A stretch of 64,000 nt of DNA from NCBI GenBank assembly GCA_010909165.1, contig VJWM01000202.1, forward strand, positions 292,271-356,270, given 5' to 3'. The notes beneath the pieces are model-generated. The model was not told where the DNA came from. It did no database searches and saw only the letters and a list, made by a program, of their open reading frames with translations. Numbering within the stretch: position 1 is the stretch's first letter; every line of letters starts with the position of its first letter. Source of the stretch: Anthoceros angustus. Taxonomy: Eukaryota > Plantae > Anthocerotophyta. A program made the position numbers and the translations under genes. Positions 1 to 64,000 of this stretch are shown here, one piece after another.

Positions 1-619
1 GAACACGTAATTGAAGATTGACATCGCCGCGAGATGAGATGATGAACCAATTGAATTTCAAAGTGTCGTTTGAGTGCATCCTTGGCCCCAGAGCGCCAAG
101 AATCGCCTTTGAAGCTTCCGCAGAAAGTTGAAACGCGAAGGAGAATCGAACGCTGCTTATTGCCAACAAAGGTGTGAAGGATTTCGCCGCCACTCCAAGG
201 CACCGCCTCGACTCTTCAAGCCTTCCGCCTCTACACCGTGTGCCTTGCCACATGAGAAGGACACACCGCGATTAGGGAACAAGATTCTACGTTTGGTTTT
301 CACTAGTTAGGGTTTCTAACCCCATTTCGCATTGGCTTCTACTTTTCGTTGATTAACCCTTGCAGATGCCGGAGGCGAGACGAGGGCGGAGCAGCCCACA
401 TGATCATGTTCTGACCCAAACCAAGACCGCCGCGCCTCCCTCGCATCGCCTAGGTTAGTAACGAGTAAGGCCCCACAAATTCTCTGCCTGCATAAGAGTT
501 TGAAGGCCATCAACTAACTCTGATCATAATCACGAGTGTGTGTTAGCCTGTCTCACTCTTATCAGTAGCTCTAGTCTCTAGAAAGAAAGCATCCTTCCCA
601 GCTTTACCTTGCACTTGGG

Positions 620-2279
620 ATGGGTACTCGGGCACCGAATCCCACATATACCTCAGAATTAAAGGAGAAGGATCGGTTTAATGGGACCAAGTTTCCTGTC
701 TGGAAGGTCCGCATGAAAACCACCTTGATTGGCAGAGGGGTATGGGAAGTGGTAGATGGGACATATGCAAAACCTGATCCCAATGCCACCCCGCCTCGCA
801 ATATAGAAAAATGGAATCGGTTAAATTCCATAGCGCAAGATTAGTCCATGGTCTAGATGAAGTCCTCGACGATGTGGAGTACCACACCGGGAAGGAATTT
901 GGGATCAACTCGTAGCCACATATGATGTCCAAAACATGCATGCTTACAACATGCGATGGAATTCTACTCACTTCGCTTATGCGTGAAGGTGAGAGGTTGT
1001 TCCTCATGTCACAAAATTTAGGCAGCGAGCCCAAATGAAGGCTTTTGGATCCACCATCGAAGTTGAGGTAGCGACCGCTTGTTAACCTCCCCGCCACCCT
1101 CATATCAAACCTTTATCAAGAGCTTCAATGCCCCTATCCGGACTCGTAGTGTGCTCCTCCCTCCATCACGAGAGGAGATCATCGGTGCCTGCTTCGTGAA
1201 GAACAGTATTAACTCGCAGAGGACATAAAACCAAAGGTGACAAAGTCCTTGTCAGAAATTTCGGACCAGCACTGGAAGGCAAGTGGAGGTCGAGCAGATT
1301 CATCTTCCGTTCGCCTCCCCGCTGCTTAACCGGGAATTGCAATCGGTGGTGTGGCTATATTGGGCTCGTGAGTGCTGGAAGAAGGCCGGCGACCCACGTA
1401 AAGTCTCAAAGCCGACACGCTGCGCCAAGGAAAAGGGAGAAAGCCCCAAAGGCAGAAAGATTCTTACCGCTTGCCTCGCAAGCTCTTTGCATGATGTCGG
1501 ATGTTGGTACTGACTCGGTGCTACCACACACATCCGCAATGACAAGCACCTTTTTCAACTTTAACATTATGTAACATGAAAGACAAGGTGTTGCTTGGGG
1601 ATGAGCGGAGTGATACTAACTGCGAGTTGAGGGTCATGGCACTGCATTTCCTCCTTGATGATGGTTCGACCCTCGCACCCATGGTGTACTTTTGTCCCGA
1701 GATATGGCCAAGAACCTGTTGTCGTTGAGCAAACTCATGCAGCCCTGCCTATATGAGATGCGGGTTGATAGTGAGGGCTGCTTCTACAAGGTGGGCCATC
1801 CAACAATCAGGTCTTCAAGGGAGTACCGGAGCATGATCTGTACAGGCTTGCTGTATAGTGTGTTCGGCCCCTGCCTATTCTACAGAGCAGCTCTTTTGAA
1901 TTCCCGGTGGCATCTTTGTGGCATGCGCTTTAGGGCATGCTAATCGGCACAAGCTCATAGACATGTCCAAGCTTTCCGCCACCGAAACCCTTGCCATCCT
2001 TTAAGGATCTTCCGTTATGCAGTCTTGTATTCTCAAGCTGGAGCTCCTGCTCAAGAATGCACATAGAGCAACAGTCTGTGGAGTTAGTCCATGCAGATAT
2101 CTCTGGAAAAATTCACCAGCCCTCACTGGGTGGTGCCCTCTATTATCTAACAATTACAGATGACTTCAGCAGATATTCGTGGACTTATCTTATGCATCTT
2201 AAGAGTGACACTCTAGGCTATTTCCGGGAATGGTTACCTGTGGTGCAAAGGCAGTCCGGCTGTCCCTCTCAAGGTACTT
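620..2279 (+). pseudogene. copia gag-protease-integrase, 5' part (frameshifted)
   Basis: Copia gag N-terminus and integrase core motifs in broken frames; truncated at LKVL by the insertion. Confidence 0.9.
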
Positions 2280-2325
2280 CATCACAAAACTGGATAACCA
2301 TGTTTTTCATGTGGAAATCATATGG
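2280..2325 (+). repeat. Left terminal inverted repeat (~46 bp, imperfect)
   Basis: First 10 bp are identical to the right TIR; shared blocks GTTTTTCAT and CATATGG at matching offsets. Confidence 0.9.
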
Positions 2326-3121
2326 CGCCACGGCCCATGCAGTCGGCCATGGAAAAAACCATATGAAAATAATATCCTCAATGGGTAAGTATTTTTATTT
2401 TTATTTCCTACTTGTTCTATATTATTTATGTTTGAGTCCTACAAAGAGCTCATATATTACTCATGAAAGGACAATATACTCATGATATAAATTTCATTCA
2501 GTGTCTATGTAGTTTAATTATCTCAATATATAGGTGCACTTATATGAAATCTCTTATGGATCTATGAAAAATAAAATAAAAAATATTTACGTCATTAAAT
2601 TTTATGTCCTTCATACCAATCTTATATGGATATTTATGAACTAAATTTATTTTTTTAAATGATTACATATTTTTATTATATGAAAATATCTAATAATATA
2701 AAAATATGATAAGTACATCCAATAAAATTCATATGTATTTTAATACCATGTATCATGTGTAAAATAATATAAAGAACATGTAGGTAGGGTTCATGCAGTC
2801 GGCCATGAAAAAAGGGCATGAAAATCATATCCCTATCAGTTTTTGATTTATGTCATTCCTTGTAAAGTCTTTGTACCCATTTGGTTTTGAGTCCTACAAA
2901 AGAACTTGTAAAATACTCATGAAGGTGCAAGTGTCCTTCTATTTTGTGTGTCATGCTAAATGTATATACTTTCTTTATCTCAATATATATGTACATTTAT
3001 ATGGAAATCTGTATGGATTTATGTGAAAATTGATATAAGCATCATACACGAATTGATATGATTTATATATGCCTTTCACAATTCCTTTATGAATATCTAG
3101 TACCTGAGTTTTAAATTTCTT

Positions 3122-3180
3122 GTATATATACATATATGCATATATATATATATACATATATATATATCGTATATATACAT
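3122..3180. repeat. Imperfect (TA)n microsatellite
   Basis: tatatatacatatatgcatatatatatatatacatatatatatat... Confidence 0.85.
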
Positions 3181-6100
3181 AATAATTAATCTTTAGTACA
3201 AATATTATGATTAAAAATACACTATATTTATAACTTTAAAATAATTATAATCATTCAACAATTACAACATCTAGCTTTTAAGCGAATCCAAGCTAGGGCT
3301 TCTTGTGCACGATTCTCCGGCTCGGGACGAGCTATCGGGACCATGATCCCTCCCCATCAATACGAACTCACAGGTCAAATTTTTCTTGCAGGTGCGCCTA
3401 ACATATACATTCAACCCATACACTACAAAGTTGAAGAGCCCCTGCAATCAGAGATGTAAGAGGCTATCATACGGGACCGGAGACTGAAAATCACACCAAG
3501 GCAGGGTGCTCTTACCATGAGACCTGCTGTGCCAATGTGAAGGCAATACAGCCAGAACAGCCGTTGATGTGGTTTCACAGAATCATGAATTCGGTTGATA
3601 GTTCCATTGAACAGTATAGCTCCCCATAGAGGTACACAGAATGTGATAGACCGTAGCACCTGGTACCAGAGTTTTGATAGTTGGCATCCATGGTTGCACA
3701 GTGGTCCTCCCACACTGCAATTGAAGAAAACCACAAAGTTTCCGTGACATTTCCTGTAGTTGTCTCTGTCCTGACCCAACACCAAGCACCAGCCGGTCCA
3801 TACCCATTTGAGCTGCAAATGCTAATAAATTGACCACTGCACTAGGAAAGATATGAAGATCACCACTAGCCTGTCCAAACTTGAAATTGCAGTCCTTCTT
3901 GGATCACCAATGCATTAGGCCACTCCCAAATGCATCTTCCAGTGCCTGAACGGCACACAAGAGAACCTTTAGATGGTCCAGAAAACTATACAGTATGGCA
4001 GATTGTCGCAGTAACATATGTCAGTCAGTGCAGGGATGACTACACCTAGCTGACATGCCGAGAATGAACAGGAGCGTACCAACTGAAGTTCAAACCGTGG
4101 GTTTCAGGACTTCCATGTCAGCTAGATTGTCTGCAAGGTAACGCCATTCTCCATTCACAAGATGGGCAATTAATGCAAACATGGCAGCCTGATGCTTCTT
4201 CTCCATGCGACAAAGCAGGCTAAAGTCCAAGTACCTGTACCAGCTAGCTAACAGTCGATGAAAATCCAGTGTGACAAGATTCAGCACGCCTCATTTTGCC
4301 ACCTACCATCGGCACGAGATGTCGCTTTGCTTCATTCTGATCCTCAACACTAGCCTGCTGACCACTCGACGATGCCCTCTGCAATTAGTTGCATGTCCCC
4401 AGGTCGTATATATACATAATAATTAATCTTTAGTACAAATATGATTAAAAATACACTATATTTATAACTTTAAAATAATTATAATCATTCAACAATTACA
4501 ACATCTAGCTTTTAAGCGAATCAAGCTAGGGCTTCTTGTGCACGATTCTCCTGGCTCGGGACGAGCTACTCGGGACCATGATCCCTCCCCATCAATACGA
4601 ACTCACAGGTCAAATTTTTCTTGCAGGGTGCGCCTAACATATACATTCAACCCATACACTACAAAGTTGAAGAGCCCCTGCAATCAGACGGATGTAAGAG
4701 GCTATCATACGGGACCGGAGACTGAAAATCACACCAAGGCAGGGTGCTCTTACCATGAGACCACAGCTGTGCCAATGTGAAGGCAATACAGCCAGAACAG
4801 CCGTTGATGTGGTTTCACAGAATCATGAATTCGGTTGATAGTTCCATTGAACAGTATAGCTCCCCATAGAGAGGTACACAGAATGTGATAGACCGTAGCA
4901 CCTGGTACCAGAGTTTTGATAGTTGGCATCCATGGTTGCACAGTGGTCCTCCCACACTGCAATTGAAGAAAACCACAAAGTTTCCATACTTCCTGTAGTT
5001 GTCTCTGTCCTGACCCAACACCAAGCACCAGCCGGTCCATACCCATTTGAGCTGCAAATGCTAATAAATTGACCACTGCACTGGAAAGATATGAAGATCA
5101 CCACTAGCCTGTCCAAACTTGAAATTCGGCAGTCCTTCTTGGATCACCAATGCATTAGGGCCACTCCAAATGCATCTTCCAGTGCCTGAACGTGCACAAG
5201 AGAACCTTTAGATGGTCCAGAAAACTATACAGTATGGCAGATTGTCGCAGTAACATATGTCAGTCAGTGCAGGGATGACTACACCTAGCTGACATGCCGA
5301 GAATGAACAGGAGCGTACCAACTGAAGTTCAAACCGGTGGGTTTCAGGACTTCCATGTCAGCTAGATTGTCTGCAAGGTAACGCCATTCTCCATTCACAA
5401 GATGGGCAATTAATGCAAACATGGCAGCCTGATGCTTCTTCCCGTGACAAAGCAGGCTAAAGTCCAAGTACCTGTACCAGCTAGCTAACAGTCGATGAAA
5501 TCCAGTCGATGACAAGATTCAGCACGCTCTCACTTTGCCACCTACCATCGGCACGAGATGTCGCTTTGCTTCATTCTGATCCTCAACACTAGCCTGCTGA
5601 CCACTCGACGAATGCCCCTCTGCAATTAGTTGCATGTCCCCAGGTCGTATATATACATAATAATTAATCTTTAGTACAAATATTATGATTAAAAATACAC
5701 TATATTTATAACTTTAAAATAATTATAATCATTCAACAATTACAACATCTAGCTTTTAAGCGAATCCAAGCTAAGGGCTTCTTGTGCACGATTCTCCCGG
5801 CTCGGGACGAGCTACTCAGGACCATGATCCCTCCCCATCAATACGAACTCACAGGTCAAATTTTTCTTGCAGGGTGCGCCTAACATATACATTCAACCCA
5901 TACACTACAAAGTTGAAGGCCCCTGCAATCAGACGGATGTAAGAGGCTATCATACGGGACCGGAGACTGAAAATCACACCAAGGCAGGGTGCTCTTACCA
6001 TGAGACCTGCTGTGCCAATGTGAAGGCAATACAGCCAGAACAGCCGTTGATGTGGTTTCACAGAATCATGAATTCGGTTGATAGTTCCATTGAACAGTAT

Positions 6101-6894
6101 AGCTCCCCATAGAGAGGTACACAGAATGTGATAGACCGTAGCACCTGGTACCAGAGTTTTGATAGTTGGCATCCATGGTTGCACAGTGGTCCTCCCACAC
6201 TGCAATTGAAGAAAACCACAAAGTTTCCACATTTCCTGTAGTTGTCTCTGTCCTGACCCAACACCAAGCACCAGCCGGTCCATACCCATTTGAGCTGCAA
6301 ATGCTAATAAATTGACCACTGCACTGGGAAAGATATGAAGATCACCACTAGCCTGTCCAAACTTGAAATTCAGCAGTCCTTCTTGGATCACCATGCATTA
6401 GGCCACTCCCAAATGCATCTTCCAGTGCCTGAACGTGCACACAAAAGAACCTTTAGATGGTCCAGAAAACTATACAGTATGGCAGATTGTCGCAGTAACA
6501 TATGTCAGTCAGTGCAGGGATGACTACACCTAGCTGACATGCCGAGAATGAACAGGAGCGTACCAACTGAAGTTCAAACCGGTGGGTTTCAGGACTTCCA
6601 TGTCAGCTAGATTGTCTGCAAGGTAACGCCATTCTCCACTCACAAGATGGGCAATTAATGCAAACATGGCAGCCTGATGCTTTCTCCATGTGACAAAGCA
6701 GGCTGAAAGTCCAAGTACCTGTACCAGCTAGCTAACAGTCGATGAAATCCAGTGTATTATAAGATTCAGCACGCTCTCATTTTGCCACCTACCATCGGCA
6801 CGAGATGTCGCTTTGCTTCATTCTGATCCTCAACACTAGCCTGCTGACCACTCGACGAATGCCCCTCTGCAATTAGTTGCATGTCCCCAGGTCG
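3170..6894. repeat. Tandem triplication of a ~1.24-kb unit (3170-4406, 4407-5647, 5648-6894)
   Basis: Near-identical units; junction aggtcg|tatatatacataataatt repeated; copies differ mostly by 1-2 bp indels. Confidence 0.95.
5852..6294 (-). pseudogene. GCR1: Captured fragment of a GCR1-like G-protein-coupled receptor (also in the other two tandem units)
   Basis: Spliced pieces SNGYGPAGAWCWVRTETTTG | VLRSITFCVPLWGAILFNG-TINRIHDSVKPHQRLFWLYCLHIGTAGLM | GAFNFVVYGLNVYVRRTLQEKFDL resemble plant GCR1 (WCW...TFYAPLWGAILYNG...INRIHDF...FWL...GTAALMGLFNSIAYG, recalled from memory). Confidence 0.85.
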
Positions 6895-7215
6895 ATGACC
6901 TTGCACCCATTCCATAGTCAGGACCCTCTTGGTAGTCGTAGGAGGCAGGGTACGAGGAACCACGATGTACTTCAAGTGAGCACGTGCTTCCTACAAGGAA
7001 AAACCACCAATTGTGATCCAATCAACCAGAGACCAAGCAATAAAGCTGCCAGAAGGACGGCTACATGTAGCTCTGGAGCAACTGCTGCTTGGACAATCCA
7101 AAAACTTCACGAGAAAACAGTTCGATCCATACTCAAAATTCTTCCACATTTGTGGCCTCGACGTTGTAGTCAAGCTCCCATGCAGACCCCGTCCAAGCTC
7201 ATCAGCCAAACCTAA
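6345..7215 (-). pseudogene. Captured fragment of an ABC1/UbiB atypical kinase (3' part also in the other two tandem units)
   Basis: ADELGRGL-GELDYNVEATN | YIVVPRTLPPTTTKRVLTMEWVQG | YLDFSLLCRMEKKHQAAMFALIAHLVNGEW | ALEDAFG...FKFGQ with introns. The exon expected to carry HADPHPGN is absent, and DFG is DFS. Confidence 0.85.
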
Positions 7216-7331
7216 CCCTGCCGCAACAAAACCACCGCCAATTCAACAAACAGGACGAACACCAAAATGATCTTACAAAACAGAACAACAAAGCCGCACG
7301 CATCATCCTTTCAGAATGAAGCCAGTCTCGG

Positions 7332-7412
7332 CAAGTAAACTCCGTCGGACAGCACCAGCCGAAAGCGCTCCTGCGAGGTGGAATTGCTCCCGATCGCCTT
7401 GATGTCAATCAC
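7332..7412 (-). pseudogene. Captured micro-fragment of the RPA70/RPA1 N-terminal OB domain
   Basis: VIDIKAIGSNSTSQERFRLVLSDGVYL matches the RPA1 N-terminal ER(F/Y)RL(V/L)LSDG motif. Confidence 0.72.
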
Positions 7413-7849
7413 CGGTGCCGCCATCGCCGATCTTGCCGCACCTGGCCGAGATTTCTCCCTATGCTGCTACCCTTGCTGGAGTCCGACCCGGCGGCGCTCA
7501 CCGCAGCCGAGCAATATGTGTTCATACACTGAAATCTGCAATCATACAGTGTACATGGCAACGCAGCCAGCATGCCCCCCCTTCCCTCCCGCAATTCCCA
7601 AACCCCATCCCAAAGCCTACCCGGGAATCCAAATCCGTAGCAGTGAAACATCTATCACAGGCAAGTACCTTGTGATTACATTTGAAACGACCACACAACA
7701 ACCAGCATGGCACCTAGTGCCAGCAGTGGACTTGCCATCTAAACCTCCAAAAGAACATTTAGGAAGCCTTCCAGGACTGTAAAAGAACATTTAGGAAGCC
7801 TTCCAGGACTGTAAAAGAATACACGTTCAATCTGGCAGTTTATCATGTT

Positions 7850-9195
7850 TTACGATTCTACACGAATAGTGATCTTCGTTAGACTCGGCATCCAAGCGAT
7901 GATCTTTTCTTCCAGGGCATCCATATCCTCACGATGTTCTTCCATTTGTGTTGGTATGAGAGTCTTCCCCTCCATCGCCAGGTCCAACTACAAGGAAACA
8001 ACAATAACATCAGCTACTACCAGTTATCATTTAAAACAACAGGGAGGAAAGTTATCGCATAGAACTGAACAACATGGAGGCACCTTACCACATAAAACAG
8101 AAACTTTGCTTGATCCATGTTCATTTCTATGACATCGTCGGCGGAGAAGTGCATGGCTGCTCTTAAGGCAGCAATAACTGCATCTGAGCCCCAGGGGTCC
8201 AACACACCTGTATCAGCATCCAAAACTTCCCTCCAACTATCATCTGCTCTAAGATCAGCCAGTTTTTCTCTCCAATACTGCAAATTTTCGTCCTTAGCAG
8301 GTTTCGGACATTCCAGCTGCTGATAGAAGGTGGTCCTCAAAAGCTTTGTGAAAAAAGACCGCTTGCTCCTAGTGGCGTCAAGGACTTTCCTCCTTAACGC
8401 TCCTCTCCAGTTCTTATCAAACTCTGATTGGTCGCTCTCGGTTACTCCAAACGCAAGAATTAATGCTTGCTTGAGGCAAGCCTCACTTGGATAAAAAGTC
8501 TTCTCCAACATGATGTCAGTCAGAATGTTGGAAAGTACCTCAGCAAAAACCTTGTTAGTCATATACTCCGGCTTCGCTAGAGGGGAAGCCTTTAATGCTA
8601 ATTCAGCAGTTCGTTGTAAAGCTTGCATCATCGAATTCTGCTTCTTCAGCTCATCCCGCAACATTGCAATTTCAATTCGGTCAACATTTGTGGTAATTAC
8701 CTCCTTCTCCTTTGCCTTGTGATGCTTCCGACTCTCAGATCTATAACTACCATTCTCCAACGTCTCCGCATCCTTTCCGTATCTCCGAGAGAAGGAAGTT
8801 GGCCGATATGCCACCTGCTGCTTCCTTCCTCCATAAAAGACTTCTCCAGTGAAATCGTTCACTATTCTATTCGACTCTTTCAAAGGAAAGAGATCTTGCA
8901 CATGCTTTGTTTGTGAAGGAGGACTCGGATCCTTCCGAGAAGATCCAATCGGCTGAGTAAGGGGATCAGGCCGATCTTCGGCTTGCTGCTTCCTTCCTAC
9001 AGGACCGGCTTCTTTTGCAGAATTCGATGACCGTCCAACTTGTTGTTCCCTTGTTCGATTCGCATCTTTCGAGGGAGAGAGATGAACGGTCTCCGAAGCT
9101 TGCTCCTCTCCCCTGCTCGAGTCCTTCATTTTCTTGCTTGGTGGACCAGACGCAACAGGTGGCAATCCAGGCTTCCTTCGACTTCCTCTCTGCAT
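7850..9195 (-). CDS. Transposon companion gene of unknown function, 2 exons (9195-8089, 7987-7850), ~414 aa
   Basis: Long open frame; TG|GTAAGG donor and TTGTAG acceptor join in phase 0 and end at TAA. Disordered N-terminus, likely coiled coil (IEIAMLRDELKKQNSMMQALQRTAE), helical C-terminus. Confidence 0.75.
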
Positions 9196-9669
9196 ATCTG
9201 TGAAGGCGGAAAAGGACATAAGATCATTACAAGATGTAGCACGAGGACATTTACAGGAAATCAAATGTGAGACATACCGGAAAATTTATAACGCAACAAG
9301 GCGCAACACACCGGCGTCAGCTGGCGGATCAATTCGCACGAAATGATGTTCAGCCGGCTGCACGCCGCTGAACACCAACACGCTGTAGCAGATGTCCACA
9401 CGCCGTAGCAGACTGACTGCAGCTGTCCAGTCGATTGGTTAGAAACTGCGCTCAAACGCTAAGGCAGAATGGACAGGGAAACAGAAAATTGTCACGGGAA
9501 AACTTCATTAAGGTAGGGTAATGCAATTTCATGCACCCCTGCCCGAACTACCCCTGCCCCCGGCGTTGATCCTTAACAAAATAGATGTGCAAAACGAATC
9601 CACAAAGCACAAGAAAGCATACCCATGCTCCTTTTGAGAGATAACAACTTCCATTCACGAGAATGACTG

Positions 9670-9825
9670 AGAAGGTTTGCAAACCGACGCAGTCCCACAT
9701 GCCTGCCTGAGCATAAAAGGTTCCCATGAGCACAAAGGCGGAAGGGTGTTGTGGTTCCAGAGCCCTTGCGCAATTGAACATACACCTTCCCAGCTGCACA
9801 TTGTTATGTTTCCAGCAAGCATTGC
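9670..9825 (-). pseudogene. Captured PLS-PPR C-terminal E-motif fragment
   Basis: NACWKHNNVQLGRCMFNCARALEPQHPSAFVLMGTFYAQAGMWD resembles the PPR E domain (ACxxHGNVELG...YVLMSNIYAxAGxW). Confidence 0.8.
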
Positions 9826-10031
9826 TGGAAGCAGGTGCTTTTCTAAAGCAAGCAGGTGCTTTTCTAAAGCATTTCACCTTAACAATGACATCTCCGAATT
9901 GTTATACACAGCTGAGACACTTTCATGATGAATGCAAGTCAGGCCCACCAATTAACCATTGTCATGGGAACTTACAACAAACCAATCCCAATGCAGACCA
10001 AGGGTGGTAACCTAGATCAAACCTGTCCACA

Positions 10032-13000
10032 TCAAAATTTATACTTGTTTATGAACCACCTATTTCTAGCATTCCAATTTGGCACGAGGTGATGTGCCCT
10101 AAGAATGCTGGCTGTCTCCACTACTAAATATCCAGTGCATCCACGAGTAGCATCAGCCCATGCTAATTCCTTACACTTTGACAATCTACTTAATGATGAA
10201 GCTGGTAACTCCTTGTACAGTTTCACAAAAGCTAAATCAAGTTTAGAGGCTGATCTATCTTCATCTTCCACATCCAGTTGAAATAGTAGACGTAACTGCC
10301 CATACCAGGTTTGCTCTAGTTGAGCTTCTCCCTCCATTTGGATACTGACATCAGAATACCATGGCCTTCTATGGAAATTGTACGTTGCACGGAGGTACAT
10401 TGGCCAATCCCCTAATCTATCTCCAGGGCCAGCAGCAACAGCAAGAGCTCCCTTGGTCATCAACGCTCTCCCCTACAAGTACATGTTGTCACCAAAAGGA
10501 TCACTTATTATACCAGCTTGTCCTCGCAACAACAAAAATATTGCAAACTGCTGAATGTAGTAAACTATGAACAAACCTGTTGACGGGTTAAATGCCAGTC
10601 ATTGAGATAAATCTGAACTTGCGACACCAAATGTTGTTGAAGCTCAGGTTGGGCTTCAAATAAGCGGGCAACCTGCACAGGCAAGTTGACAGTTGTACTT
10701 GCTAATAGCCATTTCCATTTGATGCGTACACTATGCCCACAAAGCTTTCTTTTCCCCGTTCGCACTGCCTACAAACATTTAAACAAAAAAAGGTCAAAAC
10801 TTGGGGAAGAGTCTGCAATACGCATGTACAGAAAGCTAACTAACCGGAAGCTCAAAGCCATGCCAAGATGTTTCAGCCTCAACTTAAACTAGTACCTCAT
10901 CCAAAGGGGTGACCCTCTCAACTTTAGGCTCAAAGCCTTCCATGTTTTCTGCCTCGCTTCTTAATGCCTCCAACCGTTTATGATGTTGCACAATCTGATC
11001 AGTAAATCTTCGCCTATTGCTCGCGCGATATGGCATCTTCATGAGCATAATATGCATGTGTTCATACATATTTGCACTGTACTCCCATGGTAGCCCGGAG
11101 CGTCGAATGCAATCTGAAAAGTGTGTCATTGCATGCACTTTGACAGTATCAAAGTTTGATGCTTGAAAACCGCCCAAAATACTCTTCATGCTGGTGACAG
11201 CACTGTGACATTGACATGGCAACAGAACTATGTGATATACTCTAGGCTACCAAACTGTCATCAAAAGCCTACTAGGTAGCACAAAATTACTAATGTGATT
11301 TTGATTCAGACCTAAAAATGACATCATTGCAACACAATACAAATGCTGAACAAATATAAAGCTGCAAACTTGTACCTAGACATCTGATCCTCCATTTGTT
11401 GTAGCGTCTCTTCATTGTGCACTCCGCTTCGACAAGCTAGCTTGTACCAATCCAAAAATTTGACAATTACCTGGATAACACCAGGAGAAAAAACTCCAGG
11501 CATGCAAAGTACCAACACTTGCATGACTGCTCTGTGTTCGAAGGCAGCAAAATTTGCATTGGAGATGAAGTAACCATGGCTGTTGTTCCCTGGGATACGA
11601 AATGCTGAATATCGATGTTGAGTCTGAAGGACCCGCAATCGTTGATCCAGTACCTCAAGAGGCTTTTGCGTTAAGCACAAGCCTGCCGCAGCAACTCCTC
11701 GCAAAGCTGCAACCAGCATTTTAGCAAGTCCCAAGTCTGATTCATGGAGAATCTCAACTTGAATTGCTCGAAAGCAATTACCGAGCTCAGTGTCACCTCC
11801 ATTAAATCCTAGTAGGGCACACTGAAGGACAAGAAGTTCAGGAACCATCACAACTTGATGTAAGAAAAACACTAAACCTATCATTACTCCAGATTTGGTA
11901 CCTTAACAGGATGAACTGAAGATTCTGAGGAGAGTCGATTCGCAGCTGCTACCTGCCCAACATCAATCATCTCGGCAAGCTGATTCTGCAGAACTATCAT
12001 ACTTGCTTCGGTCCGCCATTCATGCTTCAAATCGACTCTACTCAAAAGATTTCGGGGACACAAACAAACGCTGCAAGGGAAAGCACATTTATTTGTGTCG
12101 AATGTGCAACTGACCTGCAAAAACATCACTCCTTCAATCATATATACAACATGAAAAAGAAAGTATTGCAGGCATGAAAACTGTGATCACATCAGTACTA
12201 GTAGCCAGTCTTGAGGATAATAGAATTTACTTTGCATCCTTCAGGATGATCTGCTATGTAAGAATAGAGCATAGGGAAAACCCACTGGTGACAACCAAAT
12301 GGATCCTTCAAGTGCAATCCTTTAAAACTCGCCTCCTTCAGTGGTTGCAGTATCAGCTCCAAACATTGCTGAAAAATCTCCAGTTTCTTCAATCTTGAAT
12401 TGGAAGCATGGAGAACCACAGGATCATTACTACCAATTGTTGGCAAAATCGCTAGAAGCGCATGTCCATGCTCCAAAGACCTCGTCGCACATGCAATATT
12501 GCCCAATGACATCACAAGCGGATATCCACTAGTTCTTTGATCATGTGAGAGGCTTGTAGCATCTGAGTACAAAATGATAGGTGCTATTACAGCCCCTTCA
12601 CAACCTACATGTTCCTGCACCCAGACGAAAATAAACGAATTTAATATGAGCATGCAGCATACTCATAGACTTCATAATGATCTCAAAGTACCTCCATTTT
12701 TCGCCACCACAAACCGGTTTGCGCAGTTGTGTACTCTTCAGTTCCGGAAACCTCTGGTTTCAACACAAATTCCCTCCTATTCTTTCGTGCCGAAAAGAGC
12801 TTTCCAAGAACACCAACTGGATCTCTGTACCTTAGTTTTAGGTCACTTTCTCCTGGACAAACTAGAACTTCCTTCCACTCGTATCCATCTTCTGTTTTAA
12901 CTTGGGATGTGCGGATCAACTCTTTCTCGTAAGCCTTAAACTCTTGAAAACTCCTATACCTCAATTCTTCCAATCTAAACGAAGGGTGAAATAGCATAGC

Positions 13001-13498
13001 AAACAACGAGGTAATATCCTTTTGTGATAGCCCTGCAGAGTTCCTGCAATGCCGAATAAAGTGAGCAAGATGAAAGCTAGAATCAAAATCCTTGGTCTGC
13101 CCCATCCATATGTCTTCGTTGCCAGTGCCTCCACAGCTGGTACTACCACTCCTATTGCCATCTGACTCACCTCCAGAGCTAGTACTACCACTCCTATTGC
13201 CATCTGACTCACCTCCAGAGCTCGTATTACGATGCCTACCACCATCCGACTCGCCTGTAGAGTTGCTAGTACCACCACTTCTATTGCCATCTGATTCTTG
13301 AGTATCAACCTGCATCTGATCATCTTCTGCACCTTGCCAATCATCCAAGCTTGCCCCTCGAGGAGAAGCTGGGATAGGACTGGTCCTTTGAGCAGCTTTT
13401 TGTAAACGTCGACACCTTGAATTTCTGCTCTGATGGCTGCCTAGACTTCCTCGATGGACAAATCCTGTTGCCCCACAATACTCACAATCAAATGCCAT
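10032..13498 (-). CDS. Plavaka-type DDE transposase, 7 exons, ~929 aa, apparently intact
   Basis: Exons 13498-12692, 12614-12231, 12114-11902, 11821-11376, 11202-10896, 10768-10577, 10472-10032 all have GT-AG ends and join in frame (2790 nt). Motifs: N-terminal CxxC...H zinc finger, PIILYSDAT, YPLVMSLGNI, YIADHPE, CxxCxCP, EILHESDLG, KVHAMTHF...YEHMHIMLMKMPYRASN, C-terminal RAHHLVP...WFINKY. Confidence 0.9.
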
Positions 13499-13589
13499 CT
13501 TGGATGGGCCAAGATGGATAAGCCTTAACCTTGGATGAGTGCAGGATCGGAAATGGCCCTCGTTACTGCTGTTACGGTGAGCACGTTAT

Positions 13590-13678
13590 GTCAGCAGGGG
13601 AAGCTTTTTGAGGTCGTTCAAGACCTAGAATCTTGTCAGCAGGGGAAGCTTTTTGAGGTCATTCAAGACCTAGAATCT
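13590..13678. repeat. ~44-bp tandem duplication upstream of the transposase ATG
   Basis: tgtcagcaggggaagctttttgaggtc(g/a)ttcaagacctagaatct occurs twice. Confidence 0.9.
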
Positions 13679-13699
13679 CTGGCGCAGACAGAGTCTGCC

Positions 13700-14080
13700 A
13701 TTTCCTAGTCTCTAATGTACACTGTGCTGAAACTGTGTAGCAGCTAAGAAGGATTTGGTTGTGGGGCATCGAGTTCATGATATCACTGCCAAACTTGGGC
13801 AGGAGTCGAGTGCCTTCTCGGGAACCATATCTTGCGCATGAATGCATGCGAAGGTAGGCTGCAGGAGACCATGGACGTGTTCACCAGGGTGGGCGAACCA
13901 AACGTCTTCATGTGGTTTTCCGTAATCTCTGCACATGCCAAGCACGGAAAACCGAAGGAGGCCATACAACTCTACCACGACAAGTGTATGTAGGTCCGAG
14001 GTGAAGGTGAATGGTCACGTCTTTGTAGCTGCCCTTCAGGCTTGCGCACTTGCCGCCGACTTGGAATCTGGTAGACGATG
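13700..14080 (+). pseudogene. Captured PLS-class PPR fragment
   Basis: LGNHILRMNACEGRLQETMDVF...NVFMWFSVISAHAKHGKPKEAIQLY...VKVNGHVFVAALQACALAADLESGR, frameshifted. Confidence 0.85.
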
Positions 14081-14660
14081 GTCTCCACATTCCGCCTCCT
14101 CCCGCACTTTCCATTGTGAAACCCAACCGTGAGCTATGCCGATGCAAGCGACGCCAAGCCCAGCAACAGGAGGATCGTGAAGCAAGTCCATCTCACCTTG
14201 CTCCTGCGCAGCAAAACCAGGAGTGAGAATCGTGGATCACTCCAAGCCCCACTAGAAGAAGAGAGACACAGTAGAGAGCTTCGCAAAACTTACGAGACGG
14301 ATGCAGTCGCGTGCAGCTAGGGCAGGAACGTCCGCGCAGGACACAAGCCCAGGGCACTTACTTTCGCCAGACGCTTTGATCGTGTCAATCACGTCGAATC
14401 CCAGAGCAAGTTTTGTTGGGAAGAGCGTCCTTCTCACTGTCAGCAGTATCCAGGAGGACGGAGGCATCGCACCCCTACACGAAATTGTGTGCGGCAGGCG
14501 AGACTGATTAGGATTACTGTACACGAGCATCATGCCTACAATCTGCTCGCAATCCAGACTGATTCGCCAGCGGCTCACCTGGACGAAGCAGTGGTGGAAG
14601 TGGTGCCGAATCAAAGAAGCACAGATCGTTCAGTCGGCCAGGTACGCCTTCTTCACCCCC
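14075..14660 (-). pseudogene. Captured class III peroxidase fragments with introns
   Basis: ASLIRHHFHHCFVQ | GCDASVLLD...EKDALPNK...GFDVIDTIKASGESKCPGLVSCADVPALAARDCIRL | then a signal-peptide piece ILLLLGLASLASA*LTVGFHNGKCG. Introns 14578-14475 and 14293-14204 lie at the usual peroxidase positions. Confidence 0.9.
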
Positions 14661-14930
14661 TGCCAGCAAGGGCTTGGACATGAGGCGCTTGTTCTGCATG
14701 GACAAATGGAGCAGGAGGGCCTCAATTTGACAAACAATTTTACTTTTGCTTGCCTTCTCAATGCAACCACTGGTGCCATATAGAGGGGCAGGCAGGTGCA
14801 CTCAGAGACTGTCAAAAGAGGACTGCTGGAAAATGTCGTGTTGGGCAACTGTCTGGTGGACATGTATGCCTTTTACTTGCCTTCTGAAGGCCTGTGCAAC
14901 CACTGGTGCGATACAGAGGGGCAGGAACCC
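14660..14930 (+). pseudogene. Captured PLS-class PPR fragment
   Basis: CQQGLGHEALVLHGQMEQEG...FTFACLL...RGRQVHSETVKRGLLENVVLGNCLVDMYA, with an internal partial duplication (FTCLLKACATTGAIQRGR). Confidence 0.85.
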
Positions 14931-16140
14931 CTACGATGAGGTGAGCGGGAGCCCCTTGGTAAAAATCCTTGTACGCACACCAATCTGTTAGGTGCCCTTG
15001 AACCCTCCTGCCGGAGTTCGAGAAGCGAGGAGTCATGGAGCTGAGTTTCCGGGAAGTGAGCGCGCTGCCTACAAGGAAGCTTTATAACATTACTTATCGA
15101 ATACCATATAAATTCAATATAATAAAATATAATACCTACATGTAAATCACGTCAGATTCCTATTATTTAAGTATAAAATGATAAAATAATTATTATTATA
15201 TAATTTTAATAACATCATAAATATAATATTTTTATACATATATTTATCGATATCTTATAATATTCACGTTAAACCGTGGCAAACACTCATTGCCTAGCCA
15301 TAAAAACATTAGAAGATCGATACATCCTCAATATCTATATTACATCTAGAGAAATTTGATGATCATATATATATATAGAATATCAATAATATTTATAAGA
15401 TATCTAAAAAATATAAATATAAATATAAATACTATAAATATTAATAAACAGTATACTATATACATATAAAATATTATAGGACAACATGTGTAACTTCCAT
15501 ATGAAAAATACTCTATATTAAAAATATAATCATACGTATTTTATCTTGATAATATGGATAAAATAATTGTATGAAAAAAATTATGATTACCTTATAACAA
15601 ACACGTCTCAAGAAGAATGTTATTTCATGTAAGAACCTTAAAACATCCATAGAGGTATGAACATATGGTAAATACTTGGATTAAAAAGAAAAATTTTATT
15701 AACCCTATATCAGAAAAATTATCATGTTAGTATGAACTATATGCATATACAAGCCATGTGAATTTTGATATCTTAATCTAAGAGCAAAACTTATACATCA
15801 AAATATATGCGATGTATACTTTTACACATATATAATATTCAATATACTAATATTCAGTTACTCATTGTTACTTGTGACATGCATATGGACTCCATATAAA
15901 ATGTTACTATATGTAAACTACATGATACCATCACATAATATGATATCAGACTCATATAAAACACATCATGACTTAAGAAGTGTATTTATGCATGCAATTC
16001 ATATTATCGCATACAAATGCCATATCCTATAAATATAGAGTCATTATAAAATAATCTCACATTAGAACTATAGGAAAAGTATATTATAATTATAAACTCA
16101 AATAATATGGAGATTGTATGTTTTTAATATACTGTGGATT

Positions 16141-16186
16141 CCATATGGTCACGGTATGAAAAACGTGGCCCTTCAATTTTGTGATG
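16141..16186 (-). repeat. Right terminal inverted repeat (~46 bp, imperfect)
   Basis: ccatatggtcacggtatgaaaaacgtggcccttcaattttgtgatg is the inverted counterpart of 2280-2325. Confidence 0.9.
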
Positions 16187-18495
16187 TTCGCACGGATAAT
16201 GGTACTGAGTTTGTGAACACTGCTTTCGACGCATTTCTCCAGGAGCATGGAATCCAGCCACCGATCGTGCCCTACACCCAACATGAGTTGGCGTAAAAAT
16301 CGGACTTTGCTCTCAATGACTCAGATGCTCTTGTGGGCCTAGCTTACCTCGGGACTTCGGCGAGGCCACATCGTCACCGCCACCTATATCCTCAGCAGTG
16401 CTTACCTGTCACTGGCAAGACTCCTTTTGAAGTCTTGGCGTAAGCCTAGTCTCCTTCATCTTCGGCGTTTTCGGTTCCGAGGCCTATGCTTATATCCCTG
16501 CCGAGAAGTGGAAGAAATTGGACAAGGGGGCTTTCCTCTTTCTGGTACATTAAGCTTGACCAAAACATAAGTTATATGATGCTCGCTCTCGATTACCCTT
16601 GCGTAGTGTTACTTTTATCAGGCCGTCCCAACTGTTGATTCATCCCCTCTTGGCGCTCTTGCGCTCGGAAGAGTTGGGCCGGTGGGCGACGACTCGATGT
16701 CTGTGGTATCCCCAAGATGATGAGCCTCTGCTTTGTACTGTTGTGCCACCCATGGCTCCTACCGCTCGGAGGATCTCGCATCGAGGGAAGGCAGTCAATC
16801 GAGGATGATAGCCATAATAATTCGACAATGTTGTCCCAGTGAACATCTGGATGATATTGACTTGGCCAAATCCGACTCCTCCGAACTTGCGCAACTGAGC
16901 ATGTGGCGAACCGAACACGAACTTCGCGTTCCACTAGGCACGGACCTCCTCACGAGGGATGGAAGGAGCCTCCATATGCCTCTATTGGTGGAGGACTTTT
17001 GGAGCTATAGTCGACATTTTACGGCTCTTGAGCCTCGCTCCTACAAAGAGGCCATCTCATGCAGCGGTCTCAAGTGGAAGGTGGCCGCCGAGGGCGAATA
17101 TCAATCTCTTATTAAAAAGCGAGACTTGGGTCCTCACGGATGCACCACAAGGGAAAGCCGATATCTTGTAAGTGGGTGTTCAAGCTAAAATTAAATGCAA
17201 AGGGGAAATTGCTAGATACAAAGCTAGACTTGTAGCAAGAGGCTTCACACAGGTTGAAGGCTTGGATTACCGAGACCTTCTACTGTAGTGCGAACACGAT
17301 CCATTAGGATCATACTTGCTTTACTGAGCACTTGGATCTACAAATGGGCGTGTCTGACCTTCCTCTCACGACACTTGATGAAGAGATTTATATGATGCGA
17401 CTGAGGATACCGGGACAAGCGTTATCTGGCAAAGTCCTAAAACTCACTGAAATGCATATATGGGCTAAAACAAAGTGGAAGGTATGGTATATTACCATCC
17501 ACATTTACTTACTTGAGATTGGTTTTGTTCAAAGCACGGTGACTCAGCGTATATCGCCTTAGTGAGTGTTGATTTTGTTCTTGGCCTTATGCGTGGGCGG
17601 CGTAATTCTATAACAAGCAGTCAAGGCATTAGCAGAGTTAAGGATATCTTGAGGACCCGATATGACATGAAGGATATCGGGGGCTCGGATACTGAATCTG
17701 AATACTTAGGAACGGACATGAAGGTGCAGTAATAATCCATCAACACAAGTACATAGGAGAAATCCTGCGTAAGTTTAAAATGGATCAAGCCAGCTGCGTC
17801 CACTCCATATCGGCGAGAATGAAGCTTACGATGGCGATGTCGCGATCGAGAGGAGATCAAAGACATATACGCTATTCCCTATAGGCCTGTAGGCGATCTC
17901 ATATTTATTTACAAAGCTGGACGGGCGGATATCCAATATCTTGGTTACCGTCACAGTTTACGGCGACAGGAAAAGCCCTTTGGGTTGCGATCAAGCGTGT
18001 GTTCGAGATATTTGAAAGAAAACATATGCGGGCTTATTCTCTGAGCGATGGGTAAAATGCTTACTGGAAGGATTCACGGACGTGGGCATCCGATAGTGAT
18101 TCGAAGAAAAGTCTCTCAACCTCGCTTCTTCCTCTCTTGATCAAGCTGGTCTTGTAAAAGCAAACATCCATAGCACTCTCCTCCCAGGAGGCGGTACAAA
18201 TCACTTAGATGCTTCCAAGGAGGCGGTGGGGCCTTGACTTCCTCAAGGACCTTGACCGAGCGGATGGCACCTACAAAGTTACATTGTGACAATATGCATT
18301 GTGGCAAATCCTAGATTTCATGCACGTACTAAACATATTGAAATTGACATCACTCGTCGGGGATGTGGTCGAGAGGTGGTTAAAGTGGACTACGTCCATC
18401 TGAGAGGACAACGTGCGAGACATCCTCAAAGGGCTTGCCAAAACACAAGCACTATACATCTTGAGGGTCTTGGGTTGGATTACTACGCCGCTTGA
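16187..18495 (+). pseudogene. copia integrase C-terminal part, RT and RNase H (frameshifted)
   Basis: RTDNGTEF, EPRSYKEA, KWVFKLK, YKARLVARGF, HARTKHIEID. Confidence 0.9.
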
Positions 18496-19254
18496 GGATG
18501 GGTCATAGGACTTACTCGGTGGGAGGCGGGGCCCACAAGTTCCCTAGGTGTGGTGTGGAGTGTCAGTTCACTGCACACCACGTGCATGCACCACAAGCTC
18601 ATCGGAGGAGTCTAGGATACACGTTAGGTCACTTACATAGCGTTGCACACTCCACAGGGAGGCCAGGATGGATGAAGCTAACCTTAGGATTAAATCATCC
18701 GTCTTGGCTCTTCAAAGCGGGTTTCACATCTTGGCTCATCGGTGACAGCAGGATCGGTGTCGGCGGTAACTCGACTCACAATCTGTTCGTGGCAGCCTCA
18801 ACTTAGGCTGCAGGGCAGGGCTGCATTCGAAGCGTGGCGTCTTTGGGGTCCTTCGCCACGGAAGCTCCAGCGGGTATGTCCCAGGCGCTCAGGAAGCTAT
18901 TTAATCTCGACAAGTTCCTCCGGTGAATTGCGACCCATTCTTGCGCGGTCTGCGCTAGCCCTTGTTCCTGCTGGCGTGGCGTCTCCTTCTCCTTGCCACG
19001 TTCTCACGCACATGGCCTCGTCCAGTGTCTCTTCCGGCTGCGAGTCCTCATGGCGTTGAGGCGGCAGTGCGTGGTGGGCGTGCTCGTGGTGGGAGGCCAA
19101 GGAAGATGCCGCAGCAAGCATGTAGTGGAATGCCCCGTGCAGAGGTTGGGTTTCGCACAGCGACGAGGCGGTGACAAGGAGCGCTAAGGGTGATCAGGGC
19201 AATGTGAACCTCCATTATGCATACATCACTTACCTAATAGGTGCTTTAGAGGAG

Positions 19255-19398
19255 TGTTGGATACAAAGCAAACCTATAGTTAAGCAATGCTAGTTAGGGT
19301 TAAGTGAGCGTTATTAAGTCAAGTATAAAGGCACATCTCAAACACATTTTGTATTCATTCTTTATTTGATGAAAGTTTATCTTGTCGCTTGACTTACA
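19255..19398 (+). repeat. Short 3' LTR of copia 1 (TG...CA) preceded by PPT agaggag
   Basis: Purine run followed by TGTTGG...; TATA-like gtataaagg; ends ...gacttaca. The partner LTR is not in the window. Confidence 0.6.
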
Positions 19399-20222
19399 AA
19401 GCGATCACCTAGTGGGAAGGTAAGTGTGGATGCGTGGAGGGCGTCAAGGTAGTCAGAAACGGGTGGAGCGGACGTTGTGGCCGAGGCGCTCGGCGAGCAC
19501 GTGAGGCGGCAGGCTCAACGTGAGAGCTCCGGCCAGCCAGTGCTCCAGTGACTTGCCGGATCGTGAGGAGGAAGCACAAAGTCGGTGGCGTGGGGGTGGT
19601 TCTCAACCCCGCAGCCGTGACGATGGCAACAGATCGACCAAACAGCGTACTCTCTTTGGAGGTAAGAAGGAGAGGGACGGAAACCTTCGTGGAGGATATG
19701 TCGTGTCTCGAGGCGAACTTCAACGGAGAAGGTTGGGATGCATCCAGCTATTTGTTCGGTCGCCGAGGGAACCGGCTCGGTGTGCGGAGGAAGTAGCCAG
19801 CCTGCAGGCGCCCCCTGCGACCTTGAGAAGCATTGAAGGATGCTTCTTGGAAAGATTCCGTGGGATTGACCAAGAAGGCTCTGTCTAAGCTCGAGAATGC
19901 AAGCGAGGCAAGGCGGAGAGGTTGGGATCGTACACCAGATGGTTCTCGCTCTCGGGACCCAGACCCCACCACACCACTTATGCGAGGCGGTCGTTGGTTC
20001 ATGGTGGGCCGCCCCAATGGCCTAAACACGTCTGCTGGCGCGAAAGAAGGGGCGGTAAAGCGTCCTAAGGCGGAGGAGAACTACGGTCAGTGCTGCAAAC
20101 GAGGTCGCCTCCAAAGTGAAGAAGAAAAAGAAGAAAGCGGGTGGGAATCCAGGATGAAGAGCCCTCGGCGGAGGAGGGAGGCCGAGTAGCTTTGGAGGAA
20201 GAGGAGCAGGTCTCATGGGGCC
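19399..20222 (+). mobile_element. Fragment of a gag-like region, same family as the element at 62770-64000
   Basis: Colinear nucleotide similarity with 63305-64000 (cacctagtgggaaggtaagtgtggatgcgtggagggc...); LKDAFLERF-type gag motif. Confidence 0.8.
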
Positions 20223-21456
20223 TGATGACACACTCCACTTTCCGGACGGCCAAATATGTCATCAAAATTTGCAAGAAAACTCAGACGTTGATGTGGTAAA
20301 GGAGAATCCAGAGGCACTCCCAGGTCCTCCCACTATAGCGCCACACTTATCACTATCGCTTCGTCGTTGGGTTTCGTCCCATGAGACTTGTGTGAGATTC
20401 GAGGCCTTGTGGTCACCAATCGCTGCACAACTCGGCCTTCTCAACAAGCAAGGCGCCCTACTCTCCCTCTCACAGTGCACCACTTGCCGCTTGCCGAAAA
20501 ATCGCCAATCCTCGACCTGGACACAAAACAATTGTAGGTTGCCTCGCAAGGAGCCCACCACAGGCGCCGAGGACCCCAGTTCACACCGATTCGTCCCTAC
20601 TTCTAAGACCAAACTTGACCTACACACAACACAATTCAGGTCACCCTCGGACAAGAGCCTACCACGCGCCGGGACCCCCACAGTTCACCGATTCGTCCCT
20701 ACTTCTAAGACCAAACTTGACCTACACACAATTCTCACCTCGTCAGCCTACAGGCGCCGACCCCATTTTGATTCGTCCCTACTTCTGACTTCTCTTCGGG
20801 GGCTCTGCTTGCAGTTGGGATTCGTCCCTTAGGCTCCTTCCACTCTACACCTCTAATCCTCTACTCATCTCCTCATCCTCTTCCTCCTAGTCTAACCTCG
20901 ATTCGGGCTTCTTGGTTTCGACTCGCCCTTACAGCTGGCTGCACAGGGTCGCCTCCACCCGGCAAGTTCTTCCTTGGGCGGTTGCTATGAGTTTGACACC
21001 GCAGGAACCTCGAGTCTTTCCTGTAGTCTACCCTCAAGCCGAGAGTTCTGCAGGCATTTGCCACACACCCAAAGCAAAGCAATTTCACAGCAACCATTCA
21101 CAAGGGAGCAACTCGTTTAGGCACTTGCGAGCAAGTCCTCCACCAAGCACTCGACCACCGCGACTTCCTCTCTGCAGACATGTTGGCTCACGGACACGAA
21201 ATTCCTCTGTAATGGCAAAGGACTCGGTGGCGTGGGCGCAAGACATGATACTTTACTTTGTGAAATCCTCCTCCTCTTATAGGAGGCCTTCCACATACAA
21301 CCTCCCTTGGGTGACCCTCTGCAGTCACCTTTTCCAATATTCTATTATTTCCTACATGACATTTAATGTCGGCACCTAAGTCTATTATGCATTTCTTGGT
21401 AAATCTATTCTAGCAACTTCACCTAAGTCTATCCTCGAAGGATGTCGATTACATCA
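20223..21456 (-). repeat. 3' LTR of the gypsy element (~1.23 kb, TGATG...CATCA) with internal ~102-bp repeats
   Basis: Inverted termini; preceded on the - strand by PPT GGTAGAAGAATAGGAAGGATG (21457-21477); caccgattcgtccctacttctaagaccaaacttgacctacacacaa occurs twice. Confidence 0.8.
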
Positions 21457-24400
21457 CATCCTTCCTATTCTTCTACCTAGCATTTATGGCCCTTGACCAC
21501 ATCTAGTCTTCACCCTGCTGGGGTAGGGACGTGTCCGTGGTGGATTGGCTCCCTCGCCCTCCTTTTGCTCTTGCCCCTTCCCAGCCTTTGTCCGCTTCCT
21601 AATGTGTGGGGCAAGTACAATCTTGCCCCTTCCTCCATCTCCGCGGGGCGGCGTCTGGATTCCTCTGGCCCTCCAGCAATCGCGCTTCCCGCCGCGCACC
21701 TAGGCGCCCCTTTCTCCATCTCCGTCGCCTGGTCGCGATCCGTTTATTCGCACCCTACCGCGGTAGTCTGGCAGACTACCGGGGTAGGCTGACTACCTAC
21801 CGTGGTAGTCTGGCCCCTAGCTCCCTTACTTCCTTCTTTCCTGCTTCCGCTCGGTGAGGGTTTCTTGGGTCAGGATCTTCATTGCTCTTTGCCTTCCGTC
21901 TGATTTGTCCATACCTATCATAGAGCACCCTTCATCCCCATCTGCCCACCATGCGGATTTTCTGCCTAATCTCTCCGGGCCCTTTTTGCGTTGGACTCCT
22001 CCTCGGGTCCGGTTCCTCCCTTACTCGCGGGATAAATTCCTCACCCCTTCCTCTCAGGTGGACCCGTCCTTAGTTTCCTCCGGTGGGGTTGTCTCTCCCA
22101 CCACCCTGCTCCCTTGGGGGTATCTTCTGCACCCCGGCCTTTCCATCTTGATTGGGCTCGCGTCCCAACTCCCCAACAAGCTGCTGCCCAGCACCCCTAC
22201 TCGGTGATCGGCGGACTACCGGCGTGGTCAGTCCCACGGTAGTCTGGCGGACTACCGTGGTGTGTCACCTCACGGTGGGGTGACCCCCTGGTGGTGTCTC
22301 CTTGCTCTCGCGCCGTCTCCCGATCACGGTGTCGCGGTGGCTCCTTCACCTCGACTCCTCAGTTCCTCGAGTCCATTTCGTGATGGCCTCATCAAAATCG
22401 GAGGCCTCTGGCTGCACTTGTTGCGGCTCCTTCATCATCATGAGGACCCAATGTCCTCCTTTTAAATGTAAGACTTCGTTGTTGGCCTTCAAGATCTGTT
22501 GTGGAGGTGAGCCCCAAGTTGTGATGCATTTGGAGATCATCAATCTCCGTGGGCCACTCTCCATCTTCGCACCTACCTTGTAGGCATCTCTTGCGGTGGT
22601 TAATTCTCCCACCTTCACATGGAGGTTACATTCTCCTCCCTCACTTCCTTTGGTGGCCAATTTTGCACGAAGGGCATAGTCAAAATCGCTTCCTCACTAC
22701 CGGCATTCATGCACCACCTTCTTGTGGCGCTCCTCCTCTGAGACCTCCTTTGTTCCAGTCCTAATTCTGGGCAAGCCCCTCTCGCTTGCCAAGCATTCCT
22801 TTCGCGCTCCACTCTGTCTTGTGCTTCTCGCTCGCGCTCCTCTTCCAAATTGTACGGGTCCTTCTCAACTCCTCTCCCATATCCGGATTTTGATAGCTTG
22901 AGTAGCCATCACACACTCATGTCGCCCACTTTGAGTTGCCTTCTCCTTTCCTAGTGCCTCCTTGCTTTTCCTCTCTTGCTCTAATTGGGCAAAATGCTCT
23001 TCCGCCTTTTGCCTCCAAGAATCCTTTTGGGTTGTTGCGAATGGCTCTTTCTTGACTTGTGACAACTTCCCTCAGGGGCTTTCTCTGCGTTGTTCTATGT
23101 GCGTTGGAGCTTCTCCTGACCTTTCCAATTTGGCTGCCTTTTCATCGGACTCCATGGCTTCCAATTGCCATTTGGTCCCTGCCTTTCTTCCGGCCATGTC
23201 TTGAGATTTCACTTCCTCTTGGCATGCCCACAAGGAGGCTGCTAGGTCCCTAGCCCCTTCAAATCCACCTGAGTGCTTCACAAGCTCGGCAATTCTCCTA
23301 GGGGTCCTAATTCCACCCCTCCTTCTTGCTGGAAATTTCCAGCTCTCACGCACCGGGCCATTGGCGGCGGCGGTCCCTTCACCGTCGCTCCATCCGCTCT
23401 CCCACCCAGTAGCGGAGATGGTGGCCTCGGCGCCGCTCGCGGCACCTCATCTTCTCCTTCCCTTCCACCGGTAGGCTTTGCGGCGTGGGGTGCCTCTGTG
23501 TGGCTCCCCCGTGGTAGTGCCTACCTACCATGGTGGGGTGGCCCGCCTAACTGCCCACCCTTGGGTGGCGCCTCCCTGGGGAGTGCAGCCGGGTGCCTCT
23601 CGTAGGCACAAAGGAGATGGTGGGGACTCCCCACTCTGGGGCTGTCACCCCTCCTGTGGTCCTTCTCTCATAGACCACCATTCGGCCTTCCTCGGGTTCA
23701 CCTCCTCTCCCTTGCTTGCTCACTGTGGAAAGATTCCCACTCGGCAACCTTGTTGCCTCGCATCTTCTCCTCTTGCTTCTAGCATGCTTGTGGAGGTCGA
23801 CCTCCCACCGTCTTCGCAATGCAAAGGCAAAGGCCTTTCCAACCTCGGTGGAGATGGATGACCTCAAAGGGATGCCATGCATCTTCAAGCTCCTTGCTTG
23901 TGAGAAGTCCCTCGGTTTCCCATAAATGCACCAAATAGGTGCTAAGGTAGCAGGCCTTGGCCTTCCTCATCCACGAATTTGGCTTGAGGAGCTTCTCCGG
24001 TGGTGGATGTAGGCCTCATACATAATAGTCCCCAATCGGCTTGGCTCCCATGGAAATCTTCCACAAAAATTGGAGGAAGTTGGTCTTTGAAATAAGAAGT
24101 CGTTGGTAATTTACCAACCCCAGCACAATCTTTGCGAAGAGCCTCCACTTGACTCCTTGATGCTCTCGGTCTTCCAGCCATTCTTGGCGTGGGCCTTCAC
24201 TCCTCCATCCATCATGTCAAGGAACTCCTGCGGGATGTCGGAGAGTGTCCTCTTCCTCCATTCGACCTTTCGAGAGAGCAATTCGAGCTCTCCTCCTCCG
24301 GTCTTCCATACACTGTCGAATACTTACGGTCCAGCGGGGATCCGTTCTAGCATTCCTCTCATTAGTGCGGCAGGCGCTTCCGATTGATGGAGGTTGATGT

Positions 24401-27400
24401 AACACTCCTCAATCAATTCCAAATTGGTGTAGGCCCATTGGCGGCCATACACCCATCCTAGTTGGATGTTCTCCTCCTCGCCTTGCGAAAATCAACCAAA
24501 TCTCGGGGTTGAGCTGCCCGCAAAGCAAGTGAATTGGGGCATCAACCTCACCTCACAGCGGTAGCGCTCCACCTTCTTTCCTTCCTCCTCTCGAGGAGCC
24601 TTTGCGGCTCCTTCCCTTGCCTTTTCCACTCGAGGCATGGTGGCGTTCCTTCAAGTGCTCAGGAAGGATTACTCTCCAATTTGAGAGCTTCAAAATTTCA
24701 CCCAACACTCTTCCTTGTTGCGGTAACACACTTCTGCGGCTGCTTAGCCACGGCAGTTTTCATGCTGCCACCTTCTCCGTTGGCCTTCCTTGAGGCGTGC
24801 CGCCACCAATTCTCCTTCAGCTCTCAATTTACCGCCGCGCTCTCTGCTCCGCCTTCTTGGCTCGCTTCACACTTCCTCTTCCGGTGGTTGGTGCGTGGTG
24901 AGCTCCTTCCTTGCTTCGGCACTCGCGCTTTCTTCCTTCACCGGTCTCCCGTCTTGCGCTCTGGGTCTCCTTTTCGATGGGCGCCGCAGCGGCTCCGCCT
25001 CGCTCGGCTTTCCTGGCGATGGCGGCTTTCCTTCTTCTGCGTCTTCGCTCCAACTCCAGCTCTCGTTCTAGCTCTTGGAAGGAGAAGCGGCGCACTTTGC
25101 CTCCTTTGGATATGCACGGCGCGCAACCCTAGATTGGTTCATCATTCCAAAATCCTAATTCTATCTAACTACCTATTTTCCTATCACCTTTCTATCCTAA
25201 TTAACTTCTACTTATATATTTATTCCCTATTGGTGAGCATATATAGTGGATATCCCCTCTATTCTAATTTCCTTTTAGCGAGATTGTCGACCTACCGTGT
25301 GATACGCGACTTACAGCATGATCGCTTCCTTCTCGACCTACGGCGTGTGTGGCGACCTACGGTGATGCCGACCTACCAACCTTTGGATGCCCTCACGCCT
25401 CGTCGGGGTCGTTTGACCCGTTCTTCTTCTGGGATATCCTCTTCATCTTCCTAACAATATCCTACAACTCCGACTTCAAGATTCTCGAAAATTTCTTGGC
25501 ATGCTCCTCTTCAATCGTTCTTAGCCAAAAAAATCAAACTTGTTTTGTCTTGCTCTTTTGGGCTGGTTGCCCAAACTTTTGCGTTCACATACTCCCCACC
25601 TCATCTGTTTGCGTCCTCGCAAACAGCGTACTCAGTGAGGTACCTTCCACCCATTGACTCGGTGGTAATTCGCCCGTGGAGTTACCGGATCCATTCTCGT
25701 ATCTGCGACCACCTCGTAAGGTCCCATCCATCTCCTAAGCTTCCTGGAAAGTCTAGGTACCGACTATCATATAGAAGAACCAAATCCCGTCCACGATAGT
25801 CTCTTGCTTCCTTAACTTCCCATCATGCGATCTTTTACGAGTTCACGAATCCATTGTGTTTCTTCTAAAGCATCCTCCCTATGCTCCTCTGCTCTATGAA
25901 GCTTCTAACCTAGCTACGACTATCCTCTCGGTCATCGTTCATCCTCCATGATCACAGGTAGGTACTTCAAATTCCACGGGCATCACGGTGACATACCATA
26001 TGTTAAATAATATGGTGTCTTCTTTGTGGTTATCTTCTCCATGATCTGTAGGCCCACAATGCGAATGCAACTTAGCATCCCAATCATACATGTGTCCGAT
26101 TACCTTGGTGAGGATTGTGCGAGCAACCCATTCGTCTTCTCCGTCAATCCATTTGCCTTTGGGGTTGTAGGAGTCGTCTTCGATCGGATGTTGAAGTAGG
26201 TGGTTAGGGACTCGGCGACCGAGTTGAGGAAATGTGTCCCCGGTCGTGACCAACTCTAAAGGACATCCATACCTCGTTATGATGTTCTCGAATAAAAATT
26301 TGGCTGCGTCGTCATCCTTCCTCGTGCTTCCACCATCTTTGTACAATAATCCGTAGCCACCAAAATGTCTTCTTAGTCCATTGCGTTGGTGGTTTGATCG
26401 GTCCTCTGATCGATTCCCCACTTCTCGAGCGGTGCTAGCGGTAAGATGTAGGTAAGAGGCCATTGTGTCGACAACGTGGGCCGTCCAACCCTCGACACGC
26501 ATCACACCTCGGTGAACTCCCACATCCTTTTGCATCGTAGCCCACGAATCCCGCATTCAAAATCTTCTTAACGGTCACCTGTAGCGAATAGTGTCCACCT
26601 GCCTCTTCGGCATGTAGCGCCTCCGTGACGAGTGAAGCTTCTTCAGCCGAGGCATCTCGGATCTTCGTCCGGCCCAAGTTTGTACAAGATGCCTTCCCTT
26701 AGGCAATAGGGTGCGGCTTTATGGAGAAAACAGCCCGCCCTTCCTGGACAACCATCCGGCATGATTCCATGCTCCGAGAATTTCGTACTTCACGCTCAAC
26801 AATATCGGCATGAACGCCCCTCGCGTTCTAATCTCCTCCTTCCGGGCATACCACGTCGCCTCCTCCTAGGACGTCCGTTAGTAGCTCCGGATGGCGTGTA
26901 TCCATCCACGGCCGCCTCCTTGCTTCCACCATCTTGTACAATAATCCGTAGCCACCAAAATGTCGCTTCTTAGTCCATTGCGTTGGTGGTTTGATCGGTC
27001 CTCTGATCGATTCCCCACTTCTCGAATGGTGCTAACGGTAAGATGTAGGTAAGAGGCCATTGTGTCGACAACGTGGGCCGTCCAACCCTCGACACGCATC
27101 ACACCTCCGAGTGAACTCCCACACATCCTTTTGCAGGAGCTTACCCCGTGCTACGAGGTGTACCCATCGGCAATCCTTCACGACAAATCGGCTTGTTGAC
27201 AAGATACTTCAACGCAAAATGGTCAACATGAACGCCCCTCGCGTTCCAATCTCCTCCTCCTAGGGCCTTCTCCTCCTCGCGGCCTCATGGCGCTGGCTTG
27301 ACCTCGCCAAGTGTGGGGCCTTCCTCGCTCAAAAGCGGTGCTCTCATGTCCGCTTTTGCTTCCTTTTGCCAACGTGGCCTCCACTTGCAGCCCTCACTGC

Positions 27401-30400
27401 TCACCCTTGAGGAGCATTCAGCCTCCTCCTTGCGCCCATGCTGGCGCCATCCTATCTCCTCGGTTCCAGTTGTCCTGCTGCGGCTTTTCACACTGGCTCC
27501 CTTCTTGCTCATTTGGCCTCTCTGTTGGCAACAAGACTTGCTGATCAATTCTTAGGCCGTCTACAACATGCTCACGTCCTCCCCCTTTGACCCAGTCGTG
27601 GCAACCAACTCCTCGTCAGGAAATCGGTCATCTGTGGCCTCAAGTCGCTCTCCAGTTTTCAGGCGAGAAATGAAATCAGCATTCTGATGTTGCTTCCCTG
27701 GCCTAGTCTCCACGTCGTAGTCAAATTCTTGCAGCAGTAGTACCCATCTGGCAATCCTTCCTGACAAATCTGGCTTGTTGACAAGATACTTCAACGCAAA
27801 ATGGTCAACATGAAACGTCACCTTGCAAGCAAGCAGATAGTGTCTAAACTTCTTACAGGAGTAAATGATACCAAGACCCTCCCGCTCTGTGGTTGAGTAG
27901 TTCTTTTCAGCATCCGTGAGCTGTCTACGCATAGAAAATCGGATGATCCCGTTTCTTCTCGTCCTTCTGGCTTAAGACGGTCCCAATGGCATAAGCGGAC
28001 ACATCCACGTATACATGAAACGGCTTCTCCCAGTCTGGCGGCTGTAATGTTGGCGCGCTCACCAAGCTGTCCTTCAGCTGCTGAAAAGCCTCCTGTCTTG
28101 CATTGGTCCATTCGAAGGGTGTATCCTTCTTGGTCAATTGTGTCAACAAGGCGCCTTCTTGGCGAAATCCTTGATGAACCTCCTGTAATACCCTACGAGT
28201 CCTACAAAAGCTACTTTGCCTCACCGTTTGTGGTGCGTCCATCTCGACTATGCTACCTTCTCCTTATCTACCTGCAATCCTCGCTCACGAAACTCGATGT
28301 GCTAACAAAATGCCCTCCATCATGCCAAAATAACACTTCCCCGGATGAAGTTTCATGTTCGACTCTCTGCATTTCTGGAAACATTGCCTCAAATGGTCTA
28401 GATGCAGGTTTCTCCTCCCAAACACGAAATCATCCAGGAATACCTCCATGAACTTCCTCAGAAAATCTCGGAATATCGCGTTCACCACACTCTGGAAAGT
28501 GGCAGGGGCATTGCACAATCCGAAGGGGAGCTTCGAATAAGCGTAAGTTCCCCAATCCGTTGTGAACGTTGTCTTGTCCTGATCCTCCTTCCGCAGCGAA
28601 ATCTGATTGTACCCAGAATACCCGTCCAAGAAACTGTACATCTCATGTCCGGCCTGCTGTCCATGAAAGGTAAAGGGTGATGATCCTTCTTCGTTGCTTC
28701 ATTGAGCTTCCTGAAATCTTGACACACTCGAACCTTTCCCTGCTGCTTCTTTGGTACAATCACGATGGGCGACCCACTCCTTTGGTGAGCCGGATAAATC
28801 ACCCACCTCCAAGTATTGGTCGGTGATCCTTAACAACCATGGAATACTTGGGATTCGGCTGTATTGCTTGATCCTCAGTCTTGCCCTCCTTCAAGTCGAT
28901 TCGATGTATCCCAGTTCTTCGGTATCCTGTCATGTCGGTAATCTTGAAGGCAAACACATCGACATACTCCCTAAGCACCCTCTGAAACTCTTCTTTTCTA
29001 CCGCCTAGGTACTTAGAAATCTTGACTACCTTGCTAGGTTCTAACTCTAGGTCTTCTACGGATCTACATATGTTCCTCTACCTGCTATACCGGTTCCGGA
29101 CCCTCCCGAAAATCTCGATCATAGGCCTACCCTTCCAAAAGGCTACACCTTCCTATGTGCCTCATCCTCGACTCTCTACTTTCCTCTATATGTAAACAGT
29201 ACACCAAATCACTCTTTATTTCGGCGAGATCAAAGACCCCGATATGCTTGGTCACGCCCGAGGAGCTTACCCGTGCTACCCGAGGTGTACCCACAGATTG
29301 CGACTTCATGGGAGCCTTGCCCCATGACACAAAAGCATCGCCGCAGTCCGTTCATCGGACTTGAAGGTGATGCCACTACGACCAAAATCAAAACACACGC
29401 AGACCATACAACCAAGGCCTACCTATCAAAACCTTATAGCCTAACCAAACCGCCGCATCACAATGTAGGTAAGATGGAAGGTGAGACCCCAATCACTACA
29501 TTCTCAAGACCCCCAATGGCTTCCTCCTTGTCCGTCGGCCATCCGTAAAAATACCGGGCCGGGTGAAACTTGAACCAAGTTGATGAGCTCCTCCGTCATC
29601 AAGTTGACTCGATCCGAATCTAATGGCACATTGGGCACCAAACACCCCGCAATCTCAACCTCAATCTCGGTGCCCCTAAATCAACGAGTTCGACCACATT
29701 TACCTCACCGCTTTCTCCTCACCGCTTGTGATTCCCCGATCGCCTCCTTCACAATTTTGCGGGATCTTGACTCACCGCAAGCAATCGCTCTCGACCACAA
29801 CGGTCAAGTAATGCGTCAAACCGAGATCTTATCCGACAAGTTTCCTCCCGCAGCCACTGGTCGATTCCGACCTTATTGGTAAAGTCGATTCCATGACCCT
29901 CCTCATCGGGGATCCATACCCGTGGATCCACCGGCCCGACCTCCACCTTCCTGTCGGGTGAGCTGTTAGCTCATCCTCCAAAGATTGCCGCCACTAATGT
30001 CGGGAGGAACGCACTGCCTCCTCCTTTGGCCCTTCGTTCCGCCCACCGGGGTAGTCCCGGTCTATCAGGGTGCCGATCACCGGGTAGTCCGCCACCCGCC
30101 TGGGCTGGGTGGGTCCGCTCGCCTCTCACCCGAACGCTGCGGCCTCCGGAGGCCAAGGTGAGTCGCCCTCACCTTCCTCCGCTTCCTCGTGCTCACGCTG
30201 CTTTTCCGCATCCGCCCTTCTCTCGACGGCCGACCGTGGTCACCGCCACCACCATCAACCTTCATCCGCGCCATCTCTCCTTCATCCTTCCTCCACACCC
30301 GGCCACCGAATCGCCGAAATCAACTCGCCTCCACCTTCAACACCGGGGTTACCGTGGAATGCGGTCTGGATTGGCCTCTTCCGGTGCTCGTGAACTCGAC

Positions 30401-31539
30401 CGGTCGGCCTGGTGTCACTCGGCCACCCCGTGCACCGGATCCCCATTTTATGTCCCAATTCCTTACATACCGGCAAAAGGGCACATAACCCACTTGCTTC
30501 CGTGGTTCGGGCATTCGTTTGAGTAGTGACCTGGGCTCGCAATTATAACAACATCCGTGGAATTGCCATGCCTTGTGATGGATCTGGTCTCCATTGTCCC
30601 GGCGATGTCGGACGTGATCCATACCTTGAGGGAACTGTAGTCGGTTGGTAAGCCCTCATTGATTGAGGTGGCCGACTTCGACCGCCACGGTAGGCCCACA
30701 TACCAATAATCTCGGCATAACGGTTTCCACATGATTTACGTCGTCGCGAATACATTCTTTGGTGTGTCCCGCTTTTGATGATGAGCAATACACCAACCGG
30801 CCTCTGAAGGAGATCTTCGTGGAGCTTGATTCTTCACGCCTTGACCTCCAACTCGGTCAACCTCTTGGTCAAAGCCTCCACTTGTCCAAAGGCAATCCCT
30901 CCTCTGCTGCAGACGTTTCTCCTTCTCTCCATCCGACTTGTCAATTATCAACAGCATCTCTTTATTTCGAAGCACCAATCTCCTTACAATTTTATGAAGA
31001 TTACAGAGGAGCCAAGCCGTGGATTGGGGAACTATAACATGAGTGAGGTACATCCACCATAGGGAGAATCTTCTCAAGCCCAACACGGTGGATGAGGGAG
31101 GTGCTAGTCTTGCCACTTCCTCAAAGCACTCCACTTGGTACATTTCAGTGGAGATGGAGGGGCTCTAACCGGCCATGCTTTCAGAAGATGCTCTCGCATC
31201 CTTTTAAATTTTTTCACCCTGCCAAGCTTGGAGAGACCCTTACCCTTTGCTTTGAGGAAGACCCTGGGAGGGCAAACTTCTTCAAGCGCCCCAAAAAATG
31301 CTTTATACGCTTGAGTCTCCAAGAACACCTATGTATTATCAGTTAGCTATTTGGGCTTCCTCAGGCAATGCCTATGTACTTGAACAATCAAGTCAATGCT
31401 ATCGATCTAGGAATTTTGCCGGGCTGCAACCTGTACCCTACTTCTAATCAGATCGGAAATTGAAAAAACATAGACACACAAATTCCGCTCTCTAAAGAAT
31501 TTGGCAGATTGTAAACTGCAACGGCTAAGGACCCCTGGA
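20223..31539 (-). mobile_element. Ty3/gypsy retrotransposon, non-chromoviral (Athila/Phygy-like), 5' LTR missing
   Basis: Gag knuckle CYNC-PGHYSNECP ~30510-30555, protease ~29570-29680, RT YSFLDGYSGYNQI...PFGLCNAPATFQ...FLDD (28285-28800), RNase H EKNYSTTEREGLG (27561-28242), integrase FLFENIITRYGCPLEL (~25940-26700), long 3' region, PPT and 3' LTR. Confidence 0.9.
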
Positions 31540-31809
31540 TGTTAGGTCCGGTGTATTAGCCTACTTATACTGGCTAGAGTCTCAGAATCACGCCCGGCAC
31601 CACCCAGAAACAATACACAATCAAGCAAATTGCTCAAACCTTTCAAGGTCCTGATTTCGTAATTCAAAGAAAATCACAAAGCAAGTGTCTCGCTCCTAGT
31701 AGCAAAGACCCCTCTAGGCACGATTTTGAATATTGAGGACTCCAAGCCCTCATCGCGGCCCTCTTGTTGGCGTTCGTCATCACCTTCACGCCTCCAAATC
31801 ACTGCTCGT

Positions 31810-34800
31810 CAGAACTTTATATGCTAACAATGAATCACAAGCATGCACACAAAAGAGTTGTAGATTAAAGAACAAAGTTCACTATACATATGTTACGGCA
31901 AGCAGCTTGTAATCAAGCTATGAAAGACCTAACCACCTAAAGTATAACCCTAAGAGTATAGGCAATGTACTAACAACTAACATTTATTTATTTAACAATC
32001 CCACTCATTGCATACTTCTTAGTTATATAAGCATGCTAAACCCATTGAACACAATCCGTATCAACAACACGGGAGTAACGAGGAAACGAGGAAAACACAC
32101 AGACTCGCTTCAGCTCCCACTCTCGCGTGCCGCCTTCAAGTCCCCAGCTTCAAAAACCAAAGTTGGAGCGTCAAGCACCAACCACTGTAGCAAGCCGCGA
32201 ATACCTGAGGCGCCGACACTCGAGAAGATGGTGCACAGCGTAGCCATGTTGGGAACTGCTCGCCAGCCAATCTCGGTCGACAGCTCTGAAGACGAAGACA
32301 AGGCCTGCCGACACACAAAGCTCGAGCAAGAGGAGTACAGAGAAGCACAATTGTGGTGCAATCGCACACAAACCAACACCCAGCCGCTGAGAGCCTCGCC
32401 ACATCGCTGCTTGTCTTGCTCCACATCCAGCTCCACGCCATAATAACGCCACCGTTGAAGCTCCGAGGTGTGTGTGCCCAGAACAACGCTCTTGCCCACG
32501 GCCATCACGTGCCCAAAGTGGTGAGACAGTCGAGCGAGAGGCTGTGCGCATCAAAGATGCAATCGGATGAGGAGAGTGCACCAGATGGAAGAGCGTGAGG
32601 CTCTTCACATTCATGAGATCTCAACCCTCCGAAGACGTGCTGCCGGACAAGCTCCTCGGCCGAATCCTTCCATGCACTGTCTTATTGCTCCAAGGCCCCA
32701 CTTCCGTTACAGCTGTCACCGCTTGGGCTCAACGCAAGAAACTTCCTCCACCGAATGAAGACGAGTATGTGGTCATGCCTGCGCCACACAACCCAAGGCC
32801 CTTCACTCTGCCTAGAGGACACAGGGCCAAGATTGTGAGACTGTTGACTGATGGAAATGGGATTGATGACCCTCTCACGCCTGAAGCCTACGTCTGTTCA
32901 ATTACTGGAATTGCTATGGTGAGAGAGAGCTGGTTCAAATGGGGTGGAGAGAACGGAAACTTCATTACCTTTTACAGTAAGTTCTCATGCTCCTCTGTTT
33001 GATACTTACCACTATTATTGTGGTTTGAGGAATGCACTAAACCTACAACCCGACAGTTGCTTGGTCATCCATGTAGTGTCTCGACAAAGAAATGTAAGAG
33101 AGAGTATGGGAAGGACCTAAGACATAATTTAGGAGCCAATCAATGACTTGACCCTAACTTCCTAGAGTTGCTTAGAAGAGAGCCATGTGGTGACAAACTG
33201 CAGCTTTTTCTGCGTGAACCGCATAAGAGTTCGTTCGGTAGTCCGAGACCTTCTAAGTGTAAAGTAGGTAGCTCTTCAAAGCACTGTACAGTCAGGATAC
33301 CAAACATTGCTAAGTTGACAGGTAAGAGGAGTCAAGGACTCCTAGTGACTCTTTGAACTGCAAATGTTTTACCTTCGGAAGAGCTTTGGTCAAGAGATCA
33401 GCTGCATTTGAGTCTGTGGGTATATACACAAGATGTATCTGACCTTTTGATACTGCATGTCGTATGAAGTGGTGATGCACCTCTATATGCTTGGTTCCTC
33501 GCATGAAGGACATGGTTCTGAGCAAGTGAAAGGGCAGACTGATTATCACAATTGTTGTTGGTTGTGTCTGCTCCTGGCCTAAATCCTTGAGAAGTCTTCT
33601 CAACCATATGCCTTCCTTTGCAGCTTGAGTCAGGGCAGAATACTCTGCCTCAGTAGAGGATAACGACATTGTGGCTTGCTTTTTCGAAGACCAGGTTATT
33701 ACCCCTCCAGCTAGCAAAAATGCGTATGCAGAAACGGACTTCCTGGTGTCTGGATTCGCCGCCCAGTCAGCATCACAATAACCCAACAAGGTTAGTGGCT
33801 CACCCTCATATGACTGCTTGGTGTAGTGGATGCCATGCTTACTCGTACCCTTGAGGTACCTTAGAATCCTCTTAACAGCCGACCAGTGGGACTTGCCAAG
33901 CTCCTTAAGAAACTGTGAGGCTCAAGGCATCTAAGGTAGTGAAATATCAGCCCTGCATGGATTATGTAAGATAAGTGACCCCACTGCTTGTGAATAAGGG
34001 ACACCCTCCATCTCCTGCTTATCTGTCAGAATCGGCGATTGCTCAATGCTTAACTCTTTCTTCCATGGGTGTTGTCACGACTTTGCATCCATCAACTTCT
34101 ATATTTATAAAGCATATCAAATATGTATTTCTCCTGATGTATGATGAGTGTGCCACTTGACGGGTCTCGGAGCAACTGTGTACCCAAGCAAAGGACAGCT
34201 CCCCGATATCAACCATGTCAAATTCACATAAGAGAGCCTTAACTCTTAATTCCTTCCGTGTCAAGATCCACAAAAACACAATCATCGACATATAGAGCTA
34301 ACACTACAAATCCTGCTTTGTCTTGTAGAAAGTACACATTGAGCCGTCCACTTTGACAAAACCAAGGTCAAGGAGAAACTCGTCGATGCATTGATACCAG
34401 GCTCTGGGAGACTGCTTCAACCCATAGATAGTCTTCAGAAGTTTGCAGACCCAGTCCTCCCGTCCATCAGCTTCATAGCCCTCCGGCTGTGCCATATATA
34501 TTTCTTCCTCCAACTTACCATGAAGAAAAGCTGTTTTCACATCCATCTGGTGGATGAATAAGGCGAAGAATGCTGACATGGCAAACAGAGCACGAAGGGA
34601 TTGCGCCTTCACCACCGGGGAAAAGGTATCATGGTAGTCTAACCCTGGCACCGAGAAAACCCTCTAGCAACTAGACTCACTTTGTACACCCATTTATCAC
34701 CGACAATCTTCCTCCCCTTAGGCGGGGGACAAAGCTCCCATGTTTGATTGTGGATAAGAGAGTCATACTCGGAGGTAACAGCAGCAATCCAATGACGAGA

Positions 34801-37800
34801 TTCAGGACCAGAAACGGCCTCCTTATATGATTGCGGCTCATAGCCAGGCTGCAAAGCAAGGTGAACAAACTCTCCGACAATCTCATCAGGATTTACTCCC
34901 ACTGCACGAGGAACTGGTGGATTCCTACGAGTACGCCAGCCGTCAGCCTCATACGGCTTTTCTGCCCACTGATCTCTGCCCCTATGTGGCCTTGCAGATC
35001 GGCGAGGAGGAGCAGCATAAGGATCAGGGGGAGGAATGACATACTCGAGGGGATCATCAACATCTGGATCGATTGCTGGAAGAACAGGAAGATCGGCAAC
35101 ATCTTCAACCTTAGCGGCATCAGCAGCATCTGGTGGATCAGGATCAAGAGGAACTGACGGAGCAGGTGGAAAAGTAGGTTCAGGACCTGCAGATTGAGAG
35201 GGATCTACTGCAGGAAAATCCACTATGTCCATCATGTCAGTATCAAATTCCTCTAATGAACCTTCAATATCTGACTACCGCGTGAACAAGAGTCATGAGG
35301 AGTGGTCAGATGACGCTCATCAAAAGCTATTGTACGAGCATGAACTATGACGGGAAGCTGGTTCAAAACAATTTATACCCATGAATACGGTGTGTATCCT
35401 ATGAACACATGTCTTTAGATTTGAAAGCAAACTTCGCCTAAGCTTATCTGAATATGGGCATAAGTCTGCACAAAACTCCGAGATGTGAAATGTCGGGCTT
35501 CACCCCGTCAGGACTCAAAAGGTGTATACAATGGGAAGGGAGGACACGCTAGCCGATTCTCGCAGAGCAAGTAGTCATCAATACCAAACGAATAGGCAGC
35601 CTCCCGAAAAAGTAGAGCCCGGCGCATCTTGATCGTCTCCTGTCACGCTCGCTCTTCCATTCATGTCCGAATGATAAGGGATAGTGTTGCCTTGTAATGC
35701 CATGTTCTCGACAAAACTCCACGGAATGTCACAGATACTCCTTCCCATTGTCCGAGCGGATACTTAACACTTGTAATCTTCGACGCTCGCATACATGCTG
35801 TATCTCTTAAAGCTATCAAACACATCGCTTTATGCTTGAACTCGCAAATGTGAAATGCTTTTGTCATCTTCAAAACAACAAAGTATTTTGCTCCCAACTA
35901 GGAGTTGACATTGGGCCACAGATATCGCATTGGACTAGATCTAACACTCGTGGATTTTCGAGGTCTCCCGCAATCAAGTGAGATTTGAAGCCATGCACGC
36001 AAGCAACACAAAGATCGAGATCGGGTAAGTCGGATCAAAAACTCAGAACCATCTTCTCCTTCAAAAGACGCCGCATTGCTTGAATATTGGGATGACCTAA
36101 CCCACAAGGTGCCATCTAAAAGCAACTCGAGTTTTACTAATCGAAACTCGATACTTGAACCGACTGTGATGTGTTTAAGGCAAAATCTAAGAGATACAAA
36201 TCATACAGAGGGAGTACCTCTAGCAATAACCAAGGGCACTGGCCAGTAATGACACACTCTAGTCCTTCAAACAAAATACGGTATCGACCGCTTTTTTAAG
36301 GCCATGGTGCTAACCAAATTTTCTTAAGTGTCGAGACATGTAGGACATTTTCTAACTCCCATGTCTTCCCATTTTGCAAAGTTACTATGATGTATCCCAT
36401 TCCTCAATGGGTATATTTGAGTTATCCTAGAACAACCGCGCCGACTAGGAGATACATTGTACTTAACAAAGGCATTCTTAGAGGAACACATATGGTTTGA
36501 CGCACCACTGTCCAAGAACCACTGATTCCTACCCTTCGACACTGAAGATAGACAGTAACCAGGTGTTGTTGCGCCTCACACGTTAGATTCATGTTGCTTG
36601 CCTTTCCCGCATCATCTCTCTGCTTCTTCCTACAGCCTCTAATCCAATGACCCGGCTTGTGCGAGTTGCACACACTGTTTTTTTTGCCGGGTCAGGATTG
36701 AGCCGAAGACTCAGAGTTGGACGCTTGTCCTCTACCCTTCCAAAGCTTCCCGCCCACGCCTCTCGAACCTCGCACGACTGCGCCAAGAAAAGAGTCAGCT
36801 TTATGCCATGGGTAGAGCTAGAACCTCCTTTGTTCATGTGTTTCTATTGGCCTCCGTCGCAGGAGAGAGCACCAACAAGTTTCAACTGTGAGATTCAGAA
36901 TCGCAGTGTGGTATGGCCGGAGGACTGTGGCGAGTCTCAATACTAGAGCTCCAAATTTCGTAGCTTGGAGGAAGGCTCATCAGGAATTGAACTGCTGCCC
37001 TCCCCTCGGATAGGATCACTCCACAAGCCGCCTTGGCTCTTGCCGCTCTAAACCTGGCCACATGACTCTCTACTGAGTCACTTTCCTTCATGCGCAGGTT
37101 CTGAAAATGGCTTGTTGCTGCTGCCTCCGAGATGACATCTTTAGATTCATAAGTGTCATTCAGTAAAGACCAAACTTCATGTGAGAATTTAGTCAGTTTG
37201 ATATGTGGAATCATCTCCTGAGAAACTGATCCCACAAGGATCGTCCTAGCTTTGCGATCCTTGGTATGCCAATCAAGCTCATCCCCAGCCTTCCTATTAA
37301 CTCCTCCAGAGTCGCAGCCGAGTCTTGGCACAAGAACACTGGGATCGAGCCATCGCTAACATCCATAAGTAGTTTCTTTCCTCAGAATACACCTCACCCA
37401 AAGGACCTGCATCAAAGTTATTAGGGGTGAGTCTGCTTTCTTGTAGACGCGTCGAGGATTGATCCGCCGCCATGATGCTCGTGACTGAGAGAACTACTGC
37501 AGGTTCTCAAGCAAGACATCTTTGCCCTAAGCTCATCAATTTACGGCTTCGATTTCTAATTCGCCGTCATGAATAAAACTCGATTCACTCAATTTCTAGA
37601 CGATCAAGACGTTTTGATAAGATGTCTACTCTTAGAGAGGTTTCTAAGACAGAAGACTTGACATTCAAGAGAGAATTGAGAAGAGAATCAAACTATTTCA
37701 GATCTTCTTGTGAACGGTAGGGTTTACAGGATCTACGCCTGCATGGAGATGACTGCTTCAGTGTTGTAAATTGCCGAGCAGGAGATGTCCGATCCCCGGA

Positions 37801-38435
37801 CATCGACCATCTTCTTGTGAACGGTAGGGTTTAGGGATCTACGCTGCATCATGAGATGATCTTGTGTAAATTGCCGAGCAGGAGATATCTGCCCCTTAAT
37901 CACGCGTTGGATTGGATGATTAAAGAATCAGAATGCTTTCAAGAAACGCACCGCTTCTCCGAATCGAGATAGTGATTTCTTGAAGTACGGCTCAAACTCC
38001 TCACCAAACACTCATTCGATATAGGTTGTTGCTCGCCTCGCTATTCCTAGCGCCGCCTCACCTGCAAGCACCCTTCCGAGGCATGATGCCTTAACCACAT
38101 CAGACCACGCACATTCTGCTCACTTGCCTAAAGAAGACATTTTTAAGAGTCAAGAACCGAAAATGTATTTAGGCAATTATGTACAGATGATTCATCTGAT
38201 CATCATTATGAGCAGGGCACAGAAATCGCTCTGCTCTGATACCATGTAAACTTTATGTGCTAACAATGAATCACAAGCATGCACACAAAAGAGTTGTAGA
38301 TTAAAGAACAAAGTTCACTATACATATGTGCCAATGGCACAAGCAGTTGTAACTGCTATGAAAGACCTAACCACCTAAAGTATAACCCTAAGAGTATAGG
38401 CAATGTACCAACAACTAACATTTATTTATTTAACA
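31810..38435 (-). mobile_element. Ty1/copia LTR retrotransposon 2, full-length structure, frameshifted
   Basis: ~190-bp LTRs at 38245-38435 and ~31810-31997; PBS TGGTATCAGAGC (38233-38244); PPT ~31998-32010; gag 36882-37470; WFLDSGASNHM; RT HQMDVKTAFLHG...YGLKQSPRAW; RNase H GYCDADWA...SSTEAEY...TKHIEVHHHFIR. Confidence 0.95.
38233..38244 (-). promoter_or_regulatory. Primer binding site (initiator tRNA-Met) of copia 2
   Basis: gctctgatacca immediately inside the 5' LTR. Confidence 0.95.
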
Positions 38436-39370
38436 GTCTCTTAGCTGTTGTTCGCGTCATGATGCCAACAGCAGTACACGCCCTTAGTGCCTTCTCTCCC
38501 CACATTGAGCAACAGCAATGTTTAGGGTTCAGACATAACCCGTTTCACATCTGCAGCTAAGTGTCTATTTCTGACCTAGCTGCCTATTTATAAGGACCAT
38601 ATTCGGTAGGTAGCTTCGGGGTTGGCATTCGTGGGAGCTAGCCTCCTTGGCTCTTGGCCCTTTAGTGGGTTGTCCCCCCTTGGTTCGGGGTAGATGGGTT
38701 TTCCCATCTCTTCTTTTTACTAAAGTCTCCATTGCCCCTTCTAGGACTCATGTTTTCCTATCTCTTCTTTTTAATAAAGTCTTCATTGCCCCTTCTAGGA
38801 CTCATTCTTTGAACTCTAACAGGTATTGTCCTATATACTTCCAAGACGAGTGTACAAGACTTTTTCTCAGAACTCTAATATGGGTTCCAAGACGAGTGTA
38901 AAGAACTTTTTCTCTCAACTCTAATATGGGATGTGTTGCACCAATTCTCTAAACTTCTAACGCTACCATGTTCACCTTTGACTTCCTTTTTCATTGCTTT
39001 ATCATGCGATACTCGAGTTCTTTGCTTGCGTTCAGCTATATGGAGGGTATTACCCTTGGGTCGGAATTTGGCTAACAAGCTTTTGTCTATGCTCGTTCAA
39101 ACTGTGGCGCAGAGTTCTTTGCATGATGTGTTCCCCGCCTGCGTCGATGTTCCGATGATAGAATGCCGTGTCCCCGCGGATATGACCTGGTCAAAGCTTT
39201 CCTCCATTGCCGCACAGGCCTCATGGGAAGGTAAAAGCGTGAATGCACTAGACTTTAAACCTAGACTGAGACTCACTTGGCAGTCCATCTGCGGTGCAAG
39301 ATCCCATGCAACCTCACTGCAGGTAGTAATGATGGTGCATAATAACCAAGGTGTTCACAGCACATATCTC

Positions 39371-42846
<3,476 letters not shown>

Positions 42847-42858
42847 GGCTCTTCCAGT

Positions 42859-45800
42859 GGATGCTCGAGCGCTCACGGAAAGTGATGCGTGCACATCCGT
42901 TCAATTCGGTGTTGTTCAATGATGTTTGTAGGTGTTCTTTTGCTAGCTGTGAAGATGGGTTACTCATCGCTTGACCTCATAAAAAACATTTTGGAAGACT
43001 TGGTTATTCATTGACTAGCACAAAACCACAATGAAACGGAAAAACTATAAATAAATAGCTTGATATAAATAACAAGGATAATAATGTTTTATTTTTATTA
43101 AAACTTAAAAGCAGAATGTCAAAATGTCTTTAAGAACAAGAAAAGAACGGATATCACCATCTTTTAGTGAACAATCTTATTTGATGATGATCGAGAGTTA
43201 TCATGAGCTTTTTGATACGTTATCGCGATAGATTGCCTTGAGGCCTATATATGGGGTAAGTTGCAATCTTGAACAAATTAGCTTGCCTTGTTGTGGGTTT
43301 TACATCTCCGTGTCTCACTACATCTTGGGTTGTTAGGCTTTCCCGCCACTACCATGGCTCTTGTGAAAATGTCCATCATGTTGAAGACGATTTTGCTCAT
43401 GATGGTCTTTCTCTTGGGCTTTGAGGGCATAATGTTTGGAGGTGCTACTACCAAGGACTTGCACGTGGACTATGAGTTCGCTCCGATGCGAATGTGGTGG
43501 CTATGTGCGCCTGGATCCGATCATATATTTCACCTTATCCAACCGCCGTTGTTGTTCATATTTGGGTGGTTGGGACCCAAAGGCATGTGCCAAGTTATGA
43601 CTCACATTATTCAGGACCGCAAGGATGTATGATTACATCACGGGTTGCAATTTTGACGAAGCTCAACATTGTTGAAGACAGTGGACGGAAAAAGTTGACA
43701 CGAGCACTCTTGCCATGGAGCTTTTATGTTGAGGTGCACTTTTGGTCCTAATAGTTGGATCTCATGGATAGATGTTCAATGCGTAGTTCTAAGTGATTTG
43801 GTTGTATGTAGGCGGATGTAGCTTGTTGGGTAGAGGAAGGAAAAAGAGTTGACGTGGTATTCTTGCCATGGAACTTTGATGTTGGGATCTACTTTTAAAG
43901 TAGTAGGGAGTTCTCATCCCGATTATAAATGAAAATGTTTTTCATTTAAAGGTTTTAAATGGTCGTGATCTCTTTGTTGATTCTAATCCCGTATGGAGCT
44001 GCCACAAGGTGTCTCTCCGGAAAGGGGTTATTCGCCATTAAAGGGTTTGGGTTCCTAAAGGCCAAAACGACCTTCAAAACGGGCCAAACGCATCATCTTA
44101 AAACCACTCTTTAGAGATGTCCAAAAAGACATTGACCATGTTATTTTCTCGCCATGAACACTTACCGACAGGTTTAAGCCAAGAAGGTTCGCAAATTTCA
44201 TCTTCACAAGGAAGGATTTCAAGGATTTATATGTGCCGGAATTCTAAACACCTCTTCGAAGCCAAGATTTCTAGCAGTTGAACAAGAGGCAAACCAAACC
44301 AAACCACCCAACAAAGCCAACGCCCGCAACAAGAACCAACATGCAAAAGAAGCAACCCCAAGCCCAAATAGCAACACCGGACGTCCGAATTGTGAGGACA
44401 TCAAGCGGCTGATGTGGCCATCTCGAGAGGGACAAACTAGGACTCTAGAAAACAAAGACCACACGCCGTCTAGTGCAATGTACAGGATCTCCATTATTAG
44501 AGTGAAAAGAGGAAGGAAATGGGGCAATGCGCCTGAGGTTCGGCGCGACATGCCGAGTGAAGCCTCGCCAAGGACGCTCGCGCATTTCTGGAGTCCCCAA
44601 CTTGCCGCATCCAACGATGGAAGTGGTGTATTCGAGACCCCAATCTTGCCGGTGTCCATGATGGAAGTGTTGAGTGGATCGCGGATGTCCCATGTATTTG
44701 TATATGTATTATGTCTATCCGATAGAAGAATATGTATGGCGGCAGATAGACCGACAATATAAGAACTCCAAAGTCCAGCTCGGGTTGGATCAAGATAGGA
44801 TGGGTGTTTGTTTTGGTAGTTTGAAAACTTTGTAAGAACTCCACACAAGCAACTTGGGGGATCAATACTAGATGGGTGTTGATTTTAGTGGTTTGAAAAA
44901 TTTGTAAATCATCCGATCTAGGTTTAAAGTATGGAATATTGGTTTTGAAAATCATTTGTTGGTTGACGTTATGTTCATACATTCGCTTTGTATACACATT
45001 TAAAACCTTTTCTTACTCTATGTGCCCCGACCTACCTACGACTTGGCCTAGACCTTTTTATTGTTTAAATGTCCGCTAATCCGAGTTTGATGCGTGTATA
45101 GATGCATGCGCCTTGGTTTCTAGATGAGCTACATTTTCCAAAATTTGACATGTAATGGTGGTTTCGATGGCCAACCTTTGAATAATACAATGTTTCACAA
45201 TGTTTTACAGAAGTAAGAAAATAAAGATAATTGATGATCCGCCTTCAAGAATGAAAGCGTGTCGGATGTTGTCGAACACAAGCGTAAGAGAGCATATGCC
45301 ACCACGAGCCCTAGTGAGAGCCATGAGTATGTGAAGAAAGAGAGTTGGTCGCCCTAGCCGAGGATTTTGACCAAATGGTCGACTCAAGATTTTAGTGAGG
45401 CTATGAAGGAGGACCCTATACCCATTGTGACGCCCAGCACTGCAGCCTAGGGTGTTCGAGACGAACCATAGAGCTTCGCCAAGAGATTTTGAATTTAAGA
45501 TCTAACTTGCACCATGTGCCACCGTGGGTGGACTAGTAAGGTTGAAAGCGACAAGGAGAAATGTAAGCCCCAAGAGTTCGGGTCAAGAAGCGTTGAGGAG
45601 GCATGGCCATCCTTTAAGACCTTGCCCGATTCTCGCTCATGGGCCTAGAGCAGCAACTCCAAGTGTGGCTTGTCTCGCATGGAGGGGCAGTCGATGGTGT
45701 GCCCGCATCGTGGATTTCTGATGATGGGGTTTGAAAAGAACATTGATGTGAGTGTCGCTGGAGGCAAGTGTGCACAGTGCAACTGAACGAAAGTGTTTGC

Positions 45801-47957
45801 GCACAAGTATCGGCGCAATCCTCTCCAAACCCGTGCACCATTCTTTGGAGTATAAGTGCGCCGCGTCTGCACTCCCGCTCTTTAGAGCATGAGCGCCAAT
45901 ATCCACAGATCTTCTTTTGTATCCGCTAAGTGTATGGGTCTAGTTCTCTTAATCCACTTTAATTGGCAAAATTTGACGTGTTGCTTCACAAAGGGGTTTT
46001 GAGACAAACCCCTTCCGGGAGAGACACAAAGCAAAGTGCTCATGTCACAAAGCAATACGGTAGAACGTACTCCAAAGCATGCACCAGCCACGAATAACAA
46101 GTCCCATGTGATAATCCGCTGGTCTCGCCATATGCTTGTCCACGCAAGGCGATGCGGCATTGTTTTAGGGTTGCTCCCATACCGTGTCCCAGACGCCTGG
46201 TGAAACTGGTGAGGAGTCGGACTAGCACAAGGAGCATTTAAGTTCCGTGACCCCAAGCTTCCACAAGGCTATTCACACCGTACGCTTGATCGATTACAAG
46301 TTCAGGTAGGGATGTCATGCTCAAACGCACAAGAGTTGACGCTCACGCATCCACCAACCTCAAGCTTGTCGAGAAAAGCATACAAGAATGTAACGCTAGC
46401 TAGGGGCGGAGTGGTGTAGCACCCGCCACTTGACCACGTGGCCATCGTGACGAAGGTCCCAAAGGAGAGAAGACCGCCACAAGATTCGCCGATAACATGT
46501 CCCTTGCCCTCAAGGACATTTAAAGAGGAAGGTTCCCTACTAGTATACAAACGAACATGAACGAACATGTAGCCCCCAAGGCCTTCACAGAGGTATATTG
46601 CCACACATAAATACAAGACAACGGATGAGGAATGTGACGAGAGATGAAGAAAATTGAATCGAAAATGCTTCGATAGAGAAAATTAAGAATAGAAAAATGC
46701 TTGAATAGAGAAAATTAAGAATAGGAAATGCTTTGATAGAGAAAATTAAGAACATCACATCTTTTACACTAGGTGGTCTTGCTTAAGTTTTTTGGGCAAT
46801 TTTCTTAAAAGACGGTTATTTACATCGAGATGCTATCATAACATAAAGTTCTATGATATGAATGCGATCAACTTTTTCCCCACTCTCCAACAATCTTGCG
46901 ATTCATCTAACTCTTATTCCTCTAAGTCATACATCCGGTCAAGGGAACTATGTTGGCATGTTATAACTTTGCACGTCATACATTTGCTCTTCACATGATA
47001 CAAATTATAGACACAATGGCTAGTAGTCGAACGTGCACACATTTGATTGTATTATGTGCATTGACCCGCCACATTTGCATCAACACATTCCTCATTGTCT
47101 CTCAGTAGTGTGTGCTTCTTGCAGACCAAATTATGCGAGGAGGCGCCAGCACATAATAATATATGAGATGGTAGTTGACCAAGTCTCGGACATGTGTGTG
47201 CGCTTGTCAGATTACGGGCTTGGCTCAACTTATAATCGATGCTAGTGGGCTTGGAAAGATTGGTGTTATTATCCCATCTCCTAACCCTAAAAGAAGATTG
47301 AGAATCGTCATGAGCACATGAGCCATATGAGTGGATGAAAAGCTCAAGACACCTAGAATGAAGTTTGACAAAGCGAATCAAGTAGCACAACGGGAGAAAC
47401 CACAAGGTTATTTAAGGTTGAGCTATTGGTCTGACGATGTAATTTACTCTAGAACAAATCCAAGACTTGCATAGAGAAATTACTATAGGCTCGCCACCAT
47501 CGAGATCAATTTTCTTAAAGCATGATTAATATATATGTTTTCCACCCAAAACAATAAGATTGTGGATTCTCTTTTAGGGAATTTGGTTTTCATTGCATAG
47601 CTGGAGTTCCAACCCTATACCACACACGTCGACCTTTGGCGGATCAAATGCTTCTTCAATACCCGCCAAATCGATCCACCGGATGCTCGGCGTCACGAAA
47701 GTGATGCGTACATCCGTTCAATTTGTGTTGTTCAACGATGTTTGTAGGTGTTCTTTTGCTACCTGAAGATGGGTTACTCATCGTTGACTGCATAAAAACA
47801 TTTTGGAAGACTTGGTTATTCATTGACTAGCACAAAACCACAATGAAACGGAAAAACTATAAATAAATAGCTTGATATAAATAACAAGGATAATAATTTT
47901 TTATTTTTATTAAAACTTAAAAGCAGAATGTCAAAATGTCTTTAAGAACAAGAAAAG
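42859..47957. mobile_element. ~5.1-kb unclassified insertion with ~280-bp direct terminal repeats (42859-43145, 47681-47957)
   Basis: Direct repeats lack TG...CA ends; flanked by a duplicated host segment; no recognisable coding domain; internal short repeats. Confidence 0.7.
46665..46752. repeat. ~32-bp tandem repeat, about 3 copies
   Basis: aatgctt...atagagaaaattaagaa repeated. Confidence 0.85.
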
Positions 47958-48151
47958 CCGTTCTGAGACTCTGCTCCCCTCGCTTAACATTCCAGAAATC
48001 TCTTAGTCCCCCAGTCCTATCGAATCGCTTGTAAAACTCAGGATTGCTAGATGAGGACTCCGTGCCGGCCGCGGACGGCGCAACACGATTCGCGACACCT
48101 TGAGCGGCCCTGATATGCGGTGGCACGTAGGGCATGGCTCTTCCAGTGGAT
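47954..48151 (-). pseudogene. Duplicate of the helicase exon-1 5' end (copy of 42664-42862)
   Basis: Near-identical ~198 bp including the ATG (48135); the frame terminates inside the insertion. Confidence 0.92.
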
Positions 48152-49094
48152 TTCGCTGAACTACGATAGCGATCACGCCTCCATATCGGGAGAGACTTTC
48201 GTAGGATAGGAAACTCGACCAAGGGCTACAGAAAACTCAACTAGTTACGAAAACTTTCCCCCATAGAGTTCCAGACCCGATTCGGGACAAGCTCGGCACA
48301 AGAAGAAGAAGAAGAATTTTATTTAAGTCCACTAAGGACGGATTTCCGTCATGGGACTTGGTACTTGACAACTTGTACCATGGTGTACCTAAGCTACTTG
48401 CACCAAGGGCATCCACTCCCATTAGGGACCCCATCTAAGTACCGATCCAAGCTCAGGATGCTTAATCACGGCGTTCTTATAAATGTGTGTCCATGGACTG
48501 GAACCAAGATGCTCAAGGAAGCGACTGAAGCGAGAAGCCCATCAGACACCAGGTACGTGTGGTGGGCAGTACCTAGATGATGGGAAAGTGCCGCCGATTG
48601 CGTCAGACCTTTCCCGGACGACACCAGCCAAACTGTGAGCAAGACGTCACTCTAGTGAAAACAAGCACTGATCATAAGCAAGATCGCGGCCGCCACTGAC
48701 CTCCTCACAGTCGTCGGCCAAGATGGATGGAGGAGAACAACTGGCGTGTTGGGCAATAGTGAACAGAAAACCTATGTGAATGCTGTTTAAATACTGAAAA
48801 CTTAGGGTTCTAGATGGTTCGGATTGAAAGCGTGGTATGGTTGACGCTTGAGTTACACCCGTTGCCTTGAGTTCGGAGATTAGGTTTGGTGCGGTTAGGC
48901 TAGGTTTGGAATCAAGAACCTAGGTTTGGTTGAACAGGGCGGCAGCGGCGGCGAATGGCAAACCTACGTAGGTTTGGAATCCGGCTCAGAATACTAGGTT
49001 CGGTAAATTCAAATCAGCTTTGGTGGAGAGAGAACGGCGGTGCCGACAGAGGGAGAATGTCTAGGATTTGCTGGCCTATATAAACGGCTTCTCC

Positions 49095-49695
49095 AAAGCC
49101 CAAGGTCTTTTTGCATGTTGTCTTTCGAAGGCCAAGGTGTTCCAGGCTCTGCTTCGAAGGCTTAGGCGTTTTGTCCAGTCTCTAGTTTCGCAGGCCAAGG
49201 TCTTTCTTGCTCTGTTTTGAAGGCTAAGGCCTTCTGCATGTTGTCTTTCGTAGGCCAAGGTGCTTCCAGGCTTTGCTCCGAAGGCTTAGGAGCTGTCTAG
49301 TTCTAGTTTCGCAGGCCAAGGTTCTTTCAGGCTCTGCTCTGAAGGCTAAGGCCTTTTTTTGCATGCTGTCTTTTGAAGGCCAAGGTGTTCCAGGCTCTGC
49401 TCCGAAGGCTAAGGCCTTTGTTCAAGTTTCGTAGGCCAAGGTTCTTTCAGGCTCTGCTCCAAAGGCTAAGGCCTTTTTCCAGCCTTTGTTCGAAGGCCAA
49501 GGTCTCTCTAAAGTTTGTTTCGAAGGCCAAGGTCGTTTTGCTGCTCTGTTTTGAAGGTTCTTTTTTGAAGGCCAAGGGGTTTCCAGTCCAAGGTCAAGGT
49601 GTCCCTCTTGCTAAGGTCCAGTTGTTCGAGTTCAAGGCCAAGGTGTTTTTGGCACCGAAGTCCAAGGTTTCTGTTAGCTTAAAGGTTAAGGCCTT
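49095..49695. repeat. Higher-order tandem array of AGGC(C/T)(A/T)AGG motifs (~30-bp subunits, ~124-bp unit)
   Basis: About 20 motif copies starting just after cctatataaa (49076). Confidence 0.85.
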
Positions 49696-51470
49696 TCGCT
49701 CCCATGTGAAGTCGCGGTCCTTTTGCGTTTTACGTTGTTCTCTGTTGCCTCGTTGTCTCCATTGTTGTTTTGGCTCTTGTTGTTTTGTGCGCTTTTGGTG
49801 TTGTGTCTGTCGCTATGGCGGTAGTGTATTCGGCGCTCGCTTATCGGTCTCTATTTGCATCGCGGCTTGTTTTCGTATCTTTCGTCGCTATTGAAGGTGT
49901 TCTTTGCTTGTGCGCGTCTTGCTTGTTATTTCTTGAAGTATGACTCTTTGCATGCTAAGATGTTATCTGATTCTGTTACCGACACGCTCTTCGGCTATTT
50001 AGTTGATTCTCGCTGGTTCTAGATTCGTTGTTGATCTTGTTTGTCTTTGTTGGCGTGGTCGATGGTGGTGTCGCCTGCTTTTATGAAAACGATCAGCAGT
50101 AACTCTCTTCGACTAAGAGCTTTCGAGCTTCTGTGGTCGCAGCTAGGCTTAGTTTCATTAAGGGCAGCTGCAAGCTGTGATAATTGGATTCTTTATTTCC
50201 CCTTCTTTGAAAATCTGTTGTTTGTTATTTGTTTGTTTGTTGGAAGTGTCCCTTATATCTGTTTGTTTTGATGTTCTCTGGTTTCGTGGCTTGGTATCAT
50301 TTTGTTTGTCTCACCTGTTTTCTTGTGCTGATGCTTTGTCCCGTGATCTGTCAATTTCCCGTTAGTTAGGTGTCTCACTTTGTTTTGACTCAGGTGTAGT
50401 AATGTTCTTTACTTTGCTTGAATGTGTGTTTGTTGTTTGTTTTTAGCAGTGAAAGGTTCTGTATGAGCTATTATCTCCTTGTGACAGCGTTTGCTTTCTT
50501 TTTCGTGTTTTCTTACCTCTGCCGCTTTTGATGCAACAAGTCAGTCGCTGAAGGCACTGGGCCGTGACTCGCCGGAGCGTCACCGAACGTCTGTTGTTTC
50601 AACTGTGTTTCAATATTCTGTCTTTTACGCAGGTTGTTGTTTCTCGGAAGATGCTCTCAGTTATATGGTTTTCAGTAACACGTCATTGTTTCATAATGTT
50701 GAGCAGTATTTGTTTCTAATTGTCTACTTTTCTTGCATGAGACGCAGGGAGTAATTGGCCGCAAGATTTATTGGACGTAACACAGGATTGGTTGGTCTTC
50801 AACCGTCGGTGCAAACTGTGACAGCAGTTTACATTTGTAGTTTTGTTGTTCATATCAGTCTTGGTGTAAGTTGTGCTTTTTTGTCTAGTCTTCTTGTCAA
50901 GTACACTATTTACAGTACTCTTCTTGTCTTACAGTAATTTTTTATGTCTTTTTGTTTAATTGGTATCTCATCTGTGATAACTTTTTTTCGTTTTCTGTCT
51001 AAACAGGTCCTGGTTTTGGCGAGCTGTTGGTTCTTTTTAAAGGTATGTGGTTGATGTTGTTGTCTTTGTTTTGGTTGTGAAAGTACCTTTAAGGTTTTGT
51101 AGAAAGTTTTTGGCCACTTGGTGACTAGTCTGCTGATTTCTTTTTTTGGTTGTTCTTGCTGGTGTTGTTTTCCGTCATACTGCATAGGGCCTGTAGTCCA
51201 TAATTTCTCTTACTCTTTGCTTTGCTCTAGATGCAGACAAGCTTGCTCGTTTAAGTACGGGACATCCTACAGGAATTCGTCATGGCGTTACTCTGTATCG
51301 TGTGGTATGCAACTGTGTGTCAAACATTTTGATAGTCGACTGCATTGTTGTTTGTTTGGCGTACAGTTTCTTTGCCTGTCAGTAGATGCATGTCATGCTC
51401 ATTAGTTTGATTGAGTTGCTCTCGATAATTTAATTGTTGTCATTTGACTTACATCAAGGTAGTATCTCAC

Positions 51471-54400
51471 TGTGGAGTGCCAAATCCGATGTCCGTACTC
51501 CTGGCGACTTGTCTTAGGCTTGTTTTGTTTTTTTGGGTCGTTACTGTTAAGAGGGATAGGGAGGAGTTAGCCAATAAGGTTTGGCCAGTTGCACTAGTGT
51601 GCAATCCCTAGACCCTAGGTCCGTCCGAGGTCCGTGGTGTCAGGCGAGGTCAGCCAGGTGGTCCGTCCGGGCGAGGTCCGGCGGGTGGTCCGTCCGGGCG
51701 GGGTCCGTGGTCCGTCCGGGCGGTCCGGCCAAGGTGGTCCGTCCGGCGAGGTCGACGGGTGGTCCGTCCGGGCGAGGTCGGAGTGGTCCGTCCTTGCGGT
51801 CCGGGTGGTCCGTCGGGCGGTCCGATGGGTGGTCCGTCCTTGAGGAGGTCCGTGAGTGGTGCAGGGTGGTTTAGTTTGGTGGGCATCGCTGGCATGGATC
51901 TCTTGTTTGGCGGGGGCGGTGGTGCAAGAAGTCCGTGATGATGAGCTACGTCCGTGATTACCACGACCAGGGGTTAGGGTACATACATAGCGAGGTTAGG
52001 ATACATACATAGGCGGGTTAGGTTGGGGTATGGGAGTATATAGGAAGGCTGGCGTCCAAGGCGAGACTATCCGGGTACCATCTTGGCGCTCGTGTGCTCT
52101 TGCCGTGCTCGAGGAGGGTGAGTTCTGCGTCACCGTGCGAGGATTAATTGGTGGTAGAGGATGTGTTTAGAGCTCGTGAGCTCCGCCGCAACATGGAGTG
52201 CGGGGCCGGGGTCGGACTGAGCTCGGGAGGTGCTCATGGGTGATTTCTCGGGTCGAGACCTTGGAGGCTCTGGAGCGGAGGTGTGGGGATCAGGCGAAGC
52301 CACTTCTCCGTGAGGAGGATTAGGAGGCGCTTGGGGTGACTGCTGGCGGAAGCCATCCTTGGAGGCTTTGGAGCAATGTGGGGATGCGGTGTGAAGCCAC
52401 TTCTCCATGAGCGTGGGCGGTAGGAGGATTAGGAGGCGCTTGGGGTGACTGCTGAAGCCATCCTTGGAAACTGGAGCAGGCTGTGGGGTTGCAAGCTACT
52501 TCTCCATGAGCGTGGGCGGTAGGAAGGCGGCTGGTGTGAATACAGCGTGTTGGTGTTGTGACTACTATGGGAATGGATAAGGAGAAGGGTCGTGTTACAG
52601 GCGTGTGTGTTGAGGTGGAGTTGTGGCGGACGAGTTGAGGCGGGGCGCTAGTCGTGGGAGCGAAGGCAGCGTCGTTAAACTGTTCGGTAGTCTTGGAGAA
52701 ATCAGGCGGGGTTTGTGGGAAGGTCCGGTGGGTGGCAGCGAGTCAAGAGTTGTGGAGGGCACACACTTAGGGTTGTGGGCCGGACCCAACATGATGAAGT
52801 CCGTTCGGCGATTTGTAGAGCTCGGAATAAGCACGAGACCATTCCCAGGAGCGGACTCCTTCCTACAACGACAGGATTGTCGGCCGGTGGCCATCGGTAC
52901 ACATTTTGGCCGTTCTTGGGAATGGTATTGTTGTGGTTCTTTGAGTTAGTAGGTAGGAGTAGGAGTGCCAGTTGCGGTTGTGGATGGGTGTAATGGTCGG
53001 GCGCAGGAGTATACAAGTAGGGAGGATGCACAGGACCTGACGCCGAGGGTGCGAATCTAGGGAGGCCCAAAGATGCTCAAAGGGAGAAAGAAGATGGGCA
53101 CGGGCGCTGGGAGGACGACATCAACCCTGAGGAGGAGGCGACTCATCCTCAACGGAGGATGAATCTTGCAAAAAGGTTCCCAATGTTGCTGGACTTGCAC
53201 GAGGAGGTAGTAAAAGAGAAGGGAGGCGTCAGGCGGAAGCGGAGTATTGCCAGGGTGTTGGCGGGCCAGCGGATGAGAAGGAGTATGTGGAGTGCCAAAT
53301 CCGATGTCCATACTACTTGTCTTGGGCTTGTTTTTTGTTTTGGGTCGTTCTTGTTAAGAGGGATAGGGAGGTTAGCCAATAAGGCCATTTTGGCGGATTG
53401 CACTGTGTGCAATCCCTAGACCCTAGGTCCAGGTCAGGGCGAGGGTGGTCGTCGGGCGGTCCCGGGTGGTCCGTCCGGCGAGGTCCGGCGGTGGTCCGTC
53501 CGGGCGGTCAGGCGGTCGTCCGGGGCGGGGTCCGGCCGGGTCCGTGGCGAGGTCGGCGGAGTGGTCGTCCGAGGTCGGGTGTCATCCGTCGGCGGAGGGT
53601 GGTCCGTCGGGCGGTCAGGTGGGTGGTCAGTCCGAGGAGGTCCGTGAGTGGTGCAGGCGGGTGGTTTAGTTTGGTGGGCATCGCTGGCATGGATCTCTTG
53701 TTTGGCGGGGGCGGTGGTGCAAGGTAGCGGTGATGAGCTACGTCCGTGTTACCACGACCAGTTAGGGTACATACATAGCGGTTAGGATACATACATAGGC
53801 GGGTTAGGTTAGGGTATGGGAGTATATAGGAAGGCTGGCGTCAAGGCGAGACTATCCAGGTACCATCTTGGCGCTCGTGTGCTCTTGCCTTGAGTGCTCG
53901 AGGCGGGGTGAGTTCTGCGTCACCGCGGGATTAATTGGTGGTAGAGGATGTGTTTAGAGCTCGGTGACGAGCTCGCGCCAACACGCTTGATGGAGTGCGA
54001 GGCCGGGGTCGGACTGAGCTCGGGAGGTGCTCATGGTGATTTCTCGGGTCTGAGACTATGGAGCTGGAGCGGGGTGGGGATGCAGTGGAAGCCACTTCTC
54101 ATGAGCGTGAAGCGGGAGGGATTAGGGCGCTTGGGGTGACTGTGGGCGGAAGCCATCCTTGGAGGCTCTGGAGCGGAGGCATGGGGATGCAGTGCAGCCA
54201 CTTCTCCATGAGCGTGAAGCGGTAGGAGGGATTAGGGCGCTTGGGGTGACTGCGGAAGCCATCCTTGGCTCTGGAGCGGAGGCATGGGGTTCGTGCAAAG
54301 CTACTTCTCATGAGCAGGCGTAGGAAGGGGCAAAAGCGGCTGGTGTGAATACATGTTGGTGTTGTGACTACTATGGGAATGGATAAGGGAGAAGGGTGGT

Positions 54401-56520
54401 ATTCAGGCGTGTGTGTTGAGGTGGAGTTGTGGCGGACGAGTTGAGGAGGCGCTAGAGTCGTGGGAGCGAAGGAGGGCGTCGTTAAACTGTTCCGGTAGTC
54501 TTGGAGAAATCCGGCGGGGTTTGTGGGAAGGTCCAGGTGGGCTGGTCAGGAGCGAGTTGTGGAGGGCACACACTTAGGGTTGTGGAGCCGGACCCAACTG
54601 ATGAAGTCCGTTCGGGCGATAGGTACATGGAGCTCGAGGCGGAATAAGCGAGACCATTCCTTGGGAGCGGACTCCTTCCTACAACGACACGGATTGTGCT
54701 TGGCGCCATCGGCCAAGTCGCCACATTTTGGGCGCCGTTGCGAATGGTATTGTTGTGTGCACGAGTTAGTAGGTAGGAGTAGGATGCCAGTTGCGGTTGT
54801 GGATGGGTGTAATGGTCGGGCGGTTTGTGGAGTATCTGAGTAGGGAGGATGCATAGGGCCGGGGCCGGGGGTCGAATCTAGCGGGGGCATGCTCAAGGGA
54901 GAAAGAAGATGGGCAGGCGGCTGGGAGGCGGCACATCAACCTCGGAGGAGGAGGACTCATCCTCAGCGGAGGATGAATCTTGGTAAAAAGGTTCCCAATG
55001 TTGCTGGACTTCTTGACACGAGGAGGTAGTAAAAGGTAGAAGGGGGCGTCAAGCGGAAGAAGCGGAGTATTGCAGGGTGTTGGCGGGCCATGTGAGATGA
55101 GAAGGGGTATGTGAGTGCCAAATCGATGTCAGTACTCTTGGCGACTGTCTTGGCTTGTTTTGTTTTGGGTGTTCTTTGTTAAGAGGGATAGGGAGGAGTT
55201 AGCCAATAAGGCCATTTCGGCGGATTGCACTAGTGCAATCCCTAGACCCTCCGGTGGAGGCGGTCAGAGCCAGGTGGTGGTCCGTCCGGGCGGTGGGAGG
55301 TGGTCCCGTCAGGCGAGGTCGGAGTGGTCTCCGGGCGAGTCCCGGAGGTGGTCCGTCCGGCGAGGTCCGGCGGGTGGTCGTCCGGAGGTCAGAGTGGTCC
55401 GTCAGGCGGTCCGTGAGTGGTCCGTCCGCGGTCAAGCCGGTGGTCCGTCGGCGGTCCGGGTGGGTGGTCCGTCCTTGAGGAGTGGAGTGCAGTAGGGTGG
55501 TTTAGTTTGGTGGGCATCGCTGGCATGGATCTCTTGTTTGGCGGGGAAGCGGTGGTGCAAGAAGTCCGGTGTGATGATGAGCTACGTCCGTGTTACCACG
55601 ACCAGTTAGGGTACATACATAGCGGGTTAGGATACATACATAGGCAGGTTAGGGTATGGGAGTATATAGGAAGGCTCGGCCCAAGACGAGACTATCCCGG
55701 TACCATCTTCGCCCGGTGCTCTTGCCTTCCGTGCTCGAGGAGCGGAGTGAGTTCCGCCACCGTGCAGGATTAATTGGTGGTAGAGGGATGTGTTGAGCTC
55801 GTGACGAGCCCGCCAACACGCTTGATGGGTGCACGGACTCGAGCCTGTGGAGGTGCTCATGGTGATTTCGCGTAGACTAACCTTGAGGTCTGAACGGAGG
55901 CTGGGGATGCAGCAAGCCACTCTCCGCAAACGTGAAGCCGAGGATTAGGAGGCGCTGGGGTGACTGGGCGAAGCCATCCTTGAGGCCGCTGAACGGGAGG
56001 TGGGGGATGCAGTCTGCAAGCCACTTCTCCGCAGTAACGGAAGTGGAGGATTAGGAGGCGCTTGGGGTGACGCGGAAGCCATCCTGAGGTCACGGGAACG
56101 AGGCTGGGGGTAGGTCGCAGCTACGCAGAACGGAAGCAGAAGGGCAAAGGCGGGGTGAATACATCGCGTGTTGGTGTTGTGACTACTAGCCGGAAATGGA
56201 TAAGGGAGAAGGGTCGTACGGGCGTGTGTGTTGAGGTGGAGTTGTGGCCGACAGAGTTGAGGAGCGCCGCTAGAGCACGATCGACGAGGAACGCGCGTTA
56301 AACCTGCTCCGAATCGGAGAAACCGGCTTTGTGGAAGGTCCGGTGGCCACCGTCCGACGAGTTGTGGAGGGCACACACTTAGGGTTGTGGAGCCACGGAC
56401 CCAACATGATGAAGTCCGCTGCGAGGGTAGAGCTCAGCATTAAGCACGAGACCATTCCTTGGGAACGGACCTTCCTACAACGACACGGATTGTGGCGCGC
56501 CGGCCACTGGCATCGCGCCA
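51471..56520. repeat. G-rich tandem array, ~1.82-kb unit, about 2.8 copies (starts 51471, 53286, 55110)
   Basis: Each unit begins tgtg(g)agtgccaaatc(c)gatgtc and contains GGTCCGTCCGG microrepeats, gttagg(g/a)tacatacatag repeats and ~80-bp gaagccacttctcc repeats. Confidence 0.93.
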
Positions 56521-57529
56521 CCTTGTGTTTCAGGCGTGTCGAAAGTGAGGTTTCACGTTAGATGCCCCGCAGTGCATGTAGTGATTCGTCATTGAGCATT
56601 CTGTTGTTGTTTACTTGTCTGTCAGTAGTTCCATATCACGCACAGTAGTTTGAGATTTCTTCCTGTGTTTCTGTAGCTATGTGCTGTGACATCCATGCGG
56701 CTGCTCTGTGACATGTTGTTTACTGCCTGCGACAGCGTCTGCTGATTTCTCTAGTCTTGGATATTGTTTCGTTGTATTGTTAGATTGCATAGCGTCTCTT
56801 TCTCGTTCTTATTCTCAGGTTCTTGCCTTGATGCAGACAAGCTTTGTACCGGACGTATAAGGAAATTTGTTCGAGGCGTAACCCTGCATATGGTATGTCA
56901 ACTATATGTTTAGACCTGATGATTTCTTCGTCATTGATAATTTCCTCGTCATTCGGTTCCCTTGCCTGTCGTGGCAAGAAATCGTCTTTGTGAGTACCTC
57001 TTATAAGTAATCTAATCCTTTAATTTGTGTGTGTAGGCTTCATTGTTCATCGTGTGAAGGGTTGGCCTGCCAATATTACGATTACTGTGCTCATGAATCA
57101 GATAACCATTTCTTGCCTGAATTTGAAGTTACAATTGAATCTCCTAGTCTGCGTTGTCTGTAGCGCTGTTTGTGCACTGGGGCTAACATTATTTTTGTTT
57201 GTTTTTTGTCTCTACATATCTAATTTGCCAAAGAGGTCTTTTTTTTATTACAGGAAGTATGCGGGTATTGTTTGAAAAGGAGGTATCTGTTCTCACTAAC
57301 ATAAAGTGGAGGGGATCTCAAAATTTAACAATGTATAGATTCAATGAATGTTCTCTGCCATATCCCCCACAGCCCTATCCTTGTCTTGGATTGTTTTATA
57401 ATCAACTATTAGACCCTTCAGCAAGTTCCTAAGTTCTGAATACCATGTAAGTGTGTTTTTCTAGTTGTGTTTTCGCTCGCTTTGTCAAGTTCCTCTTCGG
57501 ATGTTGGTGTTCTTTGACCACTCGTTGTG

Positions 57530-60500
57530 GTTTTGCAGATGGCTCTAAAAGAAAAACCCACCGGGCCTGGACCGAAAGAAACACAAGGATCTCTAGAAGT
57601 TATGCTACAAGACAAATAAGTGTCAAAAAGCTTCATACGCAACTCATCCACCGCAGGATGAAAGTTGATGGTGTCTTAGTGCATGTGAAGGAACTTATCT
57701 AGTTCCAAAAAGACATTCCCAAACCGCCAAGGCACTTCTCATCCAAGAAGGATGCTGACGTGGCACCGAGTTTGCGTAAGAGGAGAAGGGTGACACCGAC
57801 CGTGGCATTGGTTGAAGGTCCTCTGCAGAGATTACTAACTATGTCCCAAAGGTCTCGAGAGAGGGGTCCAGTTTTGTGGAGAATGATCTGATAACCGATG
57901 ATCCCATGGTTGTGAGGCCGCCAAAGCCTCGGCCGGAGATGTGTGTGCAGAACAACAAGGCGCTTATGCCTGTGGTTCCCTAGAGTCATCCCGATCAAGA
58001 AGTCCTTGATATGTTTGAGAGGCTAAAGTGTGCCGGTCCCAAGATGACTTTGCTATGGGCATGATGATGAAGCAAACTTGAGAGTGTGGATTTGACCTAG
58101 TCCCGAGGGAGCTGGAATGATGCTTTGAGTGGTGGGAGGATAGGTCTAAACGGCAAAATAATAAGCAAGTCGTCAAGGCTTTTATGAAAGTGAGTGGTGT
58201 GGGGTTGGGATAGTTTGAGGATATCCTCGCATAAGGATCTAAACCTAATTCTATAATTTTTTCCATCAAGTGCGAATCAAGACAACTTTTTCCGTAAACG
58301 TGAGTTCTTTTGTTGCTTTTAAGTTTTACTATTGCTGATAATGACTTCACCTTGTGCAGGCTGATGTCTTTCTTCCGGGGTTTTAACCGAATCTTAACAA
58401 GAAAGTGCATTCTGGACCAGAGCTGGGCTGGCTCTGACATTCCTGTGATAAACATGTTTCACGGATTTTCCATGGGGCCCAGGCGGCTCTGGTTGCATCC
58501 ATGAAAATAAGCAAGGACCTCGGGGTTGTGTCATATCGAAAGGAGGTTAAGTTGATTTCTGATGATGATGAGCGGCAAATTCTTTCCCATAGAGATCATC
58601 AATGTTCATTTGGGCGTGGGGCTCAAAAAAAGGTACTATTGTTGCTTTTTGGTTTTATATGGTTGCACTGATCCTATCACGTTACCTCTGGAATTCTAAT
58701 GCCTAAATTGGATTGTAAGTGTGCATATTTTTGCATGAACAGGTTTGGAGTCCGAGGCGGAGAAGAGTTACACAATCTTCTGATCAGGGACTTCTCATTT
58801 TCATCAGATTCGGGCGGACAGTTTGTACAGTAAGTATTTTTTTCTCGTTTCATTTTTTTCTGTGACGTCATAATGTGTAGTGCTAACTGTTGTTTTCTGT
58901 TGCAGATATGAAGAACGGCTTTCAAAGAATTACAAAGTTGACATGAAGAATTACCAAAGTGAGCACTTCCGGCCAAAGGTCAAGAACTATGAGAAGGACG
59001 TTATTGAAACTTTTAAAGCTGTTATTGATCACTCTCCTAAGTGGACTGCCAACAACAAGAATCTGTCAATTCAGGGGTTTCTCTTCAACTCAACCATTGA
59101 TAACCCAAGATCAAATGTAAGTTTGTGGTTAATTGGGCTTGAGCTGTTGTGGTTTTGAATGTACTAACTATTAGTTCTATTGGCTAAGCGTGGTATGCAA
59201 AACTTCAAGTTTGAAAGGAATGCTCTCGAGGTTCATGAAGACCATGGCCGAAGCTGCTGGCCTTGTTGGCTATTACACCAACAAGAATTGTCGTATAACA
59301 ATGATTACACGTCTCACGATGGCTCAGGTGCCTTCTGATGCTGGGAGAAGTGTCACTGGCCATGCTGGATTTTCAAGGTAATTGTGGTGGCAGCTGTGAC
59401 ATTTAAAAGCCTTTTGTATGTTCTTGCTGACATTATGATGTTTTGCAGATATGATCGCTCTGGTCAAGCAAAATAGGTAGCTGCAGCAAGAGTTCTTGTT
59501 CCTGGTGAACGAAGATCCTACAAGGAGCTGCTAAACGAAGAACTCAATCGGATGCAGGATGATCTGAGGGGTGTTCTTCCGTCAACTGTCCTGAATGTAA
59601 CTCCAGAAGTAGTATTTTCGAGTCAGCCTAAAGATCAGCGCCCTTTGTAAGTACAACGAAATGAGAATGTAAGCGTTTGCATTTGCGTTATAAGTATGTG
59701 TGGGCTGTCTCATCAAAATCCTGTGTTCTGATTCCTTTTTTATTTGTCAGGTCTTACTGTCTATTGCCACCCCTGTTATTCATCATGAAAGCAGACCACA
59801 ATACATTGTCAGGACTGAACCGAATTTTCGTGCACCATGTGGAGCATTGTGTCCTGAAGTTCAGGTTGGTCAAGTTCCTTTGTTTTAGTTAGGTCATGTT
59901 GGTAATTTGTTTTAATCCCACGAGTTCATATTGTTACTGGCAGGTGGAAGACTGTGGTATTTTGGATGCAAATATAGCACCTGAAAGCAGTGGCCAAGTC
60001 ATGCAGATGGATAACAGCAGACCAACCACAGGATCTTTCAGTGAAATTCAATATGTTGACAAGGTTCAGTGTTTGGCTGTTTGTTTGTTGTTCCTATTTC
60101 ATTTGGGGTTTTCTGATTGTGTGCTTGTTGGCAGATTTCGAATCCATCCACAGTGTGAGCAGCCTGACAGTTCCACATTTCAACATTGATGAAGCTCAGA
60201 TGGGTCAGGATTCAAGGGCTCTTCGGGGCCAGGGGCATCGTGCAAGTGATTGTGATCGATCCAAGTTCAACAGACGTAAATGTTGTGGCACCTTTGGCTA
60301 TGGTATTGCAGCATGGGACTGCGAATGGAAATCCAAGCGCTTTTAGCGCTTGTCGAGATCTCCAAAACGGAGTTGTGATAATAAATGTAAATGTGAAATG
60401 GAGTTTCAATGGCAAAAGGATTTGGAGGCACTGATTGAGAGGCAGAGGCGCAAAGCTGTTGAACTACGAGTGTCCAAGCAAAGAGAGAAAGCTCTTGAGA

Positions 60501-60906
60501 TTCAGAGGCGAAAAAATGTGGAGAGGAGACAAGAGCACTTGAAACATCAAGAGAAACTCAAGTAGCAACAGAAAGAGCAGCAAGAGATTCGAAGATTGCA
60601 ATGGGAAAGACAACAGGAGCAGAAGAATGATAATGTGCCTCGAGATATGCCCACTGCCATCCGCACGAAATCCGCGGATCAAGAAGTGTTGTTATGCTCT
60701 TTAAATCGGGCTTTTGTGATTGAAAACTAATGATTGTGTTCTATTAGGTTTTGACCTTACAGGAAGACGGACATATTCGAAGTCCTCAACTTCATCACTT
60801 TATGGCCAACTATGATAATGTTGGACAAGTTGTGCCAATCAAGCCAAGTGGTCGTGAAAATTACATTTTTAATTTGTATAATTGTACATTCAATTTCCCA
60901 AAATAA
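57530..60906 (+). pseudogene. Intron-containing Crypton/DUF3504-type tyrosine recombinase, degenerate (5' boundary uncertain)
   Basis: SMKISKDLGVVSYRKEVKLISDDDERQIL | CAYFCMNRFGVRGGEELHNL | YEERLSKNY | LSRFMKTMAEAAGLVGYYTNKNCRITMITRL...VP...VTGH...SR|YDR, with C-terminal YIFNLYNCTFNFPK*; in-frame TAG stops. Confidence 0.8.
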
Positions 60907-61479
60907 GGTGAGTATCATTGCTTAAGTATCTGTGGTTATTACTGAATATTTGCAGTGTTCCCTAGTTATCAGTGTAATTTGCGTTTGTGCTAATTTACGT
61001 TTTGTTTGTAGGTTTTAGTGTGGCAGAAGCAGAGTTCAATCTATTCTGGTATTTACTCTACATTACTTCAATTTGTATTTCATGCCATTCTAGATATACA
61101 GGAAACTCTGCAAAGAAAAGGTTTCTTTGTTGGTTTTTTGTATATCCTGGATCCGCATGAATATTACTTAACAGAAAATGTTTTTGCCAGATTAGCGATT
61201 TTGGTGGGATTTCTAGAATGAGCTTCTACTAGATGTACCTGGTATTCACTTGGTAGCCATTTTTTTCTTCCCTATGACCCTGTTTTCAACCTTGATGGTG
61301 GATCATTTTCACCCCACTTGGCATGTTTTCTACTCTATTGTAATAGATTTTACTATATTGAGTAAAATAATGACCAAAAGGTCAATTCTCTCTCTAGAAA
61401 TTCACCTTCACCATCCGAAAAAATCCGGCTGGCCGAGGCCCCACGAGGCCGCGACTTTACGATTTATGCTAGCAACATG

Positions 61480-62769
61480 ATTCACCGTATCTGATCTTCC
61501 GCATGCCTCGGCCACTTGGAGCTTGTCCACATTGATTCAGGGCTTTGTGGGCCCCTTCATCACTTCATGGCGGGGCTAATCACTTTAAGTGTGGATGACT
61601 CCGTTATACTTTTGCTTACCCGCTTCGTTTGAAGAGTGACTCCTTTGGTGTATTTTCCCTTGTTACTATGGCCGATCAAGCAAACTCGTAAGTCAAGTGC
61701 ATTAGATCCGACAATCTTTGGGCAACTTAACAATCACCAATGCAAGGACTTTTGTCAAGAGAGGGGGATCCTTCGGGTTCCACGGTTCCTTTACCTCCCA
61801 AGAGAATGGAGTATGAAAAAGCCAATGGTGATCTTTTGGCCATGGTGCGAGCCATGCTCAATCTGATACCTAAGTCCTTGGGCCGGTCATCTACAATGCT
61901 GCTTATATCAGAAACAGGGTGCTTTCCAAGTCCGTTACCGGCCGGACTCCTTATGAGTGTTGGCATGGGAGTAAACCCCTTATCTCTCATCTTCGTATCT
62001 TTGGATGCCCTACCTATGCCCATATCCCTTCTCAGCTTCGAGACAAGCTCTCAGCTCGTGCTCGTAAGTTGGTATTTGTGGGCTATGGCGAGGATCGCAA
62101 GGCATACAAGCTGGTGGACTTGAATACCCACACTCCGACGTATGCATGCATTGTCACCTTTGATGAGTCACGACTAGCACATCTTGGACTTGCTTCTTCG
62201 GCTCCTGGTCCTGACCCACATGGTGCTTCTACCTCCGGCTCTCGTAGCCCTCGATGGCCTGGTGACATTCACTTTGAGTTACATACTCAACCCTTCACTT
62301 TTCCTGACTCAGGTGTTCCTATTTTTGGTTCTGTTCCTACTCCGCCTTTTGGCTTCTTCACCTCAAGCCGGTCCTATTCCCATAGTTCCTACTCGAGAGG
62401 GGGAAGATGAACAAGCCATAGGGTTGACCATGGATGAACCACTGGAAAATGAGGATGACTCCTTTGGTGTTCTTGAGACTAAAGCATCAGAGACACCTAA
62501 GTCTCCATTCCCCTCCAAGCACTGACCCTGTTCCTGAGCGTAGGTATCCCTTGCGTCAGCGACAACCACATCACCTATGGAATGAAATACCCTTTGACTT
62601 GGAGTTCAATCAAGCCGGCTATATTACCAATTCTGAAGGTCACTTTGATGCTTTTAGTGCTGCTCTTTTAGAGGGAGATCCTCTCACTCTGCAGGAGGCA
62701 TACTCACGACCTGATGCAGCTAAGTGGAAGTTTGCCGTTGATGACGAATATAATTCATTTATTAAAAAC
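61480..62769 (+). mobile_element. Ty1/copia fragment 3 (integrase to start of RT), interrupted by an LTR element
   Basis: LELVHID, GRTPYECWHGSKPLISHLRIFGCPTYAHIP...FVGYGEDRKAYKL, DPLTLQEAYSRPDAAKWKFAVDDEYNSFIKN. Confidence 0.92.
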
Positions 62770-64000
62770 TGATGAAATATGACCTATTTAGGGCACTCTT
62801 CACTAGGGCACCTAAGACTATTATTTAATTTAGTTCTTAGGGCTTTAGGTAGTTTATTTAGTAGTTAGTTGTTACAACCACTTAGAGGTTAGAACTACTT
62901 ATGGTTACAACCACCTTATGGTTATAACCACCTAGCCTATATAAAGGCTTTGTACTTTCTATTATAATCAATGCATACAACTCTTTTGTGCAAAGCTTTC
63001 TACTATCCGCTTGCTATGTTTTGCTACCTAGAGCACTATGATTCTCATCATGGTATCGAGCATTGCTCTCTATTTGCATTGGACAACTTGACATGCTGAT
63101 CTACTCTTCTTCTTCATCTTCTTTCTTTTTTAGAAGATGATAGATTCTTTAGATTGCATGTCATAGATTGTCATGTTTGCCTGTTCCTTAATCTTCAATA
63201 ATGCACACTCGTGCATCCAATCCTTGCTTCAACGCGATGGACCTTCAATCAAGCAAGGCTATTGGAAGAAGATTAAGGCAAGACAAGAGATAGAATAATC
63301 GACACAAACGATGCACCTAGTGGGAAGGTAAGTGTGGATGCGTGGAGGGCCAGTGAGTGTCGAGCAATTCTTGATGACGTTGTGACCCGAGGCGCTCCGG
63401 TAGCGAGGCCGTGAGGCGGCAGGCTCAGCGTGAGAGCTCCAAAACGGCGGGTGGCTGCAGTGGAGCTTGTTTTGATCGTGAGGAGGAAGTAGCACAAAGT
63501 CGGTGGCAAGGTGGGGTGGTTCCTCAACCCTGGCGGCGATGGCGATGAACATAAGATCGACCAGCAAGCGACTCTCTCTTTGGAGGTAAGAAGGAGGACG
63601 GAAACCTTTGTGGAGGATTATTATGCGAACTTCAAGAAGGTTGGGATCGGACTCATCCATTGTTCGTGGGTCCTTCGCCGAGAACAGTGCTCGATGGGTA
63701 CCGGAGGAAGTACCGACCCGAGCGCCCCCTGCGACCTTGAAGCATTGAAGGATGCCTTCTTGGAAAGATTCCGTGGATTGACCAAGAAGGCTACGTCTGC
63801 CTAAGCCTCGAGAATGCGAGGCGAGGCAAGGCGGAGAGGTTGGGATCGTACATCGAATGGTTCTACGCCTCCGGGACCCGGCACCCCACCCACACCACTA
63901 TGCAAAGTGGGATGCTGGTTCGCGGCCAATAATAAGCAAACACGCCGTGCGAAGCGAGTGGCGGTCCGGGGCGGAGAACTACGAGGAATCGATGCACCAA
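62770..64000 (+). mobile_element. LTR retrotransposon 5' end (probably Ty3/gypsy): 281-bp LTR 62770-63050, PBS, degenerate gag
   Basis: TGATGA...TCATCA termini, TATA cctatataaagg, PBS tggtatc(a)gagc at 63051, gag-like ALKDAFLERFRG. Confidence 0.85.

Follow-up and report, generated by a model that had tools for sequence, protein, structure and literature searches.

A Plavaka-type DNA transposon with two transcribed genes in Anthoceros angustus

Ends, target site and genes of the element

The window analysed here is a 64,000-nucleotide stretch of the Anthoceros angustus genome (contig VJWM01000202.1), and all coordinates refer to it. Positions 2280-16186 hold an insertion of about 13.9 kb, the whole Plavaka-type element, which lies between imperfect inverted repeats of 46 nt. 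The left terminal inverted repeat (TIR; 2280-2325, plus strand) begins CATCACAAAA, and the right one (16141-16186, minus strand) ends TTTTGTGATG. The two arms are the top-ranked inverted pair of the region and are about 74% complementary; their outer 10 bases are identical, and it is further in that the similarity is about 74%. The terminal 10-mer has just two occurrences in the window, one at each end of the element and inverted relative to each other, where 0.28 occurrences would be expected by chance. The original prediction of an insertion with imperfect TIRs of about 46 bp that start with CATCAC rather than CACTA is borne out by this ranking and by the restriction of the 10-mer to the ends.

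The element interrupts a copia integrase. The left part of the integrase (1991..2279, plus strand) matches positions 4-64 of the Pfam rve profile and the right part (16189..16293, plus strand), which reads RTDNGTEF..., matches positions 71-94, so that profile coverage breaks between 64 and 71 across the element. The flanks read ..GGTACTT before the element and TTCGCACGG.. after it, with one copy of TT at 2278..2279 and the other at 16187..16188. Since the flanks match these two parts of the profile, removal of the element and one TT rejoins the integrase core as K-V-L-R-T-D-N-G-T-E-F. The frame had been described as exactly restored, which holds locally at the junction but not beyond it, as the copia is decayed and its frame shifts by 1 nt a few codons before that point. 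Likewise, the proposed 2-bp TT target site duplication (TSD) agrees with the TT/TT flanks, but a 3-bp TTC duplication (2278-2280 on the left) with ends ATCAC..GTGATG yields the same restored sequence and fits equally well. The length of the TSD, 2 or 3 bp, and the end consensus are both read from this single copy (n = 1). An uninterrupted paralogue of the copia target site was not found within the 64-kb window. Matches to a copia RNase H reading frame came from many taxa and reached no more than 52% identity.

The transposase coding sequence (10032..13498, minus strand) consists of seven exons (13498-12692, 12614-12231, 12114-11902, 11821-11376, 11202-10896, 10768-10577 and 10472-10035) followed by a stop codon at 10034-10032. 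Exon coordinates were joined for counting codons and stops and for placing motifs, and homology searches were run exon by exon. Joined, the exons form an open frame of 929 codons, and each of the six introns is of the GT..AG type. The protein has a CxxC..H zinc-finger-like motif at its N-terminus, and exon 1 contains an in-frame tandem repeat of about four 42-nt units (13128..13294, minus strand) which encodes a low-complexity stretch rich in Ser, Gly and Asp. The candidate catalytic residues predicted in the motifs YSDAT, IADHPE and YEHMH are D285, D390 and E664, and these are accompanied by C411-x2-C414 and H640-x3-H644. In three alignments with liverwort, Closterium, basidiomycete and aphelid proteins, the D, D, CxxC, HxxxH and E positions are invariant or nearly so, and YSDAT, ADHPE and YEHMH each contain residues that are invariant across the liverwort, Closterium and fungal Plavaka proteins.

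A second gene (7850..9457, minus strand) lies downstream of the transposase gene. It has exons at 9457-9278 (5' UTR) and 9197-8089 and one starting at 7987 that extends to 7800 or further, and its coding sequence runs from an ATG at 9195 to a stop at 7852-7850 and encodes 414 amino acids. The N-terminal half of this companion protein is basic and of low complexity, and the C-terminal half is helical. Searches for the protein returned no Pfam family, no homologue among 5.8 billion proteins and no relative in the PDB, and a single-sequence AlphaFold model had a mean pLDDT of 42.7 and was unusable. Look-alikes in the ESM atlas, which belong mostly to basidiomycete but also to streptophyte clusters, are unnamed and of low recognition, and are mentioned as a lead only.

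Transcription of both genes can be followed in a public transcript-like assembly, in which contigs of 2748, 1487 and 414 nt match this copy with 0 mismatches. In these contigs the six predicted GT-AG introns of the transposase gene are precisely spliced out, as are two introns of the companion gene (both joints of the latter lie in the 1487-nt contig), whereas DNA contigs from the same sample read through the introns. The run (X1) is read as RNA because the DNA run has none of these eight GT-AG joints; the label RNA is itself a guess. Based on the RNA-like contigs, the transposase transcript covers 9745..13600 (minus strand), with a 3' UTR reaching 9745 and a 5' end at or beyond 13600. Both genes are intact, and in the sample sequenced they are transcribed with correct splicing, as anticipated for the seven-exon, in-frame transposase. 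The two-gene layout that had also been proposed stands in that two intact, spliced genes are present, but it serves as a description of this element rather than as a conserved architecture because the companion gene is an orphan.

The remainder of the element consists of A+T-rich subterminal regions and cargo. The left subterminal region (2326..3166) has a GC content of about 0.33 and scattered (T/C)ATATGGA-like motifs, and the right one (15000..16140) has a GC content of 0.25. The motifs are commoner in both subterminal regions than elsewhere, an enrichment that is suggestive only, and since these regions are very A+T-rich the motifs are not claimed as binding sites. Cargo unrelated to the transposase includes a tandem triplication of a unit of about 1.24 kb (3167..6900), with copies 97-100% alike. 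A captured PPR-repeat fragment (13832..13990, plus strand; PF01535, E 2.7e-5) and a captured class III peroxidase fragment (14255..14614, minus strand; PF00141, E 1.9e-11) lie upstream of the transposase gene. Rfam gave no match within the 64-kb window.

Family assignment and relatives

Plavaka transposons belong to the CACTA/Mirage/Chapaev/Transib ("CMCT") group of DDE transposons. Exon 2 of the transposase alone scores 87.1-91.4 bits against the Pfam Plavaka profile (PF18759; cut-off 26.3) over profile positions 105-235 of 325, and exon 1 contributes a weak collinear piece at positions 41-98. A search of a representative library returned 735 relatives, and all of those with names are Plavaka-type proteins (from Calypogeia, Closterium, Basidiomycota and Amoeboaphelidium). 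In the PDB, a profile built on the D-D region matched spurious designed proteins only, with no match to RAG1 or Transib, and a metagenome scan with exon 2 gave no relative. An exact look-up of the exon 1 reading frame likewise gave no match.

The closest named relatives are a protein of the liverwort Calypogeia fissa (CAM6089392.1) and proteins of Closterium, to which identity is 53-59% in the catalytic exons; identity to fungal Plavaka proteins is about 34-36% in the D-D region. The Calypogeia protein is collinear over about 745 residues, covering exons 1-5 and 7, without a frameshift. A word-indexed search started from the Calypogeia protein recovered that protein alone. Relatives of exons 1, 3, 4 and 7 were found only in Calypogeia and Closterium. 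In trees of exon 2 and exon 5 the protein is sister to that of Calypogeia and falls with Closterium, and a branch with SH-aLRT values of 95 and 93 divides this side from all seven labelled fungal proteins; the trees have 82-126 columns, include only matches from the Plavaka search with no EnSpm outgroup, and consist mostly of unlabelled rows. Around the Calypogeia gene, 10 kb of sequence to each side contains no TIRs of the CATCA type, so that the locus gives no second case of such ends. It also has no open reading frame similar to the companion gene.

PlavakaB elements are defined by termini 5'-CATCA..TGATG-3' and TSDs of 2 or 3 bp (Kojima 2025, PMC12730594, section 3.2.2, Fig. S2), and a fungal member, Auricularia PlavakaB-1, starts CATCACGAAAC (PMC12730594). 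The Anthoceros element has such termini at 2280 and 16186, and its flanks, read from one copy, give TT/TT with TTC also compatible. By its ends alone, the element would be classed as PlavakaB-like. The suggestion that its ends and TSD might be undescribed is not upheld, given that this combination already defines the fungal group (PMC12730594). The element resembles PlavakaB of Agaricomycotina in its termini (here CATCAC..GTGATG), its short TSD and its Pfam Plavaka domain. It differs in having a plant host, a transposase that groups with streptophytes in the tree and six spliceosomal introns, and in lacking a TET/JBP gene, in place of which it carries the 414-aa orphan companion and plant gene fragments.

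Plavaka outside fungi had likewise been published. Red-algal elements are on record (10.1101/2025.02.11.637652), as is Plavaka in the green alga Auxenochlorella, and the Spirogyra genome paper names "streptophytes (algae and moss)" (PMC13519894). In the papers searched, land plants enter through moss transposase-domain matches only, and one paper infers a later loss in land plants. The streptophyte homologues (Calypogeia, Closterium and those of PMC13519894) belong to the same family lineage and are closest in sequence, but they are unannotated gene models or domain matches with no ends, TSD, accessory gene or expression described, whereas the element in Anthoceros is complete and expressed. 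The giant Plavaka elements of the red alga Bostrychia moritziana (10.1101/2025.02.11.637652) are comparable in size (14-19 kb), in carrying extra genes and internal tandem repeats, and in residing in Archaeplastida. Unlike the Anthoceros element, which is low in copy number, they dominate their genome, and they carry PAG1-3 (a methylase/SET gene and a ParB-like/2OG-oxygenase gene), domains not found in this element.

Mobility, origin and alternative explanations

Positions 2280-16186 are very probably a Plavaka-lineage DNA transposon that is complete in structure, inserted in a decayed copia integrase and with both of its genes transcribed and spliced. In such an element the transposase would bind the CATCAC... 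termini, excise the element and reinsert it at a staggered cut of 2 bp (possibly 3 bp), which would generate the TT duplication. By analogy with TnpA of En/Spm, one could imagine the companion as an accessory protein that binds or regulates the A+T-rich subterminal regions. The intact and expressed genes suggest that the element may have been active recently. A bolder version, in which the element is a currently mobile, autonomous Plavaka and the first complete and active member from embryophytes, with termini conserved from basidiomycetes to plants and an orphan companion that acts as a required TnpA-like factor, is rather unlikely.

It is quite possible, though not the favoured reading, that the element is expressed but immobile, an intact-looking relic, for instance one whose TIRs have diverged, whose necessary subterminal sites were lost after cargo capture, or which is silenced at other stages. 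The TIRs are only 74% alike, and the large cargo together with a 3.7-kb internal triplication separates the left end from the genes. In addition, the only other relatives among the sample's DNA contigs are diverged (90-95%), and nothing points to a large set of identical young copies. Against immobility, both reading frames are open, none of the catalytic and structural invariants has been lost, splicing is correct, the outermost 10 bases agree between the two ends and the TSD is intact. An immobile relic would differ from the structurally complete transposon favoured here in present-day mobility only.

Plavaka is best known from Basidiomycota. Recent horizontal transfer from a fungus to the plant would account for termini like those of fungal PlavakaB, and the weakly recognised atlas look-alikes of the companion are mostly from basidiomycete clusters. 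Such a transfer is nevertheless highly improbable, since the exon 2 and exon 5 trees group the protein with liverwort and Closterium rather than with the seven fungal proteins, four further exons have relatives in Calypogeia and Closterium only, and the element contains six short introns that the host splices and has plant gene fragments aboard. The lineage looks to have been inherited within streptophytes rather than recently acquired from fungi.

Even less room is left for an ordinary plant CACTA/EnSpm element of the TnpD/TnpA type with slightly unusual ends, an explanation that is already largely refuted. EnSpm transposases are recognisably related to Plavaka, some authors place Plavaka under EnSpm, and the two same-strand genes and A+T-rich subterminal regions are reminiscent of En/Spm. 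Angiosperm En/Spm elements also share cut-and-paste transposition, the same broad clade, short TSDs and host gene fragment capture. However, Transposase_21 (PF02992), DUF4216/4218 and Transposase_24 gave no match on any of the seven exons, even at E<=10, so the Transposase_21 with DUF4216/DUF4218 combination of plant TnpD-type elements is absent. The ends are CATCAC rather than CACTA or CACTG, and the TSD, read symmetrically, has 2 bp as opposed to 3 bp. The two proteins are encoded by separate transcript contigs, and alternative splicing of a single transcript was not seen. The nearest relatives are annotated as Plavaka, and angiosperm EnSpm families lie far from Plavaka in Kojima's CMCT tree (PMC12730594). 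The Plavaka PF18759 score, with no Transposase_21 match beside it, upholds the predicted assignment to Plavaka over CACTA/EnSpm. Equally hard to credit is a domesticated transposase gene without a transposon, for although the reading frame is intact, spliced and expressed and the Calypogeia homologue has no recognisable CATCA ends nearby, the gene is flanked by matching TIRs and a TSD, lies within another transposon and is accompanied by cargo fragments, which is the anatomy of a mobile element.

Meaning for Plavaka in land plants

The element is not a new kind of system, as its type of end and TSD is known from fungi and its lineage from algae and moss. To the domain matches from land plants, this copy adds both ends, a target duplication, a full set of exons and introns that transcripts confirm, and an accessory gene that is expressed. 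CATCA termini and a short TSD, as in fungal PlavakaB, are also present in the streptophyte branch, which argues that they are ancestral features of the lineage. Being intact and expressed, the element is a natural starting point for mobility testing and for developing transposon tagging in a seed-free plant. If it is indeed mobile and autonomous, it would contradict the published inference that Plavaka was lost in land plants, and it would provide a native cut-and-paste tool for seed-free land plants.

Termini and target of the element

The element occupies window positions 2280-16186 (13,907 bases) and is bounded by two 46-nt inverted repeats, at 2280-2325 and 16141-16186, whose arms are 74% complementary to one another and were returned by an inverted-repeat search as the longest inverted pair in the region. 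Most of the identity between the arms falls within the terminal ten bases, CATCACAAAA, and within two blocks farther in, TTTTTCAT and CATATGG, and the termini read CATCACAAAA...TTTTGTGATG. The 10-mer CATCACAAAA occurs exactly twice when both strands of the 64-kb window are considered (0.28 occurrences expected), and these are the two ends of the element in inverted orientation. Both subterminal regions are strongly A+T-rich (GC 0.25-0.33), and the element is flanked by ...GGTACTT on the left and by TTCGCACGGATAAT... on the right. The prediction of an element with defined ends is thus upheld by the 74% complementary arms, the restriction of the terminal 10-mer to the two ends and the TT flanks.

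The element splits a copia integrase, since the left flank matches positions 4-64 of the Pfam integrase core (rve) profile and the right flank matches positions 71-94. Removal of the element together with one TT gives ...K-V-L-R-T-D-N-G-T-E-F..., which is the expected continuation of the integrase. A TT target site duplication (TSD) had been regarded as fixed by exact restoration of the integrase frame; the continuation is indeed restored, but only locally, and a 3-bp TTC duplication with ends ATCAC...GTGATG yields the identical restored sequence. The symmetric 2-bp TT reading is preferable, although the single copy is equally compatible with the 3-bp TTC reading. The rve match upstream is in another frame, so the decayed copia shifts its reading frame by 1 nt shortly ahead of the junction, within a few codons (window about 2250-2270), and a stop is located soon after it, at 16294-16296. 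The target copia was already defective at the time of insertion or has become so since.

The transposase gene and its family

The transposase gene lies on the minus strand and consists of seven exons (13498-12692, 12614-12231, 12114-11902, 11821-11376, 11202-10896, 10768-10577 and 10472-10035) followed by a stop codon at 10034-10032. All six introns are of the GT...AG type and 77-173 nt long, and the coding sequence is open over all 929 codons. Its codons, stops and motif positions were counted on the joined exon coordinates, and homology searches were run exon by exon. In tblastn, an 840-aa protein of the liverwort Calypogeia fissa (CAM6089392.1) is collinear with exons 1-5 and 7 without a frameshift, and the ends of its HSPs coincide with the predicted exon borders. 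Exon-by-exon searches against fetched proteins traced conservation as far as Basidiomycota for exons 2 and 5, and found conservation with Calypogeia and Closterium for exons 1, 3, 4 and 7.

Contigs from a public transcript-like assembly (X1) and DNA contigs of the same sample (X2) were aligned to window positions 7800-13600. An X1 contig of 2748 nt spans 13169 to 9745 with no mismatches or gaps and omits exactly the six transposase introns, the skipped segments having ends that read CT..AC on the plus strand and GT..AG on the gene strand. The X2 contigs run continuously through introns 1, 2 and 4 and have no such joints. The RNA label of X1 is a guess, but reading these contigs as RNA is safe because they contain eight canonical intron-sized joints and the DNA contains none. 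In-frame splicing of seven exons, which had been predicted from the sequence, accordingly agrees both with the 929 open codons and with the mismatch-free transcript, and the proposed check of the introns on transcripts gave six predicted GT-AG introns skipped in X1 and no joints in X2. Upstream of the ATG the transcript continues for about 100 nt, to 13600 or farther, and downstream it ends in a 3' UTR of some 290 nt.

Exon 1 contains an in-frame tandem repeat of about four 42-nt units (13128-13294) encoding a repeated stretch rich in Glu-Ser-Asp-Gly-Asn-Arg-Ser-Gly, and the transcript assembly is broken within this repeat, with a gap at 13170-13192. Just upstream of the ATG, at 13426-13700, contig depth in X1 and X2 alike rises roughly 7- to 30-fold, a loose end is found at 13562, and a 45-nt unit is present in two copies at 13589-13678. 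The 13426-13700 segment is repeated sequence at or near the transposase promoter or 5' UTR.

Exon 2 alone matches the Pfam Plavaka family (PF18759) with 87-91 bits, where the cut-off is 26.3, while no transposase exon matched Transposase_21, DUF4216/4218 or Transposase_24 even at E<=10. The profile comparison of Plavaka with Transposase_21 therefore favors the predicted family. A HMMER search with exon 2 as the query, exhaustive over 1.84 billion representative proteins, returned 735 relatives, the top identity being only 53%. Named relatives are C. fissa and a long series of Closterium proteins and, lower in the list, proteins from the basidiomycetes Dendrothele, Lentinus, Hygrophoropsis, Leucocoprinus, Ceratobasidium and Serendipita and from the aphelid Amoeboaphelidium. 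In alignments with named relatives, the S-D of YSDAT (D285), the D of ADHPE (D390), the C-x2-C of PCSVC (411-414), the H-x3-H of HAMTH (640-644) and the E and H of YEHMH (E664) show no or almost no variation among the plant, algal and fungal sequences; these include the D, D and E residues previously put forward as catalytic. The same residue signature is given for the CACTA-Mirage-Chapaev-Transib (CMCT) group, which includes Plavaka (Kojima, PMC12730594).

Maximum-likelihood trees were built from an alignment of 126 columns for the exon-2 region and one of 82 columns for the exon-5 region. In both trees the transposase adjoins the Calypogeia protein, with a JGI metagenome fragment grouping with this pair in the exon-2 tree (SH-aLRT 94). 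The transposase shares its side of the tree with all labelled Closterium proteins, and the branch dividing this side from all labelled fungal proteins has SH-aLRT values of 95 (exon 2) and 93 (exon 5). The trees are short, contain no EnSpm outgroup and have mostly unlabelled rows. They speak for descent inside the streptophytes and against a recent origin in fungi; the position of the family within CMCT lies beyond their scope. The closest named relative, from Calypogeia (GCA_965154635.1, contig CBCUJL010000004.1; positions 10001-13613 of the extracted locus), is a multi-exon gene model of 840 aa. Terminal inverted repeats of the CATCA type were absent within 10 kb on either side of it, and the locus is a copy that has decayed or else an element of larger size.

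The companion gene, cargo and surroundings

Downstream of the transposase gene is a second minus-strand gene, whose transcript (9457-9278, 9197-8089 and 7987 to at least 7800) is represented by a 1487-nt X1 contig without mismatches. The transcript lacks two GT-AG introns, of 80 and 101 nt, and its ORF (start 9195, stop 7852-7850) encodes 414 aa. The N-terminal half of the protein is basic and of low complexity, with KKMK- and RRK-type motifs, and the C-terminal half is predicted to be helical. No Pfam family, PDB relative or homologue in a large protein collection was found, nor was a counterpart found beside the Calypogeia gene. A single-sequence structure model was too poor for use (pLDDT 43), and the look-alikes in the atlas are unnamed basidiomycete and streptophyte clusters of low recognition. 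The companion is an expressed orphan; by analogy, it might be conjectured to act as a TnpA-like accessory factor. The two transcripts are treated as separate because no X1 contig within 7800-13600 joins them, and a common precursor is compatible with the contigs. In the intergenic segment at 9546-9933, contig depth is raised several-fold in RNA-like and DNA runs alike, and variant letters and loose ends (9622, 9685/9686 and 9821) occur, so this segment is common to other loci, which are transcribed too.

A unit of ~1.24 kb is present in three head-to-tail copies at 3167-6900; the duplication is young, since the copies are 97-100% alike, and the ORFs of the unit have no Pfam match. Between the 5' end of the transposase gene and the right subterminal region are fragments of a PPR repeat (13832-13990, plus strand) and of a class III peroxidase (14255-14614, minus strand), which look like host-gene cargo of the 'Pack' type. 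Captured pieces of plant genes, introns of host type and insertion into a copia element are all consistent with an element resident in the plant. Outside the element, the window consists mostly of retrotransposon remains (25900-28700, 33300-37400 and 61700-62800), with gypsy-type RT/RNase H/integrase ORFs, copia-type RT/RNase H and an SH3-like integrase C-terminus, and no clear host gene was found there among ORFs of at least 110 aa.

Relation to known Plavaka elements and potential for mobility

Fungal Plavaka elements have been split into PlavakaA, with TGT..ACA ends and 2-bp TSDs, and PlavakaB, with 5'-CATCA..TGATG-3' ends and 2- or 3-bp TSDs; examples in Figure S2 of that study include an Auricularia family that starts with CATCACGAAAC and Serpula families that start with CATCAG (Kojima 2025, PMC12730594). 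The element agrees with PlavakaB in both end motif and TSD length, and the suggestion that its ends and TSD are undescribed fails against these published features. Giant Plavaka elements have been published for red algae (10.1101/2025.02.11.637652), as has EnSpm-Plavaka for Auxenochlorella, and the Spirogyra genome paper (PMC13519894) reports Plavaka in streptophytes (algae and moss). The Plavaka clade of the CMCT tree (Kojima, PMC12730594) has no plant sequence, and no complete land-plant Plavaka with ends, TSD, gene structure or expression is described in the Plavaka literature searched; an entry in Repbase or Dfam is possible. The original prediction was therefore right about family and completeness and overstated the novelty. 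The element is a well-preserved, expressed PlavakaB-like transposon belonging to a streptophyte branch of a known lineage.

The element holds a complete cis and trans set, namely matching ends, a TSD and an open frame for a DDE transposase that keeps every invariant residue, and both of its genes are transcribed and correctly spliced in the X1 contigs. By analogy with DDE transposons of the clade, the transposase would recognize the CATCAC termini, probably via an N-terminal zinc-finger-like motif, cut the element out and insert it at a 2-bp staggered break, repair of which would produce the TT duplication. Apart from the copy at 2280-16186, the X2 DNA contigs show parts of the element only in relatives that have diverged to 90-95% similarity. 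Intactness and expression are observed and make the element a candidate for mobility; they do not imply movement today of this or any other copy in the genome. The PPR and class III peroxidase fragments, together with a liverwort protein as nearest relative, point to a streptophyte host that is very probably a land plant. A vascular-plant host, if true, would be somewhat more interesting than a bryophyte host. Its chief value is that of a reference copy and of a candidate for mobility tests.

Follow-up and report, generated by a model that had tools for sequence, protein, structure and literature searches.

DNA transposons that pick up pieces of genes are an established source of exon shuffling, most of the described cases being non-autonomous MULE, CACTA, hAT, PIF and Helitron elements in angiosperms. 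By definition, Pack-TYPE elements are non-autonomous and lack a transposase gene (Gisby and Catoni 2022, PMC8903248). Among Plavaka transposons, PlavakaB is defined by the termini 5'-CATCA..TGATG-3' and by duplications of 2-3 bp, and some fungal PlavakaB families also have an extra gene (PMC12730594). Plavaka candidates occur in streptophyte algae and in a moss according to the Spirogyra genome study, which, after reporting the moss candidate, infers that land plants lost Plavaka (PMC13519894).

We analysed a 64-kb stretch of the genome of the hornwort Anthoceros angustus (contig VJWM01000202.1; the window). Positions 2280-16186 likely represent a Plavaka transposon, probably autonomous, that carries transduplicated and dead fragments of host genes. 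Like PlavakaB of Agaricomycotina fungi, it combines a Plavaka-domain transposase with 5'-CATCA..TGATG-3' termini and a target site duplication (TSD) in the 2-3-bp range (Kojima 2025, PMC12730594). Unlike the fungal elements, it resides in a land plant, its extra gene is an orphan rather than a TET/JBP dioxygenase, and it has dead host-gene fragments aboard, a feature that PMC12730594 does not describe. With Pack-CACTA and other Pack-TYPE elements of flowering plants it shares class II membership, terminal inverted repeats (TIRs) and a TSD (Catoni 2019, PMC6379663), as well as an interior that holds pieces of several unlinked host genes together with introns (PMC6379663, PMC8903248). Its TIRs and TSD thus enclose coding host-gene fragments in the Pack-TYPE manner, whereas its transposase is intact and transcribed and both superfamily and plant group differ. 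Because the Pack-TYPE class is non-autonomous and this element encodes a transposase, it is strictly not a Pack-TYPE element, and the 'Pack-' name used in the preliminary description is best regarded as a loose label.

Two further systems are comparable. A soybean CACTA element (Zabala and Vodkin 2007), as cited in PMC13317346, also holds several host-gene pieces with usable splice sites; by its title, the soybean study reported chimeric transcripts in which captured exons are spliced, whereas none was assigned to the hornwort copy. The giant Plavaka elements of Bostrychia (17-19 kb, 10.1101/2025.02.11.637652) are likewise large, non-fungal and loaded with cargo beyond the transposase, but they carry complete accessory genes (PAG1-3) as a conserved cassette, while the host genes here are partial and decayed. 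What is new is that a known kind of gene capture occurs in a Plavaka element and in a land plant without seeds, a lineage and a plant group for which the papers do not describe it. At the level of sequence, this copy and a protein of the liverwort Calypogeia fissa show that Plavaka persists in further seed-free land plants, which bears on the published inference of its loss there.

The complete cut-and-paste transposon spans 13.9 kb and was delimited by its TIRs, its TSD and the split integrase that flanks it. The left TIR (2280-2325, plus strand) starts with CATCACAAAA and the right TIR (16141-16186, minus strand) ends with TTTTGTGATG. The two 46-nt arms are 74% complementary, with the first 10 nt perfect, and the 10-mer CATCACAAAA has exactly two copies in the 64 kb, one at each end of the element and in inverted orientation. 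Copies of the dinucleotide TT, read directly, adjoin the element at 2278-2279 and 16187-16188. Both the terminal sequences at 2280 and 16186 and the 2-bp duplication agree with the definition of PlavakaB, and by these features the ends are assigned to the PlavakaB type. The insertion target, as judged from its reading frame, is a decayed Ty1/copia integrase gene: ...VPLKVL on the left and RTDNGTEF on the right follow one another in a single frame, and the two flanks cover positions 5-64 and 71-94, respectively, of the rve profile. The 2-bp TSD together with these consecutive flanks argues for insertion of the entire 13.9 kb, or at the least of its two ends, as a single unit. An earlier placement of the TIRs at 3170 and 14930 is not upheld, as no TIR-like sequence was present at either position; at 3167 a tandem array begins beside a (TA)n run (3123-3166), and 14930 falls within a pentatricopeptide-repeat (PPR) piece. 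The (TA)n run belongs to the A+T-rich subterminal region on the left (2326-3166), which also has internal direct repeats, and an A+T-rich counterpart on the right occupies 15060-16140. The claim that fragments of five gene families lie inside the TIRs of one transposase-encoding element nevertheless stands, since all are located between the true ends.

The Plavaka transposase gene (9745-13498, minus strand) was recognised by PF18759 and by a spliced RNA contig. Its coding frame (13498-10032) is open over seven exons and 929 codons. The exon at 12198-12653(-) matches PF18759 with an E-value of 9e-26 (91 bits; cut-off 26.3), which identifies the Plavaka domain. The RNA contig, spliced and 2748 nt long, extends to 9745 without a mismatch and supports the introns 11375-11203, 10895-10769 and 10576-10473; the other three of the six (12691-12615, 12230-12115 and 11901-11822) are predicted. 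Splice-junction scoring by local alignment was non-discriminating, and RNA joints and an open-frame test were used instead. A homologue search returned 737 relatives, the closest full-length one being the 840-aa Calypogeia fissa protein, followed by one from Closterium, and six blocks are colinear with residues 96-840 of the liverwort protein. The transposase retains 21 of 22 columns conserved across 47 homologues; D287, D391, C414, H489, E659 and H662 are retained as sequence columns, with putative catalytic roles. Exon 1 contains a 42-bp (14-codon) tandem repeat of about four copies (13128-13298, minus strand).

A second transposon gene, ORF2 (7790-9457, minus strand), was defined by a spliced RNA contig of 1487 nt that runs from 9457 to 7790 with zero mismatches and skips introns at 9277-9198 and 8088-7988. 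Its reading frame comprises 414 aa (9195 to 7850), and a protein homologue search found no relatives, leaving it an orphan gene. As both transposon genes are spliced and expressed, the copy is predicted to be self-mobile. The open transposase frame, its conserved residues and RNA contigs identical to this copy agree with the earlier proposal of an autonomous element.

The left cargo contains pieces of three gene families. A fragment of GCR1, a Dicty_CAR-type seven-transmembrane (7TM) receptor, lies at 5855-6308 (minus strand), with further copies at 3376-3826 and 4609-5047 (both minus). By tblastn, each copy spans residues ~127-172 and 226-278 of a 310-aa GCR1 and is without residues 173-225. 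A 182-aa frame (5852-6397, minus) matched Dicty_CAR/7tm_2 proteins of Marchantia paleacea and Sphagnum (E 3e-11); Pfam gave no match to the GCR1 frame, and the atlas gave weak 7TM leads only. The intron at 5998-5923 is retained, and RNA contigs skip it. Next to it lies a fragment of an ABC1 atypical kinase (ABC1K; 6380-7209, minus strand) comprising parts of several exons, with PF03109 at 6769-6990(-) (E 2e-6, 27.5 bits; gathering score 22.9). Its GT..AG introns (7132-6991 and 6563-6429) are retained and appear as canonical joints in RNA contigs, and a loose end lies at 7209, the edge of the fragment. A fragment of the RPA70 N-terminal domain follows at 7223-7684 (minus strand, borders approximate), with a recognisable part at 7332-7418. 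Rep-A_N (PF04057) matched 7314-7466(-) with an E-value of 1.4e-5 and 25.5 bits, just under the gathering score of 26.7, and the three best atlas clusters were also Rep-A_N, although weak (0.77-0.79). PDB sequence searches with the 74-aa ABC1K piece and the 51-aa RPA piece, both too short as queries, returned nothing useful. All three families had been named in the preliminary description and were recovered here, RPA70 being the weakest of the five.

GCR1 and the 3' part of ABC1K are components of a tandem triplication (3167-6894, minus strand) with a 1.24-kb unit (3167-4403, 4404-5644 and 5645-6894). Each unit combines a 130-bp A+T-rich piece with the GCR1 fragment and the 3' portion of ABC1K. 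The units are 97% identical by BLASTN and differ by 1.7-2.2% substitutions and 10-18 indel events in a star-like pattern. This array of three 1.24-kb units was absent from the preliminary description.

The right cargo consists of PPR pieces around a class III peroxidase fragment. PPR fragment A (13781-14190, plus strand) has about three PLS-like motifs and is frameshifted; within it, 13781-13990(+) matched PPR (E 2.4e-5) and PPR_2 (E 3e-5). Fragments B and C (14640-14990, plus strand) are two partly redundant PLS-like stretches in which the motif TF.CLL.A..TGAI.RGR...LVDMYA was read directly; PPR_2 at 14508-14780(+) was weak (E 0.025) and below the Pfam gathering score. The profile matches and the motifs together bear out the suggestion of three PLS-PPR pieces. 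The peroxidase fragment (14190-14640, minus strand), likewise as originally suggested, matched PF00141 with an E-value of 1.9e-11, or 7.8e-13 when the stop-to-stop frame was used, and PDB chains of plant class III peroxidases at 1e-12. Exon 1 ends in HFHHCFVQ before intron 1 (14578-14475), and exon 2 (14474-14294, GCDASVLLD...AARD) contains one 1-nt frameshift and is followed at 14293 by the intron 2 donor site. Exon 3 may also be represented by a decayed remnant.

Pieces of the cargo measure 0.3-0.9 kb and bear stops, frameshifts and deletions. GCR1, ABC1K and the peroxidase all keep GT..AG introns, so these were taken up as genomic DNA, in agreement with the proposed capture at the DNA level; being short, partial, deleted and frameshifted with introns kept, the fragments are dead genomic copies, neither retrocopies nor working genes. 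Most are co-stranded with the transposon genes, as had been noted (GCR1, ABC1K, RPA70N and the peroxidase on the minus strand, the PPR pieces on the plus strand). Scanned in bulk against Pfam, 76 frames of the cargo regions yielded no sixth gene family.

We compared this one copy of the element with contigs from a DNA-like run and an RNA run of the same sample. Of 132 DNA-run contigs, 93 were less than 99% alike to this copy. All but one of the listed variant places fell within 5889-7612, and the listed contigs over 7786-11426 had no base differences. Many contigs were 80-99% alike over 5845-7684, and those over 7300-7684, about 90% alike, had loose ends at 7340, 7585 and 7630; diverged look-alikes thus concentrate on the left cargo and not on the transposon genes. 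In both runs, loose ends at 6084 and 6089 in GCR1 decode to VYFQVIRMI and AFVLLVSWT. Since the contigs hold a coding part of GCR1 that the element lacks, a fuller GCR1 copy exists in the same sample, consistent in sequence with a donor. Among the five cargo families, GCR1 alone yielded such evidence of a source gene.

We propose that a Plavaka element with PlavakaB-type ends landed in the decayed integrase gene. It consists of two minus-strand transcription units, the seven-exon transposase and the orphan second gene, and two mosaics of host DNA, each between the transposon genes and an A+T-rich subterminal region. The left mosaic comprises RPA70N, ABC1K and GCR1, the last two tandemly triplicated, and the right one PPR, peroxidase and PPR. 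The cargo was probably taken up by transduplication in several events, either through template switching or filler synthesis during excision-gap repair or through aberrant excision of neighbouring copies. The basis for serial capture is the mosaic structure, from which we infer it. The cargo, triplication included, was presumably on board before the last transposition, and the left cargo would be shared with a wider group of diverged relatives that are probably non-autonomous.

An unlikely alternative is that the cargo post-dates the landing, either as nested repeats that carry fragments or through local rearrangement and filler DNA where the resident element had broken. The left cargo has far more look-alikes than the transposon genes have, so that this block could be a separate repeat family, and the array beside the (TA)n run suggests local instability. 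However, neither cargo block is bracketed by an internal inverted-repeat pair or a duplication that would mark a nested element, and both are mosaics of unrelated genes and not a single unit. Moreover, the tandem units are about 2% diverged, with about 20 private changes each and many indels among these, while the transposon coding sequence remains uninterrupted over about 4 kb; a triplication younger than the insertion is hard to reconcile with this difference. We give very little weight to a partial assembly artefact, in which repeated cargo would have led to an erroneous join or a spurious tandem expansion. The abundance of cargo look-alikes at 80-99% identity, the many small indels between tandem units, and several listed places at which no DNA-like-run contig carries this copy's letter would fit such an error, although contigs drop rare variants and the missing letters are therefore weak evidence. 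Against it, the two ends match each other, the flanks form one interrupted integrase domain, and RNA contigs are identical across 2.8 kb of the transposon genes, over which the assembly is thus accurate.

It is also improbable that the fragments are functional, with RPA70N-ABC1K-GCR1 as an expressed chimeric gene or as a source of small RNAs acting on the source genes. Four of the five fragments are co-stranded with the transposon genes, splice sites are preserved, and spliced RNA contigs use those retained in ABC1K and GCR1. Yet there are more than 20 listed diagnostic places at which all RNA contigs over the cargo mismatch this copy, and some contigs run on into GCR1 sequence absent from the element, so these contigs come from other loci. 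No RNA contig joined the cargo of this copy to its transposon genes; those of the transposase and ORF2 stop at 9745 and 7790, before the cargo, which is itself broken by stops, frameshifts and deletions.

Within the favoured explanation of a cargo-bearing Plavaka element, a further and tentative possibility is that this expressed, single-copy element serves as the live master for a family of Plavaka transposons, that its deletion derivatives are the true 'Pack-Plavaka' elements, and that these have amplified the chimeric RPA70N-ABC1K-GCR1 exon block to tens of copies. If so, a gene-shuffling system would be currently active in a lineage thought lost from land plants. DNA contigs listed over the transposon genes were all of low depth (about 4, contig depth not being copy number) and hence do not suggest that the autonomous form has recently amplified. 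With fully defined ends and an intact, transcribed transposase, the element could serve as a reference for annotation of the family, and it could be used to test whether the autonomous form and its cargo-bearing relatives still move.

No inverted repeat was present at 3170 or 14930, where the preliminary description had placed the termini of the element; a tandem array starts at 3167, directly after a (TA)n run, and 14930 lies inside a PPR-like stretch. The longest inverted pair within the first 20 kb consists of two 46-nt arms at 2280-2325 and 16141-16186. These arms start with CATCACAAAA, a 10-mer with exactly two occurrences in the 64-kb window, in opposite orientation at the 2280 and 16186 ends. 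Both ends are flanked by TT, a 2-bp duplication; termini of the form 5'-CATCA..TGATG-3' and 2-3-bp duplications are the marks of PlavakaB (Kojima, PMC12730594). The left flank translates as ...VPLKVL up to TT and the right flank as RTDNGTEF... from TT, corresponding to positions 5-64 and 71-94 of the Pfam integrase core (rve). As the ends match, TT stands on both sides and the rve flanks follow in succession, we infer that the 13,907 bp were inserted as a single unit into a decayed Ty1/copia element, making a 2-bp duplication. Upstream, 620-844 encodes a copia-type gag (DUF4219 and Retrotran_gag_2). The host site, at 1-2279 and from 16189 to about 20000, is a decayed Ty1/copia retrotransposon with the Plavaka element inserted in its integrase core, and a frameshift lies just ahead of the split point.

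Public runs of a single sample supplied contigs that were aligned over 5645-11644. As the contigs of one run (X1) were spliced and those of the other (X2) were unspliced, X1 was treated as RNA-like and X2 as DNA-like.

The transposase was assessed by homology searches run exon by exon, with exons joined only for tests of frame and conserved residues. The frame at 12198-12653 on the minus strand matches the Plavaka transposase domain (E 9e-26), and an exhaustive search with this exon returned 737 relatives. Identity is just 53% for the nearest of these, which come from Closterium and from the liverwort Calypogeia fissa (an unnamed protein of 840 aa). With the C. fissa protein as a tblastn query, six colinear blocks were obtained from 13087 down to 10149, covering residues 96-840. 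An X1 contig of 2748 nt matches the gene with zero differences, ends at 9745 and splices out 11375-11203, 10895-10769 and 10576-10473, each with GT..AG borders on the minus strand. When these three RNA-supported introns were combined with three predicted ones (12691-12615, 12230-12115 and 11901-11822), the result was an open frame of 929 codons that starts at 13498, reaches its stop at 10032 and aligns with residues 95-837 of the C. fissa protein. It keeps 21 of 22 columns conserved among 47 long homologues, the invariant aspartates included. Given the open frame and the retained columns, the copy looks autonomous. The autonomy claimed at the outset thus holds for the appearance of the element, in its intact-looking frame, conserved residues and perfectly matching spliced contigs; its movement is a prediction from sequence. 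About four copies of a 42-bp (14-codon) repeat lie inside the N-terminal exon at 13128-13298, where the RNA contig probably breaks, and a perfect 45-bp repeat occurs twice at 13589-13678, just upstream of the start codon.

The second transposon gene is also expressed and spliced. An X1 contig of 1487 nt follows it from 9457 to 7790 on the minus strand with zero differences, splicing out 9277-9198 and 8088-7988, and a 414-aa frame runs from 9195 to 7850. As a collection of 5.8 billion proteins held no detectable homologue of its product, we regard it as an orphan companion gene of the transposon.

Matches were obtained inside the element for all five host gene families originally named: GCR1 (a Dicty_CAR-type 7TM receptor), ABC1K (an ABC1 atypical kinase), RPA70, PPR and peroxidase. 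The left cargo (3167-7684, minus strand) includes three tandem units of 1.24 kb at 3167-6894 with 97% BLASTN identity. A 182-aa frame of the third unit matches receptors of the GCR1 type, with 7tm_2 and Dicty_CAR domains, from Marchantia paleacea and Sphagnum (E 3e-11). By tblastn, each unit contains approximately residues 127-172 and residues 226-278 of the 310-aa Marchantia protein; residues 173-225 are absent from the element's fragments. The ABC1K fragment lies upstream of GCR1 on the minus strand, with a PF03109 match above the gathering score, and its 3' part sits within the repeated unit. Next to it, an RPA70 N-domain piece matches PF04057 (E 1.4e-5, marginally below the gathering score), and its three best atlas clusters belong to the same family with weak scores; this is the least secure of the five identities.

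In the right cargo (13781-14990), the peroxidase reads on the minus strand HFHHCFVQ, GTGAGC...TGTAG, GCDASVLLD...AARD...RL, GTAAGT. In order, these are the last part of exon 1, intron 1 (104 nt), exon 2 (disrupted by a single 1-nt frameshift) and the intron 2 donor. It is matched by Pfam (E 1.9e-11) and by plant class III peroxidases in the PDB (E 1e-12). PPR-like stretches lie on either side on the plus strand: one at 13781-14190 (PPR, E 2.4e-5) and two at 14640-14990, which reach only E 0.025 (PPR_2) and on direct reading carry the usual PLS wording (...LVDMYA..., ...TF..LL.AC...GA...GR..H). The reported retention of introns was borne out in GCR1 (76 nt, GT..AG, 5998-5923), in ABC1K (7132-6991 and 6563-6429, both spliced out in RNA contigs) and in peroxidase intron 1. 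A Pfam scan of 76 frames from both cargo regions yielded no further gene family, and no inverted-repeat pair was found bracketing either cargo block.

Many short contigs, 80-99% alike, covered 5845-7684 in both X1 and X2. In X1 as well as in X2, two loose ends (6084 and 6089) coincide exactly with the point of the GCR1 deletion. On the minus strand they read VYFQVIRMI and AFVLLVSWT, matching GAVYFQVIRML... and ...LILIASWTF of Marchantia, which border the segment missing from the element. A fuller GCR1 copy is thus present and expressed in the sample, and what the element carries derives by deletion from a gene of this kind; the evidence is consistent with the fuller copy being the source gene.

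In X2, 93 of 132 contigs were less than 99% alike, and all but one of the listed variant places lay within 5889-7612. The listed X2 contigs over 7786-11426 showed zero base differences. Their word depth was about 4, versus 21 for one listed cargo look-alike; because contig depth is not copy number, the contrast is no more than a lead. It suggests numerous diverged relatives for the left cargo but not for the transposon genes, a pattern expected if the autonomous element is rare and its putative cargo-bearing derivatives are commoner. Within the transposase gene, diverged X2 look-alikes were confined to the last exon and 3' UTR (9445-10244), which may be the part that deletion derivatives retain. 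The X2 contigs over 7786-11426 differ from the window by small indels alone (2-7 per contig), probably errors of the run rather than of the assembly, because the RNA contigs match perfectly and base changes were never seen.

Chimeric cargo transcripts, proposed as an outcome of capture, were not demonstrated for the window copy, as both RNA contigs of the transposon genes (ends at 9745 and 7790) stop short of the cargo and, at more than 20 listed places, none of the RNA contigs over the cargo agrees with the window copy. None of the X1 contigs was a chimera attributable to this copy, but rare transcripts of this sort may have escaped, because contigs drop rare variants.

Between tandem units, substitutions amount to 1.7-2.2% and indel events number 10-18, with about 20 private changes per unit. 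Decay at this rate would have disrupted the roughly 4 kb that code for the two transposon genes, but both have stayed open. It is therefore probable that the element already carried the triplication when it last transposed.

The element resembles Pack-type transposons in having transduplicated pieces of several unlinked genes at the DNA level. However, Pack-TYPE transposons are defined as non-autonomous (PMC8903248), a feature that this apparently autonomous copy lacks. Outside fungi, Plavaka is known from red algae (10.1101/2025.02.11.637652) and from streptophyte algae and a moss (PMC13519894). Within the literature mentioning Plavaka, judged mostly by titles, no account of host-gene-fragment capture was found.

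Elsewhere in the window, 51471-56506 holds about three tandem copies of a unit of about 1.8 kb (77-81% identity) with internal sub-repeats of about 100 bp, and 42664-43145 and 47675-48151 form a repeat pair, 94-99% identical, with the order of parts swapped.
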